From a virus: a stretch of DNA of 54,437 nt. Below are positions 1 through 54,437 of the stretch, piece by piece. The notes beneath the pieces were generated by a model. The model did not search any database. It saw only the letters and a list, made by a program, of their open reading frames with translations, and was not told where the DNA came from. The stretch's first letter is position 1, and every line of letters begins with the position of its first letter. The translations under genes and the position numbers were made by a program. The stretch lies in the IMG/VR virus record IMGVR_UViG_3300012985_000003; one strand, given 5' to 3'.

Positions 1-123
1 ACCATCGTCGACGAGACGATCGACGAGCTCCGCCGCGGCGTCGTGGACGCCAAGCAGAACCTGTTCCAGAAGCTGAACACGCAGGCGTCCGACGAGGTGA
101 TCCGCCTCGGCGAGCGCGGCAAC
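1..123. repeat. Terminal overlap: nt 1-123 are identical to nt 54315-54437 (circular closure of the assembly)
   Basis: Read directly at both ends (accatcgtcgacgagacg...ggcgagcgcggcaac). The overlap lies inside one ORF and in frame with it. Confidence 0.9.
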
Positions 124-3100
124 GGCCTCGGGATCCCGCCGATGAGCAGCGTCTACATGGCGATCGACCAGCACATGTTCAGCATGCTGGAGAAGTTCAA
201 GAACAAGCTCGCGGCCCGCGTCGAGACCGACATCAACTACGGCGAGGTCGCCCCGATCCTGCCGGTCGGGCAGTCGACCACGCGCGAGGGCATCTCGGCC
301 GCCACCCCGGGCGCCACGATGCACCAGCTCACCGTCGGCAACGACGCGTTCCGCGCCCCGCAGCACCTGCACTACGGCGACTACCGCTCCCCGAGCGAGA
401 CCGCCGGCCAGCGCCCCGACAACCTGGTGGACGCCCTCGTCAGCTGGTACGAGGCGATCTCGAGCGGCATCGGCGTCTCCGTCCGGCAGTCGATCCTGAG
501 CCGCGACGAGATCAGCCAGCGAGCGATGGCGATCCTGCAGAGCGTCGCCCGCGCGTACGGGCTCGAGGGCAACGGCGTCGTCGGCGCCCACGTCGTCGCG
601 CAGCTCTCCATGCCCAACTACTCCCGTGAGGGCACCGAGTGGACCGACCAGGGTGGGTTCATCTCCCTCGGCCAGTGGGCTCTCCGCGAGGCCGCCCGCC
701 AGGTCGACCACATCGCCGAGTACGAGGAGAAGGCGGGGCTGATCCAGAGCCTCGACGCCGACGAGGCGTGGGTCGAGATCTTCGACGCGACGCCCCTCAT
801 TGCCGTGATGGGTGCCGCTGCCGACAACTTCGGCCCGCAGATGACGGTCGGACAGCTCAAGGCCCAGTACAAGGCGAAGGACACGTTCGCCCGGCGCGAC
901 TTCCGCGAGCGCGCCCGCACCGACTACCGCTACGCCGGTGAGCGCCACGACGCGCCGTACACCCGCGACGAGCTCCTCGAGCTCACGCTGGACGAGGCCG
1001 CGTACAAGACGAGCATCGACGCGATCTTCGCCGCCGCCGACAAGGAGCTCTCCGCAGACCCCCGCTCCGGCGAGATCAACCCGAACTCCACCGACTACGT
1101 GCGCGACCAGCGCATGCAGAAGAGCCTGGAGAACGCGTTCGAGTACACTCGCAGGGCTCTCGCCGACCTGGCCAAGCTGCACCGCATCAAGAAGCTCGAC
1201 GTGGCCAGCGTGCTGCGCCTGCTCGACGGCAACCCGAACTTCGCCCGCACCATCGCGGACCTGCTGCCGACCGACATCGTCAACGTCGTGTTCGAGCCGC
1301 TGCCCGACGGCCGCGTCAACGTGGCCCGCTGGTTCGCGGAGATGCTGACGCAGCCGCCGAAGCAGGCGGTCATGACGTACTTCCGCAACACGCTGCAGGC
1401 CAAGCTCAACGTGCTCGGCAACGAGACGAACCCCAAGATGGTCGACGACCGGATGGTGGAGCTCGTGCTGCAGCTGCAGACCGACCCGCCGCGCCTCGCC
1501 CGGTTCCAGGAGCTCCTGCTCACCAGCCAGGACCTCTCGGAGTTCATGGCGACCGTCAACAAGGAGTTCCGCACCGGCGCGCCGCAGCTCGCGTGGTTCC
1601 GGGACGTGGCGTCCTTCGACCCCTCCCGCACCGCCGGCGGCTGGAGCAAGCAGCTGCCCGGCGCGGAGCTCCGCGACGCGATCCGCAACTTCGCGAACGC
1701 GGCGGTCGGCTTCCAGGACTACGCGAGCCAGGAGCTCGAGCTCGACGCCAACGACGCGGACCTGATGACGACCCTGCAGCACGCGCTCGCCCAGTACAAG
1801 AGTGGCAAGCGATCCGACAGCCTGCACCTGCTCGACACGCTGCAGCGCTCGTTCGCCACCTCGGCCGGCCTGCGCCCCGCCCTCGGCCCCGGCACCCTGA
1901 TGCGCAGCGTCTTCGGCGCGATCAGCGGGTTCATGGGCAAGATGACGGACAAGGGCCTCGGCGCGACCTACTACGAGACCCTGAGCAACATCCAGGCCCT
2001 CGGGTACTCGCCGCTGCAGAGCATCGGCTACGCGCAGATGCTCGGAGCCATGACGACCTGGGACGCCGACGACGCCGCCGCCAACATGGGACTGTTCGCG
2101 GGGCAGAACCTGCGCCTCGCCGACCGCGAGGGCCGCATCATCGAGTGGACGGCCCTCTCCAACGCCGGCCAGGGCCGCGACAAGTACCAGGACGTCGAGC
2201 GGTTCCTCGAGATGTGGAAGGACCCGGCGTACCGGCCGATGCTGCGCGCCGCCGTCTTCCCCACGGCGTTCGAGACGCTCGAGAACGGTGGGATGAGCCA
2301 GCAGCTCCTCACCAAGATGGGCCTCCGCGACCTCGTCGGCGAGCCGACCGAAGGCACCGTGTACGACCGGATGCTCGGGTCCAACGCGAACCGGGACGTC
2401 CTCCGCTACGCCGCGCAGATCGACGCGCTGACCAGCAAGTACGGTCGCAACTTCGGCCTGCAGCGCTACGCCGCCGACCTCGCGATCGCCCGCACCTCCA
2501 CCGCGAGCCGCACGCTCACCCCGGACGAGCTCGAGGCGATCGCGAACGAGGCGATGCTGGACGTGGCGCGCATGCTCCGCGCCGCCGCCGCGTACGGCAA
2601 GCCCGAGGAGATCGCCAAGATGGTCTCCGACGCGACGCGCCGGCTCTCCCAGAACCTGTCGGTCGACGAGTCGTTCGGCTCCGACGTGGCTGAGACGATC
2701 CGCGACGGCATCTACGCGAACGCGCTCAGCGTGCTGCCGGAGAACGCGTCGCCCGAGCAGATCAAGGCCGCCGAGCAGCGCGACGAGATCCTCGCCCGCG
2801 TCGTCTACGGCAACGACAACCTGTTCCGCGACTACGCCCAGGCGTACCTCATCGACTGGAGCGACGGGACGACCTCGCTGGAGCGCATGCGCGCCCTCAA
2901 CGACGAGGTGCAGAACAACCCCGCGATCGCGCAGAGCACGCTGAGCGACGAGGTCCGCATGCTCACCACGGCGACCGCGACTGACGCGACCGGCCTGGTG
3001 CCGGTGCTCGCGGCCGACCCCGAGCTCAACCGGGAGCGCTGGGACGCCGTGGCCCGCGCGGTGCTCGCGTACAAGTTCACCGAGAGTATCGTCGGCGTGA

Positions 3101-6100
3101 CGAGCACTCGCGTCGCGATGAGCACCCTGCCGAAGACCGTGACGTACGAGAGCGTCCTGGACGCTCTCACGGGCGACCTGAAGCGTGACACCCTCGGCCA
3201 CGCGCGGTACATGGATCAGTCGTTCCGATACCTCACGGACGCGATCGCCGACCCGAAGTCGCCGGAGCTGCTCGCGGCCCAGGACTTCCTCAACCTCACG
3301 ATCGGCGAGGGCCAGCGCTTCACGCTGACCGACCGGGACGAGCTCGAGATGCTCATCAACCGCGTCGTCGACCCCGAGAAGCTGGGACGCTGGACGCCGG
3401 AGATCATGCGGCAGAGCGTCGACGCGCAGAACCGCATCGACTCCTCCGGAGCCAGCCGCCAGGTCTCGAGCTCGGGCATCCTGTACGCGAAGTACGCGGC
3501 CCCGATCGCCGCCACGCACCGCACCTACCTCGACCCGGAGTCCGCTGGGGTCAAGCCCCGCGTCTTCACGCTCAGCCCCGTCGCTGCAGCGTCGCTGCGC
3601 GGAGACGCGCTCCCGAGCCTGCTGGAGGACGGGCTGTTCGGCGAGGACGGTCACGTTGAGCCGCTCGCCATGCTCAACGGCCGCTTCCTCGCCCGAGGCG
3701 CAGACGCGATCGTCGTCACGTACCGCGACGCTGCCGGCAACACGATCCAGGCGAACCTCCGCGACGCCGCCGCCATCAGCCCGGACCACGAGTTCCAGGG
3801 CGAGGCGCTCGGTCGCCGCGTCGGACTCGCGTCCACGAGCCTGGAGGAGCTGAGCGCCAGCCTCGGCTCCCTCGTCCCGAACGACGCCACCGAGATCTCG
3901 GTGCAGGTCTCGATCTACCACCCGGCAGACCTTCCCCCCGGCGCCGAGTGGGCGAACAACCTGTTCTTCGAGGGCGAGGACGGCATCGGAGACACGTACG
4001 AGAGTCTCCTCGCCAGCGGCATCATGGGTATCGACGGCGAGAACGTCATCGAGCAGCTCGCGAGCCTCAAGGCGAACAAGAAGGGCACCGACGCGCTCAT
4101 CAACCCCAAGCTCCCCACGGCAGAGGACATCGCCCTCCTGGAGGAGCTGGGAGACGTGTACGAGGTGCTCAAGGCGAAGACGCTGTTCGTCCTGTCGCAC
4201 TCGCTCGGCCACCGCCCGCTCGACCCCAAGGGCTACAACTTCCTGTTCAAGGACCTGAAGATGCGGCACGCGCTGCTCGTCACGGACGCAAGCGGGAACC
4301 AGCAGCTGCTGTCGGCCGACGAGGCGATCCGCCTCCAGGCGACGAGCTCGCTGCCGGAGGGCTCGACGGCTCGACTCATCACGCTCTCGCCCCGCACGCT
4401 GAACACCCTGCTCGGCGAGCAGAACACCCAGGGCCTGCTTCGCCCGATGCTCGAGGCTCCGACCATCGACTCGGCGGCGACTCCCGTCTGGACGGGTTCG
4501 CTGACCCCGCTGCTCCGCAAGGTGCCGGGGATCGTGGAGTCAGGGTCCACGGTGAACCTGCTCAATACCCGAGTCGGGGCTCGAGGCGCGATGAGCCAGA
4601 GCTCCGTCCGCCCGCCGTACACCCCGGCGGAGCTGCAGGCCCAGAAGCGGCGCCTCGAGACCTGGCGCAACTACCGCGTCGGGCCCGACGCGAGCCGCGA
4701 GCGCAACGCCGAGCCGTACGTCAAGCGGCGCGTCGCCGCGATGGAGACGCTGCAGCGAGACCAGAACTTCCTGACCGGCGTCCCGCAGTACGCGCTGCGC
4801 CAGGCCGGCATCGCCATGAACCTTCCGATCGACGCGGACCCGCGCTCTTCGGACCTCGCCGCGCAGACGGCGTTCGCCCAGCTGAACGCGACGCTGCAGG
4901 GCGAGGAGTTCAGTACGGCGTGGCAGGTGCAGTACAAGCCCGGCAAGCTCACTGGCGGCCGGGTCGCGGGCGTCCTCAGCGGTCTGAACGACATCCGCCA
5001 GGAGCCGGGCGACCACGAGGCCGCCGGCCAGCGACTGCTGCACCGAGACCTCGCGATCGTCCACGTCGACACGTTCCCGCAGGACCCGATTGAGCGGAAG
5101 CGGGAGCTCATCTCCTTCGTGCGGGAGCTCGCGGACAAGGGCGTCAGCATTGCCCTCATCGACTCGACCGGATCCATCGACAGCCGCACGCTGACGCCGG
5201 CCGACCTCGACAAGATCATGTATCGCACGGTGCCTGGCACGCGCGGCCTGTTCGTCCCGTTCGACCCGACCAGCAACTTCCGCACCCTGGAGGCGCTGTA
5301 CTCGCGCCTCACGGAGACGGAGGAGCTGTGGCCGGACTCGTTCGCGACGGTCTTCCACTCCCGCACGCTGTCGGTCACCGAGAACGCGGCCCTGGCGAAC
5401 AAGCTCGCCAGCATGAACGGGCGCGAGCTCGTGCTCACGAGCAGCCTGGCCCCGATCAACGCGTACGACCAGTTCGGCGTCGCGGCCACGCAGGAGCAGC
5501 GCGTCTTCGTGAGCGAGCAGCTCAACGCGATGGCGGTCGACCCCCGCACGATCGACCACCTGCTCGCGATCAACCCGCCGGAGAAGGAGCCGGGCCGCCG
5601 CGTCAGCACGCGTCAGGCTCGCAAGGATGCCGACGCTCGCGCCGAGCTCACTGCAGCCCTCCGTCGGGCCGCGTCGAGCTACGACGTGGGAACCGGCCTC
5701 CCCGCCGTCGGCAGCGACTTCGGCACCGGCGACATCATCGTGCTCGTCGGCCCGGGCAACCGCCTGATCCTCGTCCGCCACGGCCACGAGCCGATCCGTG
5801 ACCTGACGGAGCTCTCGGCCCAGCTCGCCGCCCCGGCGAACGAGGGCGGGGCGGCCTCCAACGTCGCGATCTACGGCACCCGGACCCAGGAGAACGCGAC
5901 GGCGTACTCGGGCAAGATCCGCGCGTGGGTGCCGGAGAACGGGTACGGCCTGTCGGTTCGCCAGAGCATCGCGATCAGCGAGCTCGGCAACAAGGAGGTC
6001 CTGCAGCGCAACGGCGCGAAGCTCGTCATCAGCGGTGGCTTCGAGGAGGCGGGGCTCGAGGTGCCCGCCTTCGGGCCGCTCCGGAACTTCGACCTGAACT

Positions 6101-9100
6101 TCGCGACCCACTGGGCGGACACCGCGAGCAAGGAGAACTACGACGGGCTCATCGTGAGCGCCCGCGAGGCGTTCGCCTTCCTCGGGATGGACTTCGTCCC
6201 CGCCTACGCGGAGTCTCTGCTGGGGATCTCGCGCCCCGACTGGGACGCCCTGAAGCCGGCGGAGCAGCAGCGGATTCGACAGGACATCCAAGACCTGTTC
6301 AAGGAGCTCGCCCGCCAGGCTGAGCTCGACGTAGCCGCCGTCGAGAGCCTGCGCAACAGCCTGTTCAACCCCGACGACGCGTTCACTGCCGCGATGAGCC
6401 GCCTCTCCGGCAGCCTCGGCACGTTCAACACCGCCGTCCTGACGAAGCCGGTGGCGCAGCGAACGCCTGCCGACCAGGTGACGCTCGCAGCCCTCGTGTA
6501 CCTGCAGTACAAGCAGGCACGCCCGAGTGACGTGATGGGCGCCCCGGGCTTCGACGCCCCCCGCGTCGGCAACAACCCCGTCTCGGTGCGCCTGCCGGAG
6601 CTGTTCACGGCGACCTTCGACAAGGCGCCGCTCGGCAGCCCGCTGCGCGGCTACATCTTCAACGAGCTCAACCTTCGGCTGAACAACAAGCCGGGGCTCG
6701 AGGACGGATCGGGCTACCAGCTCAAGGAGGACTGGACGTTCCTCGTCACGAACAAGGACGCGTCGATGACGCACGAGGGCTACCTGCAGTTCGCCGAGCT
6801 CCACACCTCCGGACACACCCCAGAGCTCAAGGCACAGTCTCGCGATCGCAACCGCACCGAGGCGGCGTCTCGCCAGCAGACCCTGATGATCGAGGAGACG
6901 CTCGGCGCGCACCTGTACCGGGCGAAGGACCTGCGGAAGACGGAGGCGTTCGTCACCCGCTCCAACGTCACCAAGGTCCAGTCGGGTCGGGACGTGCTCG
7001 CCGTGATGAACAACGAGCGGCTCCGTCAGGTCCCGACCTACTCCCTGACGCGGCAACTGCTGCCGGCGGAGCGAGTGGCCCTCGAGGTCAACCGCGACGC
7101 CCGCATCCAGTTCGAGCAGCCCGCAGACGAGAGCGAGTGGACGACCGCCGAGAAGGCGGAGGCTGCCACGCTCCGCAACGGCATCGTGCTCGACATGGGG
7201 CTCACGGAGGCCAGCGCCTCCCGCGTCGACGCGTGGGTCCGCGCGTGGCTCGGCCGCCCCGCAGCCGCGCCCGGCCAGGACCCGACCATCGGCTCGTTCT
7301 CGTTCCGTGACTTCAAGGACGCGGTCGAGCTCGGGATCCGGCCCATGCTGAGCGAGGGCCGCTACCCGGTCGACCGCGCGAGCCAGAGCATGATGGGGCT
7401 GAGCGACGTGCTGCTCCTCGCCCGGGCGCACAAGCCCGGCAACAAGTGGCAGCTGCGCGGCGCCGACGGCACGGTCGCACAGAGCCTCGAGGACTTCGTC
7501 CTGGTGGCGCTGAACCCGAACCGCAACCCCCCGGAGCCGCTGTTCCAGACGGCCGCCGACGGCTACATGAACACCTTCCGCGAGATGGGCGACCTGTTCG
7601 CCAACCTCCCGGTGAGCATGGATCCCGTCCGCTCGGCCCAGCTCCAGACGGCCAACATCGGGAACGCCGGCGCCACCATCTCCAGCATCTTCGGTGGCCG
7701 GCTCTCCGGCGGCGTGTGGCAGGGCGACTACCCGCCCAGCTCGGGTCTCGACGCGGCGCAGAAGCGCTTCGCGGCGTACCGCAAGAAGAACTCGATCCCC
7801 GAGCCCGTGCCGCTGACGATGGAGCAGCTCCGCTCCGGCGGCTGGCGGTTCGTCACGCAGGGCACCAGCAGCAACGCCCTGATGCGGATCCTCACCAACA
7901 TGCGCGCCGCGAACGGCATGTTCAACCCGTGGCTGTACGTCACGGCCCCGGTCGAGAGCGGCATCAAGAACTTCCTGGAGGTCGTGAAGGACACGCTCAC
8001 CGGCGACGCCTTCGTCGGCGGCAAGGACCTGCAGCAGCGCGCGGCAGCCGTCGACCGGGCTCTCGGCGAGAACCAGGGCTTCATGGGCATGATCAACCAG
8101 GACATCCTGGTCCACGCGAAGCTGCACAACGCGGGCTGGGCCGAGCGGACCTCGGCGAAGCTCGCGGGGATCGCTGGCCGCTGGCAGGACCCGTCGTACG
8201 GCATGAAGCAGTCCATGATGGCGAAGCGGTACCGAATGAGCGTCATGAGCAACGCCATGAGCATGGGCAGCCGCATGACGCTCACGCCGGAGCAGCTGCT
8301 GAACGGGCTGCAGACGGACCCGCAGTTCGTCAAGAAGAACTACCGCGAGCTCCACCAGTACGCGATCAACCGCATCGCGAACCTTCGGAGCCTGAAGCCC
8401 ACCGTCCTGAGCCTGCTCCTGATGAAGAACTTCATCGACCCGCTGACGCACAACCCCCGCGTCATCGTGAACATCCCCGCGACGCTCGGGCTCAAGCTGC
8501 CGTTCCTGTTCTTCAACTACGCGAGCAACGCGGCGACGAACATGCTCGGCCTGCAGGCCCTCAACGCCGTCTCCGCCGTCGCGCTGAACAGCCCGTCCAT
8601 CAAGAAGGGCCTCGGCCACGCCCGCGCCTGGCTGAAGGGCGAGTCGAAGGACTACAACGCCGCCATCCACGACATCGACTTCGTGGCGGAGACGATGGAG
8701 AACGTCAACCTCGCCGACGCCGTCATCCAGAGCGGCCTGACCCACACGGCCCTGATGGGTCTCGGCCTGCTGACCGGCAGCCTCGGGCTGAACGGCGAGG
8801 ACGATGAGGACAAGCGTCGCCGCCGTGCAGCTCAGGCGGAGGGCGCCGGCTGGGTGTACGACCCGCGCGAGATCGTCAACGACTGGCGCAACGCCGACGC
8901 GCTGTACCTCGACAACCTGCCGGACTGGTTCCCGTTCGCGGAGCAGCTGAAGCAGATGTACAAGGTCGGCGTCGACCAGGACGGCGAGCCGGTGAGCATG
9001 GTGCAGCTGCACTGGACGCTCAAGCAGTTCATCTCGCCGATGATGGGCATCGACAACTACCTGACGACCGGCAACTTCGCCCACGTCCTCTGGGGCTTCG

Positions 9101-10515
9101 AGGACGCCCTCGGCAGCATGCCGCTGATCAACGAGACGGGCTTCGACGAGGCCGCGCGAATCGCGACCGAGCTCGAGAACGCTGCGCGCGACGCGGAGAG
9201 CCGGGGCAACCCGGTCGACCTCGTGAACAGCTTCGGCTTCATGATCAACGGCGTGATGGCGCTGGAGCGCATGCTGCTGGAGAACTCGTTCGTCAACAGC
9301 ATCTACACGGCGGCCGACCAGTACGACCGCGACCCGTACACCCTTGCCGACCTCAACGACACGGGCGAGATCCAGCGCGACGACAACGGGCAGCCGATGA
9401 AGACCGACGCGCTGCAGCAGTTTGTGAACGACGCCGGCGAGCCTGCGGTCGGATCCCTCCAGGCCAGTCCGACCGAGGCCCGGATCAAGACGCTCACGGA
9501 GAACCGCGCGAGCCTCGCGCTGTTCACCAGCCTCTTCACCGGACTCGCAGACAGTGAGTACATCCGGTACAACATGGCCGTGAAGACGCGCAAGGTCGAC
9601 GGGACCGAGCTCACCGAGAACGAAGCCATCAGCGTCATCATGAGCATGTGGGACCCGAAGCAGCAGCGCGAGGTCCTCACGACTGAGGGCGGCATGGCCG
9701 TCATCAAGGGCCTCCAGATGGGGACGCTGCGCCCCGGAGACCCGGCGATGGAGGGTCTGTACCTGTCGTACGAGGACCGCCAGAAGATCGCGAACGAGCT
9801 CACCGCGAAGCTGACCCAGGAGTACCTGGACCTCGGGCTCAGCAAGGACGTCGCGGACGAGCAGGTGCGCCAGACGTTCTACGGCAGCGAGACGAACCCG
9901 TACGCCACGCCGCTGAACGACGTGATCTTCAACAGCGACTACATCAGCTACAACCCGACGACCACGTACAAGCAGCTGAACACGACCTACGTCACCGGCC
10001 CGGACGGGATGCCGTGGGCGACTGGCATCGCGCGGAGCTCGCTGGAGAACTTCTTCGGCCAGGCCCCGCTCCAGACCTACAACTCCGGCCAGCTCGGCGG
10101 CGGACTCGACCAGGATTCGCGTCTCAACTCGACGGACTCCCTCGCCAACGTCAACACCGGCATGCGGAACCTCGAGCGCGAGCACTCGTCGGTCGCGAAC
10201 CCGACGATGAGTGACCTGCAGGAGCTGATCGACAAGAACTTCCAGGAAGTCCTGGATGCAGTCAACCACCCGAGCTGGACCAACTACGCCGACGGCGTCT
10301 ACGGTCGCTCCCGCTACAGCCGCTCCGGCGGCTACGGCGGCGGCGGCGGTGGAGGCGGCGGCTGGAGCTACCGCCTGAACGGGCCGGAGCGCGGCGACGT
10401 GACGTACAACCGCGGAATCCCCTTCGTCAATACCAGTAACCCCATCATTCGACGCTCTACAATTAGGAGAGAGCGTTTCTCCAGCGAACGCGGAAGGCTG
10501 AACCAGTGGCAGTAG
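1..10515 (+). CDS. Giant virion/ejection-type protein, C-terminal 3,504 codons. It continues from 51561..54437 across the junction; full length is 4,422 aa.
   Basis: One open frame runs from nt 1 to TAG 10513-10515, in frame with 51561..54437, with GC-rich third positions throughout. Hydrophobic helices lie near 8395-8800 (LSLLLMKNF, TALMGLGLLTGSLGL). A poly-Gly tract GYGGGGGGGGGW lies at about 10327-10365. Confidence 0.85.
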   Translation, partial: TIVDETIDELRRGVVDAKQNLFQKLNTQASDEVIRLGERGNGLGIPPMSSVYMAIDQHMFSMLEKFKNKLAARVETDINYGEVAPILPVGQSTTREGISAATPGATMHQLTVGNDAFRAPQHLHYGDYRSPSETAGQRPDNLVDALVSWYEAISSGIGVSVRQSILSRDEISQRAMAILQSVARAYGLEGNGVVGAHVVAQLSMPNYSREGTEWTDQGGFISLGQWALREAARQVDHIAEYEEKAGLIQSLDADEAWVEIFDATPLIAVMGAAADNFGPQMTVGQLKAQYKAKDTFARRDFRERARTDYRYAGERHDAPYTRDELLELTLDEAAYKTSIDAIFAAADKELSADPRSGEINPNSTDYVRDQRMQKSLENAFEYTRRALADLAKLHRIKKLDVASVLRLLDGNPNFARTIADLLPTDIVNVVFEPLPDGRVNVARWFAEMLTQPPKQAVMTYFRNTLQAKLNVLGNETNPKMVDDRMVELVLQLQTDPPRLARFQELLLTSQDLSEFMATVNKEFRTGAPQLAWFRDVASFDPSRTAGGWSKQLPGAELRDAIRNFANAAVGFQDYASQELELDANDADLMTTLQHALAQYKSGKRSDSLHLLDTLQRSFATSAGLRPALGPGTLMRSVFGAISGFMGKMTDKGLGATYYETLSNIQALGYSPLQSIGYAQMLGAMTTWDADDAAANMGLFAGQNLRLADREGRIIEWTALSNAGQGRDKYQDVERFLEMWKDPAYRPMLRAAVFPTAFETLENGGMSQQLLTKMGLRDLVGEPTEGTVYDRMLGSNANRDVLRYAAQIDALTSKYGRNFGLQRYAADLAIARTSTASRTLTPDELEAIANEAMLDVARMLRAAAAYGKPEEIAKMVSDATRRLSQNLSVDESFGSDVAETIRDGIYANALSVLPENASPEQIKAAEQRDEILARVVYGNDNLFRDYAQAYLIDWSDGTTSLERMRALNDEVQNNPAIAQSTLSDEVRMLTTATATDATGLVPVLAADPELNRERWDAVARAVLAYKFTESIVGVTSTRVAMSTLPKTVTYESVLDALTGDLKRDTLGHARYMDQSFRYLTDAIADPKSPELLAAQDFLNLTIGEGQRFTLTDRDELEMLINRVVDPEKLGRWTPEIMRQSVDAQNRIDSSGASRQVSSSGILYAKYAAPIAATHRTYLDPESAGVKPRVFTLSPVAAASLRGDALPSLLEDGLFGEDGHVEPLAMLNGRFLARGADAIVVTYRDAAGNTIQANLRDAAAISPDHEFQGEALGRRVGLASTSLEELSASLGSLVPNDATEISVQVSIYHPADLPPGAEWANNLFFEGEDGIGDTYESLLASGIMGIDGENVIEQLASLKANKKGTDALINPKLPTAEDIALLEELGDVYEVLKAKTLFVLSHSLGHRPLDPKGYNFLFKDLKMRHALLVTDASGNQQLLSADEAIRLQATSSLPEGSTARLITLSPRTLNTLLGEQNTQGLLRPMLEAPTIDSAATPVWTGSLTPLLRKVPGIVESGSTVNLLNTRVGARGAMSQSSVRPPYTPAELQAQKRRLETWRNYRVGPDASRERNAEPYVKRRVAAMETLQRDQNFLTGVPQYALRQAGIAMNLPIDADPRSSDLAAQTAFAQLNATLQGEEFSTAWQVQYKPGKLTGGRVAGVLSGLNDIRQEPGDHEAAGQRLLHRDLAIVHVDTFPQDPIERKRELISFVRELADKGVSIALIDSTGSIDSRTLTPADLDKIMYRTVPGTRGLFVPFDPTSNFRTLEALYSRLTETEELWPDSFATVFHSRTLSVTENAALANKLASMNGRELVLTSSLAPINAYDQFGVAATQEQRVFVSEQLNAMAVDPRTIDHLLAINPPEKEPGRRVSTRQARKDADARAELTAALRRAASSYDVGTGLPAVGSDFGTGDIIVLVGPGNRLILVRHGHEPIRDLTELSAQLAAPANEGGAASNVAIYGTRTQENATAYSGKIRAWVPENGYGLSVRQSIAISELGNKEVLQRNGAKLVISGGFEEAGLEVPAFGPLRNFDLNFATHWADTASKENYDGLIVSAREAFAFLGMDFVPAYAESLLGISRPDWDALKPAEQQRIRQDIQDLFKELARQAELDVAAVESLRNSLFNPDDAFTAAMSRLSGSLGTFNTAVLTKPVAQRTPADQVTLAALVYLQYKQARPSDVMGAPGFDAPRVGNNPVSVRLPELFTATFDKAPLGSPLRGYIFNELNLRLNNKPGLEDGSGYQLKEDWTFLVTNKDASMTHEGYLQFAELHTSGHTPELKAQSRDRNRTEAASRQQTLMIEETLGAHLYRAKDLRKTEAFVTRSNVTKVQSGRDVLAVMNNERLRQVPTYSLTRQLLPAERVALEVNRDARIQFEQPADESEWTTAEKAEAATLRNGIVLDMGLTEASASRVDAWVRAWLGRPAAAPGQDPTIGSFSFRDFKDAVELGIRPMLSEGRYPVDRASQSMMGLSDVLLLARAHKPGNKWQLRGADGTVAQSLEDFVLVALNPNRNPPEPLFQTAADGYMNTFREMGDLFANLPVSMDPVRSAQLQTANIGNAGATISSIFGGRLSGGVWQGDYPPSSGLDAAQKRFAAYRKKNSIPEPVPLTMEQLRSGGWRFVTQGTSSNALMRILTNMRAANGMFNPWLYVTAPVESGIKNFLEVVKDTLTGDAFVGGKDLQQRAAAVDRALGENQGFMGMINQDILVHAKLHNAGWAERTSAKLAGIAGRWQDPSYGMKQSMMAKRYRMSVMSNAMSMGSRMTLTPEQLLNGLQTDPQFVKKNYRELHQYAINRIANLRSLKPTVLSLLLMKNFIDPLTHNPRVIVNIPATLGLKLPFLFFNYASNAATNMLGLQALNAVSAVALNSPSIKKGLGHARAWLKGESKDYNAAIHDIDFVAETMENVNLADAVIQSGLTHTALMGLGLLTGSLGLNGEDDEDKRRRRAAQAEGAGWVYDPREIVNDWRNADALYLDNLPDWFPFAEQLKQMYKVGVDQDGEPVSMVQLHWTLKQFISPMMGIDNYLTTGNFAHVLWGFEDALGSMPLINETGFDEAARIATELENAARDAESRGNPVDLVNSFGFMINGVMALERMLLENSFVNSIYTAADQYDRDPYTLADLNDTGEIQRDDNGQPMKTDALQQFVNDAGEPAVGSLQASPTEARIKTLTENRASLALFTSLFTGLADSEYIRYNMAVKTRKVDGTELTENEAISVIMSMWDPKQQREVLTTEGGMAVIKGLQMGTLRPGDPAMEGLYLSYEDRQKIANELTAKLTQEYLDLGLSKDVADEQVRQTFYGSETNPYATPLNDVIFNSDYISYNPTTTYKQLNTTYVTGPDGMPWATGIARSSLENFFGQAPLQTYNSGQLGGGLDQDSRLNSTDSLANVNTGMRNLEREHSSVANPTMSDLQELIDKNFQEVLDAVNHPSWTNYADGVYGRSRYSRSGGYGGGGGGGGGWSYRLNGPERGDVTYNRGIPFVNTSNPIIRRSTIRRERFSSERGRLNQWQ

Positions 10516-12485
10516 CAGAGCCGATCACTAAGGTCGAACAGTGGTACACCAACCGCTCCGAGGGGCGGGACGGTGTGCTCGAGTTCCACGCGATCAGTGA
10601 CTGCGCGCAGGAGCTCAACCTCAAGTACCTGAAGTACAAGACCGAGATGGACGCTCGAGTCGCGAACTACTGGAAGCTCGAGAAGATCGCGGCGGCGGAG
10701 GTCATCAGCGAGAAGCCCGACCTGCCCAACATCAGCTCCGGCGAGACCGCCGGCATGATCCGCCGCATGGCGCGCAACCTCGTGCAGCACACTCCGAACT
10801 TCGAGGTCATCAGCAAGTTCGACGACGACGACGTCTACGGCATCTTCAGCCGCTGGATCCTCCGCAGCAAGATCTGCGGCGACGACCAGTACTCGAACGA
10901 CCTGCAGCAGAGCCTCTTCGCCTCGGCGAAGTCGGCCCTGACTCTCGGGTTCGACTGCGTGATCCCTGTGCTCGCGCAGGACGCGAAGAACGGGTGGTAC
11001 ATCAAGTACGACAACATCCACTACCGCGACGTCTTCCCCGAGCCCGGGGCGCGCGACATCCGGCAGGCGACCGACGTGTTCGTCCGCCGCTACCTCACCA
11101 AGGGCCAGGCCAAGAGCAAGATCGGCCTGGCGGGCTGGGACGATGCCGCCCTGAAGGCGATGCTGAAGACCCCGCCCCCGCCGCGCGAGATGCAGAGCGT
11201 GGATCACGAGTCGAAGAAGCGCGGCCAGATCCCCGACGGCTACGAGATCGTGACGTGGTACTCGAACACGGGCGAGCCGTTCCTCACGTTCGAGACCCGG
11301 TCGAAGATGCTGCTCCGCATCGAGCCCAACAAGCACCCGCTGAAGGAGCACCCGGTCTTCTTCCTCGTGCTGGAGAAGGACCTGTCGCAGCCCCTCGGCA
11401 AGAGCCAGGTCGAGCTCCTGCTTGGCCGCCAGGAGTTCCAGGATCTGCTGCTCAACGGTGCCATGAAGATGTGGTACCGCAACATCAACCCGATGATCAT
11501 CGGCCTCGGCACCGGCCTGAACGGCACCCCCAACCTGGGCCCCGGCAAGTTCATCCAGGTCGGCAACCCGAACGCAAAGTTCGAGACGTTCGAGCAGAAC
11601 AGCCAGACGCTGCTGCAGTACAACCAGATCGCCACAGCCAACCAGGGCAACATGGTGCAGCTCATCGGCGCCGCAGACCAGCAGATGGCGATGCAGGGCA
11701 CCGGCGGGGCGATGAGCCAGACACCGCAGGGCGTCGAGGCGCAGCAGGCGATGGTCGACATCACGACCAACAACTACCAGAAGGCGATCGAGTCCTTCGC
11801 CAGCCGATACGCGGGGTACGCCCTGACGATCTTCTTCCAGGAGCTCAAGAGCGTCAAGAGCATCGTGCCGACGGCGGACGCGCGAGTGCAGCTGCTCAAG
11901 GCGGGGCTCGACCCGGAGCTGTTCGTCGCGACCCCCGCCGAGGGAGAGAAGCCTGCCAAGGAGGAGGGCACGCTCGTGATGGACTTCTCGGACCTCGCGA
12001 CGGAGTACTTCGTCCGCGCCATCCCCGGGTCCCTCGTCGAGATGGAAGACGAGAAGCAGCTGCGGATCCTGAACCAGCTGTTCGTCCCCCTCAGCCAGGC
12101 CATGCCGGCGCTCGCGGCATCCGGCAACCAGCAGGCGCTCGCGCACGCGACGGCCGCGATGCTCTACATCGTCGAGAAGGAGATCGAGCTCACCGGCGCG
12201 ACCCACTCGAAGGAGCTCAAGGAGCTGCTCGTGCAGGGGGAGACCGAGCAGTTCCGCGCGCAGAAGGCGGAGCAGGCGGCGATCGAGGCCAACATCAACC
12301 AGCCCGACGAGGACGTGGAGAACGAGAAGCAGGCGTTCGTGGCCGCGATCGAGTCCCAGTCGAAGCAGCTCTCCGTGCTCACCGAGGCGGTCGCGGAGCT
12401 CCTGGCGCGGCAGTCAGGGGGGCAATCTGTACAATCTGCCCCTGCAACTGCGGGTGTAGCACCTGCAACTGCTGTACCCGCGTAG
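10506..12485 (+). CDS. Portal protein (putative)
   Basis: 659-aa ORF. Its GTG overlaps the giant-gene stop (GTGGCAGTAG). It sits immediately upstream of the capsid gene, and its size and acidic/Q-rich C-terminus are typical of podovirus portals. Confidence 0.6.
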   Translation: MAVAEPITKVEQWYTNRSEGRDGVLEFHAISDCAQELNLKYLKYKTEMDARVANYWKLEKIAAAEVISEKPDLPNISSGETAGMIRRMARNLVQHTPNFEVISKFDDDDVYGIFSRWILRSKICGDDQYSNDLQQSLFASAKSALTLGFDCVIPVLAQDAKNGWYIKYDNIHYRDVFPEPGARDIRQATDVFVRRYLTKGQAKSKIGLAGWDDAALKAMLKTPPPPREMQSVDHESKKRGQIPDGYEIVTWYSNTGEPFLTFETRSKMLLRIEPNKHPLKEHPVFFLVLEKDLSQPLGKSQVELLLGRQEFQDLLLNGAMKMWYRNINPMIIGLGTGLNGTPNLGPGKFIQVGNPNAKFETFEQNSQTLLQYNQIATANQGNMVQLIGAADQQMAMQGTGGAMSQTPQGVEAQQAMVDITTNNYQKAIESFASRYAGYALTIFFQELKSVKSIVPTADARVQLLKAGLDPELFVATPAEGEKPAKEEGTLVMDFSDLATEYFVRAIPGSLVEMEDEKQLRILNQLFVPLSQAMPALAASGNQQALAHATAAMLYIVEKEIELTGATHSKELKELLVQGETEQFRAQKAEQAAIEANINQPDEDVENEKQAFVAAIESQSKQLSVLTEAVAELLARQSGGQSVQSAPATAGVAPATAVPA

Positions 12486-12549
12486 TAGCGGGCAGAATGG
12501 AAGCAGCCGGGAGGTCCGGCGAAAGAGTCCCTGAAAGGAGGGATGCAGG

Positions 12550-14133
12550 ATGGTTGCACCGGTCCAGAGGGATGGCCTCTCCGACTACCAGGTTGCCCTG
12601 GCAACGTATCTCCGAATCTCGTCCCCCATCGCCGGTATGTTCACCGGCAACGAGATCAAGCCCAACCCGAACGCTCGTTCGGTCAAGGTGCCCGACATTC
12701 GTGTCGACGACTTCATCGTCGATGCCGAGCTCGGCCGCATCGGCACCGACCACTACTCCGGTTCCGAGTTCACCTCGGAGTGGAAGAACGGCATCCCCCC
12801 GATCTTCTGGCGCGAGTACTCCATGTCGCGCCACCGCTCGTTCGGCTTCACGGTCTTCGACGAGCAGCTCCGCACGAACCCGATCAAGAACATCGTGCAG
12901 GAGTACACCGGTCGCAAGATGCAGACCACCGTGCTCCGCGACCACGACAAGTACTGCCTCCTGGCAGCGATCTCGGGTCACATGACGGGCAAGCTCGTTC
13001 CCCGCGTCGCCGGCGTCGACACGCCCGGCCCGCAGACCCCCGACGTTCACCGCATCGCCAACACCGGCAACGCGGCGGACTACAAGTGGATCGCGGAGCC
13101 CGGCGAGACGTACGACAACGAGATCCAGCCGTCGTTCGCGAACGTCAAGGGCATGTACCTCGACGACGCGAACCCGCTGGGCACGCTGGACGCCCTGACG
13201 CTGACGTTCTCGGACAACTGGTTCGACAGCAACTTCGGCAACAGCGAGCGCTTCCTGCTCATCCCGTCGGCCCTCGAGCTCGTCTTCATCAACGCGCTCA
13301 TCGACAAGGGTGCCGGCACGGAGAGCGCGTTCAAGCTGCTCCGCGACGGCGACATCTCCGGCGCGAACGCGGCGGGCTACCTCGGCACCCTCAAGGGCTC
13401 GTGGAAGCTCGTCAAGATGCACCCCGAGTTCTTCCCGAAGGTGTTCACGGACACCAACCTCGTGGTCGACCCGGTCGCATCCACCGCCACCGGCGGGCGC
13501 ACGCTCCGCCAGGTCGTCGCTCTCGCGGCGTACAAGGGCGCCATCCAGACCTACGAGTACTTCTCGGAGCGTCGTCAGCAGGATGGTGGCACGCGGTTCA
13601 AGGGCACGGAGTACGTGCAGGACTTCTCCTACGACGTCTGGGCCATCGACCAGCTGTCGGAGGGCATCGTCCCGCTCTTCCTCCCGACCACGATCGACAA
13701 GCTGACCGTCGTGAACACCTCGTTCACGAACGTCGCAGCCAAGGTCGCCGCGGCCCGCGCCCAGACGAACATCGTCCAGGGTTCGACGTACCCGCTCTCC
13801 GGTCCCGACACGGTGCTCTCCAAGCCCGAGTGGTACAACCAGGAGCGTCAGTACTCCGACACGAAGAACCTCAACGCGGGTCTCTCCATCCAGGAGACCG
13901 GCGACCAGGCGCACCGCAACCCGCTGCTCGTGTCCGACGACCCGACGCCGCTGGTCATCAACCGCGCCAACTCCACCGCCTACACGGTCGGCCAGGTCCT
14001 CACGTTCACGAACGGGCAGACCTACGTCGTGTCGACCGCCGGTACGTCGGCTGCCGCGCAGCCGTCGACCACGGGCATCTCGATCGGCGACAACCTGACG
14101 GACGGCACCGCTGTCCTGAAGCGCAAGAACTGA
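12550..14133 (+). CDS. Major capsid protein (putative)
   Basis: 527-aa ORF. ATG is preceded by AAAGGAGGG. It follows the portal gene and is followed, after one small ORF, by a very strong hairpin terminator. Confidence 0.6.
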   Translation: MVAPVQRDGLSDYQVALATYLRISSPIAGMFTGNEIKPNPNARSVKVPDIRVDDFIVDAELGRIGTDHYSGSEFTSEWKNGIPPIFWREYSMSRHRSFGFTVFDEQLRTNPIKNIVQEYTGRKMQTTVLRDHDKYCLLAAISGHMTGKLVPRVAGVDTPGPQTPDVHRIANTGNAADYKWIAEPGETYDNEIQPSFANVKGMYLDDANPLGTLDALTLTFSDNWFDSNFGNSERFLLIPSALELVFINALIDKGAGTESAFKLLRDGDISGANAAGYLGTLKGSWKLVKMHPEFFPKVFTDTNLVVDPVASTATGGRTLRQVVALAAYKGAIQTYEYFSERRQQDGGTRFKGTEYVQDFSYDVWAIDQLSEGIVPLFLPTTIDKLTVVNTSFTNVAAKVAAARAQTNIVQGSTYPLSGPDTVLSKPEWYNQERQYSDTKNLNAGLSIQETGDQAHRNPLLVSDDPTPLVINRANSTAYTVGQVLTFTNGQTYVVSTAGTSAAAQPSTTGISIGDNLTDGTAVLKRKN

Positions 14134-14145
14134 TCGGGGGCGGAC

Positions 14146-14292
14146 ATGGACGAACTGATCCAGATCTTCGATCAGATCATCGAGCTGGCCGGCGTGGCGA
14201 AGGACGCTGTCACGCAGGCCGCCGGGGGCGCCGCTCCCGACCAGGGTCCGCCTGCGGAGGGTGGGCAGCCGCCCCAGGGTCCGCCCGCCTGA
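14146..14292 (+). CDS. Small hypothetical protein (48 aa, MDELIQIFDQIIELAGVAKD...)
   Basis: ATG-to-TGA ORF below the track cutoff, with high GC3, lying between the capsid gene and its terminator. Confidence 0.5.
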   Translation: MDELIQIFDQIIELAGVAKDAVTQAAGGAAPDQGPPAEGGQPPQGPPA

Positions 14293-14306
14293 CCCGACGG
14301 AACAAT

Positions 14307-14343
14307 GGCGGCCGCAGTGGATCTCCCGGCCACTGCGGCCGCC
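14307..14343 (+). terminator. Hairpin terminator after the capsid module
   Basis: Perfect 14-bp stem ggcggccgcagtgg / ccactgcggccgcc with a 9-nt loop. The U-tract is weak. Confidence 0.7.
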
Positions 14344-14367
14344 GCTCCAAGTTAGAGAGGAGTGGCG

Positions 14368-15516
14368 GTGCCCCAGCTCGAGAACATCCCCCGACAGAAG
14401 ACGGTGCTCAAGCTCGCGCGAGCGAAGAGCTTCGCCTTCGGCGTCTTCGTCACCGACCGCAACGGTGTCACGATCGACCTGACTGGCGCGACGGTGGAGA
14501 TCGTCAGCAAGCTCCCCCCGTTCGACACGACCTCGAACATTCTCTTGAACAGCGTCGCCGAGCTCGAGCCCGAGATCGGGTTCGCTCGCTTCGCGCTGCA
14601 GGCGTCCGACCTCGACGAGGAAGAGGGTGAGTACCCCTTCGTCATCTCCCTGACCGGGAGCGACGCCTACCAGGGCCTCCTCGTCTCCGGCGTGATCCAG
14701 ATCGTGGACAACCCGGACTACGACCTCACCGGCGATTACGACAACGACGGCATCGCCACGGCGCTCACCGTCCAGCTCGGCGGCTCCACCGTCATCAACG
14801 TGGAGGCGGGGCCCGCCCTCGCCCCCGGCATGGCAAACTTCTCGCTCTCCGACAAGGAGAAGCTCGACCACTACAGCCAGCCCGACTGGAACATCGCCGA
14901 CCCGGCGGCCCCGGGCGCGATCCTCAACCGGCCGCTGAATCGCCTCGTGCCGCAGCCCGCCGCACCCAACCACGTCCTCACGAGCAACGGCGTCAGCGAG
15001 GGCTCGTTCAGCTGGGCGTCGCCGACGGAGACGTGGGGCGGCTACTCCGACGTGGAGGACCCCTCTGACCCCGGCTTCTTCATCGCCCCCACCGGGCAGT
15101 TCGGCCTGCTCTCCGGGGTCGGCGCGGCGGCGGGTGCAGTGCCCCGCGCGAACGGCGCCGGCGGCTGGGGCTGGGAGGTCGTGGTCGCACCCACCGACCT
15201 CGACGACATCCCCGACTCGCCGACCCGCCTCGCCATGACCCCGGCGGAGCGCACGCTGCTGACCTCGCTCGCCGGCGAGGACTTCACCGTGGCGTGGACG
15301 GAGGTCACCGGCAAGCCCGCGTTCGGCTCCGCGTCTCTCGCGAACACCACCGACTTCCTGCCCGCAGCTGGCATCGACGCAGCCAAGGTCATCAGCGGGA
15401 CCCTCGACAAGAACCGCGTTCCCAAGGTCAGCGACCTGAACGGCTGGAAGCACGGCACCACGGTACCGACGACAGCCGACATCGCCCCCGGCGAGGTCTG
15501 GCTGAAGCATGCCTAG
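14368..15516 (+). CDS. Tail fibre / minor tail protein
   Basis: The ORF track frame starts at 14362. GTG 14368 has better spacing to GAGAGGAG. The protein is G/A/P-rich and sits at the head of the fibre gene block. Confidence 0.65.
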   Translation: MPQLENIPRQKTVLKLARAKSFAFGVFVTDRNGVTIDLTGATVEIVSKLPPFDTTSNILLNSVAELEPEIGFARFALQASDLDEEEGEYPFVISLTGSDAYQGLLVSGVIQIVDNPDYDLTGDYDNDGIATALTVQLGGSTVINVEAGPALAPGMANFSLSDKEKLDHYSQPDWNIADPAAPGAILNRPLNRLVPQPAAPNHVLTSNGVSEGSFSWASPTETWGGYSDVEDPSDPGFFIAPTGQFGLLSGVGAAAGAVPRANGAGGWGWEVVVAPTDLDDIPDSPTRLAMTPAERTLLTSLAGEDFTVAWTEVTGKPAFGSASLANTTDFLPAAGIDAAKVISGTLDKNRVPKVSDLNGWKHGTTVPTTADIAPGEVWLKHA

Positions 15517-16906
15517 CGGTACTTTCGGAGTCTCCAACAACTCTGCCGGCCTCAACACCGAGGTCCGGTGGAGCACGGGCGACGACGCGGCAAACAACCG
15601 CTCGCTCGTGACGGCAGAGCTCTGGGCTCGTCGCAACAGTGCCACCACGTACGGCAGCGGCTCGTGGGGCATGAACATCAGCGGGAACCCGTTCACAGAG
15701 AACAGCACGAAGAGCGTCGGCACCAGCTGGGTGCTGATCATGAGCCGCCAGATCTGGCACACCCACGCCGCCAACGGAACGATGAGCGGCACCATCAGTG
15801 TCAGCGGAGGCATCCCCGGCACGAGCTGGACGTCGACGAGCGGTTCCGGGGGCTACTACGGGACCGACTACTACCGGCCGCCGTCGATGTACGGGCCGCC
15901 CACCGCGTCGAGCATCACCGCCAACAGCTTCACCGTGAGCTGGCCGACTGCAGGCTCGTGGGTGGGAGTCTCCAACTACGAGCTGCACGTCTGTCGAACC
16001 CCCGCGCACGACCCGTCGGGGTCGCCGTGGTATAGCTGGGTCGGCAGCGCCGCGACGAGCGTGAACGTCACCGGCGCGCAGAGGAACACGCAGTACTACG
16101 CCTCGGTGCGAGTGCAGGACTCGGAGGGCACGAGCGACTGGACTTCGTGGACGCCGATCATGACGGCCGCGACGAGCGTTCCCAGCGCGCCGACCGGCTA
16201 CTCGGCCACCGACATCACGAGCTCGAGCTTCTACACGACGCTCCCCTCTGTCGCGGACAACGGCGGCGGCGCACTCACCAACGTCAAGATCGAGGTCAAC
16301 ACGACCGCCAGCCCCACCGGCGCGACGATGATCCAGAACAACCGGTACGCCCCCGTCTTCGTAAACAACCTCCCCGCCGGCACCTGGTACTACCGCATGG
16401 CGGTCAAGAACGACGTGGTCGGCGGAGGCTGGAGTGACTGGGGCGCGTGGGTCACTGTCCCGCTGCTCACCAACGTGCCGGGACAGGTCGCGACGTTCGG
16501 CAGCACGGCGACGACCGACACGACCTCGCAAGTATACTGGACGGCCCCGACCGTACTGAATGGCGCGACGATCTCGAGCTACCAGCTGCGAGTCGCGCGA
16601 GACCTGTCCTTCTCGACCGGGCTGCAGACCTTCTCCCTGCCCTCCACGGCGACCTTCAAGGATCTGACGGGCCTCCTCCCGAGTACGACACACTACGCGC
16701 AGATCTGGCCCGGCAGCAACAACGGCCCCGGCGGGTACAGCAACATCATCCTGATCATTACGGCGGGCGCTCCGACGGACGGCCTCTACGTGAACTACGA
16801 CGGCACCGTGAAGTTCAACGAGGTCTACATGAACGACGGCGGCACGATCAAGCGCTGCACGCCCTACACGAACGACGGCGGCACGATCAAGATGGGCGTG
16901 GCATGA
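15509..16906 (+). CDS. Tail protein with three fibronectin type III-like repeats
   Basis: 465 aa. It repeats PxAPTGxxATxITxxSFxVxW...Y..RV-type modules (PPTASSITANSFTVSWP, PSAPTGYSATDITSSSFYT, PGQVATFGSTATTDTTSQVYWTAP). Confidence 0.75.
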   Translation: MPSGTFGVSNNSAGLNTEVRWSTGDDAANNRSLVTAELWARRNSATTYGSGSWGMNISGNPFTENSTKSVGTSWVLIMSRQIWHTHAANGTMSGTISVSGGIPGTSWTSTSGSGGYYGTDYYRPPSMYGPPTASSITANSFTVSWPTAGSWVGVSNYELHVCRTPAHDPSGSPWYSWVGSAATSVNVTGAQRNTQYYASVRVQDSEGTSDWTSWTPIMTAATSVPSAPTGYSATDITSSSFYTTLPSVADNGGGALTNVKIEVNTTASPTGATMIQNNRYAPVFVNNLPAGTWYYRMAVKNDVVGGGWSDWGAWVTVPLLTNVPGQVATFGSTATTDTTSQVYWTAPTVLNGATISSYQLRVARDLSFSTGLQTFSLPSTATFKDLTGLLPSTTHYAQIWPGSNNGPGGYSNIILIITAGAPTDGLYVNYDGTVKFNEVYMNDGGTIKRCTPYTNDGGTIKMGVA

Positions 16907-16934
16907 CCGGGTATAATCGACTGGAGGAGGCGTG

Positions 16935-18860
16935 ATGGCCGGACCATTCAAGCGACTGGGCGTAGATGACGACGAGCTCTTCCCGCCTCGGGTCGAGGTG
17001 CGACTCGCCGCCGACTTCGTCAAGCGCGTCAACTACACCGCGAAGGGCGTGCTCCTCGCGGGCACCGGCGCGGCGGCGTACTCCACGCTCTCCAGCGGCA
17101 CGGACGGCCAGGTCCTCACTGCCGACGCCGCGTCACCCACGGGGCTGAAGTGGGCAGCGGCGTCGGGAGCTGTCGCCGACGCCACCATCAGCAGCAAGGG
17201 TATCGTGCAGCTCTCCGGGGATCTCGGAGGGACGGCCGCCTCTCCGACCGTCCCCGGGCTGACGCTCAAGGCTTCGCTCGCGAGCCCCGCGTTCACCGGC
17301 ACACCCACCGCCCCGACTGCAGCGACGGCGACCAACACGACTCAGATCGCGACGACCGCCTTCGTGAAGGCGCAGGGGTACGCGCCGCTCGCGAGCCCCG
17401 CGCTCACCGGCACGCCGACGGCCCCGACTGCCTCGCTCGCCGACAACTCCACCACGCTCGCGACGACGGCGTGGGTCAAGGGCCAGGGCTACGGCTCTGG
17501 CGGCGGTGGAGCGCCGCTCGACTCGCCCGCGTTCACCGGCGTCCCGACCGCGCCCACGGCGGCGGTCAACACCAACACGACCCAGCTCGCGACGACCGCG
17601 TTCGTGATGGGCCAGGGCTACGCCCCTCTCGCGAGCCCGACGTTCACCGGCACCGTCATCGCCCCGACCATGACGGTGACGGACAACAGCACCAACGTCG
17701 CGACGACCGCGTTCGTGAAGGGCCAGGGCTACGCGCCCCTCGCCAGCCCCTCGCTCACCGGCACCCCCGTCGCACCGACCGCATCCTCGTCGACCAACAC
17801 GACCCAGCTCGCGACGACCGCGATGGTGCAGACGACGCGCGGCCTCCTGATGGGCATCAACGCGCAGACCGGCACCGCGTACACCCTGGTCCTCTCGGAT
17901 CGCGGCAAGCTCGTCACGATGAGTAACGCGGCGGCCTCGACACTGACGGTCCCGCCGAACTCCTCCGTCGCGTTCAGCACCGGGACGGAGGTCGAAGTTG
18001 CCAACATCGGAACGGGCCCCGTCACTCTGACTCCCGGCGCCGGCGTCACGCTGCTCGGGAACATCCAGATCCTGCCGCTGAACGCGTCCGCCCGCCTCGT
18101 GAAGACGGCGACGGATACCTGGGTGACGAAGACCTCCGAGACGATGGGCCTCTCGACGTACGGCGCCAAGGGGCAGCTCGTGACGGGCGCCGGGGCGAAC
18201 TCGATCGCACTCACGACTGTCGGATCCAACACGAACGTTCTCGTCGCCGACTCGTCGCAGTCCGGCGGAGTCAAGTGGGAGGCGACCACCTCGAGCGCCA
18301 CTGCCGCCTCTCTCCCCCGGCGAGACGGCAACGCGAATCTCTCGGTGGGCAATGCCACTCTCGCTGCACACGCGGTCAACCTCACCACCGCCGACTCCCG
18401 CTACGTCCGCTTTGCGGACTACTCGGCGAAGGGTTCGATCCTCGTCGGGACGGCTGCATCCACGGAGACAGCCGTTGCAGTCGGGACCGACGGGCAAGTG
18501 CTCACCGCAGACTCCACCCAGGCGACAGGCGTCAAGTGGGGGCCCGCCAACCGTTACATCGGTGTGAACGCGCAGACGGGGACGACGTACACTCCCGTCC
18601 TCACGGACGAGGGAAAATTCGTGACTCTGACGAACGCCTCCCCGATCACCGTGACCATGCCCCAAGACTCCGATGTCGCAATCCCCATCGGCGGCTCGAT
18701 CGACTTTCAGGTCCGGGGCGCAGGCATGGCGACCTTCGTAAACGGAACCGGTGCGACGGTGGACGGTACTCCCAGCCTGGTCACGCGGGCGAACAAGTCT
18801 GTCGTGACTGCCATCAAAGTGGCTGCAAACACCTGGACCCTGGCAGGCGACCTTGCGTAG
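16935..18860 (+). CDS. Tail fibre with phage-fibre repeats
   Basis: ATG 16935 follows GGAGGAGG. It has five tandem SPxFTGxPTAPT..NTTQ(I/L)ATTAFV repeats plus a duplicated C-terminal module. Confidence 0.8.
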   Translation: MAGPFKRLGVDDDELFPPRVEVRLAADFVKRVNYTAKGVLLAGTGAAAYSTLSSGTDGQVLTADAASPTGLKWAAASGAVADATISSKGIVQLSGDLGGTAASPTVPGLTLKASLASPAFTGTPTAPTAATATNTTQIATTAFVKAQGYAPLASPALTGTPTAPTASLADNSTTLATTAWVKGQGYGSGGGGAPLDSPAFTGVPTAPTAAVNTNTTQLATTAFVMGQGYAPLASPTFTGTVIAPTMTVTDNSTNVATTAFVKGQGYAPLASPSLTGTPVAPTASSSTNTTQLATTAMVQTTRGLLMGINAQTGTAYTLVLSDRGKLVTMSNAAASTLTVPPNSSVAFSTGTEVEVANIGTGPVTLTPGAGVTLLGNIQILPLNASARLVKTATDTWVTKTSETMGLSTYGAKGQLVTGAGANSIALTTVGSNTNVLVADSSQSGGVKWEATTSSATAASLPRRDGNANLSVGNATLAAHAVNLTTADSRYVRFADYSAKGSILVGTAASTETAVAVGTDGQVLTADSTQATGVKWGPANRYIGVNAQTGTTYTPVLTDEGKFVTLTNASPITVTMPQDSDVAIPIGGSIDFQVRGAGMATFVNGTGATVDGTPSLVTRANKSVVTAIKVAANTWTLAGDLA

Positions 18861-18867
18861 CGGCATC

Positions 18868-19518
18868 ATGGCTTCGGGGAAGCAGAACAGCAGTGGGGGC
18901 GGGGCGCTGAGCATCGTCTACTCCACCGTGCTGGAGGACGTCAACAATCTCGGCAGCTACAGCTTCACGGTAACCACGACGGCGGGGGAGCGGCGGGCAG
19001 TCGTGTTCCAGTCAGAGGGCCTCAGCGCGGGACTGTCGTACAACATCACGGGTGCGACGTGGGACGGCGACCCTGTCACCCCACTCGTGACAGCCGGTGG
19101 GGGGAACTCGAGCCTCGTCGCCATCTACATGCTCGATGCGAAGCCGACGGGCAGCTACACGTTCACCGTCAATCTGACCGCCGACCAAGCTCGCGCGTGT
19201 CTCGGCATCTACAATGTTCTCAACTACACCGGGGCGGCAGACCCACAGTCGGCGCTCGCTACGAGTGGAACCTCCAGCAGCGTCACGACGAATGTCGGTG
19301 CGAACCAGGCAGTCCTCGCCGCCTCCACGACCGGCAACAGCGTGTCGTACACTTGGAGCAACGCCACGAAGAATTACGAGCTCGCCTCGGAGGGTGGTCT
19401 GACGGGATTCACCGCCGCGCTGCGTGACCCCGGCACCGCGAACTCTGCACTGGTCGTCTCCGTCTCGCACGGAAACTCCTCGCAGCCCATCTCCCTCGCC
19501 AGCATTGTAATCATCTAG
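18868..19518 (+). CDS. Hypothetical tail-associated protein
   Basis: 216-aa S/T/G-rich ORF (the track frame begins at TTG 18853) that follows the fibre gene. Confidence 0.7.
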   Translation: MASGKQNSSGGGALSIVYSTVLEDVNNLGSYSFTVTTTAGERRAVVFQSEGLSAGLSYNITGATWDGDPVTPLVTAGGGNSSLVAIYMLDAKPTGSYTFTVNLTADQARACLGIYNVLNYTGAADPQSALATSGTSSSVTTNVGANQAVLAASTTGNSVSYTWSNATKNYELASEGGLTGFTAALRDPGTANSALVVSVSHGNSSQPISLASIVII

Positions 19519-19526
19519 GAGCCGAC

Positions 19527-19976
19527 ATGTGGGCACACGTTACGAACTCAGTGGTCGACGGCTTCGGCCCGCCGCCATCGCTGGTGTTTGCGGACGACCG
19601 GTGGTGGGACCTTCGCCCGATGGACCCCGCGATCCTGAACGCTCGAGGCTGGTATCTCGTCACTGAGCAGCCTCGCCCGGCGGACACGGCGACCCAGACA
19701 GCTGACGCTGTGTACACCTTCGACGAGCCGACGAAGACGGTCATCACGACGTGGATACTGCGGAACAAGACGCCGGAGGAGTCCGCAGCTGCTGCGAGTC
19801 GGTCCAACCAGAGCAACATCGAGACGTCTCTCCGGCAGGACCTCCTCGACATCCAGGCGGTGATCGACGCGACCAACGCATCCATCAACAGCAGCCCCGC
19901 ATCCTCGATCAAGACCCTCGCACGAGTCGTGCGACGGCTCAACAAGTACGCGCTCCGAGACTTCGGCAGCGTCTAA
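19527..19976 (+). CDS. Hypothetical protein
   Basis: 149-aa ORF with a natural-looking sequence and high GC3. Confidence 0.75.
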   Translation: MWAHVTNSVVDGFGPPPSLVFADDRWWDLRPMDPAILNARGWYLVTEQPRPADTATQTADAVYTFDEPTKTVITTWILRNKTPEESAAAASRSNQSNIETSLRQDLLDIQAVIDATNASINSSPASSIKTLARVVRRLNKYALRDFGSV

Positions 19977-19990
19977 CAAGGGAGAACACC

Positions 19991-20686
19991 ATGAAGGATC
20001 TCAAGTACCACCCCGGCATGTGGATGCGTGACGACGCAGCCGACGCCATGAACGCGCTGGAGGACAAGTACGGTCCCATCCGCATCAACCGCGCGGGCGT
20101 CCTGAAGGCCGACCAGCAGCGGCTCATCGACCGCTGGAACATGGGCGGCACGTACAACCGCCCGCCGTACCTGTACCCTCCCGCGAATCCGGCGGAGAGC
20201 AGCGAGCACGTCCAGGGAACCGCTGCCGACGTGTACAACTACACGAGTGACCGAGCCAAGCTGCAGGAGTTCGGCTTCGTGTGGTACGGGCCGAAGGACC
20301 CCGTCCACTACATGTTCCGAGGCGTCGCCAAGCCCGCCGACAACCCGCAGCCTGCGGCCGTCAGCACCATCGCGAAGAGCCTGCGCTGGTACGGCATCCA
20401 GGCGATGCTGAAGGTGAACTACGGCTACACCGGCGCGATCGACAACATCCCCGGCACGGGCACCATCACGGCGTTCCAGCGCTTCCTCAACCGCAACGGC
20501 TACGGCGCGGGGGCCGAAGACGGCATCGCCGGCAACCAGACCTGGGACGCCGCGCAGCGGTGGCTCCGGGCGAAGTGGAACTACCAGGGCGCGATCGACC
20601 ACGACTTCGGCCCCGGGTCGCGCCAGTCGTGGGCCACTGCCGAGAACAAGAACTGGCTCGCGTTCCACAAGCAAGCCGGGGTCTGA
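19991..20686 (+). CDS. Endolysin: LAS/M15-type zinc peptidase plus peptidoglycan-binding domain
   Basis: RBS AAGGGAGAA. Motifs are H7-x6-D14, SEHVQGTAADV (SxHxxGxAxD) and DPVHY. The C-terminus FQRFLNRNGY...DGIAGNQTWDAAQRWL resembles PG_binding_1. Confidence 0.8.
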   Translation: MKDLKYHPGMWMRDDAADAMNALEDKYGPIRINRAGVLKADQQRLIDRWNMGGTYNRPPYLYPPANPAESSEHVQGTAADVYNYTSDRAKLQEFGFVWYGPKDPVHYMFRGVAKPADNPQPAAVSTIAKSLRWYGIQAMLKVNYGYTGAIDNIPGTGTITAFQRFLNRNGYGAGAEDGIAGNQTWDAAQRWLRAKWNYQGAIDHDFGPGSRQSWATAENKNWLAFHKQAGV

Positions 20687-20687
20687 C

Positions 20688-21182
20688 GTGCGTCTGCACC
20701 GGCAGCTGTATCGCGCGAGCGTGTGGCATCCTTCCTCCCTGAAGGATGTCCAGTCGGAGTACCGAGTACTCGAGCGGTTCTGGCTGCCGGTGTATGACCT
20801 CATCGCCATGTCTGCGGGCATCACCGCGATCGCGTTTGGGTCGCGGATCCTCGACCGGATCTTCGGTGATGTCACCGACGTTCTAGGCCTCCTCCTGATC
20901 TTCATCGCAGCCGCATGCCTCGTCAGCGTCAGCTTCGAGCAGTTGTGGAAGCTGGAGATCGCCGCCAAGACCGCCCTCATCGGGCTCATCGTCAGCTACA
21001 TGTGCTCCATCCTCCTGTTTCCCTCGCCCGAGCAGCTCGCCTCTCGAGAAGCCCCGAACTGGTTCGTTGTCTCTATGCTGGCTTTTGGACTACCACTAGC
21101 GCTCTCCCGCATCGATATCCTGCTCCGGCGGGACTTCAAGCGGAAGGTCCAAGAGAGAGTGAACCAGCTGAGAAATGAGTGA
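20688..21182 (+). CDS. Membrane protein with four predicted TM helices (holin candidate)
   Basis: GTG lies 1 nt after the endolysin stop. Four hydrophobic stretches are present (ITAIAFG, LGLLLIFIAAACLV, ALIGLIVSYMCSILLF, FVVSMLAFGLPLAL). Confidence 0.6.
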   Translation: MRLHRQLYRASVWHPSSLKDVQSEYRVLERFWLPVYDLIAMSAGITAIAFGSRILDRIFGDVTDVLGLLLIFIAAACLVSVSFEQLWKLEIAAKTALIGLIVSYMCSILLFPSPEQLASREAPNWFVVSMLAFGLPLALSRIDILLRRDFKRKVQERVNQLRNE

Positions 21183-21588
21183 GGGTGTCATCGTCGCGCT
21201 CATCGGACTCGCCACCGCCGCTGGAGGCGGACTGTGGGTGTGGCTCCGATCGCGCAAGAAGGACAATGTCGAGGCGGAGGCCCAGCGCCAGGTGGCGCTC
21301 TCGGAGAGATTCGAGGACGCGAACGAGCTCGCGAAGTACATCGCGGAGCAGATCGAGAAGGCTGTGAAGCCGATTCGAGACGAGCTCGAGAAGCTCAAGA
21401 AGGAGCAGGATGAGACCCACGAGGCTCTCCGCGCGTTCTTCACGCAGCTGTGGCTGTGGGACATTCGCGGTAGACTGGGACCCATTCCGCCGCTCCCGAC
21501 ACCTCTCCTGAAGAAACTCGGGCTCGCCCACCTCGTCGACTACCCCGCCAAGACATCCACCGGACCCATCGAAAGGAAGACATCATGA
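21175..21588 (+). CDS. N-terminally anchored coiled-coil membrane protein (lysis accessory candidate)
   Basis: ATGAGTGA overlap with the upstream gene. It has one TM (VIVALIGLATAAGGGLWVWL) followed by charged helical sequence. Confidence 0.6.
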   Translation: MSEGVIVALIGLATAAGGGLWVWLRSRKKDNVEAEAQRQVALSERFEDANELAKYIAEQIEKAVKPIRDELEKLKKEQDETHEALRAFFTQLWLWDIRGRLGPIPPLPTPLLKKLGLAHLVDYPAKTSTGPIERKTS

Positions 21589-21836
21589 CCAACATCCCCC
21601 TCACTCGCAGCGAGGTCGCCGAGATCGTCGACAACACCAAGACCACCGCCGCCAAGGCGTGGGTCGCCGGTGCGATCGGTATCGGTGTCGCGTTCCTCAG
21701 CGGCCTGACCGTCGCCCTGACCGGCGACAACGTGATCACTCCCGTTGAGTGGACGGTGATCGGCACGGGCACGCTCGTGGCGGCCGGCACACTCTTCGGC
21801 GGAGTGTACGCCACTCCCAACCGCGCGAAGTTCTGA
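21585..21836 (+). CDS. Small two-TM membrane protein (holin-like)
   Basis: 83 aa, ATGA overlap, hydrophobic segments AWVAGAIGIGVAFLSGLTVAL and TVIGTGTLVAAGTLFGGV. Confidence 0.6.
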   Translation: MTNIPLTRSEVAEIVDNTKTTAAKAWVAGAIGIGVAFLSGLTVALTGDNVITPVEWTVIGTGTLVAAGTLFGGVYATPNRAKF

Positions 21837-21852
21837 CGCGGCACGCTAGAAT
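21825..21852 (+). promoter_or_regulatory. Promoter-like motif GCGAAG-N16-TAGAAT
   Basis: It shares its architecture with the sites at 27197 and 51491 and lies 25 nt upstream of GTG 21877. Confidence 0.4.
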
Positions 21853-21876
21853 TAGACTGTAGATCAGGAGGCAACC

Positions 21877-22977
21877 GTGGCACTCAACAAGTGGCAGCGG
21901 GACTACGAGGCCCGCCGCGCGGCACAACGAGCTGCGGGGACGAGCACCGGTCAGCCTCCTGCCGGCGAAGGAGGTGGCGGGTCTCGGTCTCGCCCGGGCG
22001 GTGGAGGCTTCGACGCTCCCAACGCCCGGGTGAGCTCGCCCGGCTCCCCTCGCGACGCGGGCTACGTCCGCTCCGGGCAGAAGCAGCCCACGCAGACAGA
22101 CCCTCGTCGCGTCGTCCCGCTCGGCTCCAGCAGGCAGGACGCCGCCAAGGCAGCCGCCGACTCGCGACCCCCGAAGGAGCGCGACGCCGAGGAGCAGCGG
22201 GGCGTCGCTCGACAGTCCATCAGCCGGGCGCTCGCGGGTGGGCGGGCCAACTCGGTCTATGTCCCCAAGGAGCTCTCGTGGGAGCAGTACGACGCACTCA
22301 GCCCGCAGCAGCGCGCGGCCGTCGACGCGAACACCGCGATCAGCGGCGCCGTGAAGGCAGACGTCGCCAAGGGCGAGACGACGAGCGACGCTGAGTACGA
22401 CGGTCGCATCAAGAAGCTCTTCGGCAGCGGCCCCGGCGCGGGCGGCTCGGTCGTGGCCCCGGAGACGGTGAGCGTCCTGGAGCAGCTCGGCATCAAGAGC
22501 AAGTACGGCGACCTCGACAACTACCTCAACGGCCAGGCCCTCGCGACCGAGGCTGACCTGGCGACCATCGGTGGCGGCAACCGTCTCGGGACCCGAGCTG
22601 CCGCGATGGACGACTACGGCAAGGCGACCCTCTCCGCCGTCCCGAAGGCGCTCGAGGCCGGGCAGAGCCTCCTCGACCGCGCGCGGGGAGCGACCCCCTC
22701 GGCGGCGTACAACCCGGCGAGCGAGGAGAGCCAGGCCCTCTCGCAGCTCTACGACTTCCTCGGTCGCAACGACCTGGCGGAGCCAGTCACCGACGCCGAG
22801 CTCGGCACCTGGCTGCAGGGACTCTCCAGCGAGTTCCCCGGCCTCGACACCAACACGATCTACAACTACTTCGACACTCGGCTGAAGCAGGCTGACTACG
22901 CGGCGACGGGCATCGGCTCCGGCGACGCGAGCTACATGAGCAGCGCCGAGTTCCGCCAGCGATACTTCGGAGGCTGA
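21877..22977 (+). CDS. Hypothetical virion/internal protein
   Basis: 366 aa, GTG after CAGGAGG, with a disordered G/R/P-rich N-terminus. Confidence 0.75.
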   Translation: MALNKWQRDYEARRAAQRAAGTSTGQPPAGEGGGGSRSRPGGGGFDAPNARVSSPGSPRDAGYVRSGQKQPTQTDPRRVVPLGSSRQDAAKAAADSRPPKERDAEEQRGVARQSISRALAGGRANSVYVPKELSWEQYDALSPQQRAAVDANTAISGAVKADVAKGETTSDAEYDGRIKKLFGSGPGAGGSVVAPETVSVLEQLGIKSKYGDLDNYLNGQALATEADLATIGGGNRLGTRAAAMDDYGKATLSAVPKALEAGQSLLDRARGATPSAAYNPASEESQALSQLYDFLGRNDLAEPVTDAELGTWLQGLSSEFPGLDTNTIYNYFDTRLKQADYAATGIGSGDASYMSSAEFRQRYFGG

Positions 22978-22978
22978 C

Positions 22979-23977
22979 ATGGCGCTCACAGCAGTCGGTG
23001 ACTGGGCGAAGGCCCCGGCCAAGGCCAAGCGAGCAAACTCGGTGATCACCGCCGTCTACACCCCCGTCGCCCCCAGCGGGTCGCGACCGTTCGTCGCCCC
23101 GGCGCCGGGGGCAACGACGCCGTCGGGGCCGACGCCGGAGCAGATCGCCCAGAACGCCGCAAACGCTGCGGCAGCTCGGGCGAACGCGGAGGGCAAGAGC
23201 CGCTCGCGAGCTGCCAACCAGGCAACGAGGGACCTCGCGGAGGGGCAGTACAAGCTGCTCGGCTCGTTCGCTGCAGCGCGCGACGCCAAGCTCGGCAACA
23301 TCGAGCGGGCGTTCTCCGACGCTGACTCGACGCTGCTCGCGAACTACAGCCTCAACCTGAAGAACCTCCTCACCAGCGCGAGCGACAACGACAAGAGCGA
23401 GGCCGACACGAGCTCGGCCAACGTCCGCAACGCCGTCCGCGAGCGCAGCGACCTGCTGGAGCAGGCGGCCCTGCAGGGCGCCGGCGAGACGGACCTGCTC
23501 CGAACGCAGATGCAGGCGTTCCGCAACTTCGACGCGAACCAGAGCGAGAACGCTCGCAGCTACTTCGACACGGTGCGCTCGATCAACTCGGCCATCAGTG
23601 GAATGAACACCGACGTGTCCACCAGTCGCTCCAACCTCTTCAACCAGAAGGAGAGCGACCGGGAGAGCGCGTTCCAGAACTACTACAACCAGACAGCCGA
23701 CACCTGGACCCAGATCCAGAACATCGAGAACAGCAACACGAACGTCGACAGCGAGTCCAGCGAGAAGTACAACAAGCTGTACGGCAACGCCGCCGACGAG
23801 GCTGCGAAGGCCGCCGCCGGCGCGTACACCCGCCAGGGCCTCCCGGCTGGCTGGACCGAGTGGGAGGGTAAGGGCAAGGAGCAGGAGAAGGCCCTCACCA
23901 CCAGCAACAAGGCTGCGGTGGTGAACCTCGGCGCCCCGCCCAAGAAGGCCGAGGGCGCAACCCTGAGGAAGTGGTGA
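22979..23977 (+). CDS. Hypothetical protein, N/S/Q/A-rich helical (scaffold- or internal-protein-like)
   Basis: 332-aa ORF starting 1 nt after the previous stop. Confidence 0.7.
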   Translation: MALTAVGDWAKAPAKAKRANSVITAVYTPVAPSGSRPFVAPAPGATTPSGPTPEQIAQNAANAAAARANAEGKSRSRAANQATRDLAEGQYKLLGSFAAARDAKLGNIERAFSDADSTLLANYSLNLKNLLTSASDNDKSEADTSSANVRNAVRERSDLLEQAALQGAGETDLLRTQMQAFRNFDANQSENARSYFDTVRSINSAISGMNTDVSTSRSNLFNQKESDRESAFQNYYNQTADTWTQIQNIENSNTNVDSESSEKYNKLYGNAADEAAKAAAGAYTRQGLPAGWTEWEGKGKEQEKALTTSNKAAVVNLGAPPKKAEGATLRKW

Positions 23978-24741
23978 TGGTCAACAACAACGTCGCACTC
24001 TCGCTCGATGACGCGGTCGCGGAGGTCAACGCGATCCTCACCGGGCTCGACCTGCAGTACACGCCGCAGAGCGACCGGTACATCGTCCTCGCGCGGACGA
24101 TCAACCGCGCGCTGCGCCTCACTGCCCTCGAGAACGAGTGGAGCTACTACTCCGACCGGGAGGAGGTCGGCACCGTCCGCACGGGCGACCAGGAGTTCGA
24201 GCTCGTCGGCTCGCTCCGCACGCGCCTGATGAACGACGACGCCGTCACTCTCTGTGACGACTACGGCCAGGCGCGGCTCTGGGCGTACTTCCTGCCCCGC
24301 GAGAGCCTGAGTAAGTACGCTACGACGCCGGAGCTGCGAGTCGCCGTCACCCGGCAGACGATCCGCTTCTCTCGTCCGCTCAACGCCAGCCTGCAGGGAC
24401 TGCACGTCATGGTGCCGGTGATGCGCGAGCCGCGCCAGTTCGCGCTGCCGGCCCTCGGCCAGCCGATCACCGAGGACCAGCGTCAGCAGAAGCTCGACTT
24501 CGACTACCCCGACCTGATCACGGCCCGCGCGGCGTACATCTACGCCCAGACGGACCCGATCACGCAGCCCCGAGCGATGGTGCTGGAAGACCAGTGGAAG
24601 AACATCATGTACGCCCTGAGCGAGCGTGACACGCGCCACACCGACCTGCCGTACCTGAACGACATCGTCCTCCCGCTGGAGGGGCTGGACGGCCCGGCCA
24701 GCGGCGGGCACGGCCACCCGCACTCCGAGTATCGGTGGTGA
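23977..24741 (+). CDS. Tail adaptor / tail tubular protein A-like (putative)
   Basis: About 255 aa. The start could be ATG 23977, or GTG 23971 or 23974. It sits directly upstream of a 792-aa nozzle-like gene, as in T7 gp11/gp12. Confidence 0.5.
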   Translation: MVNNNVALSLDDAVAEVNAILTGLDLQYTPQSDRYIVLARTINRALRLTALENEWSYYSDREEVGTVRTGDQEFELVGSLRTRLMNDDAVTLCDDYGQARLWAYFLPRESLSKYATTPELRVAVTRQTIRFSRPLNASLQGLHVMVPVMREPRQFALPALGQPITEDQRQQKLDFDYPDLITARAAYIYAQTDPITQPRAMVLEDQWKNIMYALSERDTRHTDLPYLNDIVLPLEGLDGPASGGHGHPHSEYRW

Positions 24742-24744
24742 CGC

Positions 24745-27123
24745 GTGGTTGGACCTAAGAAGGATCCGCATCAGCCAGATCGGCCGCTGTCCAAGGCGTA
24801 CCTCAGAGAATTCTCCGGGTGGAGCACCGCCAACCCGCCGGGCGTCAGCGAGCCCACGAGCCTCCGCATCATGGAGAACGTGCAGATCACTCGCGGCGGC
24901 GCCGTGCGCATCCGCCCGGCGATCCGCTCCGTCCTGACAGCAAACACCTGGCTGGACAGCAACTACTCGTCCACGATGGTCGGTGGCTTCGAGCACTTCT
25001 TCATGAACGACGGTCGCAAGGCGCTGCTGTTCGCCGCCCGACAGAGCACGGGAGTCGTCGGCTTCAAGGTGGCCGTGTACAACTCGGTGACCGAGCGCTT
25101 CGACATCAAGAGTCTCTCGGAGGCGGGGTTCACGATCCCCCAGGGCGAGGGCACGCTGAGCTTCTCTTCGGCGACGACGTTCGTGAAGTACCTCCAGATC
25201 GACAACAAGGTCTTCGCGCTCTCCGACGGCGGCGAGGACCTCCGTCTCTTCGACGTGGGCGTCGGGAAGACGGCGAAGAAGGTCGTGCAGATCACCGTGC
25301 CGGCCTGGGCGCCGGCGGACGCGCTAAGCGTCGTCCACCCCGACGCCGCGTGGATCAACAACGCGACGAAGAACACGATCCCCACTGCGGAGACGCCGAC
25401 GCTGGGGACTCTCGTCAGCAGCCAGGCTGCCGACAACGACTACACGTACGGCTACTTCTACACGTTCGAGAACGAGATCGGCGAGAGCGCCGCGAGCCAG
25501 ATCACGATGATCCAGGCCCAGCGCGGCTGGAGCCAGTGGAAGTTCCGCGTCCCGGACGCGAGCGGCAACGAGACGACGACGGCAGTCACCGACCCGAAGA
25601 TGGCGATGGACCAGCTCGTCGCGATCCTGCCCGCAGCTGTCTTCACGCAGGCGATCGCCGAGGGCGCGAAGAAGTGGAACCTCTACCAGTTCACCTGGAG
25701 CGACCAGGACGTCGTGCCGAGCGAGGCGATCATCGTCGGGAGCCGAACGCTGACCTCGAGCTCGACTCGCGCGGTGGACGGCTGGATCCAGAACACGGCG
25801 GCGATCGACCTGGGCAGCGCGACGGCGCCGCTCCCGACTCTCGAGAACCGCGTCAACTACAGCGACCCGAGCTCCGCGAGCCAGGGCCTCGTCGCGGGCG
25901 ACCGCCTCATCCTCGTGAACGACCGGGAGAACCTGGCTCGCATCATGTGGAGCAGCAACCTCGCCGGCGACTTCACCAACTTCACCCCGAGCAAGGGCGG
26001 CGGAGTCAAGACGCTCACCAGCGGAAACCTGCTGGTGCCGGTGGCCGTGAAGCTCTGGCAGAACCCGCAGTCCGTCGACACCATCACGATCCTGTGCTCC
26101 GGCGTCGACGGCTACTCGACGAGCTACTACATGGCTCCCGCGTCCGTCAGCGGGCAGAGCGGGTCGACTGCGATCATGGGGTTCGAGGAGACGACCGCCA
26201 CGCCGGGGACAGTGAGCCCGTACGGCGTCGAGGTCTTCAACAACACCATGATCCACCCGCTCGACACCGAGCTCATGAAGAGCACGGCGAGCAACTACAA
26301 CATCAACCACTCGACCCTGACCGACGACATCGCGAACAAGTGGCTGGCACTCCGCACCAAGGAGAACATCGTCAGCAGCCAGCACGCCAACCGCCTGTAC
26401 TACCTCGTGAACAACCCGGACGGCGAGGAGCTCCTGCCGAACTGTAACGGCAACGAGGTGTGGGTCTACGACGGCGCGAAGGACCAGGGCTCGTGGAGCC
26501 GGTGGCTCGTGCAGGGCATCGCGCTCTCCAAGCTCGAGGTCGGCGGCAAGCTCTACATGAGCATCAGTCGCCCCGAGGGCATCTTCGTCTTCGACGACCA
26601 GCGCCTCACCGACGAGTACTCGGCGAGCGGCGGGACGATCCAGCGCGCGATCCCGTGGCAGATCGAGACCAACACCCAGGGTGCGAACCGGGCGCACGAC
26701 GCGTGGGCCCGGCTGCAGCAGGTGAACCTCACGTTCGGGAACTGGCGCGGCGCCCTGGAGTACGGGATCCGGGGCATGGACCCGTACGGCCAGCTGATCG
26801 AGGTCAAGAAGACCTATCGCCGGCCGATCGAGAACGACCTGGGGGACCGGCCACTCCCGTTCGACATCGAGGACTTTCTCCAGATCGGGCGGGATCTCAA
26901 GGAGTGGTTCTTCTGGGCGCGCTCCGTCACGGAGAACGATACCGTCGCGACCAGCTACGGCCAGATCAACCTCCTCCAGTACCGCTACCTGCCGGTCACG
27001 GTCAACGTCGGCTACGCGTACGGGTCGGTCGAGACCTTCGAGTACGGCCAGAGCTCGCTCGGCCTCGCCAGCAACACCGACAACGGTGTCCCCTCGCCAT
27101 TCATCGATACAGGAAGGCCCTAG
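24745..27123 (+). CDS. Tail tubular protein B / nozzle-like protein (putative)
   Basis: 792 aa, close to T7 gp12 size. The N-terminal MENVQITRGGAVRIRP pattern resembles nozzle N-termini. Confidence 0.55.
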   Translation: MVGPKKDPHQPDRPLSKAYLREFSGWSTANPPGVSEPTSLRIMENVQITRGGAVRIRPAIRSVLTANTWLDSNYSSTMVGGFEHFFMNDGRKALLFAARQSTGVVGFKVAVYNSVTERFDIKSLSEAGFTIPQGEGTLSFSSATTFVKYLQIDNKVFALSDGGEDLRLFDVGVGKTAKKVVQITVPAWAPADALSVVHPDAAWINNATKNTIPTAETPTLGTLVSSQAADNDYTYGYFYTFENEIGESAASQITMIQAQRGWSQWKFRVPDASGNETTTAVTDPKMAMDQLVAILPAAVFTQAIAEGAKKWNLYQFTWSDQDVVPSEAIIVGSRTLTSSSTRAVDGWIQNTAAIDLGSATAPLPTLENRVNYSDPSSASQGLVAGDRLILVNDRENLARIMWSSNLAGDFTNFTPSKGGGVKTLTSGNLLVPVAVKLWQNPQSVDTITILCSGVDGYSTSYYMAPASVSGQSGSTAIMGFEETTATPGTVSPYGVEVFNNTMIHPLDTELMKSTASNYNINHSTLTDDIANKWLALRTKENIVSSQHANRLYYLVNNPDGEELLPNCNGNEVWVYDGAKDQGSWSRWLVQGIALSKLEVGGKLYMSISRPEGIFVFDDQRLTDEYSASGGTIQRAIPWQIETNTQGANRAHDAWARLQQVNLTFGNWRGALEYGIRGMDPYGQLIEVKKTYRRPIENDLGDRPLPFDIEDFLQIGRDLKEWFFWARSVTENDTVATSYGQINLLQYRYLPVTVNVGYAYGSVETFEYGQSSLGLASNTDNGVPSPFIDTGRP

Positions 27124-27124
27124 C

Positions 27125-27196
27125 GTGGAGCTCGTCAACACCATCTGCCTCATCGTGATCGCGATCTGCTCGATCATCGTCGTCGCACGCCGCTGA
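27125..27196 (+). CDS. Tiny hydrophobic peptide ORF (23 aa, VELVNTICLIVIAICSIIVVARR)
   Basis: GTG lies 1 nt after the nozzle stop. Third positions are almost all G/C. It is below the track cutoff. Confidence 0.45.
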   Translation: MELVNTICLIVIAICSIIVVARR

Positions 27197-27223
27197 GCGA
27201 AACCTCCGCAGGTAGGCTATAAT
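27197..27223 (+). promoter_or_regulatory. Promoter-like motif GCGAAA-N15-TATAAT
   Basis: An exact TATAAT in a GC-rich genome, with the same upstream GCGAAACC as the site at 51491. It is bracketed by a 12-bp inverted repeat. Confidence 0.45.
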
Positions 27224-27238
27224 CCTGTTTAGGAAGAA

Positions 27239-28048
27239 TTGCCTACCTACGGAGGATCAGTGTCCCAAGCAGAGAAGGCTGCGCTCTACCACGAGCTGCA
27301 GGATGCGGGGGTCGAGTTCAATCGACACTACCGCGACTACACGGAGGCGGAGCTGCGGGACATGGTGACCCAGATCCGCACCGGCGACCCGGAGATCGTT
27401 CAGACCTGGGCGCCCGAGGCCAACCCCGTCGACATCACCGCGCTGCTGGAGCAGAACGCCCGGCTCGCGGCTGCGCTCGAAGCCACTCGCACCGGTCAGC
27501 CCGTCGTCCCGAAGACGGACAAGGAGCAGCCCGCGACCGGCGGCCCGATCATCGACCGGGATCAGCACGCCGGCATGCGCCTCAACACCAAGGGCGAAGA
27601 CGAGCCGATCCGCACCGACGAGAACGGCATCATCTGGTACCAGGACGAGATCGTCAAGAGCGCGTTCCCGAAGCCCCGCGCCCGGCGCGTCCTGGACTAC
27701 ACGGAGACCGGCAGCAAGACGGTGTCCGTCCGCAACGGCGAGTACACCGAGAGCTTCGAGATGCCAGGCGAGGAGCGCCGCGCGGCGCAGGTGAAGATCA
27801 CCCTGCCGCCGAGCCAGGTCGGCATCTATCGCGACCCGAACCTGCCCTTCCGGATCCACACGTACCAGGGCACCCGCGTCTACGATCTCTTCGAGGTCGA
27901 GAACTACTACGGCGGGGCGGACCTCGTCCCCGCCGGCGTCAAGCGCAGCTACGCCGGTACGGCGCTCGGCTACGACATCAGCACGGTGAACCGTGAAATC
28001 GAGTCCGAGGCACGACGCCTCGGCGTACTGGGAGGAATGACCCGATGA
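27239..28048 (+). CDS. Hypothetical protein (269 aa)
   Basis: The track ORF starts at TTG 27239. An alternative GTG at 27260 follows GGAGGA. Confidence 0.75.
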   Translation: MPTYGGSVSQAEKAALYHELQDAGVEFNRHYRDYTEAELRDMVTQIRTGDPEIVQTWAPEANPVDITALLEQNARLAAALEATRTGQPVVPKTDKEQPATGGPIIDRDQHAGMRLNTKGEDEPIRTDENGIIWYQDEIVKSAFPKPRARRVLDYTETGSKTVSVRNGEYTESFEMPGEERRAAQVKITLPPSQVGIYRDPNLPFRIHTYQGTRVYDLFEVENYYGGADLVPAGVKRSYAGTALGYDISTVNREIESEARRLGVLGGMTR

Positions 28049-28620
28049 CCGAAGAGCAGCTGACCGAGCAGGACATCGCCGACCTGGAGGCTCTCCACTC
28101 GGAGTCGTCCGGCGTGACGCACACCATCATCGAGATCTGGCAGGCGAACCTCGAGCCCGCCGACCAGATCCTCGCGGAGGAGTTCATCACGCCCGGCTTC
28201 GCGAACAAGATCGTGTCGACGTGGCCGAAGCTCTCCGTCCAGGACGTGAAGGCGTACCACACGCTGTTCCACCAGCGCGTGATCCGGCTCCGCTCGATCT
28301 TCGACGAGGCTCTCGAGAAGTACCGGGCCGAGACCCCCGACGCGCTGGAGCGAGTCGAGGACGACGCCACGTACAACCGTGACTTCTACATCGAGATCCT
28401 CACGCTCTGGCAGGAGGAGATGCAGCGCTGGGAGTACCGCGACTTCGACGTGACGAGCCCCGACGCTCACATCGACATCGCGGTCATCGCCGAGGTCAAG
28501 AGCTTCTTCCTCGGCGAGATGGGTCTGGCGCAGCACCTCCAGACCGTGGGCTTCTCCTACGACGAAGAGGCCCAGGCCCGGATCGGCGCCCGGCTGCAGG
28601 CGAACCTGGAGGAGCTGTGA
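28045..28620 (+). CDS. Hypothetical acidic protein (191 aa)
   Basis: ATGA overlap with the upstream gene, with natural-looking helical sequence. Confidence 0.75.
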   Translation: MTEEQLTEQDIADLEALHSESSGVTHTIIEIWQANLEPADQILAEEFITPGFANKIVSTWPKLSVQDVKAYHTLFHQRVIRLRSIFDEALEKYRAETPDALERVEDDATYNRDFYIEILTLWQEEMQRWEYRDFDVTSPDAHIDIAVIAEVKSFFLGEMGLAQHLQTVGFSYDEEAQARIGARLQANLEEL

Positions 28621-29669
28621 GCGATGGGAACACCGAGGTTGAGGTCGTCGAGCTCCCGACTTCGCCTGAGGCAGCGTTTGCGGGACTCATGGACGCTCTG
28701 GCACCTGAGACGGATAACCCGTCTCCGGCAGAGGGCGGCGCAGAGGCTCCTGCTCCTGCAGCTGGAGACGGATCACCAGCTGCTCCGGCTGAAGGAGCTG
28801 GAGCAGCTGGAGCAGCTGCACCAGCACCGAATCCAGGAGACGCAGGTAAGCCGGCAGTACCGGGAGCACCCGGAGCTGACGGTGCCCAAGCCGGAGGTGA
28901 GCAGCCCGGGGAACCTGCTGGAGCTCCTGGGCCCGCAACCCCCGCTCCGGTAGTCGACTGGGGTGCCGTCTCCGCTGGCATCAACGAGACCATCCGTAAG
29001 CAGACCGAGACGGAGGCGATCGAGGCGGTCCGAACCGAGTTCGGCAACTACATCGAGGCCGTCCAGAAGCCGCCCGTCGTCCTGAAGGGGACGAAGGTCC
29101 CGGGGCTCGACTCGACGCCCAAGGACCGGCTCGACGCAGACGGCATGATGCTCCTCCGCGACACGGAAGAGGCGGCCGAGTGGCAGGAGCACGTCAAGTA
29201 CGAGCTCAACCGCGAGATCGGCGACCGCGCCGCGCGTCTCAGCGACGAGCGTCGCGACGACGTGGAGCGGCTCCACTCGGCGGCCGACCTCTTCCAGGCG
29301 AACCCCGAGCTCCTGAGCGACAAGGCGCTGGCGGACGGCTTCATGGAGAGCGCGAAGCACCTCCTGAAGAAGAACGCCGACGGCAAGCCGATCGGCTTCA
29401 TCGTTCCCACCGAGAACCTGCAGGCGATCGTGGACTCGGTGAAGTCCCGCCTCGCGCCCGCTGCCCCGGCGGCTGCTGCCCCGGCGGCGGCCTCCAGCCC
29501 GCAGCAGCAGCGCGCCACGGAGCAGCCCCGCAACCCGCAGGGACAGTTCCAGAACGAGCAGCCGCAGCCCGGGCTCACCAGCCAGGCGGGGAGCTCCGGA
29601 GACGCGGCGAACGACTTCGACGCGCTGTTTGGCACGCTGGGGTTCCAGCCCGGAACGATCAGGATCTGA
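28617..29669 (+). CDS. Scaffold-like protein with a P/A/G-rich N-terminal region
   Basis: GTGA overlap. The frame is continuous for 350 aa. The C-terminal two thirds have normal codon usage, but 28701-28950 has aberrant GC3 (see findings). Confidence 0.6.
   Translation: MSDGNTEVEVVELPTSPEAAFAGLMDALAPETDNPSPAEGGAEAPAPAAGDGSPAAPAEGAGAAGAAAPAPNPGDAGKPAVPGAPGADGAQAGGEQPGEPAGAPGPATPAPVVDWGAVSAGINETIRKQTETEAIEAVRTEFGNYIEAVQKPPVVLKGTKVPGLDSTPKDRLDADGMMLLRDTEEAAEWQEHVKYELNREIGDRAARLSDERRDDVERLHSAADLFQANPELLSDKALADGFMESAKHLLKKNADGKPIGFIVPTENLQAIVDSVKSRLAPAAPAAAAPAAASSPQQQRATEQPRNPQGQFQNEQPQPGLTSQAGSSGDAANDFDALFGTLGFQPGTIRI
28624..28953 (+). CDS. Alternative-frame ORF (109 aa) embedded in the scaffold-like gene; status uncertain
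   Basis: This frame, not the 28617 frame, has genome-typical GC3 across 28740-28950. It encodes a Leu/Glu/Gln heptad-like stretch LLRLKELEQLEQLHQH. Confidence 0.3.
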   Translation: MGTPRLRSSSSRLRLRQRLRDSWTLWHLRRITRLRQRAAQRLLLLQLETDHQLLRLKELEQLEQLHQHRIQETQVSRQYREHPELTVPKPEVSSPGNLLELLGPQPPLR

Positions 29670-29671
29670 CC

Positions 29672-29788
29672 ATGTGGAAGACAGCCGGGGCGGTGATCGC
29701 GACAGTGTTCCTGCTCGCCGCCCTGGCTCTCGCCCTCATGCCGCTGTGGATGGTCATCTTCGTCGGCGAGGGCAAGAGCCAGTGGTGA
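29672..29788 (+). CDS. Small membrane protein (38 aa)
   Basis: MWKTAGAVIATVFLLAALALALMPLWMVIFVGEGKSQW, with high GC3 and a stop overlapping the terminase GTG. Confidence 0.55.
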   Translation: MWKTAGAVIATVFLLAALALALMPLWMVIFVGEGKSQW

Positions 29789-31242
29789 GAACCAAGTTCC
29801 CCGTACACTACGTCCCGCGACCGTACCAGCAGCAGCTGCACTCGATGTGGCGGACGAAGCGCATCGGCGTCGCCGTGCTCCCGCGACAGAGCGGCAAGGA
29901 CGTGGCGATGAGCATGGAGATGGTGGAGAGCCGCCTCCGCGTCGCCAAGACGACTGGCGTCTACATCTCGCTCAACAACCCGATGATCCGCGACATCCTG
30001 TGGCAGAAGACGTACAACGACCCCGCCACCGGGCAATACATCCGCATGCTGCAGGACAACACCCCGCCCGGCTACTGTGACTGGAAGAACACGGTCATGG
30101 AGGGGGACTTCGCCAACGGCAGCCGCATGAAGCTGCAGGGCTACTTCCAGAGCGGCCAGGACACGAACGGTGTCGGTACGTCGTTCCAGGACTACGCGTT
30201 CACCGAGCTCGCGCTGTTCGGGCGCGAGGACCCGCTGCCCCGCCTCAAGCCGATCATCTCCGGTGAGCACGAGAAGAAGCGACTCATGGTCGCGAGCACC
30301 CCTCGAGGCCGGCGGAACAACCCGCTCTGGCAGCTCATGGAGAGCGAGGGCAGCCGGGCAGACTACGGCCAGATCATCTGGACGATCGACGACCTGAACG
30401 AGATGATGACGCGGGAGGGCCTGCCGCCCGTCCGGAGCAAGGCGGCTCTCGAGAGCGACCGGGAGAGCTATCGCAAGCGGTTCGGCAACGACCGCATGTT
30501 CATGCAGGAGTACTACGTCGACTTCGACGAGATGGACGCTGCCGCCGTCTACGGCGAGGCGTACATCGACCTCATCAACGACCGCCGGGCAGAGACCTTC
30601 AACCTCGACGTGGGCCACCCCGTCTACGTCGCGTTCGACATCGGCTCGTCGGGCCAGCACTCGGACGCGACGGCCTGGATCGCGTTCCAGTGGATCAATG
30701 GCCGCCTGTTCCTCTACGACTGCGGCGAGGGCCACGGCAAGGCGCTGCCGGAGTACGTGGACGTGCTGCGCGAGAAGCCGTACTTCAACCGCATCGCGCA
30801 GATCATCCTGCCGTGGGACGGCGAGCACCACGAGAAGGCGGTCAACACGACCCCCGCCGACATGATGCGGCAGAAGTTCCCCAACGTCGCCGTGCTCGCG
30901 AAGAGCAACAAGGTCTGGAAGATCCCCGGCTCGCGTGCCGGCGACTACGACCTCATCACCGACATCCAGCAGGTCCGCATCCAGCTCTACAACACCATCA
31001 TCCACTCGGCCAACTGCGACTGGCTGATGAGCTGCCTGGAGCAGTACAAGTACGAGTACAACGCGAAGCTGCAGGAGTGGAGCGGAAAGCCGCTGCACGA
31101 CAAGTACTCGCACATGATGGACGCGCTGCGGTACGTCGTGCAGGCGACCAAGGAACTGCAGTTCTTCGGCGGCAACATGTTCGAGGCCGCCGGCGGGAGC
31201 GCCTCGACGTACACTGAGGATTGGAGCGGAGTGTGGGCGTGA
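29785..31242 (+). CDS. terL: Terminase large subunit
   Basis: GTGA-coupled start. The N-terminus PRPYQQQLH...VLPRQSGKDV is Walker A-like, and the C-terminal half is nuclease-like. The protein is 485 aa. Confidence 0.8.
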   Translation: MRTKFPVHYVPRPYQQQLHSMWRTKRIGVAVLPRQSGKDVAMSMEMVESRLRVAKTTGVYISLNNPMIRDILWQKTYNDPATGQYIRMLQDNTPPGYCDWKNTVMEGDFANGSRMKLQGYFQSGQDTNGVGTSFQDYAFTELALFGREDPLPRLKPIISGEHEKKRLMVASTPRGRRNNPLWQLMESEGSRADYGQIIWTIDDLNEMMTREGLPPVRSKAALESDRESYRKRFGNDRMFMQEYYVDFDEMDAAAVYGEAYIDLINDRRAETFNLDVGHPVYVAFDIGSSGQHSDATAWIAFQWINGRLFLYDCGEGHGKALPEYVDVLREKPYFNRIAQIILPWDGEHHEKAVNTTPADMMRQKFPNVAVLAKSNKVWKIPGSRAGDYDLITDIQQVRIQLYNTIIHSANCDWLMSCLEQYKYEYNAKLQEWSGKPLHDKYSHMMDALRYVVQATKELQFFGGNMFEAAGGSASTYTEDWSGVWA

Positions 31243-31535
31243 GACGACAGAGCCAGACCGTGGCCGGCAGCCTGGAGTACGTGGCCGCACACCCGCAGGC
31301 TCGTCGGGAGCCGGAGCTCAACGACCTGACGTGGGAGCTCATCGGCCGCAAGCTGTACGAGATCGCGATGCGCCCCGACCCCCGCGTCCGGGGCGCGATG
31401 CAGCGCGCGAGCAAGGCGCAGAAGATCATCACGCTCCGCACGGTCGGGCGCCGCAAGCCCGGCTCCCACCCGGCGACGGGGCAGACGGTGGAGCTCGAGT
31501 TCGAGGACCTGACGGGAGGACAGATCAGTGTCTGA
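31239..31535 (+). CDS. Hypothetical basic protein (98 aa)
   Basis: GTG overlaps the terL stop (GTGA). Confidence 0.65.
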   Translation: MRRQSQTVAGSLEYVAAHPQARREPELNDLTWELIGRKLYEIAMRPDPRVRGAMQRASKAQKIITLRTVGRRKPGSHPATGQTVELEFEDLTGGQISV

Positions 31536-31827
31536 GGTTGCGATCCGTGGCGAGGTGGAGCGCTTCCAGAACTACCGGAAGCAGATCCCCAAGGAGCACA
31601 GGTTCTCCCTCGCGACCCGCCTCCGCTGGCTGTTCAATCAGCGCTGGGGCACCGTGCAGACTGTGCGCATGCAGTCGCCCGACACGAACGACGTCCTCGC
31701 CGCCACGATCATCTCGCAGGCGATCTGGGGCAACGACCTCGACAGCATCATCCTGATATACCAGCAGCTCGAAGGAGCTCCTCAATCGGAAGAGGCAGTG
31801 GCGGAGCAGCGCTCGATGCGCGTATAG
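31528..31827 (+). CDS. Hypothetical protein (99 aa)
   Basis: GTG 31528 overlaps the upstream stop. This is the last gene of the rightward arm. Confidence 0.65.
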   Translation: MSEVAIRGEVERFQNYRKQIPKEHRFSLATRLRWLFNQRWGTVQTVRMQSPDTNDVLAATIISQAIWGNDLDSIILIYQQLEGAPQSEEAVAEQRSMRV

Positions 31828-32041
31828 CCAGGTCTCGAGTGTGAGTGAGCCGGTACCGCTTGACCCGGACAGCGATCGGGTTCTGGCAGGCGGCGCAGGC
31901 GCAGTCGACGGGGTGCCAGTACATCTCGGCGACGCCCTGTGTATCCTCGGGCATTACACGCAGATGGTCCTCGATGAAGGGTGGGGGCGCCAGTCGCCGC
32001 CACCTGCTGAGGCTGGAATGATGCGTGCCGGGCCTACCCAC
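31748..32041 (-). CDS. Possible small Cys-containing protein (97 aa)
   Basis: GTG lies 18 nt after the stop of the 32060 gene. GC3 is good in 31840-32041 (HPVDCACAACQNP). The 3' 80 nt overlap the convergent 31528 gene. Confidence 0.3.
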   Translation of the reverse strand: MGRPGTHHSSLSRWRRLAPPPFIEDHLRVMPEDTQGVAEMYWHPVDCACAACQNPIAVRVKRYRLTHTRDLAIRASSAAPPLPLPIEELLRAAGISG

Positions 32042-32059
32042 GTTCGTCCCCCGTCCGGC

Positions 32060-32587
32060 TCACGGGTACAGGGTCTTGGCCAGGTACTCGGCGTAGAGCT
32101 CGTTGGTCCGGGGCCGGTGGGTCCTGATGTAGAACCCCTGGGGCACTCGGTAGCAGTTGAGGATCTTCCGCCCGGCGATGTTCGTCTGGTAGCCCTTGCC
32201 GAAGTACCCGCGCAGGATCGTGTTGATGTGGCGCAGGTCGCTCTGCGGCTTGCCCCCGTTCTCGATGAACTCGGCGAGCGGGATACCGGTGGCCCACTCG
32301 AAGACGTGGACGCTGGCGACCCGGTGCTCCTTGCGGGGTGTCAGGTTGCGCAGGAACTTCCGCACCTCGCGCTCCCAGCGAACGAGGTTGGGGTTGCTCG
32401 GCACGATGTACTTGCTCTCGGTGAGAGGCATGCGACCTCTCTCCTCATCCGCCAGGAGAAGCTGGTCCAGGCGCGCTGACTCGCGCACGGGGCGGGCCGT
32501 CGTCGGCACGCCCCTGTAAGACCCATCCAGCTTTCCCCTGAAATGCTCTTCTGCTTCCGTGAGGAAGCTCTCTCCCGTGTCAGTCAT
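32060..32587 (-). CDS. Hypothetical protein (175 aa), a stand-alone unit at the distal end of the leftward arm
   Basis: ATG 32587 lies 6 nt after a TAGAAT box, consistent with a leaderless mRNA, and the gene follows a canonical terminator. Confidence 0.75.
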   Translation of the reverse strand: MTDTGESFLTEAEEHFRGKLDGSYRGVPTTARPVRESARLDQLLLADEERGRMPLTESKYIVPSNPNLVRWEREVRKFLRNLTPRKEHRVASVHVFEWATGIPLAEFIENGGKPQSDLRHINTILRGYFGKGYQTNIAGRKILNCYRVPQGFYIRTHRPRTNELYAEYLAKTLYP

Positions 32588-32593
32588 GACACC

Positions 32594-32622
32594 ATTCTAA
32601 CTCGCTTCGCGAAAAATTTTTT
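32594..32622 (-). promoter_or_regulatory. Promoter-like region: A6T5 tract plus TAGAAT -10 box
   Basis: The minus strand reads ctcAAAAAATTTTTCGcgaagcgagtTAGAATggtgtcATG. Confidence 0.4.
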
Positions 32623-32665
32623 GAGAAAAAAGAGAGACGGGAACCCCCGAAAGGGTTCCCGTCTC
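32623..32665 (-). terminator. Rho-independent terminator
   Basis: Perfect 13-bp stem gagacgggaaccc / gggttcccgtctc with a 6-nt loop, followed on the minus strand by tcttttttctc. Confidence 0.8.
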
Positions 32666-32667
32666 AC

Positions 32668-33003
32668 TCATCCCACCGGTTCGTCCGGCTTCTCCTGAAT
32701 GGAGAACTCGCTCTGCATGGCGTCGATGATCATCGCCATGATGATCTCCAGCTCAGGCCGGTTCGCCTCCGTCCAGTCGCTGAGCTCGAGCGGCATCGTG
32801 TCGCCGTAGGTCAGCGCCACCCGCTCCCACAGCCGGGTCTCCACCGGCCACCCCGACTCCGGGTCGAGCAGCGCCGGGAAGCGTGTGGGCTCGGTCTCTC
32901 GCCCCGGGAACGGCGTGAACGTGCCGTCCTTGTACACGCCGTAGGGGCTGGGCACCCGGACCTCGGGCGGCAGCGCCTCGCGGGCGTCATCGAGCCAGCT
33001 CAC
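32668..33003 (-). CDS. Hypothetical protein (111 aa)
   Basis: GTGA overlap with the prim-pol stop, and a real-looking C-terminal sequence in the track ORF. Confidence 0.7.
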   Translation of the reverse strand: MSWLDDAREALPPEVRVPSPYGVYKDGTFTPFPGRETEPTRFPALLDPESGWPVETRLWERVALTYGDTMPLELSDWTEANRPELEIIMAMIIDAMQSEFSIQEKPDEPVG

Positions 33004-33869
33004 GGCTGACGCTCGATGTTGCGGACGATCCGCTCGATCTCGTCCTGGTCGAGCGAGATCTCCGCGCCCCGGCGCTCGATCTCCTTCTGCCAGTCGGCGA
33101 CGCCGGCGAGGCGCAGCTTGTTGCCGATGGCGAAGAGGGTCGTGTTCCGGGTTCCCGGCTTGATGGGCTTGTCGAGCTCCATGATGAGTGCGTGCTGTGC
33201 CATGAGCATCTCCGTTTCGTCGAGTGTAGTGATCTTCCGAACCGCGTCCTGGGTGGCCGCGATCCGCTGCTTCTTCTCCTTCAGGCGCTGGCCCAGCCAG
33301 TCCGGCAGCTCGGACAGCTGGCGGTCGTTCCAGCGCTGCTGCGGCCAGTGGTAGACACAGCCCACGGCGCGGATGTCCACGCCCTGCACGATGCCGATCT
33401 GATCCGCGTACTCGCCGAAGCCCTCGTCGGTCCACGACTCCCCCGTCAGGTAGAACAGGTGGTAGCCGTTGCCGCTCTTGCTGACTTCCGCTCGCGTGGC
33501 CGGCAGGCGCCCGAGCTCGGATGCGTGCTCGAACCCGCCGTTCTTCCCGTCGATGTCGACGCACACGAGGCGTGCGCTCCGCATCACGAGAGCGAGACCG
33601 TGCTTGCCCTTGGAGTAGCCGTACATGGCTCTCCGCAGGCCGAACACTTTGTTCTCGTAGTTCTCGATGAAGCCGGGCATGGGGTCTCCGCCCGGCAACG
33701 TGGTCGGAGCGAGACCCCACCCGTTCTGGGTGGACCCGCTCGGGTAGGCACGCACGAGTGCGGGCCCGTGGTCTCCCCAGAGATCCAGCGTACCGTTCTG
33801 GTCGAGGATCTCCGTGAAGCCTTCGATGTCGTAGGTGTCAGTCCTCCACCACGGCAGTTTCGTCGCCAT
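33000..33869 (-). CDS. Bifunctional DNA primase-polymerase (prim-pol) with a PriCT-like C-terminus
   Basis: Motifs VCVDIDGKNGG and SGNGYHLFY, with C-terminal NTTLFAIGNKLRLAG. Confidence 0.8.
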   Translation of the reverse strand: MATKLPWWRTDTYDIEGFTEILDQNGTLDLWGDHGPALVRAYPSGSTQNGWGLAPTTLPGGDPMPGFIENYENKVFGLRRAMYGYSKGKHGLALVMRSARLVCVDIDGKNGGFEHASELGRLPATRAEVSKSGNGYHLFYLTGESWTDEGFGEYADQIGIVQGVDIRAVGCVYHWPQQRWNDRQLSELPDWLGQRLKEKKQRIAATQDAVRKITTLDETEMLMAQHALIMELDKPIKPGTRNTTLFAIGNKLRLAGVADWQKEIERRGAEISLDQDEIERIVRNIERQP

Positions 33870-35226
33870 CAGTACCTCCTGTGATCTGTTCGATTGCGAT
33901 CAAGGTCTCCGGGCGATAGCCTCCCAGGACCTTGCGATTCTTGACTTTGCCGTTCTCCCGCTTTGCCTTCCACTTGACGTTGAAGCTCTGCCGCACGAGG
34001 GCGAGCAGGTCTCCGTCGCTGCGCTCGGGCAGTCCCTGGGTCTGCGCCCACGGCTTGAACGAGTTGAGGAACTTGTCGAGCTCGAAGTCCACGTCTCCGA
34101 TGCGATCCAGCAGCTTCGGGTCCGTCTGGTACAGGCTCTCCAGGAACTGCAGGATCGGAGAGTTGATCCACACCTGGTCGTACTGCATCTCCGTGCTCTT
34201 CTTCGTCGGTGCCAGCTTGATTGCCAGCTCCTTCTCCTGGACGAAGTGGTCCAGGAGCAGCGAGAGCAGCGCGCCCACCATCGTCTCTCCCGTCATGCGG
34301 GAGTGGAACGCCGGGTTCATCGGATACACGTTCGGGAACGAGTACCGGATGAGTCGCTTCTGGAGGGCGGGACTCTTGTCTCGCGCCTTGGGCTCGAAGT
34401 TCAGACCCTCGATGAAGAGCGCGTTGGTCTGCACTCGGGTCGTCCCGCTCTCGTAGAGCATGCGAACCCAGAGCGGCTCGCCGGCGATGAGTGTCTTCTC
34501 GGCCGACGAGTCCTTGATGTAGCCCATCTCCCCGTCGAAGATGATGTTGAGCAGCTTGTTGTTGAGCTCGACGCAGGTCGGGCTCCGCTCTGCCATCGCC
34601 TGCCGACTGATGCTGCTGATGTTCCCGTCGCCGAAGAGCTCCGTGAGCATCGCCAGCAGCACGCCCTTGCCGTTGCGGCCCTCGCCGATGAGCAGGACGT
34701 ACTTGACGGCGCTCCACCCCGGCGCGAGCGCCGTGGCGAGGTGGTGCAGCAGCGAGTGTGCCTCGTCCTCGCTCCCGCCCAGCCACTCGACGATGGTCTT
34801 CCAGACCTCCTCCTTGTCGGAGGGATCCTCGTTGAGCGTGGGCCCGAGGAAGTTCGGGCTGAACGACCCATCGTGGTCGATCAGCTGGCCGACAGCGTTG
34901 ATGGTCTTGAGGCCCGCGTCGGTACGGATGAGCAGCGCGCCGCTGCCTCTCCCGTGCTTGGCGAACTGCTTGAGCATGAACTCGAACGACCGGGCCTCGC
35001 CGTCGTTCGCGAACAGGACGTTGAACTGGTCGTTCGCGAGCTCGAGGAGCTCGTGTCGATTGAGGGGGATCCAGATCGCCTCGCCCACGGCGGGCGGAGG
35101 ATCCATCTCCATGTTGAACCACCCTACCGGGACGTATAGCGTCCCGTTTTGATGGACGAGCTCGAAGCCCTCGGCCATGCTGCGCGCGGCCTGGGCCAGC
35201 TCCTTCTTGTCTTTGAGATCAGGCAT
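33838..35226 (-). CDS. SF3 helicase of the D5/P4 primase-helicase type
   Basis: Walker A LLIGEGRNGKGVLLAMLTELFG and the overall P4-family C-terminal domain pattern. Confidence 0.8.
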   Translation of the reverse strand: MPDLKDKKELAQAARSMAEGFELVHQNGTLYVPVGWFNMEMDPPPAVGEAIWIPLNRHELLELANDQFNVLFANDGEARSFEFMLKQFAKHGRGSGALLIRTDAGLKTINAVGQLIDHDGSFSPNFLGPTLNEDPSDKEEVWKTIVEWLGGSEDEAHSLLHHLATALAPGWSAVKYVLLIGEGRNGKGVLLAMLTELFGDGNISSISRQAMAERSPTCVELNNKLLNIIFDGEMGYIKDSSAEKTLIAGEPLWVRMLYESGTTRVQTNALFIEGLNFEPKARDKSPALQKRLIRYSFPNVYPMNPAFHSRMTGETMVGALLSLLLDHFVQEKELAIKLAPTKKSTEMQYDQVWINSPILQFLESLYQTDPKLLDRIGDVDFELDKFLNSFKPWAQTQGLPERSDGDLLALVRQSFNVKWKAKRENGKVKNRKVLGGYRPETLIAIEQITGGTDGDETAVVED

Positions 35227-35277
35227 TCCTCTCCTTGTCTGCGGTGTGGCGGCCGGGTCTCGACCGCCACACCAGTC

Positions 35278-35412
35278 TCAGTCTCCAGCGAGTTGCCGGA
35301 TCGTCTCGATCTTGTGCTCGAGCACCTCGACCCCCTCGGAGTCCAGGTCCTCGTCGAGCGCCCGGATGAGACGCTTCTCGATTGCCTCTTCGATCTTGTT
35401 ACGGTCTGCCAC
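35278..35412 (-). CDS. Small acidic helical protein (44 aa)
   Basis: GTG after AAGAAGGAGA, with high GC3. It is below the track cutoff in its true form. Confidence 0.55.
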   Translation of the reverse strand: MADRNKIEEAIEKRLIRALDEDLDSEGVEVLEHKIETIRQLAGD

Positions 35413-35455
35413 GAGTGTCTCCTTCTTTAGCGTGCCGGTCGTGCCGGCCCCACCC

Positions 35456-36706
35456 CTACGCTGTGAAGACGAACCTGTACGCGACCTTGCCGACGTAGTC
35501 CGCGGGCTTGACGACTCCTCGTGGGAGTACGCGCCCGATGAGCTGACGCCGGTGGGCGTTGTCGTCGGTGTCGTCGAGGATGATGATCGCGTCGGACACC
35601 TTGTCGATGCCGTCGCGACCCGTGGCGAGGGTAGCAGTGCCCACGAGGATGTCCCACTGCCCGGCGACGAACTCGTCGAGCAGCTTGTCCTTGAGGCCAG
35701 AGGGAGTATCACCGTCGATGTACGTGACGTTGAGCTCGTACACCGCCTTGAGCTCGGCGTAGACCAGCTTCGCGATCTCGCTGTGAACGAGGTACACGAG
35801 CACCGGCTTGTCCCGATGCTTGTCCAGGAGCTCGAGCAGCTTGGTGGCGACCTCGAACCTCATCTCCCCGGAGTCTGGGTCGATGATGTTGTGAAAGGTC
35901 TGCCGGTGCTTCTTCTCCATCTGGCTGGCCATGACGCGCTTCTTCGAGTGATCGAGGTTCCACTCCTCGAAGTCCTCGCTCTCCCACGCGGGCATCAAGA
36001 CCGGTGTCGAGATGTCTGGCGCCTCGTCCGGCACGTACACGGCGTACGGCAGGCTGGCCAGCATCTCCTCCGCCGAGGCGAAGTTGCGCAGGCGCACCAC
36101 GACCGGCATCTTGCCGAACGGGTTCTGCTCCGTGATGCAGTGCTCGTACAGCCACCCGATGAACCCGCCCTTGTTGTTGGGCGCGTCGAGGGCGTGCATC
36201 ACGCAGTACACCCGCTCCGCCTCGTTGTACTCGGGCGTCGCCGAGCCGATGATGGCTGGGGCCTTGATCTTGCGCATGTGCGCGTCGAACTTCTTCCAGC
36301 CGGCGCCGGTCTGCTTCCCGAGCAGGTGGAACTCGTCCACGATGATCGGGTCCGTCGAGTAGAACGCCGTGTCCTTCATCCGGTACTTGGCGTGGCTGAT
36401 CGTGTCGACCTGGATCCCGAGAGCGTGGCCGACCCGCCTCCAGCGGGCGTGAGTCACCGGCGGTGCGACGACCACCACTCTCTTGACGTCGACGAGGTAC
36501 ATGCAGGTGAGCATGATCTCCGTCTTGCCCTTGCCCGTGGGATAGAACACGAGCATCTTGGCCAGCATGTTGAGATCGCTGCCGCCGTACAGGCCGGTGA
36601 GCTCGATCCACCTGTCGAAGGCCGCTGTCTGGTGGCTCATCCACTCCCACTCGCCACTGTCTGTCGTGACGGTGAGAGCCTTGGCAGCGGTCTCGATCGT
36701 CCTCAT
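35456..36706 (-). CDS. SF2 (DEAD/DEAH-like) DNA helicase
   Basis: Motifs YPTGKGKT, DEFH, SATP and QLIGRVLPRG. The start has an ATGA overlap. Confidence 0.8.
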   Translation of the reverse strand: MRTIETAAKALTVTTDSGEWEWMSHQTAAFDRWIELTGLYGGSDLNMLAKMLVFYPTGKGKTEIMLTCMYLVDVKRVVVVAPPVTHARWRRVGHALGIQVDTISHAKYRMKDTAFYSTDPIIVDEFHLLGKQTGAGWKKFDAHMRKIKAPAIIGSATPEYNEAERVYCVMHALDAPNNKGGFIGWLYEHCITEQNPFGKMPVVVRLRNFASAEEMLASLPYAVYVPDEAPDISTPVLMPAWESEDFEEWNLDHSKKRVMASQMEKKHRQTFHNIIDPDSGEMRFEVATKLLELLDKHRDKPVLVYLVHSEIAKLVYAELKAVYELNVTYIDGDTPSGLKDKLLDEFVAGQWDILVGTATLATGRDGIDKVSDAIIILDDTDDNAHRRQLIGRVLPRGVVKPADYVGKVAYRFVFTA

Positions 36707-37233
36707 CGGACGCCCGGGCAGTAGTACTTCCCGGGCTTCTTGGCGATCTCGTACGTGTGCGCCGGGTGCCGCTCGTAGTGCTCGCACGGCTGGTACTCCC
36801 CGTTGTGGGCCTGGAGCCACTGGTCCATGATGTGACCCGCCTCCTGCGACTGGGCGTTGAGGTCCGGGCGGACAGCGTCCTCCGGGGCCGGGACGTAGTC
36901 GTCCGTCTGCTGCGTCTGGATCGCCGTCTTCTCCGCCGCCACCTGCTCCAGGTAGCTCGTGACGTCGCGCGCCTGGATTGTGCCGCCGTAGTTCTCGTTG
37001 ACCACCTGCAGCAGGCCCTGACGCCAGCCCTCGATGTCGTCCGTGTTGTCGCTGTAGCGCGGCGCCTGCGCCGAGCGGAACGCCTTGTACGCGAGCATCA
37101 TGAGCGGGACGTGGTAGTCCTTCACCTCGAACCCGAGGATGCCGCTCCAGATGAGCGCGGTGCGCTCCATGTTGTCGACGAACTCGCCGTAGACCTGGCG
37201 GCGCTCGTCGAGGTCGACCTTCTCTTCCTTCAT
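36703..37233 (-). CDS. Hypothetical protein (176 aa)
   Basis: The N-terminus ERRQVYGEFVDNMERTALIWSGILG...MLAYKAFRS is helical and the C-terminus has Cys/His residues. The function was not recognised. Confidence 0.75.
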   Translation of the reverse strand: MKEEKVDLDERRQVYGEFVDNMERTALIWSGILGFEVKDYHVPLMMLAYKAFRSAQAPRYSDNTDDIEGWRQGLLQVVNENYGGTIQARDVTSYLEQVAAEKTAIQTQQTDDYVPAPEDAVRPDLNAQSQEAGHIMDQWLQAHNGEYQPCEHYERHPAHTYEIAKKPGKYYCPGVR

Positions 37234-37916
37234 GGTGTCTCCTTCTTGATGCTGATCTCGTCTCCGACTCGGTAGCCGGAGATGCTCGTGTAGTGCGGGG
37301 CGATGAGTGCGTTGACGCGTTGGAGAGCCTTGTCCCAGGGCTTCCTTGCGAGCTTGTGCTCGTCGTAGAGGCGTTGCCTCTCCGCCGTGCTAGCTTGCCT
37401 CTGCTCTTCGGTCATCTCACCCCACGGCGGCTCCTCCGGCGTGTAGCGGAGGAGGCGCTGCGGCGCGTCGGTCTCTTCCTCGTAGATGACGACGATCATG
37501 CCGGCCACGTCGCTGATGATGCCGTCGATCATCTTCGTCACGCTGCGCGGGTTGACGAGCTGCAGGGCGAGGCCCCACCGCAGCTTCATCTTGCGCACGG
37601 CTGCCGCGCCCCAGCTCAGGCCGTTGTGCGAGCCGTCGAGGTTGCGCATGTAGTCGATCATGCTGCCCTTGAGACCCTTGGCAGCATTCGGCGTGGAGTA
37701 GAACCACGCGTTCAGCTCCTCGTACTTCGGGTCCGTGTGGTCCGGGACCTTCAGCTGCCACCGCTGCGTCGCCTTCCGGTGTGTCTGCGGCACGGCCGCC
37801 GGCGCCTGCTTGGGCGTGAGCGTGTCGTGCTTGCAGCCACAGTCGTTGTCACTCGCCGCATTGGGACAGCTCTTGCCGTGCGCCGCGTGGCGGCAGACGG
37901 GGCAGGTGTCACTCAT
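37230..37916 (-). CDS. Hypothetical protein with an N-terminal Cys-rich zinc-finger-like motif
   Basis: MSDTCPVCRHAAHGKSCPNAASDNDCGCKH. Confidence 0.75.
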   Translation of the reverse strand: MSDTCPVCRHAAHGKSCPNAASDNDCGCKHDTLTPKQAPAAVPQTHRKATQRWQLKVPDHTDPKYEELNAWFYSTPNAAKGLKGSMIDYMRNLDGSHNGLSWGAAAVRKMKLRWGLALQLVNPRSVTKMIDGIISDVAGMIVVIYEEETDAPQRLLRYTPEEPPWGEMTEEQRQASTAERQRLYDEHKLARKPWDKALQRVNALIAPHYTSISGYRVGDEISIKKETP

Positions 37917-37995
37917 AGTCGTCTCCCTCGTTGATGTGGTCTACGACAGCTTGGATGCTGTCGGGTCGGAACCACGGTTGCTCGTCCTCGTTCAT
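37909..37995 (-). CDS. Tiny acidic ORF (28 aa)
   Basis: ATGA overlap upstream, and its stop overlaps the next ATG. GC3 is moderately high. Confidence 0.4.
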   Translation of the reverse strand: MNEDEQPWFRPDSIQAVVDHINEGDDYE

Positions 37996-38183
37996 GAGGT
38001 GAGTGTCCGGTGTTCCTTGAGGGCGGCATACCGGAGGTACACCGCCACTGGGAGGCCGAGGATGCTCGCGGCCTCCTCGATCCTCGCCTTCTCCTCGTCG
38101 TTGACGTTCGTCTGCAGCGAGGTATCTCGGGTCTCTTTACTGGTATAGACCCCGTTCTTTACCTGATGATGTCCAGCTGCCAC
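37992..38183 (-). CDS. Ribbon-helix-helix (CopG/Arc-like) DNA-binding protein
   Basis: GTG after GAGGAGGA. The sequence TNVNDEEKARIEEAASILGLPVAVYLRYAAL matches the RHH pattern. Confidence 0.6.
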   Translation of the reverse strand: MAAGHHQVKNGVYTSKETRDTSLQTNVNDEEKARIEEAASILGLPVAVYLRYAALKEHRTLTS

Positions 38184-38662
38184 GGCCGTCCTCCTCTGTA
38201 GTCGGTCAAGTACTCGTAGATGATCCGGTTGAGCTCCGGCTGGTCCTTCTGCTTGATGGCTCCGAAGAGCGCGATGCGAGCTGCAGCCTGCAGGTCTCGG
38301 TGGTTGGTGTGTGGCATCTTCCACACGCCGAACGCCTTCATCATCGGCGTCGTCACGATCTTCTTGACGCCCATGTTCTCGAGGATCTGAGCCTTGCGCC
38401 ACTCGCGCCGGATCTCCTGCTCGAAGACGCGCATCTTGTTGTTCATCTGGTTCACCGTGCCTCGGTCACGGTAGCCCTCCACGTACATGCGGCTCCAGAC
38501 GGGAGCGATCGCACGGACGCTGATGACGAGGCCGTTGATGTCGGCCCCGTAGATGATGCGAGAGCTCACAGTCACGCGTCGCTCCACCGGCTGCAGAGTG
38601 AGCGCCACGACTCCCGTGTGGACGATGCCGGGGTCCACCCCGACCAGGGTATAATGATTCAA
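38159..38662 (-). CDS. RuvC-like Holliday junction resolvase
   Basis: TTG start after AAGGGAGA, with the N-terminal LVGVDPGIVHTGVVAL motif. Confidence 0.75.
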   Translation of the reverse strand: MNHYTLVGVDPGIVHTGVVALTLQPVERRVTVSSRIIYGADINGLVISVRAIAPVWSRMYVEGYRDRGTVNQMNNKMRVFEQEIRREWRKAQILENMGVKKIVTTPMMKAFGVWKMPHTNHRDLQAAARIALFGAIKQKDQPELNRIIYEYLTDYRGGRPWQLDIIR

Positions 38663-38686
38663 GAGTGTCTCCCTTGTTCAGACGGC

Positions 38687-38714
38687 GGGGACCCGGATTG
38701 GTCTCCGGGTCCCC
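38687..38714 (-). terminator. GC-rich hairpin after the polymerase gene (no U-tract)
   Basis: 11-bp stem ggggacccgga / tccgggtcccc with a 6-nt loop. Confidence 0.5.
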
Positions 38715-38719
38715 GTCGT

Positions 38720-40861
38720 TCACTTGATATAGCGGTGCGCGCTCTTGATCTCGGCCGTGAGCGGGAAGCCCTCCATCCACTCGGGGACGGAGGACATGGC
38801 GGACTCCATGTGGCTCATGGTCCTGGACTTCGAGTACGTCACGCCGAATCGGAGCTTGTCCTCGAACGGCTGCGGCTGCCACTCCACCACGATCTCGTCG
38901 TGGAACTGCCCGATGAGCTTCACGTTCTCTGCTGGGCGGAGGATGTTGCTCAGCTTCTGGAGTGAGTAGAAGAACAGCTCCCGGCACAGGCTCTGCGTCA
39001 GGATGCCCGCGAGCTTCCCTCCGTAGATCGAGTAGTACACCGTGCGCTTGGTCTTCGGATCGAAGTACCGGTCCTTCCACAGGTCACCCGTCTTCCGATT
39101 GCTCGGCTTGAAGTAGACGACCTGATTGCCCCGCTCGTAGACGCCGTGGAAGACCCGAGTCAACGCTCGAGCTCCCGTGTCCGGGTGGAGCAGCGACATC
39201 TCGAGCGATTGAGCTCCGGGGTGCTGAGTGGCCAGGGACTCCGGCGTCCTGGTCTTGTGAAAGACCAGCGAGAGACCGTGAGCGAGGGGCACCGTCGTCG
39301 ACGGGCTCGTTGAGGCGATCGCCTCGTGGAGACCCGTGTCGATGGCGTACCACATCGTCACGATGTTCGGGTTGGCGTCGCGCCACTGCTGAACGCGCTG
39401 CTGCGCGCCCTGCAGCGTCACCTCGAACCCGAGCTTGTGCATGAAGTCCTTCACGGCTTGACCGCCGGCCTGGTAGCCACAGCTCAACTCGCTGTACTTA
39501 CCCTCAGCCCGCGCTTCCTTCGTGACCTCATCATACTCAATCCCCTGGAACTTGGCAGCCAGCACCTTGTAGATGTCCTTGCCCTGCCGGTACGCGTCGA
39601 TCTTGTACTCCTCGCCGGCGATCCACGCCAGCCCTCGGCTCTCCACCGACGAGAAGTCTCCGACGATCTCTTCGCCGTCGGGGGCTTCGGCCACGAACAC
39701 CTGGCGCAGCTGCTCCGCCATCTCCTCGTTGGTCATGCCCATGACGTGCTCCTCCACGTCCTCGAGCTCGTCGAAGGGAACGATGTCACTCGAGAGTCGC
39801 TTGAGGTTCTGGAGCTGGGCGCCCCGGGCGCTGGTGCGGTATGTCTGTCCCGCTCCGACGTGCATGTACTGGTTGCGCAGCCGACCGTCCGCCCCGACCG
39901 TGTTCAGGATCACGTCGAGCTTCTTGAGGCTGGCACCTCCGAGCTGCTGCTTGACGTCCAGCAGAAACAGGACCTCCGAGTACTGCCCGAACTTCGGGTC
40001 GTCGCTCTCCATCGTGCTGAGCTTGGCCGTGATCTTCTCGATCATCGAGGAGACGTGGTCCTCATCGAAGCTCGGGGATCGAACCCCCCGCTCCGCACAC
40101 CACGCCTTCATCTGCGGGGTGCTGTTGAAGAACGTATCCTTCACGTCGAACTTCTGCCGGAAGCTCTCCACGAGATCCTGAGTGTTGGCCAGGTACTGCG
40201 CCTTCATCAGCCGAACCAGTGGCAGGTCGACGAACCACCCGTTCTGATTCATCTCGGCAGTCAGCTTCTCGTACGCGATCTCGACCCGCGTCGACTGGTG
40301 AGTCTCGTAGCGGGCTTGGATCCGCAGCCCTGCGGCGGCGTCGATGTTGCAGTACTCGATGAAGGTCTTCCACTGAGACGCTCGGTCTGCGTCGCCCATG
40401 ATGAGCCCCGGAGTCGGGGCCTTGCCCTTGTTCCACTCGTTCGGGACCGAGAAGACACTGATCAGCTGGTGGCCGGCATCCAGCTTCTCCATGTTCGTGA
40501 GCTGCGGGGCCGCAGCTTCCAGGTGGTTGCCCGCACCCTGCGCGCGAGCCGTGACGGCCGCGTCGACCACGAGGTCGATCGCTTCGTGACGGACACCCAT
40601 CTTGTCGAGCACCGCCCGCTCGAAGCCTGCATTGAAGGCGACGATGGGAAGCTTCCACTCGACGTGGCTCTCGATTTCCCTGCGAAACGCGTTCTCTGCC
40701 TCCCGGCCGCCGAGGATGAAATCGTAGTTGCGAGGGGCAAACCCCTCTGTCGCGACGCTCGCCATGAGTGGGCGAAACGACGGGTGATTGACGTACCGGT
40801 CGAGGCCGTGGACCTTGAGGTTCACGTCCCCGTAGGTCTCGAAGTCGAGTCCTCCAGCCAT
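38720..40861 (-). CDS. Family A DNA polymerase with a 3'-5' exonuclease domain
   Basis: LDFETYG (Exo I), DFSSVESRGLAWIAGEE (motif A), RAEGKYSELSCGYQAG (motif B) and QFHDEIVVEW (motif C). Confidence 0.9.
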   Translation of the reverse strand: MAGGLDFETYGDVNLKVHGLDRYVNHPSFRPLMASVATEGFAPRNYDFILGGREAENAFRREIESHVEWKLPIVAFNAGFERAVLDKMGVRHEAIDLVVDAAVTARAQGAGNHLEAAAPQLTNMEKLDAGHQLISVFSVPNEWNKGKAPTPGLIMGDADRASQWKTFIEYCNIDAAAGLRIQARYETHQSTRVEIAYEKLTAEMNQNGWFVDLPLVRLMKAQYLANTQDLVESFRQKFDVKDTFFNSTPQMKAWCAERGVRSPSFDEDHVSSMIEKITAKLSTMESDDPKFGQYSEVLFLLDVKQQLGGASLKKLDVILNTVGADGRLRNQYMHVGAGQTYRTSARGAQLQNLKRLSSDIVPFDELEDVEEHVMGMTNEEMAEQLRQVFVAEAPDGEEIVGDFSSVESRGLAWIAGEEYKIDAYRQGKDIYKVLAAKFQGIEYDEVTKEARAEGKYSELSCGYQAGGQAVKDFMHKLGFEVTLQGAQQRVQQWRDANPNIVTMWYAIDTGLHEAIASTSPSTTVPLAHGLSLVFHKTRTPESLATQHPGAQSLEMSLLHPDTGARALTRVFHGVYERGNQVVYFKPSNRKTGDLWKDRYFDPKTKRTVYYSIYGGKLAGILTQSLCRELFFYSLQKLSNILRPAENVKLIGQFHDEIVVEWQPQPFEDKLRFGVTYSKSRTMSHMESAMSSVPEWMEGFPLTAEIKSAHRYIK

Positions 40862-40873
40862 GAGTGCTCCTTC

Positions 40874-41815
40874 CTAGATGTTGAGGATCGCGAGCTCGTC
40901 GATCCGCGTGGGGTACAGCATCTCGCTCGTGACTGGGCAGAGCGGGAATCCCTTGTCCCCGCGCGAGTGCGGGTACGCCGGGCAGAACGTACACTTGTCG
41001 CCCGGGCGAAGCGTCAGATCCCCCTGAAGGATCTTCCGCTCGGCTTCCCATGCCTTCTCCATCCATGCCAGCACGTCCGCCCGCCGTACCGCGTGCGTGG
41101 AGTAGTTGTCTGGCTGCGAGACGATGAGCTTGATGCGCTCGATGGATGGATCTTTCGCGACGTAGCACGCGGCGTAGTACATGAGCTGGTCGTTGTCGAC
41201 TGCCGAGACGGGGATCTTTCCCGTCTTGTAGTCCAGCACCCAGAGGGTGTCGTCAGCTCCCACGACCACGTCGGGCGTGGTCGAGTAGTTTCCGACCAGC
41301 CACGATGCCTGCACCGACTTCTCCGCGTGAATCATTGGCGCCCAGAGCTTGCGGAACGCCTTCTGAAGGATGGACGAGAAGACGAACAGAGCGTCCACGC
41401 CCCACCGCAGGAGCTTCGGAGGGTACTCCCGCATGAGGCACAGCCAGTCGATGAGGTGCTGGATGCTCTCGACGTCGGCCGGCTCTCGCAGAGAGGGGTA
41501 CTCTGCATCCAGCCACTGCCGCATCTTGGCGGGATCGTCGCACTGAGCGTACCTCTTGAGGTAGTGCTGGGCACTCCACGACAGCAGGATCGACGCGTAG
41601 TTGTTGACTTCCGAAGGGCTGAGTGCTCGCACGGCGTACAGCTGCTCGTGGAAGCGAGTGCCCACGCCCTTCGCCCCGGCGGCGTCGTCCCTCACGGGAT
41701 GGATGAAGCCCGGGATCGCCTGCTCCAGCCGAGCAGAGCCGGGGCACTGCATCAGCTGTGCCGCTGCGCTCGCCGAGAACTTCCGCACCTTTGGTGTCGG
41801 GAGAGGCGTGCTCAC
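40874..41815 (-). CDS. PD-(D/E)xK exonuclease, Cas4/RecB-like with Cys cluster
   Basis: VLDYKTGK, QLMYYAACY, N-terminal QC and C-terminal CTFC...C. The start has a GTGA overlap. Confidence 0.75.
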   Translation of the reverse strand: MSTPLPTPKVRKFSASAAAQLMQCPGSARLEQAIPGFIHPVRDDAAGAKGVGTRFHEQLYAVRALSPSEVNNYASILLSWSAQHYLKRYAQCDDPAKMRQWLDAEYPSLREPADVESIQHLIDWLCLMREYPPKLLRWGVDALFVFSSILQKAFRKLWAPMIHAEKSVQASWLVGNYSTTPDVVVGADDTLWVLDYKTGKIPVSAVDNDQLMYYAACYVAKDPSIERIKLIVSQPDNYSTHAVRRADVLAWMEKAWEAERKILQGDLTLRPGDKCTFCPAYPHSRGDKGFPLCPVTSEMLYPTRIDELAILNI

Positions 41816-42012
41816 AGCGGGAACTCCGTCGTCTCTTCGCCGTCGACGTGCTGCGGCTGGTGGGCCTCGACGTAGAAGCGGCCGGTGTAGTCCTCGGCCT
41901 TCATGATGTGCTCTTCGAGCCACGCCTTCAGCTGGTCCAGGGTCAGGATGTGCCTGATCCAGTGGCCGGGGCGCTTCTTGATCTCCACGCAGAGCGTGTA
42001 CTTCTTGTCCAT
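41812..42012 (-). CDS. Hypothetical protein (66 aa)
   Basis: ATG after CAAGGAG. Confidence 0.7.
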   Translation of the reverse strand: MDKKYTLCVEIKKRPGHWIRHILTLDQLKAWLEEHIMKAEDYTGRFYVEAHQPQHVDGEETTEFPL

Positions 42013-42037
42013 GTGTACTCCTTGTTCAGAGGTGAGA

Positions 42038-42069
42038 GGCCGGGACCACGGTCGCCCGTGGTCCCGGCC
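42038..42069 (-). terminator. Strong hairpin after the SSB gene
   Basis: Perfect 14-bp stem ggccgggaccacgg / ccgtggtcccggcc with a 4-nt loop. The U-tract is weak. Confidence 0.6.
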
Positions 42070-42075
42070 GGTTGC

Positions 42076-42792
42076 TCAGTCGAGCATGAAGATGGCGTCC
42101 TCGTCCACGCCACCGCCGCCGCCGCCGATGCGCTCACCCTCGAGGTCACCGAGGTAGACGCACGCGTCGCCGCCGGCCGAGATGCCGTTGACGCTCGTGC
42201 TGCTGTTGAACGCGTAGAGGTTCAGCGTGACGGCGACGTATGCACCGGGGTACATGTCGAAGACCGTCTCGTTGATCGGCTTGATGACCGGGAACGACAG
42301 CACGTCCGGGTCGAGCGGGTCGAGCTGGTCCTCCTCGGTGACCTTGGCGAGCAGCTTGGTGCTGCTGCCGGCGCGGCCCGTGACCTTGACCGAGGCCACG
42401 CACTCGGGCGTGTTGTCCTGGTACTTGGGGTCGATGGGCTTCATCGGCAGGTGCGGAGCTCCGTCCCAGTCCTCGTCGCCGAGCTTGGTCTGGATCTTCT
42501 TGATGACCTTCGGGTCGAGCACGTCCCGCTTCTCGCCCGCCGCGGCCTGGGCCTCGACGTACGGGATGAAGACGTTCTCGATGTGGTTCTTGAGCTTGTC
42601 GAGCTGGTCCTGCTCGATGAGCACGTTGAACTCCGGACCGATCTTGTCGTCCGGCTTGGAGGCGATCGCCGGGATCGTGCTGCGCCGAGCGCGGGCGACG
42701 GCCTCCGTGTGCGTGAAGCTCGGGAAGCTCAGCCGTCCCTTGATGGTGACGGTCTTCGCCTTCGTTGCCTCTGCGGGTGTGGGCTTAGCCAT
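42076..42792 (-). CDS. Single-stranded DNA-binding protein, T7 gp2.5-like (putative)
   Basis: The N-terminal TVTIKGRLSFPSF pattern, a Gly run and an acidic C-terminal tail (GGGGGGVDEDAIFMLD), with a strong RBS. Confidence 0.6.
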   Translation of the reverse strand: MAKPTPAEATKAKTVTIKGRLSFPSFTHTEAVARARRSTIPAIASKPDDKIGPEFNVLIEQDQLDKLKNHIENVFIPYVEAQAAAGEKRDVLDPKVIKKIQTKLGDEDWDGAPHLPMKPIDPKYQDNTPECVASVKVTGRAGSSTKLLAKVTEEDQLDPLDPDVLSFPVIKPINETVFDMYPGAYVAVTLNLYAFNSSTSVNGISAGGDACVYLGDLEGERIGGGGGGVDEDAIFMLD

Positions 42793-42897
42793 GTGGCTAT
42801 CTCCTTTGTTGTGATCTCGATCTCGATCCGAAAAATTTTTCCGGAGTTTCCGGGGCCCAGCCTCGCCGAGCAGCTCGGTCCAGGCCCCGGAGGTTCT

Positions 42898-43839
42898 TCA
42901 GTTGAGGACGCGCGAGGTCGTGGCGACCAGGATCGGCTCGACGCTCGCGGCCCGCTGACCCACGCACTCGGCGAGGAACGTCGGGCGGTTCACGAGCGAC
43001 AGGTCCAGGACCTTGTCGATGCGGCCCGTCGCCTTGGCACACGCGTCGCGAGCACCGTACGACGAGTCGTAGTCCGCGATCGTGGTGACCACGCCCCAGT
43101 CCTCGTTGAGCAGTGGGACGAGCGTCTCGTAGTGGGTTCCCGAGAACTCTCCCGCCGCCAGCACGTTGTCCATGCTGTACGACCCCGGCTGCCACACCCT
43201 GCAGGTGTCGCTGACGAGTGCGAGCGTGGCGTCCACGGCCCACGCGCTCGCGATGACGTCCGGCAGGATAGCCCGGATCGTCTCCGCCGACATCGAGCCG
43301 CTGTCGTCCAGGATGAAGAGGTTCTTCGTCTGGTGACGGTGCTTGATGCGTGCGTCGAATCGCCCGAGCTGGGTGCCCTGACGGTTCATGCGGGCCAGCT
43401 GCTGGAACACCATCTGCCCCTGCTTGCTGGGCAGCGAGTCGATCACTCGACCCACCTTGTCGGCGACGACGGCGATCGACTCCGCGATCACGAGGTCGAT
43501 GCTCTCCCAGACCTGGGGCAGGAACTGCGCCGGCGGCGGAGCCGGTACCCAGGCCGGCTTCGCCTGACGGACCACGTCCGTCGGCACGGTGTCCACGATG
43601 TAGTCCTGCAGCGTCGTGGAGTGGTTGCCGCTCTTGAGCGCCTTGACGACGTCGCTCTTGAACAGGCCGTACAGCAGCTCGCTGAGCTTGTCGTACGGCA
43701 TCTTGTACGCGCGCGCGAAGAACAGCGCGGTCTCCACGTCCGGCAGCAGCTTGATCAGCGTGCCCCACCCAGCCTTGCGGCCCGGTGCGAACTCGAAGAT
43801 CGAGAGCTGGTGCCGAACGTCAGTCGAGCTCAACGTCAT
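42898..43839 (-). CDS. von Willebrand factor A (vWA) domain protein
   Basis: MIDAS motif LFILDDSGSMS. Its ATG lies inside the 3' end of the AAA+ gene. Confidence 0.75.
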   Translation of the reverse strand: MTLSSTDVRHQLSIFEFAPGRKAGWGTLIKLLPDVETALFFARAYKMPYDKLSELLYGLFKSDVVKALKSGNHSTTLQDYIVDTVPTDVVRQAKPAWVPAPPPAQFLPQVWESIDLVIAESIAVVADKVGRVIDSLPSKQGQMVFQQLARMNRQGTQLGRFDARIKHRHQTKNLFILDDSGSMSAETIRAILPDVIASAWAVDATLALVSDTCRVWQPGSYSMDNVLAAGEFSGTHYETLVPLLNEDWGVVTTIADYDSSYGARDACAKATGRIDKVLDLSLVNRPTFLAECVGQRAASVEPILVATTSRVLN

Positions 43840-44986
43840 CGGTCTCTTCCTCCTTCTTCATGGGTGTCTCCCTCTTGGTCTCCTCCATCTCGATGAGCTG
43901 GAGGTTCAGGTCGAGGTTCCCGGCCTGAATCATGGACAGCTTGTCGTTGCCGACAAGCTTGAGTGCTGCGGGCTTGTACTTCGGGTCGATGTTCCGACCG
44001 TTCAGCAGCAGCACGAACTGGTACTTGCCCGCCGACAGAGCCCTGCGGTTGTTCTCGACGATCAGGCTCTTGAGCTCCGGCGTCTCGACCTGCCGGAGCA
44101 GCGCCTGACCGATGAGGTTGCGGACGCTCTTCCCGCCGGGCGACGACGTCCCCGCGCCGGGCTTGTGCTTGAACTGGTCGAGCACGCCGAACATGGGCAG
44201 GACGTGCTTGTCGAACAGCTCCGTCATCTCCGTCGACTTCGCCATGTCCGGCAGGATCCCGATCTTCTCGCAGAACATCTGCTGCACCCGGTAGCGGGTG
44301 TTGGTCGAGCTCCGCAGGTCGGGCACGAACAGGTGGAGGAGTCGATCCTCCAGCGCCGGGTCGTACGTGACGATGCTGTTGCTCGCAGCCACGATGAAGA
44401 CTCGAGGCAGGTCGTAGCCGGCGACGTGCCGACTCGTGAAGATGTCGAGCAGGCCGTTGTAGACCTCGGGGAACCCTCGCAGGAACTCGTCGAAGAGAAC
44501 GACGTCCCCCTCCTGCAGGTTCGCCCACATCGGGCTGAGCAGCAGCGAGAGCTTGGTGTTGCGCGCCGTCGGCATCTGCAGCCCCTCGAGCTCCATCGGG
44601 TTGATGCGGCTGACGTTGATGATGTGGAGCTTCTTGCCCACCGTCTCGGCGAGCTGAGCGACGGTCTCGCTCTTGCCCACGCCGGGAGGACCGGCGAGGT
44701 GTGGGATCGGGCTCCTCACGTCCATACGCATGTAGGTCGTGTAGAGCTTGATGAGTGTCTCAAGCATCTTGTTCCTTGTCTGGAAGTCTGGCTCGTCGAG
44801 GTGGACGAGTAGCTTCTGGTAGATGTCGTTAGCGTCGCAGGTCTCCAGCTCCCCCGATCGCAGCGTGAATTCGAATTCCGGGTTGGTCTTGAGCCGGAAG
44901 GTGAATACTTCTTCTCCGTTTCGAGGATCGTAGACACGAGTGTACGTGACTCCGAGCGCTCGAAGCTCGTTCTCGTAGACAGCCAT
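43820..44986 (-). CDS. MoxR-like AAA+ ATPase
   Basis: Walker A LAGPPGVGKS, Walker B VVLFDEF, and downstream FIVAASN. Confidence 0.8.
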   Translation of the reverse strand: MAVYENELRALGVTYTRVYDPRNGEEVFTFRLKTNPEFEFTLRSGELETCDANDIYQKLLVHLDEPDFQTRNKMLETLIKLYTTYMRMDVRSPIPHLAGPPGVGKSETVAQLAETVGKKLHIINVSRINPMELEGLQMPTARNTKLSLLLSPMWANLQEGDVVLFDEFLRGFPEVYNGLLDIFTSRHVAGYDLPRVFIVAASNSIVTYDPALEDRLLHLFVPDLRSSTNTRYRVQQMFCEKIGILPDMAKSTEMTELFDKHVLPMFGVLDQFKHKPGAGTSSPGGKSVRNLIGQALLRQVETPELKSLIVENNRRALSAGKYQFVLLLNGRNIDPKYKPAALKLVGNDKLSMIQAGNLDLNLQLIEMEETKRETPMKKEEETDDVELD

Positions 44987-45001
44987 GTTGAGTTGAGGGA
45001 G

Positions 45002-45033
45002 CCGAGGCCCCGATCACTAGACCGGGGCCTCGG
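45002..45033 (-). terminator. GC-rich hairpin after the 45040 gene
   Basis: 11-bp stem ccgaggccccg / cggggcctcgg with a 10-nt loop and no U-tract. Confidence 0.5.
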
Positions 45034-45039
45034 ACAGGG

Positions 45040-45477
45040 TCACTCGCCGGCGGGAGCCGCCGACGCCGAGGCGACGGGCGCGGCCGTGACCTCGATGTGG
45101 TTGTTGACCCACACGAGGCGGTCGGACTGACCCTCCTCGATGGCGCGCAGGATGACCGAGTCGCGGTTGAGCTCGATGATCTCCTGCGACTCGCCGGCGA
45201 CGGCCTCGACGGCCTCGCCCTTGACGATGTAGAACAGCGGGTCCACCGCGTTCTCGATGCGGTGCGCCGCCTCGAGCTCGTCGATCGCGTCCGTGATGGG
45301 CGCGAAGAACGCCTCGACGGCCTCGTTGAACTTGGCGTGCGCGGCGCCGTGGACGTCCTTCTGGTTGAGCTCGAGCCACTGCGTGGAGTCGAGCACCTCC
45401 TGGCCCCCGGTGCCCGTGACGTCCGTACCACGGACGAGGACCTTGTTTCCAGCGAGGGCGATGGTCTTGAACGACAT
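45040..45477 (-). CDS. Hypothetical protein (145 aa), probably highly expressed
   Basis: ATG after CAAGGAGA. It has its own 138-nt upstream region containing TACAAT and its own downstream hairpin. Confidence 0.8.
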   Translation of the reverse strand: MSFKTIALAGNKVLVRGTDVTGTGGQEVLDSTQWLELNQKDVHGAAHAKFNEAVEAFFAPITDAIDELEAAHRIENAVDPLFYIVKGEAVEAVAGESQEIIELNRDSVILRAIEEGQSDRLVWVNNHIEVTAAPVASASAAPAGE

Positions 45478-45615
45478 GTTGTCTCCTTGTTGTGAGTGAT
45501 GAGGTGATCATCCCGGACACCCCACTACCTATTGTAGCGGGGGCCTCCGACGTTGGGATAGCGTTCTCGTGTCGGGTGTTACTACGATTTTCAGTTGTGA
45601 CTGGAGTGACAGCAG

Positions 45616-45948
45616 TTACGCTTGGTACGTCTCCCCCGGCGTGGGCCAGACCTCCTCGCCCACACGATTCTTCCAATGGACGACCTTGGTGAGTGGCCCG
45701 GGGAGGGGTGACACTCCAGCGTGGTGTTGCTCTCGCCACAGCGAGGTGCCGGGTGTGTAGCCCCAACACGTCGCGCACCAGCTCCCGTTGCCGTGCTGGC
45801 ACCCGTAGATGCCCGTCGCCCAGATGTTGTTGCGCTCCTCGAGCTCGTCCCACGCCCACGGACCCTCGGTGGGGAGGAGGATCGGCTCGGCGAGCCAGCC
45901 GTTCTCCCACGCGCAGAGCCACAGGCGTGCTAGCGACTCAGCCGCCAT
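45616..45948 (-). CDS. Hypothetical Trp/Cys-rich protein (110 aa)
   Basis: ATG after GAGAGGAG. Confidence 0.7.
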   Translation of the reverse strand: MAAESLARLWLCAWENGWLAEPILLPTEGPWAWDELEERNNIWATGIYGCQHGNGSWCATCWGYTPGTSLWREQHHAGVSPLPGPLTKVVHWKNRVGEEVWPTPGETYQA

Positions 45949-45963
45949 AGAAACTCCTCTCTC

Positions 45964-46254
45964 TCAGTCCATCCCCGCTTGAGTCTCCGAGAGCATCCAA
46001 TGTATCCGGGCGTTCTCTCGAATGGCGTCGTCGGTGAGCTTGAACGAGTGCTCCATGCCATCGACGTGGACCCACCACGCGACGCCCTCTCGATCCCACG
46101 ACTGGTAGTAGACGATCTCCGAGTACTCTTCGGCCACCAATCGCGGGGAGACGCGGAAGACGATGGTGTAGCCTCGATCCTGGTATTCCTTTTGATACTC
46201 GTAGATCGTGCGCAGGTAGCCCAGCTCAGTCGCCCTCCTCCAGAGCCAAGGCAA
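45964..46254 (-). CDS. Hypothetical protein (96 aa)
   Basis: Only the C-terminal part of the track ORF looks coding. TTG 46254 follows GAGGAGGGAG. Confidence 0.6.
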   Translation of the reverse strand: MPWLWRRATELGYLRTIYEYQKEYQDRGYTIVFRVSPRLVAEEYSEIVYYQSWDREGVAWWVHVDGMEHSFKLTDDAIRENARIHWMLSETQAGMD

Positions 46255-46465
46255 CTCCCTCCTCGAACTCTGCGAGCTTTCGCCTGGTCTCGGCGAGGAG
46301 GTCCTGGTACTGCTGACCGCGCTCCTCGATGGGGGAGTCATTGATGGCGTAGCTATTCCTGCGCACTCTGAATTGGTAGTAGAGCCAGTAGAGGCGCTGA
46401 TCCCTCCCGATGGTGAGGAGCCAGCCCTTGCCGTCGTCGTCGAGGATGGCGTCGAAGCGACCTCT
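46226..46465 (-). CDS. Coding-looking segment (79 codons) with no start codon, in frame with the upstream ORF and separated from it by TGA
   Basis: High GC3 and a natural peptide FDAILDDDGKGWLLTIGRDQRLYWLYYQF. The first canonical start, a GTG, is 34 codons in. Confidence 0.4.
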   Translation of the reverse strand, partial: RGRFDAILDDDGKGWLLTIGRDQRLYWLYYQFRVRRNSYAINDSPIEERGQQYQDLLAETRRKLAEFEEGVALALEEGD

Positions 46466-46654
46466 TCAGGCGTACCCGGGCTGCGGCGTGACAAAGCCCT
46501 TCTCCTTCGCTCGCCGCATCAGCTCCGCAGCAGAGGGCTGGGTCGCCCTGTTGTAGTCGGCCACGGCCTGAGCCGTGTCTCGCAGCTCGAGCTCTGCGCA
46601 GTCGCAGCGAGCGTCGTCTTCGAGACGAGCGGGGCAGTCGTCGTGGTGAGTCAT
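46466..46654 (-). CDS. Hypothetical protein (62 aa)
   Basis: ATG after GGAAGGAGGAAG. The sequence is MTHHDDCPARLEDDARCDC... Confidence 0.65.
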   Translation of the reverse strand: MTHHDDCPARLEDDARCDCAELELRDTAQAVADYNRATQPSAAELMRRAKEKGFVTPQPGYA

Positions 46655-46824
46655 CGCTTCCTCCTTCCGAGAAGCATCTGGATCCACCACGGATCCGGCG
46701 TCGGGAGGACGCTGGGCAGCTCACGACGATTGGCGACGTGAGCGTCGGCCGGCATGCTCAGGGGCGTGGCGACCTTGACCGACCCCGTACGCAGGCCCGG
46801 CTCGAATGGTGGTGCCGAAGTCAC
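46651..46824 (-). CDS. Small hypothetical protein (57 aa)
   Basis: It fills a 166-nt gap. GTGA overlap upstream and ATGA overlap downstream. It is below the track cutoff. Confidence 0.5.
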   Translation of the reverse strand: MTSAPPFEPGLRTGSVKVATPLSMPADAHVANRRELPSVLPTPDPWWIQMLLGRRKR

Positions 46825-47399
46825 GGCTTTCCTCCTAACAGTTCGAGCAGCGCCAGCACTTGCCAGCTCTGCATCTCGCTCATCTTGTTCTCGGAGACGC
46901 GAAGCGTCTTCATCTCCTGGTACTTCTTGTGTGCTCCCGTCCTGTGCATGTCGTCGAGTCGAGCCAGCGCCCAGATGGTGACCGTCTCGAGACCGACCGT
47001 AGAGATGTCGACCTGGCCGACGCGCCCCTTGAAGGGCGAGTACGCGCCCAGCTGTTGGATGGTCTCGAGCTCCTTCTCGGTAACGATGGTCCCCCGCTCA
47101 CCCCCAGTCAGAGCGATCGGGTCGTCCTCGAGATCCTTCAGGAGCTTCTCGACGACGGGGTTGGCCGGCTTCGGAAGAGCTCCGGCGCCGGCGCTGTCGA
47201 ACTCGCCTCCAGTCCACCAGGTGGGCTTCGTCGAATTCTTGCCCGACTGTCGGGGGATCCCGTTCGTGGACATGTTCATGATCGGGGACTGGATCTTCAG
47301 CTGGTCGGCGATCGCCTGCTGGAAGGAGGTCGTCCCCCAGAGTGGACGCGGGTCCTCTACGTCTTCCGGGAGCGGGAACTTGTCGTCGTCCTCGTTCAC
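46821..47399 (-). CDS. Hypothetical protein (192 aa)
   Basis: GTGA-coupled start with natural-looking sequence. Confidence 0.75.
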   Translation of the reverse strand: MNEDDDKFPLPEDVEDPRPLWGTTSFQQAIADQLKIQSPIMNMSTNGIPRQSGKNSTKPTWWTGGEFDSAGAGALPKPANPVVEKLLKDLEDDPIALTGGERGTIVTEKELETIQQLGAYSPFKGRVGQVDISTVGLETVTIWALARLDDMHRTGAHKKYQEMKTLRVSENKMSEMQSWQVLALLELLGGKP

Positions 47400-48196
47400 T
47401 CGAGAGCCTCCATCACGAGATCGAGGCTGTCCATGAACGGGATCTCCCGCCCGACCTCGACGAGCTTGGCGGTCTCGTCGTCCTCGATGTGGTCAGCGAT
47501 CGTGTTGTAGATCGTGCCGAGCGTCTGCTTCTCGACCTGGTCTCGATCGAGCAGGTAGAGCGCAGCCTCCCGGTAGCCCGTGAGCAGGTCGTCCTTGACG
47601 AGCGACATGTCCCACCCGTACTCGGCGTACTTGGCGTAGCGCCCCGCCTCCCGCAGCCCCTGGTACTGGCTGATGAAGCCGTTGCGCCAGTCGTCTCGCC
47701 GCAGCGGGAGCAGCGGCAAGGCGTCGTGGACACTCTGGCTCGGGAAGAAGTACGGGCGCATGTCTCGCCAGGCCTGGTCCTGGCAGTCGTAGCCGACGGC
47801 GAGCAGGCCGAAGTCGAAGGACTCGAGGACCTGACTCAGGCTGCTGACCGGGCGCTTGTTGACGACCTTGTAGACGAGGTTCGCCTCCAGGCCGTCGGGG
47901 CCGGTGAGCTTCAGGCTGTTGGTGTGCCAGCCGCTGAAGCCCTGCTTGAGCCAGCGCTGGTAGAGGCGCTGGTGACGATCGTGAACGACGAATCCCCCCT
48001 GAATCAGTCGCTCTGCAGCGCTGATGAGTGCGTACTCTGTCGCACAGAAGCCGTCCACGTCGTCGAACGCGTAGTCGAGGCGCTTGAGACCCGAACGCGC
48101 TGCGGCAGCGGAGCTCCCGGCGATGAACACCGGGAGCCCCGCCAGCGGAGCGGCGAACAGATCCACAGCCTCGAAGGCCGGGATCTGCACGCTCAC
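47396..48196 (-). CDS. Hypothetical protein, possibly a pol-beta-fold nucleotidyltransferase
   Basis: IAGSSAAAARSGLKRLDYAFDDVDGF resembles hG[GS]-x(n)-DxD, and a later FDFGLLAV could supply the third acidic residue. This is a weak by-eye call. Confidence 0.6.
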   Translation of the reverse strand: MSVQIPAFEAVDLFAAPLAGLPVFIAGSSAAAARSGLKRLDYAFDDVDGFCATEYALISAAERLIQGGFVVHDRHQRLYQRWLKQGFSGWHTNSLKLTGPDGLEANLVYKVVNKRPVSSLSQVLESFDFGLLAVGYDCQDQAWRDMRPYFFPSQSVHDALPLLPLRRDDWRNGFISQYQGLREAGRYAKYAEYGWDMSLVKDDLLTGYREAALYLLDRDQVEKQTLGTIYNTIADHIEDDETAKLVEVGREIPFMDSLDLVMEALE

Positions 48197-48528
48197 TCCT
48201 TCGAGTCGTTCTGGACGTCGAGCGTGCTGGCCTGCTCGCCACCCTCCAGGGCGGCGGCGTACTGCACGGCCTCGCTGGGCTCGACCGTGAGGGAGTCGAG
48301 CTCGGCCTGCAGCGTGTTGACGCGGGCCTGGCTCTTCTCGAGCTGGCGCTGGGCCGCCTCGAGCTCCTCACGGACGGTCTCGGCTCGCTTGGCGCGCCGG
48401 GCCTTGTCCTTCTCGATGGCCTCGAGGAGCGCCTGCTGCGCGCGCTCGACGGGGCTGAGACGAGTGGTGCTCGTCTGCGTGGGCTTCTCGGCCGTGGCCT
48501 TCGTCGCCTTCTTGCTGGCTTCCGCCAT
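48193..48528 (-). CDS. Hypothetical Lys/Ala/Thr-rich coiled-coil protein (111 aa)
   Basis: ATG after GAAGGAGAAG. The N-terminus is AEASKKATKATAEKPT. Confidence 0.7.
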   Translation of the reverse strand: MAEASKKATKATAEKPTQTSTTRLSPVERAQQALLEAIEKDKARRAKRAETVREELEAAQRQLEKSQARVNTLQAELDSLTVEPSEAVQYAAALEGGEQASTLDVQNDSKE

Positions 48529-48580
48529 GATCTTCTCCTTCGTGTCGCTAGTTTCCTGGAGTCGCGCCACGGGTGTGGCG

Positions 48581-48622
48581 CCTCGACCCCGGCCACTGCT
48601 AGCTCAGCAGCCGGGGTCGAGG
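48581..48622. repeat. Perfect 12-bp inverted repeat (cctcgaccccgg / ccggggtcgagg) with an 18-nt loop
   Basis: Read directly. It spans the stop codon of the 48604 ORF, and a second hairpin (gcgccac gggt gtggcgc) abuts it at 48564-48581. Confidence 0.7.
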
Positions 48623-48777
48623 GTCTGACGGGATAGCTCGAGCAGCGGGATGCGGTCGACCAGAGTCGACAGCACCCACTGCTCGAGCTCCCACAGGATC
48701 GGGTCGTCCCGGCACGAGGCGCAGCACCAGTCATCGAGGTCGATGGGCTCGAAGATGGTGCGCCAGCCGAGAGACAC
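48604..48777 (-). CDS. Small Cys-containing protein (57 aa)
   Basis: GTG overlaps the upstream TAG. GC3 is high. The sequence includes DDWCCASCRDD. Confidence 0.5.
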   Translation of the reverse strand: MSLGWRTIFEPIDLDDWCCASCRDDPILWELEQWVLSTLVDRIPLLELSRQTLDPGC

Positions 48778-48899
48778 TAGTCCTGGTCCTCGTCGATGAG
48801 GCCCATGAGTGCCACGGCGACGATGATCACGACGCCGGGGATGACCCCGACGAGGGTGCCGATGACGGCGAGGGCGATGAGGACGCTGGCGTCATCCAT
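48777..48899 (-). CDS. Small membrane protein (40 aa)
   Basis: ATG overlaps the upstream stop. The sequence is VLIALAVIGTLVGVIPGVVIIVAVALMGL. Confidence 0.55.
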   Translation of the reverse strand: MDDASVLIALAVIGTLVGVIPGVVIIVAVALMGLIDEDQD

Positions 48900-49137
48900 C
48901 GATCCACTCCTTCTCTCGGATCCAGTGCTCGAGACCGAGGCTCACGAGCATGCCGTTCCACTGCAGAGCGCCCCAGAAGAAGAACGTTACGCAGAGGAAC
49001 AGGATCAGCAGGCCGACGCCCACCGCGACGAGGTCGCCGTCGGAGAAGCCGCCGATGAGGACTACGCCTCCGATGATCATTCCGACGAGGAGCACGACCA
49101 TGCCGGCGCCCACGGCTGCGACCAAGAGCTCAGCCAT
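48892..49137 (-). CDS. Membrane protein (81 aa, about 3 TM)
   Basis: ATGGCTGA overlap with the upstream gene, with strongly hydrophobic sequence. Confidence 0.7.
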   Translation of the reverse strand: MAELLVAAVGAGMVVLLVGMIIGGVVLIGGFSDGDLVAVGVGLLILFLCVTFFFWGALQWNGMLVSLGLEHWIREKEWIDG

Positions 49138-49477
49138 TGGGACACCAGTCCTCGTGGTCGCCGTCGAGCGAGCCGCACGGGCAGAGCACCGCCGCGTCCC
49201 TGACGGGGCGCTGCAGCCGGACGTCGTCGCCGCGCTCCAGCAGGCGAACCGCACGCTGGCGGACCGTCGAGTAGTACGTGCGCTGCAGTCGCAGCGCCCG
49301 CTCCACGCCGGTCAGGGACTCGTTCAGGAGCACGTTGTCCTCCCACTCCTCCCACGGCAGGGAGTTGCGAGCGGCGCCGGCCTCGAGCGTGATGGCCTGC
49401 TTCTCGGCGCCGATCTCGCTCATGTGCCTCGAGAACTCGGCGCGATCCTCGGCGCTCATGGATCGGTAGTCGGTCAC
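49130..49477 (-). CDS. Hypothetical protein (115 aa), possibly DNA-binding
   Basis: GTGA-coupled start. The segment PWEEWEDNVLLNESLTGVERALRLQRTYYSTVRQRAVRL is helical. Confidence 0.65.
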   Translation of the reverse strand: MTDYRSMSAEDRAEFSRHMSEIGAEKQAITLEAGAARNSLPWEEWEDNVLLNESLTGVERALRLQRTYYSTVRQRAVRLLERGDDVRLQRPVRDAAVLCPCGSLDGDHEDWCPNG

Positions 49478-49574
49478 AGCGACACCGCCCACAGGACGGC
49501 GAAGGCCGTGAAGCCCGTCGCGAGGCAGCCCATCACGAGACCGAGCCAGAAGTGGCGGTTGCCGTGACGGATCA
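49473..49574 (-). CDS. Small membrane protein (33 aa)
   Basis: ATG after GGAGGAAGAG. The sequence is FWLGLVMGCLATGFTAFAVLWAV. Confidence 0.55.
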
Positions 49575-49595
49575 TCTCTTCCTCCGTGTAGCCGT

Positions 49596-49913
49596 TCACT
49601 CGAAGTCGTCCTCACTGACGATGTCGCCGAAGCGAGCGATGATGCCGGAGACGAGCTCGTTGCAGGCGGTGACGCCGAGCTGGTCGTTGATGATGTCGCC
49701 GAGCTTCGGCATGAACGTCGTGGATGCGGCCTCGAAGCCGCCGACGTAGACCGTGACCCGGTAGAGGTTGGAGCGGATCTGCTGAATCCAGATGCTGATC
49801 CGGTGCCCGTTGACTCGATGGAGCAACGGGAAGACGCCGTCCCGAGTGGGCTGGCTGGTGCGGATGTTGTGGTCGCGAAGCGCCTGACGAAGACGCGTGA
49901 GCTGAGTGGTCAT
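49596..49913 (-). CDS. Hypothetical protein (105 aa)
   Basis: ATG 49913 follows GGAGGA. The upstream part of the track ORF looks non-coding. Confidence 0.75.
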   Translation of the reverse strand: MTTQLTRLRQALRDHNIRTSQPTRDGVFPLLHRVNGHRISIWIQQIRSNLYRVTVYVGGFEAASTTFMPKLGDIINDQLGVTACNELVSGIIARFGDIVSEDDFE

Positions 49914-49938
49914 GAGTATCTGTCCTCCAGTAGAGATT

Positions 49939-50163
49939 CTACCGTCGACGCAGGGCGCGCCGACGAGATTCGATGAACCAGATGCGCTCCTGCTGAACGC
50001 GGATGGCAGCCCAGGTCTGCCGCAGTTCATCCCGAATGGATTGGGTCGCAGCACCGAAACGGTGATCCGACTCGATCTTCTTCAGTTCACGGTACTGCTT
50101 CTTCGCCAGAGCCGTGAACTCCTTCAATGCCTTCCTTGCCTCCCTCTCTTGTGTCTCTAACAC
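49939..50163 (-). CDS. Small basic coiled-coil protein (74 aa)
   Basis: GTG 50163 follows GAAGGGAAAGGA. This is the first ORF downstream of the repeat array. Confidence 0.55.
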   Translation of the reverse strand: MLETQEREARKALKEFTALAKKQYRELKKIESDHRFGAATQSIRDELRQTWAAIRVQQERIWFIESRRRALRRR

Positions 50164-50270
50164 AATTCCTTTCCCTTCTCTCTCCCAAAAATAGGTTCCC
50201 ACCTATGGAGGCTAGCCAGCCGAAGGCCCTCGCCAGGGCCCACGCAAGCCTGCTCAAGTGACGGAGAAGA

Positions 50271-50495
50271 CGTAACGAAAAACGTAACGAATCCCCAAAC
50301 GTAACGAGTCGTTACGCCTCTAACTCGTCGAGTTACGAGGCGTAACGAGTCACGTAACGGGCACGTAACGAGCAGCGTAACGAGTCGCCTTCCCATGCGA
50401 GACATGACGTAACGAGCGTAACGAGTTTTCCATCCCAAAAGTTGGGATGGGATGAGTAGAGAAAGTTTGAGGTGGCGACTCGTTACGTCGTTACG
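50271..50495. repeat. Iteron-like array: 12 copies of CGTAACGA (consensus aCGTAACGAGt) in both orientations
   Basis: Forward copies start at 50271, 50283, 50300, 50341, 50353 (variant ..GG), 50364, 50376, 50408 and 50417. Inverted copies start at 50309, 50480 and 50488. Spacing is mostly 11-12 bp. Confidence 0.85.
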
Positions 50496-50792
50496 CCACG
50501 GCAGAGCCGTGTCGGCGAGGGCAAAGAGGCGGCCACACGTGGCCGGCGTCTCGGACGAAACAAAGAACACACAGACCGTAGCTGAACGCTGCGGATAGAC
50601 AGGTCCTGGCGGACCTTGTGTAGATAACGATCATCAGCCTAGAAACAGTCATCCACGCACATCCCGCTAGTTGGATGCCGGTCGCTCAGTAGCCTGAGCG
50701 CAAGCGTCACGCGACTAGCGGTAGCTAGTGAGGTCTGTGGTTGAGTTTACCGACTATGTGCATGAGATGACAAAAAAGAGGCTGATGACGTT

Positions 50793-50822
50793 AGAAAAAC
50801 AGAGAGGTCCCGATTGGGACCT
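50793..50822 (-). terminator. Rho-independent terminator after the first leftward gene
   Basis: Stem aggtccc / gggacct with loop gatt, followed on the minus strand by ctctgttttt. Confidence 0.7.
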
Positions 50823-50846
50823 GACTGTTTAGGCAGTAGCGAGATG

Positions 50847-51107
50847 CTACTTGATACCCGCGAGGCGGTTGAGCTGACGCTCGTAGAACGCGATGAGTGT
50901 CGCGTTGGCAGTCCGAGATTCGGGTGTTGCCCGAAGCTCAGCCAGCTTGTTGCCGATGTTCTCGACCTTGACGAGCATGTCGTCCGTGACTTCCATGATC
51001 ATCTTGTCGAGGATGGCGTTCTGTGCCTCAGTGACCTTGGGGTCCTGAAGCATGCGGGTGACCTGGGCGTCGAGCAACGGCTGGAGATTGAGCTGAAATG
51101 CGGACAT
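50847..51107 (-). CDS. First leftward (early) gene, hypothetical 86-aa helical protein
   Basis: ATG 51107 follows AAAGGAA. The AT-rich 5' extension of the track ORF looks non-coding. Confidence 0.7.
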   Translation of the reverse strand: MSAFQLNLQPLLDAQVTRMLQDPKVTEAQNAILDKMIMEVTDDMLVKVENIGNKLAELRATPESRTANATLIAFYERQLNRLAGIK

Positions 51108-51124
51108 GGTGACGAAGTTCCTTT

Positions 51125-51290
51125 GGCTAGATTGACTTGATCCAAAAATTGATACTTGATTCACTTGATACTATCGATTCAATGATTTATATGACTGACC
51201 TATACCCATACATATACATGTATAGGGGGGTATAGATGTGTGTTATTTGTTTCTATTGTATTAATGGATCTCCACAGAAAAAGTTCCCGC
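51125..51290. promoter_or_regulatory. AT-rich divergent control region with repeats and a composite palindrome
   Basis: It shows a sharp GC drop. ACTTGAT occurs three times (51135, 51154, 51163). An imperfect palindrome spans 51200-51235 around ATACATGTAT. Confidence 0.5.
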
Positions 51291-51490
51291 TTTCCTGAGA
51301 ACCATCGGCACCTTCTCAACTCTCGTAACGGTTTTCCCCGGGGATTCCGCCCCGACTCCGGATCGTCACCCGTGTTTCCCGGGTAGAGGCCCGTGCCCGG
51401 CGGTCCCGGGCCGAGTTCCCCGGGAGCGAGGGTCGCCCTCGGCCGGGGATCGGGGCTCCCTCCGGCGGCGAGTGTGCCGAGGTGGGGCGC

Positions 51491-51518
51491 GCGAAACCCG
51501 CCAGGGACGGGCTATAAT
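51491..51518 (+). promoter_or_regulatory. Promoter-like motif GCGAAA-N16-TATAAT upstream of the giant gene
   Basis: An exact TATAAT lies 43 nt before ATG 51561. It has the same GCGAAACC box as the site at 27197 and is bracketed by an 8-bp inverted repeat. Confidence 0.45.
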
Positions 51519-51560
51519 CGAGGGAGTAGCCGGACCCGTCCCCCGGCGTTGGAGTGGTCG

Positions 51561-54437
51561 ATGGCCGGCTGGCGCGAATCCCGGTTTGCTACTGAGGCGC
51601 CGGTCGCGGCCCCCGTCGGAGCCCAGCAGCAGTCGGTCACCCAGGATGAGACGCGCGCCGCCGGCGGCTGGCAGGGCAGCCGGTTCGCCCTGGAGGCGGC
51701 GCCCCGGCTCCCGAAGTGGCAGAGCGGCGGCCAGGTCGGCTCCACGGAGAACGGCTGGAACACGCCCTTCTACCAAAAGATGTTCGACCAGCGCAACGCG
51801 CGGCTGGACGCCGGCACGATCGGCGACTGGTACTCGAGCGAGGACTTCACCGGCGTCGCGACGTGGGAGGGCCAGAAGGCCGCCGACGGGCGAGACATCC
51901 GCCTCGGCGACGTGTACGAGGACGGCACCTACCGGGGCAACCTGCTGGACCCGAAGAGCGGCTACGACGAGGCCACCGGCTACCAGATGCTCGCGCAGCT
52001 GAGCCTCAGCGCGGACGAGCAGAAGCACGCGTACGAGCGGCTCCGCTCGAACCCCCTCGCGGTCAAGGAGGCGGTCGACGCCCGCGCGGCGGAGGACACG
52101 CGCAACGTCGCGGCGGCCCAGGGCAGCAAGGCCTACCAGAGCGAGATCGACCAGCAGAAGAGCGAGTGGGACGACGCCGTCGAGGGCACCCTGGCGATCG
52201 CCGCCGGTGCCGTGGGCGGCGCGGCGCTCGGCATCTTCGGAGGCCCGATCGGCATCGCAGCCGGTGCCGTGGTCGGTGGCGTGGCGGCGGCGGCCAACAA
52301 GGACTTCCTGGTCGACCAGGCGGCGCGGGCCACCGTGCAGACGGGCATGGCCGCGGAGCAGTTCGGCCCGGCGGGCGGCCTGAGCACGGGCCTGCAGCAG
52401 TGGGGCGGCGCGGCGCTGAGCGCCTTCACCCCCCTCTCCAACCTGACGCAGGGTATCACGGACCTCGCCAACGGCGGCTGGGACGACTCGAGCGCCTACT
52501 ACGACATGGGCGCCGAGCGGCCCTGGTGGCTCACGGGCCTCGGGATCACGGCGACCCTCGGCGACTCGCTCCTGCAGTTCGCCAGCCCCGTCGGCCAGGC
52601 CGCGTTCAAGACGGCGATGGGCGCGACCGTGGCCGGCGGCGCGGGGCAGCTCGCCTTCCAGGGAGGCGCGCGGTTCGACGACCGCATCGGCAACTTCGAC
52701 GCGCCGGACGACCCGGGCCAGTGGCTCGCCGCCATCGGCGCGGTGGGTATGGACGTCGTCCAGCTCGCCGGGGCTCGAGGCATCGCCCGTGCCGTCACCA
52801 GCGCAGACCGCGCGGCGCTCGGTACGGTCGACGACGCGAGCCGGCTCAGCCTGTTCAACCGCACGATGCCGGAGGGCGCCGTCCGCACCGAGCGCATCGG
52901 TGGCAAGCAGTTCTACCTGGACGAGGCGGGCCAGGTCGTCGGCACCCCGCGCACCACGATGACGATGCTCGCCCCGAGCGAGGCGACGATGTGGGCCAGC
53001 GCGAAGCTGCAGACCCAGATCATGCGGGCGCAGCACGGCGGCGCGATCAGCCCTCAGCAGGCGAACCAGCTGCTGTACCAGGCGGCGAAGGACATCGAGG
53101 GCGGCACGAACCTCGCGAAGACGGCGCTCGTGAACGCGTTCGGCGAGGGTCTCGAGGAGGCGACCCAGTCGGTGCTCGAGCCCCTGAGCCACGGCTGGAC
53201 CCCCGACGGCAACGACGTCATCATGAGCTACCTGCAGGGCGCCGCCGCCGGCGCGGGCATGAGCGTCGGCGCCCGGGTCGGGAGCTACTCCGCCAACGAG
53301 CGGGGCTACCTGCGGAGCCAGCAGATCGCCAAGCTGAACAACGTCACCCCGCCGACCCGCGAGCAGTGGGACAGCTGGACGCCGGAGCAGAAGCGCCAGG
53401 CGACCGCCGCCCCGCCCCTCGTCTCGATGGGGCTCCGCGAGGCCGGCGAGCGCGCGGCGCGCGAGCAGGTGATGGAGGCCGTCAAGTTCGACGTGGGTCT
53501 CGAGAAGAGCCTGGACGCCGCCCTGCTGACGCAGGACAAGGAGATGCGGAGCCTGAACCCGGCCCTGGAGGGCACGTTCACGCTCGGCTCGCTGCAGTCC
53601 AGCGACATCCCCAACCACGTCGTGCTGAGCGACTTCGACTCCGTCGTGAACCTGCTCCAGAGCAACGCCGACTCCGTGCGCGACCAGATCGCCCAGCGCA
53701 ACCCGGCGCCGCAGCTCGAGCCCATCGCGGAGGCTCAGGCGATGGTCCTGGAGCAGATGCACCGGCTGCAGCGGGAGTTCGTGTCGGCGACTCCGGAGCG
53801 CCAGGCCCAGATCGTGCGCGACGCGAACGAGGTCATCCAGGTCGCGTGGGACTCGGTCGTCCAGGAGGGCGACGTCATCACCGGCAGCCCGTACGCGAAG
53901 GCCGTCGGCGTGCTGCTCAGCCGCTCCCCGAACAACAGCGCAGGCTCGTTCCAGATGCTGATGCCGCAGGTCTCCCTGCAGGACACGCTCGACGGCGGGC
54001 AGGGCCTGCTGAAGGTCAGCCACGCGATCCTGAAGATGATCGACGGCGACTTCGACGGCGACATGGTGCGCCAGCACGTCCAGGTCGCGATCGAGATCGA
54101 GGACGACGCGTACCGCGCGCTGCGGCTCGGCCTGAACGCGCTCGGCATGCGCGACGGCTCCGTCAAGATCGGCACCCGCGACACCGAGGAGTTCATCATC
54201 GACCGCCTCGGGCTGGCGGCGAAGGGTGGCGTCGGCAGCAAGAGCGCCGAGGCGACCCTCCGGGTGATGAGCGCCTGGCTGAAGACGAACCTCGCGACCG
54301 TCCCCAACATCGACACCATCGTCGACGAGACGATCGACGAGCTCCGCCGCGGCGTCGTGGACGCCAAGCAGAACCTGTTCCAGAAGCTGAACACGCAGGC
54401 GTCCGACGAGGTGATCCGCCTCGGCGAGCGCGGCAAC
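51561..54437 (+). CDS. Giant protein, N-terminal 959 codons (runs off the window end and continues at nt 1/124); contains RNAP-like double-psi-barrel motifs
   Basis: ATG 51561 lies 6 nt after GGAG. The frame has no stop to the window end and is in frame with nt 1. A glycine-zipper hydrophobic pair lies at about 52185-52296, a beta-like motif at 52893-52982 and a beta-prime-like motif at 53922-54143. Confidence 0.85.
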   Translation, partial: MAGWRESRFATEAPVAAPVGAQQQSVTQDETRAAGGWQGSRFALEAAPRLPKWQSGGQVGSTENGWNTPFYQKMFDQRNARLDAGTIGDWYSSEDFTGVATWEGQKAADGRDIRLGDVYEDGTYRGNLLDPKSGYDEATGYQMLAQLSLSADEQKHAYERLRSNPLAVKEAVDARAAEDTRNVAAAQGSKAYQSEIDQQKSEWDDAVEGTLAIAAGAVGGAALGIFGGPIGIAAGAVVGGVAAAANKDFLVDQAARATVQTGMAAEQFGPAGGLSTGLQQWGGAALSAFTPLSNLTQGITDLANGGWDDSSAYYDMGAERPWWLTGLGITATLGDSLLQFASPVGQAAFKTAMGATVAGGAGQLAFQGGARFDDRIGNFDAPDDPGQWLAAIGAVGMDVVQLAGARGIARAVTSADRAALGTVDDASRLSLFNRTMPEGAVRTERIGGKQFYLDEAGQVVGTPRTTMTMLAPSEATMWASAKLQTQIMRAQHGGAISPQQANQLLYQAAKDIEGGTNLAKTALVNAFGEGLEEATQSVLEPLSHGWTPDGNDVIMSYLQGAAAGAGMSVGARVGSYSANERGYLRSQQIAKLNNVTPPTREQWDSWTPEQKRQATAAPPLVSMGLREAGERAAREQVMEAVKFDVGLEKSLDAALLTQDKEMRSLNPALEGTFTLGSLQSSDIPNHVVLSDFDSVVNLLQSNADSVRDQIAQRNPAPQLEPIAEAQAMVLEQMHRLQREFVSATPERQAQIVRDANEVIQVAWDSVVQEGDVITGSPYAKAVGVLLSRSPNNSAGSFQMLMPQVSLQDTLDGGQGLLKVSHAILKMIDGDFDGDMVRQHVQVAIEIEDDAYRALRLGLNALGMRDGSVKIGTRDTEEFIIDRLGLAAKGGVGSKSAEATLRVMSAWLKTNLATVPNIDTIVDETIDELRRGVVDAKQNLFQKLNTQASDEVIRLGERGN
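54315..54437. repeat. Second copy of the 123-bp terminal overlap
   Basis: Identical to nt 1-123. Confidence 0.9.

Follow-up and report, generated by a model that had tools for sequence, protein, structure and literature searches.

A giant 13.3-kb phage gene encodes a predicted two-barrel RNA polymerase

We found that a single, unbroken 13.3-kb gene, which fills a quarter of a phage genome of about 54.3 kb, carries both catalytic barrels of a predicted two-barrel (cellular-type) RNA polymerase (RNAP). The gene belongs to a known family of giant actinobacterial-phage virion proteins whose role has been called elusive, and its product is probably an enzyme that is injected with the DNA. Activity and virion packaging are inferred for this uncultured phage, for which there are no virion, expression or activity data. 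The giant gene itself has been described previously, and the window analyzed here (the whole 54,437-nt stretch, 65.9% G+C) contributes a new and rather distant member. The new element is the assignment of function.

We first asked whether the gene is real. Bases 1-123 of the window are identical to bases 54315-54437. ATG 51561 opens a frame with no stop to the window end (2,877 nt), base 54315 (= base 1) is in frame, and frame 1 of the head runs to TAG 10513-10515. Joined once through the overlap, this gives 2,754 + 10,515 = 13,269 nt, or 4,422 aa plus stop, which is 24.4% of the 54,314-bp non-redundant genome. The nearest upstream in-frame stop is at 51384-51386, and a GGAG lies 6 nt before the ATG. 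GC3 of the ORF is 0.95, as in the other genes, indicating that it is coding rather than a chance high-GC ORF. An exhaustive protein search returned a 4,422-aa protein identical residue for residue to our reconstruction, and its gene lies uninterrupted on two independent contigs, ENA ERZ27311764 (31.3 kb) and Logan SRR6478735 (14.7 kb). Both contigs hold the 800-nt junction sequence exactly, with the 123 nt present once. Isolated relatives are circularly permuted, so the 123-nt overlap is most likely an assembly artefact and not a physical terminal repeat. The features of the gene and its surroundings are as follows.

51107..51560 (no strand assigned), non-coding leader of the giant gene, with an AT-rich stretch at 51110-51290 and TATAAT at 51513-18 inside a GGGACGGG/CCCGTCCC hairpin
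51561..54437 (+), 5' part of the giant gene (aa 1-959; the last 41 aa are encoded by the duplicated overlap), with GGAG at 51551-54
52179..52289 (+), Gly/Ala-rich hydrophobic hairpin (aa 207-243), the only transmembrane-like segment, part of the conserved N-terminal ~500-aa module, a candidate membrane-insertion or ejection module (inferred)
53883..54170 (+), β′-like double-psi β-barrel (aa ~775-870), with R788-x-P790 at 53922-53930 and the catalytic D830-F-D-G-D834 at 54048-54062
54315..54437 (no strand assigned), 123-nt exact copy of bases 1-123, a circular-assembly overlap to be counted once
1..10515 (+), 3' part of the giant gene (aa 919-4422 plus TAG at 10513-10515)
3127..3846 (+), least conserved, gap-rich stretch (aa ~1961-2200) between the two polymerase halves, a candidate linker or processing site (inferred)
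5014..6261 (+), β-like module (aa 2590-3005) with the second barrel, with G2828-D-I-I at 5728-5739, K2916 at 5992-94, K2925 at 6019-21 and K2962 at 6130-32
8644..10512 (+), most conserved region (aa ~3800-4422), with an acidic/basic run GEDDEDKRRRR, poly-Gly and a near-invariant C-terminus IRRxTIRRERFSSERGRLNQWQ; a packaging or portal-docking signal is suggested (inferred)
10506..12485 (+), portal gene, whose start overlaps the stop of the giant gene by 10 nt

The giant gene is the first of the rightward arm, as the nearest upstream gene (50847-51107) is on the other strand. The portal gene that follows is 61% identical over 654 aa to MissAmericana gp31, which is annotated as a portal, and the same order is found in Burro, Akoni, Phedro and Arete. 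The first-pass annotation had proposed one gene spanning the junction and lying first in the rightward arm directly upstream of the portal, and had noted, without asserting membership, that surveys of Microbacterium phages mention genes of about 13.5 kbp. All three claims are supported; no function had been proposed. Jacobs-Sera et al. 2020 (PMC7302621) describe exactly this gene in cluster EK and singleton Burro. The protein is colinear over its full length with Arthrobacter phage MissAmericana gp30 (43% aa identity), Burro gp27 (about 30%), Akoni gp31 and the cluster EK proteins (about 25%), and full-length colinear homologues also lie upstream of the portal in Arete and Phedro. Database searches with phmmer gave E-values reaching 1e-217 and returned 212 representatives at 50% clustering, and 125 of the best 150 are 4,170-4,898 aa long.

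We next examined the first barrel. R788, P790, D830, D832, G833 and D834 are invariant in 125 of 125 family representatives, and many members read ADFDGD, as in β′ NADFDGD. A 30-sequence profile has phiKZ gp55 (nvRNAP β′; 7ogp_A) as its top PDB hit, aligned in register (E=1.1e-4), and the AR9 β′ also appears. An hhalign comparison against a jumbo-phage/E. coli β′ profile gives a probability of 86.6% and E=4.5e-6. The AF2 model of this region has pLDDT 81.7 and pTM 0.75, and its six best Foldseek matches in PDB are plastid and Thermus β′, vaccinia Rpo147 and QDE-1. No Foldseek hit for the β′ model is significant on its own (best E=0.34), and the case rests on the ranking plus the sequence profile. 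In BFVD, the best matches after the family's own members are giant-virus RNAP subunits (Solivirus E=0.016, prob 0.95).

The second module is seen only by structure. Its AF2 model (aa 2590-3005) has pLDDT 78.9, and all 50 top Foldseek PDB matches are second-largest RNAP subunits (β/Rpb2/A135/ASFV subunit 2), with best E=2e-3 and 2.6e-3, prob 0.90 and 290-360 aligned columns. In contrast, a profile of the module finds nothing in PDB sequences, and hhalign against E. coli RpoB is uninformative. G2828, R2844, G2846, K2916, K2925 and K2962 are 96-99% conserved (K2916 and K2925, 97-99%). K2916, G2923, K2925 and K2962 are 90-99% conserved, with K2916 and K2925 in a G-x-K-x6-G-x-K motif resembling β GDKMAGRHGNK; that these two match the lysines that contact the NTP and RNA 3' end in E. 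coli β (K1065, K1073) is only inferred. Both models rest on alignments of only 25-30 sequences, and the bridge helix, trigger loop and clamp were not located.

Outside the barrels, Kyte-Doolittle hydropathy reaches >=1.5 only in the N-terminal hairpin, in or near which G235, G239, N246 and D248 are conserved; two predicted TM domains near the N-terminus of Burro gp27 have been noted (PMC7302621). Between the polymerase halves, column occupancy falls to 0.60-0.77 and conservation to 0.25-0.28. The conserved C-terminal region gave no Pfam, PHROG or PDB sequence match. No other RNAP or sigma factor was found among the 23 larger ORFs scanned with Pfam and/or PHROGs (of 35 ORFs), and a motif scan found only a weak DYDND in ORF 14362-15516. 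The TATAAT in the leader was not scored as a sigma-70 promoter by the scan, although its presence means that host RNAP may read at least part of the genome.

With reasonable but not full confidence, we interpret the gene as one 13.27-kb cistron of a circularly assembled podophage genome of the EK/Burro/MissAmericana type. Its 482-kDa product would be a modular virion protein with an N-terminal ~500-aa module bearing a Gly-rich membrane hairpin, a β′-like half carrying the Mg-binding DFDGD barrel, a poorly conserved linker (aa ~1960-2200), a β-like half carrying the second, lysine-bearing barrel, and a highly conserved ~600-1,200-aa C-terminal module. The two barrels together would form the active site. 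In the proposed mechanism, the protein is made late, packaged inside the capsid, possibly after cleavage into two ~240-kDa halves, and ejected with the DNA through the short tail, with the terminal modules helping it to cross the Gram-positive envelope, after which it transcribes the first phage genes independently of the host polymerase. Packaging in this phage, processing, ejection and the genes transcribed are inferred. Virion association is taken from Burro, whose virions contain a ~250-kDa protein that can only come from this gene (PMC7302621). Such an assignment explains why a 54-kb phage spends a quarter of its genome on one virion protein, and it predicts rifampicin-resistant early transcription in Microbacterium and Arthrobacter phages that are already in culture in many teaching laboratories.

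A purely structural internal-core, ejectosome or tape measure-like protein, with the barrels as noncatalytic relics and host RNAP transcribing all genes, appears unlikely. RefSeq and GenBank annotate homologues as tape measure protein, the gene lies in the structural arm next to the portal, it has terminal hydrophobic and conserved modules, and a TATAAT lies upstream. However, relatives are podoviruses with tails shorter than 10 nm, the authors note no similarity to tape measure proteins, there is no Pfam or PHROG tape measure match, and the gene is not in a tail-gene position. Moreover, a relic would not keep R-x-P and D-x-D-G-D in 125 of 125 representatives that share only about 25-45% identity overall.

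We consider similarly doubtful a polyprotein cleaved into several unrelated mature proteins, including separate β′-like and β-like subunits of an RNAP that acts inside the cell late or in the middle of infection and is not carried in the virion. The Burro band is about half of the full length, and cutting at about aa 2150, within the gap-rich stretch, gives 233- and 249-kDa halves. Nevertheless, the ~250-kDa fragment is in purified virions, so at least half of the protein is packaged, and no protease domain was detected in the Pfam and PHROG searches. Processing is compatible with our preferred interpretation and is not truly exclusive of it.

A two-barrel enzyme of another specificity, either a QDE-1-like RNA-dependent RNA polymerase or a PolD-like DNA polymerase or primase, seems very unlikely. 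QDE-1 is among the top Foldseek hits for the β′ barrel, and PolD also has paired double-psi β-barrels, but the β module matches DNA-dependent multisubunit RNAP β/Rpb2 with no PolD or QDE-1 in the top 50. In addition, the best sequence match is a phage DNA-dependent RNAP, and the phage already encodes PolA and Prim-Pol. An artefact of mis-joined contig ends or a chance frame, which the contig-end position and the many long spurious ORFs of high-GC DNA might suggest, is refuted by the identical intact gene on two independent assemblies; its GC3 and more than 200 homologues of similar length also speak against it.

It is somewhat more likely than not that the largest gene of actinobacteriophages, with function unassigned since 2020, encodes a complete β′-β fused RNAP in reversed order, packed into a podovirus head and injected into Gram-positive actinobacteria. 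This would be a further, independent lineage of virion RNAPs, closer to multisubunit and jumbo-phage enzymes than to the compact QDE-1-like ones, and widespread in the environment, with at least 212 clusters at 50% identity, nearly all 4.2-4.9 thousand residues long.

The closest known system is the giant gene of Microbacterium cluster EK phages, singleton Burro (Burrovirus) and MissAmericana, which is the same gene at 4,400-4,500 aa and about 25% of a ~54-kb genome, with the rest of the genome in the same layout. There is no megablast-level DNA match to any isolate, so the phage described here represents a separate lineage known only from metagenomes. Podovirus morphology was shown by electron microscopy for EK phages, and the virion band by SDS-PAGE for Burro (PMC7302621, PMC8281081). 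Papers up to March 2026 give no function, and databases label the protein hypothetical or, wrongly, tape measure.

Precedents exist for virion two-barrel RNAPs inside giant proteins. Thermus phage P23-45 gp96, a 5,002-aa tape measure protein with an N-terminal two-barrel virion RNAP (Chaban et al. 2024, PMC10770324), is likewise a giant virion protein with a DFDGD motif, otherwise unrecognisable by sequence, that delivers its RNAP with the DNA to transcribe the first genes. However, gp96 is from a siphovirus, its RNAP is a compact ~800-aa single-chain unit, and the rest of the protein is a true tape measure; here the phage type is inferred from relatives to be a podovirus, and the β part resembles multisubunit β. 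No gp96 structure appeared among the listed matches. [quoted passage not shown] 2021) is a large virion-packaged protein of a podovirus-like phage with a DFDxD barrel, ejected to transcribe early genes, but it is QDE-1-like, its hosts are Bacteroidota, and no sequence or top structural match to it was seen. Notably, QDE-1, phi14:2 gp66, P23-45 gp96 and gp64, and YonO have a compact core in the order DPBB-B, connector, DPBB-A (PMC10770324), whereas here DPBB-A (aa ~830) precedes DPBB-B (aa ~2830-2960) by about 2,000 residues, the reverse of every known single-chain two-barrel RNAP. This order weighs against our interpretation but would, if the assignment holds, add a new architecture to the evolution of cellular-type RNAPs.

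Phage N4 gp50 (3,500 aa) is also a giant, capsid-packaged, ejected polymerase of a podovirus, with N- and C-terminal domains used for ejection and encapsidation. Jacobs-Sera et al. found no similarity to this enzyme, although it has a T7-like single-subunit fold rather than a two-barrel fold; we found no Pfam or PDB sequence match to T7-type motifs, and the structural matches are to two-barrel enzymes only. At the sequence level, the best relative of the β′ barrel is found in the non-canonical multisubunit RNAPs of jumbo phages (phiKZ gp55/gp74/gp71-73, AR9), in which β′ and β are also separate large modules, each more like the multisubunit type. In jumbo phages the subunits are split into several small genes, whereas here they are fused into one chain with extra terminal modules, in a 54-kb genome.

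We first examined the continuity of the giant gene. The sequence is 54,437 nt long and 65.9% G+C, with its first 123 bases repeated exactly at its end. ATG 51561 opens a frame that stays open to the last base, base 54315 (which equals base 1) falls on a codon boundary, and frame 1 of the head is open to TAG 10513-10515. Counting the overlap once gives 13,269 nt, or 4,422 codons plus a stop, corresponding to 24.4% of the 54,314-bp unit genome. These values are exactly those of the first-pass annotation, which had proposed a single gene spanning the assembly junction. Third-position G+C is 0.95, as in the other genes of the contig, indicating that this is not a chance high-GC frame, and a GGAG lies 6 nt upstream of the ATG. 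Although two word-indexed homologue searches returned no hits, an exhaustive HMMER search of 1.84 billion representative proteins returned P0001, a 4,422-aa protein identical to our junction-spanning reconstruction. The gene encoding P0001 lies uninterrupted on two independent assemblies, an ENA MEGAHIT contig of 31.3 kb (ERZ27311764) and a Logan contig of 14.7 kb (SRR6478735), both of which contain the 800 nt across the junction exactly, with the 123 nt present once. Isolated relatives are reported as circularly permuted. The overlap is therefore an artefact of assembling a circular or permuted genome rather than a physical terminal repeat, and the gene does not cross a real DNA end. The reading of the gene itself as an assembly artefact is rejected.

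Notably, the giant gene also runs off a contig end in two further IMG/VR contigs of 52-54 kb (IMGVR_UViG_3300042531_000036 and IMGVR_UViG_3300042922_001297). Arbitrary linearisation inside this gene is common in databases and will split the protein in automated annotation. The ENA contig differs from our sequence at only 2 of 26,014 bases, at contig positions 23777 and 23801 (about 11337 and 11361 here). Both differences fall inside the portal gene, which is called in that record as two ORFs of 172 and 469 aa instead of one of 659 aa, reflecting either a variant or an assembly error.

We next asked to which family the protein belongs. Megablast found no match in 50,697 phage records, whereas sensitive blastn and tblastn searches found one group only: Arthrobacter phage MissAmericana, Microbacterium phage Burro and its relatives, and the cluster EK phages. 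In every one of these, a 13.3-13.5-kb gene is the first gene of the rightward arm and is followed directly by the portal gene. The protein aligns with its counterparts end to end, with an identity of 43% to MissAmericana, about 30% to Burro and Arete, and about 25% to Akoni, Phedro, and an IMG/VR relative. The next gene is 61% identical to the MissAmericana portal. The rest of the genome has the same plan, with tail proteins, endolysin, and the large terminase subunit in the rightward arm and Prim-Pol, helicases, a family A DNA polymerase, and an AAA ATPase in the leftward arm. A tail-region protein (15509-16906) has a fibronectin type III domain (E=4e-12), and an endolysin (19751-20686; PHROG 2649, E=2e-43) has a peptidoglycan-binding domain, both of which are ordinary for phages of Gram-positive hosts.

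Jacobs-Sera et al. 2020 (PMC7302621) described this gene as the most striking feature of cluster EK and Burro, and reported a product of more than 4,400 residues, few informative domains, no similarity to N4 vRNAP, and a ~250-kDa protein in Burro virions that can only derive from it. Genome announcements from 2021 to March 2026 still call the function unknown or 'elusive'. The tentative link made in the first-pass annotation, to Microbacterium phages with genes of about 13.5 kbp, is thus supported, and the present protein is a rather distant addition to this known group. The family is much larger than the isolates suggest, with 212 representatives at 50% clustering with E<=1e-3, of which 125 of the best 150 are 4,170-4,898 residues long.

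Standard libraries were uninformative about the function of the protein. Pfam and PHROGs searches of the whole protein in pieces found nothing meaningful, Pfam searches of 10 homologous segments one by one gave only noise, and a phmmer search of aa 1-959 against PDB sequences found nothing. A whole-length profile searched against PDB was dominated by poly-Gly linker artefacts. On reading the sequence, however, we noticed IDGDFDGDM at aa 826-834, which resembles the universal NADFDGD magnesium-binding loop of RNA polymerase beta'. In a MAFFT alignment of 125 full-length representatives, none more than 50% identical to another, six residues are conserved in 100% of sequences: R788, P790, D830, D832, G833, and D834. 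Many members read ADFDGD. The spacing and flanks also match the beta' barrel, as the family has L-S-R-x-P-x3-G-S-F-Q, about 30 residues, then h-L-K-x-h-x-G-D-F-D-G-D, and beta' has LLNRAPTLHRLGIQAF, about 25 residues, then AAYNADFDGD.

We then tested this resemblance by sequence statistics and structure prediction. A six-sequence profile of the region searched against all PDB sequences placed the beta' subunits of phages AR9 and phiKZ on top with alignments in register, although these hits were only marginal (E=0.13-0.4). With 30 sequences, phiKZ gp55 is the top hit at E=1.1e-4. hhalign comparisons with single E. coli RpoB and RpoC sequences were weak or spurious, but profile-profile comparison with an alignment of seven jumbo-phage beta' N-terminal subunits plus E. 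coli beta' gives a probability of 86.6% and E=4.5e-6 over 86 columns, again in register. An AlphaFold2 model of aa 690-1060, built on 30 family sequences, has a mean pLDDT of 81.7 and a pTM of 0.75. Its six best Foldseek matches among 350,542 PDB chains are the tobacco plastid and Thermus beta' subunits, vaccinia Rpo147 (two entries), and QDE-1 (two entries), with Pol II Rpb1 at rank 8 and Pol I A190 and a second Rpb1 entry further down the list. No single E-value is significant for this model taken alone, the best being 0.34 with a probability of 0.80. In the viral library, the hits after the family's own members (labelled 'Uncharacterized protein') are giant-virus RNAP subunits.

A two-barrel enzyme also needs a beta-type barrel, and we found a candidate about 2,000 residues downstream. 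It reads G2828-D-I-I-x-L, then R2844-H-G, then G-N-K2916-x6-G2923-x-K2925, then L-P, then K2962, with these positions 90-99% conserved, and resembles the beta motifs GDILVGK and GDKMAGRHGNKGVIS. Sequence methods do not confirm this assignment, as profiles of the region found no RNAP among PDB sequences, but predicted structure supports it. The AlphaFold2 model of aa 2590-3005 has a pLDDT of 78.9, and all 50 of its top PDB matches are the second-largest subunit of a multisubunit RNAP: Pol I A135 (E=2e-3, prob 0.90), Thermus beta (2.6e-3, 0.87), then mycobacterial, cyanobacterial, Pol II, and ASFV subunits, with alignments spanning 290-360 columns. Each structure model rests on only 25-30 sequences, and the Foldseek E-values are modest. 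Taken together, these results indicate that the protein very likely contains homologues of both catalytic modules of a cellular-type RNA polymerase, with the catalytic residues under absolute conservation.

The conservation profile and hydropathy suggest five parts of the protein, which is encoded by 51561-54314 joined to 1-10512:
aa 1-~500, a conserved module containing the only transmembrane-like segment, a Gly/Ala-rich hairpin at aa 207-243
aa ~500-1950, the beta'-like half
aa ~1960-2200, the most gap-rich and least conserved stretch
aa ~2200-3150, the beta-like half
aa ~3150-4422, a C-terminal region whose last 600 residues are the most conserved of all

The C-terminal region ends in a poly-Gly run followed by a basic sequence, IRRxTIRRERFSSERGRLNQWQ, that is nearly invariant across 125 representatives. 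The protein is 482 kDa, acidic (pI 5.1), and has no cysteine in its 4,422 residues. A cut near aa 2150 would give halves of 233 and 249 kDa, which would fit the single ~250-kDa band seen in Burro virions, although such processing is an inference.

No other RNA polymerase or sigma factor was found among the 23 larger ORFs scanned with Pfam and/or PHROGs, out of 35 ORFs, and a motif scan of all 35 found only a weak DYDND in ORF 14362-15516. A sigma-70 scan of the divergent region was at background level. The non-coding DNA upstream of the giant gene contains the following features:
50264-50500, twelve copies of RCGTAACGA, in both orientations, packed into about 230 nt of the gap between the two gene arms
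51110-51290, a strongly AT-rich block in a 66% G+C genome, just upstream of the giant gene
51504-51542, closer to the ATG, a GGGACGGG/CCCGTCCC hairpin with a TATAAT (51513-18) in its loop

The repeats form an iteron- or operator-like array, a candidate replication origin or regulator binding site, with 21 matches at <=1 mismatch in the whole sequence against 7.0 +/- 2.5 expected. The AT-rich block and the TATAAT hairpin are possible promoter elements.

By analogy with N4 gp50, crAss-like gp66, and P23-45 gp96, we propose that the protein is made late, from a gene translationally linked to the portal gene, and packed in the head. It would then be ejected with the DNA, with the terminal modules serving envelope passage and encapsidation, and would transcribe the first genes. 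Virion association is known from the literature for Burro, whereas packaging in this uncultured phage, processing, ejection, and the identity of the transcribed genes are inferred. We consider a virion-delivered early polymerase somewhat more likely than not, a more tentative conclusion than the presence of the two RNAP modules. The gene as such is known. The functional reading appears to be new, as we found no statement linking this gene to RNA polymerase in the EK papers or in the literature searched, which does not cover all journals, so that prior notice elsewhere cannot be excluded.

We rejected two other readings of the protein. Homologous giant genes are annotated 'tail length tape measure protein' or 'tape measure protein' in records NC_048860 (Arete), NC_048801 (Araxxi), and PQ184795 (MissAmericana), although these phages are podoviruses, which is probably a mis-annotation driven by length. 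The protein is not a tape measure protein, and it is not an N4-type polymerase. In function, it would work like the virion polymerases of crAss-like phages and P23-45. However, it lacks one defining feature of the single-chain two-barrel group, in which DPBB-B, a connector, and then DPBB-A lie within a compact core; here, DPBB-A comes first, and DPBB-B follows about 2,000 residues later. The beta part matches multisubunit beta over some 300 columns rather than QDE-1-like enzymes, and the best sequence relative of the beta' barrel is a jumbo-phage multisubunit enzyme. The protein therefore looks like a beta'-beta fusion of multisubunit-type modules.

What the first reader, a model, noticed from the sequence alone, without database searches (positions are those of the whole stretch)
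50271..50495. Dense iteron-like array of an 8-mer (CGTAACGA), 12 copies in 225 bp plus one outlier
There are nine forward and three inverted copies, many phased at 11-12 bp, about one helical turn. One pair forms a perfect 17-bp palindrome (cgtaacgagtcgttacg, 50300-50316). Another pair is held inside a gtggcg...cgccac stem (50472-50499). A 9-bp-stem hairpin ccatcccaa/ttgggatgg sits at 50430-50450. A further copy (cgtaacgg) lies at 51324-51331, near the rightward promoter region. The array is non-coding. It lies between the terminator of the first early gene and the next early ORF. That placement fits a replication origin, a multi-site operator or antitermination switch, or a packaging recognition site.
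Basis: seen in the sequence. Interest (0 to 1): 0.7.

Follow-up and report, generated by a model that had tools for sequence, protein, structure and literature searches.

The report
Likely phage replication origin (iteron array)
This dense cluster of a repeated 8-letter DNA word is real and is found, with a different word in each lineage, in every related phage examined; it is most likely the site where the phage's own helicase binds to start copying the genome, a known kind of origin not previously marked in this phage group.

Summary
CGTAACGA occurs 11 times exactly, plus one CGTAACGG, and all copies lie in 50271-50495. Only 0.76 copies are expected in the whole window.

The window is a complete, circularly permuted genome of a Burro/EK-like actinobacterial podovirus. 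All 25 or so relatives that I could reach have an array at the same position. The repeated word differs by lineage: CGTAACGA, AGGTAACG, CGTAACC, GGTGACTAC, GGTGTCTAC or TGGAAGAAC.

The layout is shared. Two tight doublets, 8-9 bp apart, point in opposite directions across a 43-73 bp spacer of lower GC.

This matches the anatomy described for origins of staphylococcal pathogenicity islands (SaPI). There, a winged helix at the C-terminus of an SF3 "self-loading" helicase reads the repeats.

The window encodes such a helicase at 33838-35226. Its best structural match is SaPI5 PriRep5, and its C-terminus has winged-helix topology. Among 12 conserved protein families in 20 genomes, that C-terminal domain tracks the repeat word far better than anything else.

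Best reading: an iteron-type replication origin (confidence about 0.62). Binding and origin firing are inferred, not shown. Rival readings are a multi-site operator and a packaging (pac) site. It is a new member of a known kind, of moderate interest.

The parts
50271..50316 (.). Iteron cluster I. It holds three forward copies of CGTAACGA (50271, 50283, 50300) and one inverted copy (50309). The last pair forms the 17-bp palindrome at 50300-50316.
50341..50383 (.). Iteron cluster II. It holds four forward copies at 50341, 50353 (CGTAACGG), 50364 and 50376, spaced 12, 11 and 12 bp apart, which puts them on one face of the helix.
50392..50406 (.). Auxiliary imperfect palindrome CCCATGCGAGACATG. 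It is conserved in sequence across lineages whose iteron words differ: Burro, Arete, L006, and four copies in Akoni.
50408..50424 (+). Left core doublet: two forward copies 9 bp apart.
50425..50479 (.). Central spacer, the proposed unwinding region. Its GC is 0.47 against 0.66 for the genome, which puts it in the lowest 1% of 55-nt windows. It contains the hairpin at 50430-50450.
50480..50495 (-). Right core doublet: two inverted copies 8 bp apart. The doublet-spacer-inverted-doublet core is found in all lineages.
33838..35226 (-). SF3 (D5 / P4-alpha / SaPI-Rep type) helicase of 462 aa, the proposed initiator. The C-terminal winged-helix domain, about residues 341-451, is encoded by about 33874-34206.
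33000..33869 (-). Prim-Pol (archaeo-eukaryotic type) primase, encoded next to the helicase.
38720..40861 (-). Family A DNA polymerase, part of the same replication module. It was used as the anchor to fetch related genomes.
50667..50718 (.). Highly conserved 52-nt element beside the array. It has a 7-bp hairpin (50683-50700) with a TAGC loop, invariant in all but two relatives (TATC in Burro and L008), and a conserved 3' tail, GCAAGCGTCACGCGACTAG. Its role is unknown; one possibility is a priming signal.
50805..50822 (-). Terminator-like hairpin followed by a T run, after the first leftward gene (50847-51107).
50185..50194 (-). Conserved box CCAAAAATAG, which reads TATTTT (-10-like) on the - strand. 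A 40-50 nt purine-rich leader follows, running to the next leftward ORF.
   Evidence: the promoter role is inferred

Best explanation
The array is the phage's origin of replication, of the iteron type.

Proposed mechanism: the winged-helix C-terminal domain of the phage SF3 helicase (33838-35226) recognises the 8-mer. Helicase hexamers assemble on the two inverted doublets (50408/50417 and 50480/50488). They open the lower-GC spacer between them (50425-50479). The adjacent Prim-Pol then primes synthesis and the family A polymerase extends.

The outer phased copies and the CCCATG..CATGG palindrome probably add cooperative or auxiliary binding.

Shown here: the repeats, their conservation and layout, the helicase fold, and the co-variation. 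Inferred: binding, melting and origin firing.
For: 1. The array is far beyond chance and is confined to one non-coding gap.

2. About 25 related genomes carry an array at the same position. These include the isolated phages Burro, Arete, MissAmericana and Akoni. The word is lineage-specific: CGTAACGA, GTAACGAA, tGTAACGAg, AGGTAACG, CGTAACC, GGTGACTAC, GGTGTCTAC or TGGAAGAAC.

3. Arete and Akoni infect the same host strain but use different words. The specificity factor is therefore encoded by the phage.

4. The core is universal: a doublet with 8-9 bp spacing, then a 43-73 bp spacer of GC 0.32-0.53, then an inverted doublet. Further copies often sit symmetrically 40-56 bp out. PMC9371898 describes SaPI origins in the same terms: 6-12 short iterons, an AT-rich centre, and at least two iterons on each side pointing in opposite directions, read by a winged helix in the Rep C-terminal domain.

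5. The window's helicase matches SaPI5 PriRep5 by sequence (E 6e-11). It also matches by predicted structure: pLDDT 86.5, Foldseek E 5.6e-16, 426 aligned columns.

6. The C-terminus has the order H-b-H-H-b-b, with a basic wing (10 K/R in 38 residues). The C-terminal domain searched alone returns mostly winged helices (ORC1 WH, RFX DNA-binding domain), but none is significant.

7. Co-variation was tested in 20 genomes and 6 motif classes, after subtracting each pair's genome-wide identity. The helicase C-terminal domain has a within-minus-between excess of 0.110 (p = 0.0005). Its ATPase domain scores 0.008, and the best non-helicase family scores 0.027. In sliding windows over 13 families, the top windows are helicase residues 355-430.

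8. The array sits 0.9 kb from the point where the two gene blocks diverge. Forks leaving it would therefore run in the same direction as transcription on both arms.
Against: - No binding or replication data exist for any member.
- The array is 15 kb from the helicase gene, whereas SaPI origins lie immediately downstream of rep.
- The spacer is only moderately AT-rich (GC 0.47). The most AT-rich stretch lies 700 bp away, at 51081-51328.
- The co-variation rests on about 20 genomes that are not phylogenetically independent, and label shuffling ignores the tree.
- The fold search with the C-terminal domain alone gave no significant hit (best E 0.19).
- The array also lies about 75 bp upstream of a promoter-like box, so a regulatory role is not excluded and could coexist with an origin role.
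Confidence: 0.62

Rival explanations
1. The array is a multi-site operator or enhancer. A phage DNA-binding protein coats it to switch the delayed-early leftward operon on or off. That operon starts just to the left of the array. The protein could also block read-through from the first gene.
For: - The array lies between a terminator and a conserved -10-like box with a purine-rich leader, just upstream of the next gene block.
- Short repeats in both orientations are typical of ribbon-helix-helix operators and centromeres such as omega, ParR and ParG (my own knowledge).
- The genome encodes an RHH protein and a weak HTH candidate at 49130-49477.
Against: - No copy overlaps the promoter-like box. 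The nearest copy is about 75 bp away, and hairpins intervene in relatives.
- The RHH protein was detectable in only some lineages, and the HTH candidate only in MissAmericana. The array, by contrast, is universal.
- The small early proteins next to the array are not conserved.
- The only conserved protein domain that tracks the word is the helicase C-terminal domain.
Confidence: 0.2
2. The array is a packaging recognition (pac) site for headful packaging. The small terminase subunit would wrap the repeats.
For: - Related isolated phages are reported as circularly permuted, which implies headful packaging (abstract for Birdfeeder; table legend).
- The window's giant gene runs across the window ends.
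- Some pac sites are built from repeated short boxes, for example P1 and SPP1 (my own knowledge).
Against: - The array is in the early region, far from the late genes.
- No terminase could be identified by Pfam, so it could not even be tested for linkage.
- The symmetric doublets around a lower-GC spacer, and the co-variation with a helicase domain, are not expected for pac.
Confidence: 0.07
3. The array is a binding site for a host protein, such as a response regulator or nucleoid protein, that the phage recruits.
For: The 11-12 bp phasing of GTAAC-type half-sites loosely resembles the direct repeats bound by OmpR/GlnR-type regulators (my own knowledge; not tested).
Against: - Phages that infect the same strain, M. 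foliorum NRRL B-24224, use different words: Arete AGGTAACG and Akoni CGTAACCA.
- Other lineages use unrelated words (GGTGACTAC, TGGAAGAAC).
Confidence: 0.04

Closest known systems
SaPI replication origins with Rep / PriRep self-loading SF3 helicases (Staphylococcus aureus pathogenicity islands; PMC9371898)
   Same: - There are 6-12 short iterons.
- The centre is AT-richer, with at least two iterons on each side pointing in opposite directions.
- The initiator is an SF3 helicase with a C-terminal winged helix.
- PriRep5 is the best sequence match (E 6e-11) and the best structural match (E 5.6e-16) to the window's helicase.
- A separate or fused primase is encoded next to the helicase.
   Different: - The iterons here are 8-10 bp, not 5-6 bp.
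- The array is 15 kb from the helicase gene, not immediately downstream of it.
- There are extra phased runs of copies, a second conserved palindrome and flanking conserved hairpins.
- The primase is an AEP Prim-Pol.
- The element is a 54-kb lytic podovirus, not a satellite island.
Bacteriophage P4 ori/crr and the alpha protein
   Same: - The protein combines primase, SF3 helicase and a C-terminal winged-helix origin-binding domain (PMC2777425).
- From my own knowledge, P4 ori and crr carry multiple copies of an octamer (type I iterons) in both orientations. I could not check this in a paper held here.
   Different: - The P4 primase is DnaG-like and fused to the helicase; here Prim-Pol is a separate gene.
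- P4 needs two separated cis sites (ori and crr); here a single array was found.
- There is no sequence similarity between the repeats.
Plasmid iteron origins (pPS10, R6K, RK2, P1 with RepA/pi/TrfA) and lambda ori/O protein
   Same: Repeated initiator-binding sites lie next to an easily melted region, and iteron and initiator co-evolve.
   Different: - Those iterons are 17-22 bp direct repeats bound by dedicated Rep/O proteins, which then recruit a host helicase.
- No such Rep protein is encoded here.
- The repeats here are 8-mers in a symmetric layout.
RSF1010 oriV with ssiA/ssiB hairpins read by the RepB' primase
   Same: This is a possible analogy only. Iterons are flanked by conserved hairpins that could act as specific priming signals (my own knowledge).
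   Different: - In RSF1010 the two ssi hairpins lie on opposite strands.
- Here all the (T)AGC-loop hairpins are on the same strand.
- No test was possible.

Membership tests
SF3 self-loading-helicase origin (SaPI Rep / P4 alpha type) | There are multiple short repeated initiator sites (iterons) in a non-coding stretch. | tested here: met
   There are 12 copies in 225 bp, against 0.76 expected. Relatives carry 6-15 copies.
SF3 self-loading-helicase origin (SaPI Rep / P4 alpha type) | The centre is AT-richer, with at least two iterons on each side pointing in opposite directions. | tested here: met
   The window reads >9> then a 55-bp spacer (GC 0.47, lowest 1% of the genome) then <8<. The same core is present in all lineages. 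The AT-richness is only moderate.
SF3 self-loading-helicase origin (SaPI Rep / P4 alpha type) | The element encodes an SF3 helicase with a C-terminal winged-helix DNA-binding domain. | tested here: met
   - Pfam DUF5906.
- PDB sequence hit 7OLA.
- AlphaFold model with Foldseek best match PriRep5 over 426 columns.
- The C-terminal domain has winged-helix secondary-structure order.
- The fold search with that domain alone was not significant.
SF3 self-loading-helicase origin (SaPI Rep / P4 alpha type) | The helicase C-terminal domain binds its own iterons specifically. | not testable with these tools
   There is only indirect support: the C-terminal domain co-varies with the iteron word.
SF3 self-loading-helicase origin (SaPI Rep / P4 alpha type) | [quoted passage not shown] | tested here: not met
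   The array is at 50.3 kb and the helicase gene at 33.8-35.2 kb. This is a positional habit of SaPIs rather than a mechanistic requirement.
SF3 self-loading-helicase origin (SaPI Rep / P4 alpha type) | The region supports initiation of replication. | not testable with these tools
   No replication data exist. GC and AT skew are confounded by the switch in transcription direction.
Classical plasmid/lambda iteron origin | There are 17-22 bp direct repeats bound by a dedicated Rep/O initiator. | tested here: not met
   The repeat unit is 8-10 bp and occurs in both orientations. No Rep/O-like family was found in Pfam or PHROGs scans of the leftward genes.
RHH operator/centromere arrays (omega, ParR, ParG type) | A ribbon-helix-helix protein is present wherever the array is present. 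| tested here: not met
   A homologue of the window's RHH protein (37992-38183) was detected by BLAST only in L018, L020 and L022. Burro carries a separately annotated RHH gene, gp8. None was detected in MissAmericana, L017, L025 or the GTGACTAC lineages. Short, divergent RHH proteins could have been missed.
RHH operator/centromere arrays (omega, ParR, ParG type) | There is a partner partition ATPase (for the centromere reading). | tested here: not met
   No ParA/ParM-like family was found among the proteins scanned.
pac site of headful phages | The site lies in or beside the small terminase gene and is the start of the packaging series. | tested here: inconclusive
   No terminase was recognisable by Pfam. 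The array lies in the early region. Mapping the ends needs raw reads.
nut/put-type antitermination signal | The signal acts in the RNA of one strand. | tested here: not met
   The word occurs on both strands in a symmetric layout. It also lies downstream of a terminator.

The most novel reading that the evidence does not exclude
The 650-900 bp gap may be a composite origin in which hairpins, and not only iterons, carry information.

In most of the relatives scanned (about 12 of 17), 1-3 tandem hairpins lie to the left of the array. Their stems are freely variable (4-7 bp) but their loop is constant, AGCA or AGCC. To the right lies a highly conserved hairpin with a TAGC loop and a fixed 19-nt tail. 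All of these are on the same strand.

They could be structure-specific signals in single-stranded DNA read by the phage Prim-Pol, as RSF1010 ssi sites are read by RepB'. They could also be hairpin promoters or RNA protein-binding sites. Either way, helicase loading at the iterons would expose defined start points for synthesis.
Probability: 0.15. Interest if true: 0.7.

Novelty: new member of a known kind. Interest (0 to 1): 0.5.

Why it matters
The Burro/EK podoviruses of Microbacterium and Arthrobacter are known for a 13-kb gene, and about 70% of their genes have no assigned function. No origin, regulatory site or pac site has been marked in them.

A predicted origin with a named initiator domain gives three things:
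- a directly testable replication model for isolated, culturable phages (Burro, Arete, Akoni, MissAmericana);
- a natural series of six or more matched pairs of iteron word and winged helix, useful for studying how SF3 self-loading helicases read DNA;
- a candidate minimal replicon for building vectors in Microbacterium and Arthrobacter.

It also shows that the SaPI/P4 style of origin is used by large lytic actinophages, with the origin placed far from the helicase gene.

Tried and rejected
- tRNA and Rfam scans of the whole window found nothing.

- Megablast against phages found no close relative. Only a 40-nt conserved element matched, and it became the anchor for finding relatives.

- Pfam and PHROGs scans of the small early proteins beside the array gave no family, apart from a weak HTH hit for 49130-49477. 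These proteins are not conserved between lineages, so they are unlikely to be universal binders.

- The sigma-70 scan gave one promoter-like site (50773-50744, - strand). Its -35 hexamer overlaps the terminator's T run and it is not conserved in relatives, so I rejected it.

- Arrays found by k-mer counting in distant gut-phage loci (L141, L160) turned out to be coding low-complexity repeats and were discarded. L171 has a real non-coding CCGTAAC array but was not pursued.

- The fold search with the helicase C-terminal domain alone gave no significant hit.

- Two papers on SaPI origins (PMC1964853, PMC3804134) are not held. The SaPI anatomy is therefore cited from the introduction of PMC9371898.

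- GC skew could not be used, because the strand asymmetry follows transcription direction.

- An N4-like reading, in which the giant virion protein acts as an RNA polymerase using hairpin promoters, was considered. It looks unlikely for the rightward genes, which carry a perfect TATAAT at 51513-51518.

Full report
**1. The observation**

CGTAACGA has 11 exact copies in the 54,437-base window. All lie in 50271-50495, against 0.76 expected, and none of 100 shuffles reached 11. A twelfth copy, CGTAACGG, is at 50353. Start-to-start spacings are 12, 17, 9, 32, 12, 11, 12, 32, 9, 63 and 8.

The outlier at 51324 is a one-mismatch match; about 36 such matches are expected per window, so it carries no weight. 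ORFs overlapping the array have third-position GC of 0.57-0.63, against 0.8-0.95 for real genes, so the stretch is non-coding.

**2. Context**

The window is a whole, circularly permuted genome. A 4,463-aa ORF starts at 51561, runs off the end of the window and continues to 10515 without a stop. Leftward genes fill 32060-51107, and rightward genes fill the rest.

The nearest isolated relatives have proteins 40-59% identical to the window's. They are:
- Microbacterium phages of the genus Burrovirus (Burro, Arete, Araxxi);
- Arthrobacter phage MissAmericana.

Cluster EK phages such as Akoni are more distant, with a polymerase 41-43% identical. The published description of Burro and cluster EK mentions the 13-kb gene but not this array.

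The leftward block encodes a replication module:
- Prim-Pol (33000-33869);
- an SF3 helicase (33838-35226);
- an SF2 helicase;
- a family A polymerase (38720-40861);
- a PD-(D/E)XK nuclease;
- an AAA ATPase.

The array lies in a 645-bp gap. To its right are the first leftward gene (50847-51107) and that gene's terminator-like hairpin (50805-50822). To its left is the next leftward ORF.

**3. Conservation**

A 40-nt stretch beside the array (inside 50667-50718) is almost identical in phages that otherwise share no nucleotide similarity. I used it as a search pattern. I then used alignments of the polymerase to fetch +/-10 kb around that gene from metagenomes and IMG/VR. Together these gave about 25 related genomes or contigs.

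Every one that includes the corresponding gap has an array there. The repeated word differs by lineage:

| Word | Found in |
|---|---|
| aCGTAACGAgt | window |
| cGTAACGAAa | L006 |
| tGTAACGAg | MissAmericana, L012, L041, L042 |
| AGGTAACG | Burro, Arete |
| cGTAACC(a/g) | Akoni, L127, L139 |
| gGTGACTACa | L007-L009, L031, L032, L039, L109, L120 |
| GGTGTCTACa | L010, L034, L036, L115, L130, L138 |
| ctGGAAGAAc | L014/L044 |

Arete and Akoni were isolated on the same strain, M. foliorum NRRL B-24224, yet use different words. Whatever reads the word is therefore encoded by the phage, not the host.

**4. Shared layout**

All lineages have two copies 8-9 bp apart, then a spacer of 43-73 bp, then two copies in the opposite orientation. 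Further copies often lie symmetrically 40-56 bp further out. One example is <15>43<8<51>8>43<15>12> in L031, L010 and L138.

The spacers have GC of 0.32-0.53, below their surroundings (0.46-0.62) and well below the genomes (about 0.60-0.69). In the window the spacer is 50425-50479. Its GC is 0.47, in the lowest 1% of 55-nt windows.

A second small palindrome, CCCATG(n)GAGACATGG, sits in the flanking gaps. Its sequence is conserved in lineages with different iteron words: the window (50392-50406), Burro, Arete, L006 and Akoni, which has four copies.

**5. What it resembles**

The introduction of PMC9371898 describes SaPI origins as follows. They have six to twelve penta- or hexanucleotide iterons and an AT-rich region at the centre. 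At least two iterons on each side point in opposite directions. A winged helix in the C-terminal domain of the Rep helicase recognises them. Rep is an SF3 helicase that loads itself, probably as one hexamer on each side.

P4 alpha and pRN1 ORF904 likewise carry a winged helix C-terminal to an SF3 helicase (PMC2777425).

**6. The helicase**

The window's 462-aa helicase matches Pfam DUF5906. By profile search it matches the SaPI5 primase-helicase 7OLA (E 6e-11).

An AlphaFold model built from 55 homologues (pLDDT 86.5, pTM 0.80) has SaPI5 PriRep5 as its best PDB match. Foldseek gives E 5.6e-16 over 426 aligned columns, with TM 0.60/0.62. ASFV C962R, poxvirus D5/E5 and NrS-1 follow.

The C-terminal part has the canonical winged-helix order: H370-378, b381-382, H383-396, H404-414, b415-424, b427-437. 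The wing is basic, with 10 K/R in residues 403-440.

Searched alone, this domain gives no significant hit (best E 0.19). The list is nevertheless dominated by winged helices, including human ORC1 WH, the RFX DNA-binding domain (probability 0.84, rmsd 3.1 A over 65 columns), PadR, MarR-like proteins and RTP.

**7. Co-variation**

I asked which conserved protein diverges in step with the repeat word.

In a first set of 13-15 genomes and 13 families, I measured within-class minus between-class identity, normalised to each pair's mean. The helicase gave 0.137. The next family gave 0.039. In 30-residue sliding windows over all families, the top windows were helicase residues 355-430. Their within-class identity was about 0.5 and their between-class identity 0.16-0.19.

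In an extended set of 20 genomes and six classes, I subtracted each pair's genome-wide mean identity:

| Protein or domain | Excess | p |
|---|---|---|
| Helicase C-terminal domain | 0.110 | 0.0005 |
| Helicase N-terminal domain | 0.040 | 0.0005 |
| Helicase ATPase domain | 0.008 | 0.22 |
| Best non-helicase family | 0.027 | 0.03 |

Class-specific residues lie in the third helix and the wing. For example, GWK(T/A) accompanies GTAACGA, DSKT accompanies AGGTAACG, and (E/D)RK(S/T) accompanies GTG(A/T)CTAC.

Genes lying between the helicase gene and the array, such as the polymerase, show no such signal. Simple linkage is therefore an unlikely cause.

There are caveats. The genomes are related to one another, label shuffling ignores the tree, and the sample is small.

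**8. Rivals**

*Operator or enhancer.* The position suggests it: the array lies after a terminator and about 75 bp upstream of a conserved -10-like box (CCAAAAATAG on the + strand, 50185-50194) with a purine-rich leader. But no copy overlaps that box. The RHH protein (37992-38183) was detectable in only some lineages, and the HTH candidate (49130-49477) only in MissAmericana. The neighbouring early proteins are not conserved.

*pac site.* This cannot be excluded, because these phages package by the headful. However, the array is in the early region, no terminase could be recognised, and nothing about pac predicts co-variation with a helicase domain.

*Host factor.* Phages of the same host use different words, which argues against it.

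*RNA-level switch.* The two-strand symmetric layout argues against it.

**9. Verdict**

The array is most likely the replication origin. Its iterons would be read by the winged-helix domain of the phage's SF3 helicase (confidence about 0.62).

It works like a SaPI or P4 origin. It differs in four ways:
- the iterons are longer (8-10 bp);
- the array is 15 kb from the helicase gene;
- there are additional phased copies;
- there is a second conserved palindrome, and there are flanking conserved hairpins.

The kind is known and the instance is new: no origin has been proposed for this phage group in the literature I could search. Interest is moderate.

The least explained parts are the 52-nt element at 50667-50718 and the AGC-loop hairpins in relatives. 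The element's hairpin shows compensatory changes at three pairs. The hairpins are listed. These may hold something less ordinary.

Noticed in passing
window 50667-50718: This 52-nt element is far more conserved than the surrounding proteins: 97.5% identical to Arete over 40 nt, where no other DNA similarity exists. It holds a 7-bp hairpin (50683-50700) with a TAGC loop (TATC in Burro and L008), compensatory changes at three pairs across 13 relatives, and a fixed tail GCAAGCGTCACGCGACTAG. G-U-type pairs in the weaker outer helix fit the + strand better. There is no Rfam match and the function is unknown.
   Followed up: partly
L004 (Burro), L006, L012, L031, L041, L044, L127, L139 and others, just left of their arrays; window 50211-50222 (ggctAGCCagcc): Clusters of 1-3 tandem hairpins, 15-18 nt apart, have freely varying 4-7 bp stems but a constant AGCA or AGCC loop. 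All are on the same strand as the TAGC-loop hairpin of the conserved element. The window itself has only a weak copy. They look like a structure-specific signal in DNA or RNA.
   Followed up: partly
window 50392-50406; Akoni (L126) has four copies: The imperfect palindrome CCCATG(n)GAGACATGG lies inside the array. Its sequence is conserved in lineages whose iteron words differ. The GTGACTAC and GTGTCTAC lineages instead have GCAGGTCAGAG / CTCTGACCTGC at the same place. It is probably a site for a second, more conserved factor.
   Followed up: no
window 50134-50194 and 51142-51151: The conserved box CCAAAAAT(A/T)G occurs twice, each time 40-60 nt upstream (in the leftward sense) of a start codon. 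The first is followed by a 40-50 nt tract that is pyrimidine-rich on the + strand and so gives a purine-rich leader. The same pattern is present in all relatives.
   Followed up: no
window 51210-51235, 51275-51289, 51513-51518: The divergent intergenic region holds strongly conserved blocks (ACATATACATGTATAGGGGGGTATAG and CAGAAAAAGTTCCCG). It also holds a perfect TATAAT about 45 nt upstream of the giant gene's start. It is the most AT-rich part of the genome (51081-51328).
   Followed up: no
window 51561-54437 continuing into 1-10515: A single 4,463-aa ORF runs across the ends of the window, so the window is a circularly closed or permuted complete genome. It is the counterpart of the 13-kb gene of Burro and the EK phages.
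   Followed up: yes
L171 1380-1800 (IMGVR_UViG_3300020577_006238, polymerase only 25% identical): A much more distant phage also has a non-coding array, CCGTAAC / CTCCGTAAC, in both orientations around a large inverted repeat. This suggests that the same kind of site is used beyond this family.
   Followed up: no
window 47396-48196, 45040-45477, 42898-43839, 32060-32587 (all - strand): Four proteins are conserved in all relatives (40-55% identity) but match no Pfam, PHROGs or PDB-sequence entry. They sit inside the replication block.
   Followed up: partly

Follow-up and report, generated by a model that had tools for sequence, protein, structure and literature searches.

The giant gene of an actinophage-like podovirus (IMG/VR record IMGVR_UViG_3300012985_000003; the window is the whole stretch of 54,437 nt that was analysed) probably encodes a virion-packaged, host-injected protein whose N-terminal third (aa ~440-1600) would be the catalytic core of a two-barrel-type polymerase. 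Because the protein carries a fully conserved β′-type catalytic barrel, it is regarded as a probable injected polymerase, and it is best read as belonging to a new family of two-barrel-type RNA polymerases (RNAPs) packaged in virions, which would be analogous to gp66 of crAss-like phages and gp96 of P23-45. The open reading frame (ORF) starts at 51561 and reaches the end of the window (51561..54437, +, aa 1-959), runs on over the contig's circular junction and, from nt 1, extends to 10515 (1..10515, +, aa 919-4422 plus the stop codon). The window has a terminal overlap of 123 bp (1-123 = 54315-54437), so that the last 123 nt of the first part duplicate nt 1-123; with this overlap removed, the protein has a length of 4,422 aa instead of ~4,460 aa, and is identical to the database protein P0003. 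In the translation of 51561-54437, the two peptides on which the sequence-only reading had built a two-barrel polymerase were both recovered in place, at aa 445-474 (nt 52893-52982) and aa 788-861 (nt 53922-54143).

The homologues are >4,400-aa proteins of the Microbacterium cluster EK phages, Burro (gp27) and the Arthrobacter phage MissAmericana (gp30), which are collinear with the present protein over the full length at 22-41% identity and are encoded at the same place upstream of the portal, with no difference in kind. The description of the virus as an actinophage-like podovirus was borne out by these relatives, and the window represents a new one, with 79% nucleotide identity to Burrovirus over 33% of the structural arm. 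Altogether, 183 clusters at 50% identity make up the family, nearly all members being 4,400-4,900 aa long. A word-indexed homologue search with the giant protein returned two fragments only. The giant homologues were reported to be virion-associated, of ‘unclear’ function and among the largest viral genes, and that of Burro was detected in virions as a band of about 250 kDa (PMC7302621); by homology to it, we infer that the present protein is packaged as well. A literature search found no paper assigning an RNAP role to the giant proteins of EK phages, Burro or MissAmericana, and the supplementary alignments of the P23-45 paper mention neither Microbacterium, Arthrobacter nor Burro.

Some GenBank/RefSeq records (MissAmericana gp30; Arete, Araxxi) label the homologues as tape measure proteins, to which the very large size and a Gly/Ala-rich hydrophobic, transmembrane-like segment near the N-terminus (aa 207-246; 52179..52298, +; Kyte-Doolittle scan) would conform, and P23-45 shows that a tape measure protein can carry an RNAP. 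A ruler role is nevertheless very improbable for the present protein, since the gene order (giant gene, portal, capsid) is a podoviral layout with the giant gene upstream of both portal and capsid, the relatives have podovirus morphology, and the scanned ORFs yielded no recognisable tail-tube or tail-chaperone gene. Tail rulers extend ~1.5 Å per residue, and a 4,400-aa ruler would thus demand a tail of about 650 nm. For Burro gp27, two N-terminal transmembrane segments were reported (PMC7302621).

Sequence comparison and modelling support aa 766-841 (53856..54083, +) as a β′-type double-psi β-barrel (barrel A) with the full catalytic signature, the fold being predicted and not solved; the assignment draws on AlphaFold, Foldseek, PDB profile and hhalign results. 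The signature consists of the invariant R788-x-P790 (53922..53930, +), the counterpart of Rpb1 R446/P448 and E. coli β′ R425/P427 (PMC2919709), and the invariant D830-F-D832-G833-D834 (54048..54062, +), predicted from conservation and profile alignment to be the Mg-binding triad motif. Among 125 relatives with a mutual identity of <50% and an overall identity of only about 25%, R788, P790, D830, D832, G833 and D834 were 100% invariant. Of the eight universal residues by which two-barrel RNAPs as a whole are defined, R788, P790, D830, D832 and D834 account for five (PMC2919709). Directly after barrel A, R855-x-G857 (54123..54131, +) is also conserved (R855 92%, G857 99%). The Pro at +14 from the Arg (P802), taken earlier as a shared feature, was 87% conserved, whereas the Gln at +10, the His before the triad and the ‘HV’ after it, listed with it, were not conserved in the family.

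All 128 long family representatives carry a single D-x-DGD at the aligned position, in the variants DFDGD (61), DYDGD (32), DHDGD (25), DNDGD (5) and others, the motif throughout the family being D-[FYHNW]-DGD. The R-x-P lies 41-51 residues upstream of it, at exactly 42 in 101 of the 125 relatives. A lone D.DGD is expected by chance about 0.1 times per protein of such size and composition and is insignificant by this estimate, so the evidential weight comes from its context, namely the conservation and the R-x-P spacing. The same context bears on a chance motif or a DxDxDG-type calcium-binding loop in a non-barrel fold, which DGDFDGD superficially resembles and with which the low pLDDT of the loop would agree: the first D-G varies in relatives (GGD, SHD, SAD, NAD), the conserved unit is R-x-P, 42 residues and DxDGD, and the profile and fold matches are specific to the RNAP β′ barrel, making such a loop or coincidence hardly credible, and we rejected it. 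In all two-barrel enzymes, the R-x-P and DxDGD residues bind the catalytic Mg2+ and the incoming NTP.

The earlier alignment to E. coli β′ was reproduced by hhalign, which matched aa 781-837 to β′ 418-467 (E 9.6e-5) and paired R788 with R425, P790 with P427 and D830/832/834 with D460/462/464. Searching the PDB sequences with the family profile, phiKZ gp55, the β′-N of its nvRNAP (7OGP chain A, E 7e-4 and 1.1e-4), and AR9 β′ (7S00/7S01 chain d, E 4.6e-3) were the sole significant matches; dozens of bacterial β′, Pol I RPA1 and cyanobacterial γ chains followed below, with the P23-45 tape-measure RNAP (8h2n, 8h2m) among the weak ones (E 0.35-0.6), and a smaller 9-sequence profile gave noise only. 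The AlphaFold2 model of aa 381-1580 reached a pLDDT of 74, with the DxDGD loop below 50, and a Foldseek search of it against the PDB returned bacterial RNAP β′ chains as 50 of the top 50 matches (prob 0.84-1.0; 377-1111 aligned columns), at modest E-values of 6e-4 to 6e-3 and low global TM-scores of 0.1-0.16. In BFVD, the first non-family matches included several RNAP large subunits of jumbo phages, giant viruses, nudiviruses (LEF-9) and poxviruses, along with unnamed or uncharacterised entries. The strand/helix order of aa 766-841 in the model also agrees with what we take to be that of the β′ barrel, a lead rather than a test. The complete R-x-P ... DxDGD signature of β′ type is thereby backed by conservation, profile search and predicted fold.

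The second barrel fared differently. A β-like barrel had been proposed at aa 445-474 (52893..52982, +), where a β-hairpin is predicted at 442-453 and followed by a conserved A-P472-S473-E474; G448, G457, P472, S473 and E474 are conserved and basic residues semi-conserved at positions 450 (66%) and 464 (83%), but K449, its presumed key residue, is variable across the family (R/M/F/W/I and others) and relatives lack the R-x-G-x-K. A separate AlphaFold model of aa 385-765 was mainly helical with one hairpin, and the larger model (aa 381-1580) showed scattered strands at aa 442-465 and 638-690. For aa 385-765, Foldseek against the PDB, the PDB profile and per-member Pfam searches gave no RNAP match, with no fold, profile or Pfam match to β, Rpb2, QDE-1 or gp66. 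The barrel-B signature, one Asp plus two Lys/Arg ~8 residues apart (Rpb2 D837, K979, K987; E. coli GDK1065...RHGNK1073), was not located, and aa 400-787 hold no invariant basic residue. As the barrel at aa 445-474 is unsupported, both the term ‘two-barrel’ and the proposed order, β-like and then β′-like, are unproven for this protein.

A partner barrel may be present upstream in a strongly diverged form (strands at aa 442-465 and 638-690), or elsewhere in the protein. A non-canonical active site, with the partner ~2,000 residues downstream or a novel helical GEGxEExxQ module in place of the β-like barrel, is rather unlikely, but if true it would represent a novel architecture among cellular-type RNA polymerases, and an enzyme whose second barrel is really missing or displaced would be mechanistically unusual. 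The helical module refers to an acidic helix motif that hardly varies in the family, N-[AG]-F-G-E-G-x-E-E-x-x-Q (aa 525-536; 53133..53168, +), with E532 at 100% and E529, E533 and Q536 at 99%. The putative downstream lead is a conserved block at aa 2828-2925 (5728..6021, +), β-rich by eye (G2828 100%, R2844-H-G2846 96-98%, K2916 97%, K2925 100%); PDB profile, Pfam and hhalign (rpoB, rpoC, gp66) were all negative for aa 2790-2990, as was hhalign against rpoB, rpoC and gp66 for the block aa 1530-1690 with K1569. In this downstream variant, aa 2828-2925, with R-H-G and two lysines 9 apart, would be joined to barrel A after folding or proteolytic processing.

That barrel B was undetectable in any test, and that the rest of the 4,422-aa protein has no recognisable enzymatic domain, might also be taken to mean that a lone β′-like barrel survives as a degenerate relic, kept for structure or for the binding of metal or nucleic acid within an ejection protein devoid of polymerase activity. 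Against this, the Arg, the Pro and the three Asp are absolutely invariant in 125 lineages at ~25% overall identity, the pattern of a working active site, and divergent phage RNAP families are unrecognisable beyond the DxDxD region (PMC10770324), so we consider a relic improbable.

Kinship with QDE-1, YonO and gp66, suggested by the sequence-only reading, gained no backing from the matches: the nearest detectable relatives are multisubunit-type β′ proteins (phiKZ, AR9, bacterial), QDE-1, gp66 and YonO were absent from the top matches, and no QDE-1 or gp66 chain appeared in the Foldseek top 50. The β′ of phiKZ and AR9 share with the present protein, at equal spacing, [FL]-x-R-[ND]-P-x4-GS ... 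[ND/G]-[AG]-D-[FY]-DGD. However, in jumbo phages and bacteria β′ is a subunit on its own, within a multisubunit enzyme that has a recognisable β partner, whereas here the barrel is embedded in a single 4,422-aa chain and a β-like module is undetectable. Like phi14:2 gp66 (PDB 6VR4), the present protein is a large podovirus protein packaged in virions (by homology in the present case), with a conserved motif, DFDxD in gp66, and with sequence similarity to RNAPs limited to one barrel. The likeness is short, RIPNQGQSS...(39)...DFDID in gp66 against RSPNNSAGS...(42)...DFDGD here, and hhalign of the family against gp66 gave no significant profile match; position 4 of the motif is Ile or Val in gp66 but an invariant Gly here, as in cellular RNAPs, and whereas both barrels of gp66 were identified, along with a connector of about 140 aa, barrel B was not found here.

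A fusion of RNAP and ejection-type sequence had been called an unusual architecture; it is less unprecedented than supposed, as crAss-like and P23-45 fusions precede it (bioRxiv 10.1101/2020.03.07.982082; PMC10770324). Some crAss-like phages have the RNAP fused with neighbouring virion proteins into a huge polyprotein (bioRxiv 10.1101/2020.03.07.982082), and P23-45 gp96, 5,002 aa, is an RNAP fused to the tape measure and was found via its motif in virion proteins (PMC10770324). In both gp96 (PDB 8H2M/8H2N) and the present protein, the DFDGD-bearing part, a polymerase in gp96 and probably one here, is N-terminal in a giant protein with membrane or transmembrane-like segments. P23-45 is, however, a siphovirus with an 800-nm tail that its giant protein measures, and it also encodes a second, non-virion two-barrel RNAP, whereas the present virus is a podovirus relative with no second RNAP candidate. 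ORF scans recognised no other RNAP gene in the genome, as had been noted, and no other ORF carries DxDGD; a 792-aa ORF considered as a second candidate proved to be the tail nozzle protein. N4 gp50 (3,500 aa), a giant podovirus protein that is encapsidated, injected and active in early transcription, offers a functional analogy, but the N4 vRNAP is a T7-like single-subunit enzyme with a fold unrelated to the barrel found here. No Pfam or PHROG match to T7-like RNAPs was obtained in the giant protein, and the literature likewise reports no such similarity for the Burro/cluster EK proteins (PMC7302621).

Under the preferred reading of an injected polymerase, the protein would be packaged in the capsid, as with the Burro homologue, and ejected via the short tail at infection, possibly following proteolytic processing. 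Its N-terminal hydrophobic segment and long C-terminal part could help to build or cross a conduit through the envelope, and the polymerase module may then transcribe the first phage genes without the host RNA polymerase, like the N4 vRNAP, gp66 and gp96. Against such a role, genomes of the relatives are circularly permuted (PMC7302621), which implies no fixed leading end with early promoters, unlike N4, crAss-like phages and P23-45. No dispersed promoter-like repeat was found in the leftward arm, ACGTAACGAG repeats being restricted to a single 220-bp cluster, and sigma-70 and terminator signals in the intergenic region were no more frequent than in a shuffled control.

This probable circular permutation and the negative search for early-promoter motifs would also fit an active enzyme of the two-barrel superfamily with another role, be it primase-like, DNA-polymerising, making small RNAs or acting solely as a motor that pulls DNA into the cell. 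Catalytic residues alone fix neither substrate nor biological role, and the superfamily includes the archaeal DNA polymerase PolD and the dual DNA/RNA-templated QDE-1. Nevertheless, a PolA, a primase/polymerase and helicases are already encoded by the phage itself, β′ subunits of DNA-dependent RNAPs give the best matches in sequence and in fold, and the characterised phage virion proteins with a DxDGD-type motif are all transcriptases; another role is thus unlikely.

The gene in question, >13 kb, takes up a quarter of the genome in Microbacterium cluster EK and Burro-type podoviruses, and the assignment of a cellular-type polymerase active site would give it a concrete, testable function. Virion-borne two-barrel RNAPs, with examples in crAss-like phages of Bacteroidota and in siphoviruses of Thermus, would then reach into the phages of Actinobacteria, and the large 183-cluster family would join the few divergent RNAP lineages on which reasoning about polymerase evolution can draw. 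Since cluster EK-type phages and their hosts are cultivable (SEA-PHAGES collection), direct experiments are feasible.

Elsewhere along the giant protein, searches of Pfam, PHROGs and the PDB (phmmer) with aa 1-1400 and with the remainder gave no match, and HExxH and Cys motifs showed no conservation in the family, arguing against a zincin protease like crAss gp65. An invariant F-R1036-x-x-Q-x-L-H-Y1043 (352..375, +) lies within a stretch (aa 991-1085) that was modelled with low confidence, and it may be a mobile catalytic element, of the trigger-loop or bridge-helix region. K1569-G1570 (1951..1956, +) is invariant in the family as well. Just behind a poly-Gly run, the protein ends in a basic tail, ...NTSNPIIRR..RRER.SSERGRLNQWQ (10414..10512, +), which is the best-conserved stretch of the entire giant protein.

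The window was found to be a circularly assembled contig of ~54.3 kb with a G+C content of 65.9%, and an exact 123-bp direct overlap between nt 1–123 and nt 54315–54437 indicates that the assembly is circular or circularly permuted. Crossing the junction, the giant ORF starts at 51561, reaches the window end and resumes at nt 1 in the same frame, with its stop codon at 10513–10515. After overlap removal it encodes 4,422 aa, identical to protein P0003 of the metagenome collection; naive joining of the two ORF parts duplicates 41 residues (aa 919–959). A sequence-only reading had proposed that this giant protein carries a beta-like and then a beta-prime-like polymerase barrel, and all its quoted peptides and coordinates were correct on the window translation, with the 'beta-like' string at aa 445–474 (nt 52893–52982), RSP at aa 788–790 and DFDGD at aa 830–834 (nt 54048–54062).

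In a 125-sequence alignment with an overall identity to the window protein of only ~25%, R788, P790, D830, D832, G833 and D834 were 100% invariant, verifying the conservation of the Asp triad, and S796 (97%), P802 (87%), R855 (92%) and G857 (99%) were largely retained, with an Arg-to-first-Asp spacing of exactly 42 residues in 101 of the 125. Each of 128 long family representatives likewise holds a single D-x-DGD at the aligned position. Eight residues are universal to two-barrel polymerases according to Ruprich-Robert and Thuriaux (PMC2919709), among them Rpb1 R446, P448 and each Asp in the DFDGD triad; five of these eight are present in the giant protein, namely R788, P790, D830, D832 and D834. 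Searching PDB with the whole-protein family profile yielded 7ogp_A, from the phiKZ non-virion RNAP (its beta-prime N-terminal subunit), as the sole significant match (E 7e-4), with an alignment covering R-x-P ... DFDGD, and AR9 beta-prime as the next one. A 131-position profile of aa 752–880 matched phiKZ (1.1e-4) and AR9 (4.6e-3), then dozens of bacterial beta-prime, Pol I RPA1 and cyanobacterial gamma chains, and the P23-45 tape-measure RNAP. The earlier hand alignment to E. coli beta-prime was reproduced by hhalign, which placed window aa 781–837 on residues 418–467 (E 9.6e-5).

The fold pointed the same way. An AlphaFold2 model of aa 381–1580 (27-sequence MSA; pLDDT 74, pTM 0.55) predicted strands and helices at aa 766–841 in the order strand VLLSR, strand QMLMPQV, strand LLKV, helix HAILKM, DxDGD loop and strand, which we take to be the element order of the beta-prime barrel. 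The best 50 Foldseek matches in PDB were all RNAP beta-prime chains, while in a viral-library fold search the phage's own family ranked first and the next matches included several RNAP large subunits (jumbo-phage, giant-virus, nudivirus LEF-9 and poxvirus), with unnamed or uncharacterised entries standing among them. We regard it as highly probable that the giant protein contains a homologous, catalytically competent-looking beta-prime barrel. DGDFDGD might also be read as a calcium-binding loop, a reading contradicted by the fold and profile matches to RNAP beta-prime; moreover, the leading D-G of the window's string is not conserved in relatives.

The two-barrel proposal holds for the beta-prime-type barrel, by conservation, profiles and fold, but is not confirmed for a beta-like barrel at aa 445–474. 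The R-x-G-x-K there is window-specific, position 449 being R, M, F, W, I and others across the family, and none of the basic residues at aa 400–787 is invariant in the family alignment. What is conserved at aa 448–474 is G448, [RK]450 (66%), F/Y451, G457, [RK]464 (83%) and A-P472-S473-E474. An acidic motif, N-[AG]-F-G-E-G-x-E-E-x-x-Q (aa 525–536, window 53133–53168; predicted helix), lies ~300 aa upstream of the triad and is nearly invariant, as conserved as the triad itself. The large AlphaFold2 model placed a hairpin at aa 442–453 and a few strands at aa 638–690 around a 170-residue helical insert; when aa 385–765 were folded alone, only the hairpin persisted and the remainder was helical. 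For this segment, Foldseek retrieved only generic helical bundles (E >= 0.06), and neither the PDB profile search nor per-member Pfam scans gave anything RNAP-like. A search of other parts of the protein for the three barrel-B (beta-like) signature residues, GDK1065-MAG-RHGNK1073 in E. coli, pointed to a conserved block at aa 2790–2990 (window 5614–6216), beta-rich by eye, which carries G2828 (100%), R2844-H-G2846 (96–98%), K2916 (97%) and K2925 (100%), the two lysines spaced nine residues, and an invariant K2962. It had no PDB-profile, Pfam or hhalign (rpoB, gp66) match, and could possibly be the site of the missing barrel B or of another catalytic module. Five of the eight signature residues and one of the two barrels are established, and barrel B has either diverged beyond detection or sits in an unconventional position.

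The giant protein belongs to a large family. Tblastn revealed genes of >4,400 aa in MissAmericana (40% identity) and in 48 Microbacterium phage records (24–29%), collinear with it along the entire length, and a profile run against 1.84 billion representative proteins gave 183 clusters, 143 with E <= 1e-30, nearly all of 4,400–4,900 aa. The giant proteins of Burro and cluster EK are among the largest viral gene products, with a role described as unclear and no similarity to N4 vRNAP, and that of Burro is virion-associated with a ~250 kDa band, suggesting processing (PMC7302621). Full-text literature searches found no paper assigning these proteins a polymerase, so, judging by the literature that could be searched, the assignment is unpublished. 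Homologues are labelled 'tape measure protein' in MissAmericana (gp30, 18759–32063) and in the Arete and Araxxi RefSeq records; this name is probably mistaken or, at best, an incomplete description, since their phages are short-tailed podoviruses. A distant member of 4,847 aa (P0116) is carried by an 18.2-kb Logan contig (SRR18474652), on which small leftward genes, a ~450-bp gap, the giant gene and an overlapping downstream gene follow in the order seen in the phages, so the synteny reaches metagenomic relatives.

Downstream of the giant gene lie the portal (10506–12485), capsid (12550–14133), and minor tail and tail-fibre genes, then an endolysin (19751–20686), a 792-aa conserved ORF (24745–27123) and the large terminase (29629–31242); the leftward-transcribed arm carries primase/polymerase, helicases and PolA genes. 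The layout matches those annotated in Arthrobacter phage MissAmericana, Microbacterium phage Burro and cluster EK phages, podoviruses whose genomes are circularly permuted (PMC7302621; PMC13460095), and the best nucleotide match was to Burrovirus phages (79% identical across 33% of the structural arm); by sequence, the phage is a new relative of these podoviruses. Portal and major capsid proteins (10506–14133) had zero PHROG or Pfam matches and were identifiable solely via relatives' annotation, indicating that the whole virion module of this group is very divergent. As had been claimed, no other RNAP gene is recognisable in the genome: none of the remaining ORFs has a match to an RNAP or a sigma factor, and all of them lack DxDGD. 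The 792-aa ORF, the best conserved among the proteins checked (53–73% identity across cluster EK, Burro and MissAmericana), was considered as a second polymerase and rejected, being annotated 'nozzle protein' in MissAmericana.

Likeness to QDE-1, YonO and gp66 had been suggested, but the nearest matches of the barrel in sequence and fold are the multisubunit-type beta-prime proteins of jumbo phages and bacteria. In its biology, the giant protein most resembles crAss-like gp66 and P23-45 gp96, both discovered because a giant virion protein carried the same motif. Nor is the architecture as unusual as supposed, giant polyprotein fusions having been described for crAss-like phages. A beta-prime-like barrel combined with such biology would define a new family among virion-packaged two-barrel RNAPs, extending this type to phages of Actinobacteria. 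The Mg/NTP site is intact and strictly conserved, and a homologue occurs in virions; on balance we favour, by analogy, a functional virion RNA polymerase. Following the N4, gp66 and gp96 precedents, the protein would be packaged and later ejected at infection, its hydrophobic aa 207–246 and long C-terminal part would help form or traverse an envelope conduit, and the polymerase module would transcribe the earliest genes with no need for the host polymerase. This model is complicated by searches of the leftward arm and the intergenic region, which gave no shared promoter-like motif, and by the circular permutation, which leaves no fixed leading end.

Immediately upstream of the giant gene, ~1.8 kb (49750–51560) contain no convincing ORFs, with a G+C of 0.35–0.6 versus 0.66 genome-wide and a minimum at 51150–51300; relatives show a comparable ORF-poor gap. 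Within this lower-GC intergenic region, which separates the two divergent arms, ten copies of ACGTAACGAG, each with no more than 1 mismatch, cluster in ~220 bp (50270–50488), nine of them in + orientation and one in −. Elsewhere in the genome only three 1-mismatch copies occur, giving 13 matches in total versus 2.6 expected by chance, an arrangement more suggestive of an iteron/origin or operator array than of a promoter dispersed through the genome. At the other end of the gene, conservation along the giant protein peaks in the C-terminal region (86% identity to MissAmericana, 68–82% to Microbacterium phages), which may serve as a packaging, portal-docking or processing signal. The C-terminus itself (window 10330–10512, aa ~4362–4422) comprises a nine-Gly run followed by the basic tail NTSNPIIRR..RRER.SSERGRLNQWQ.
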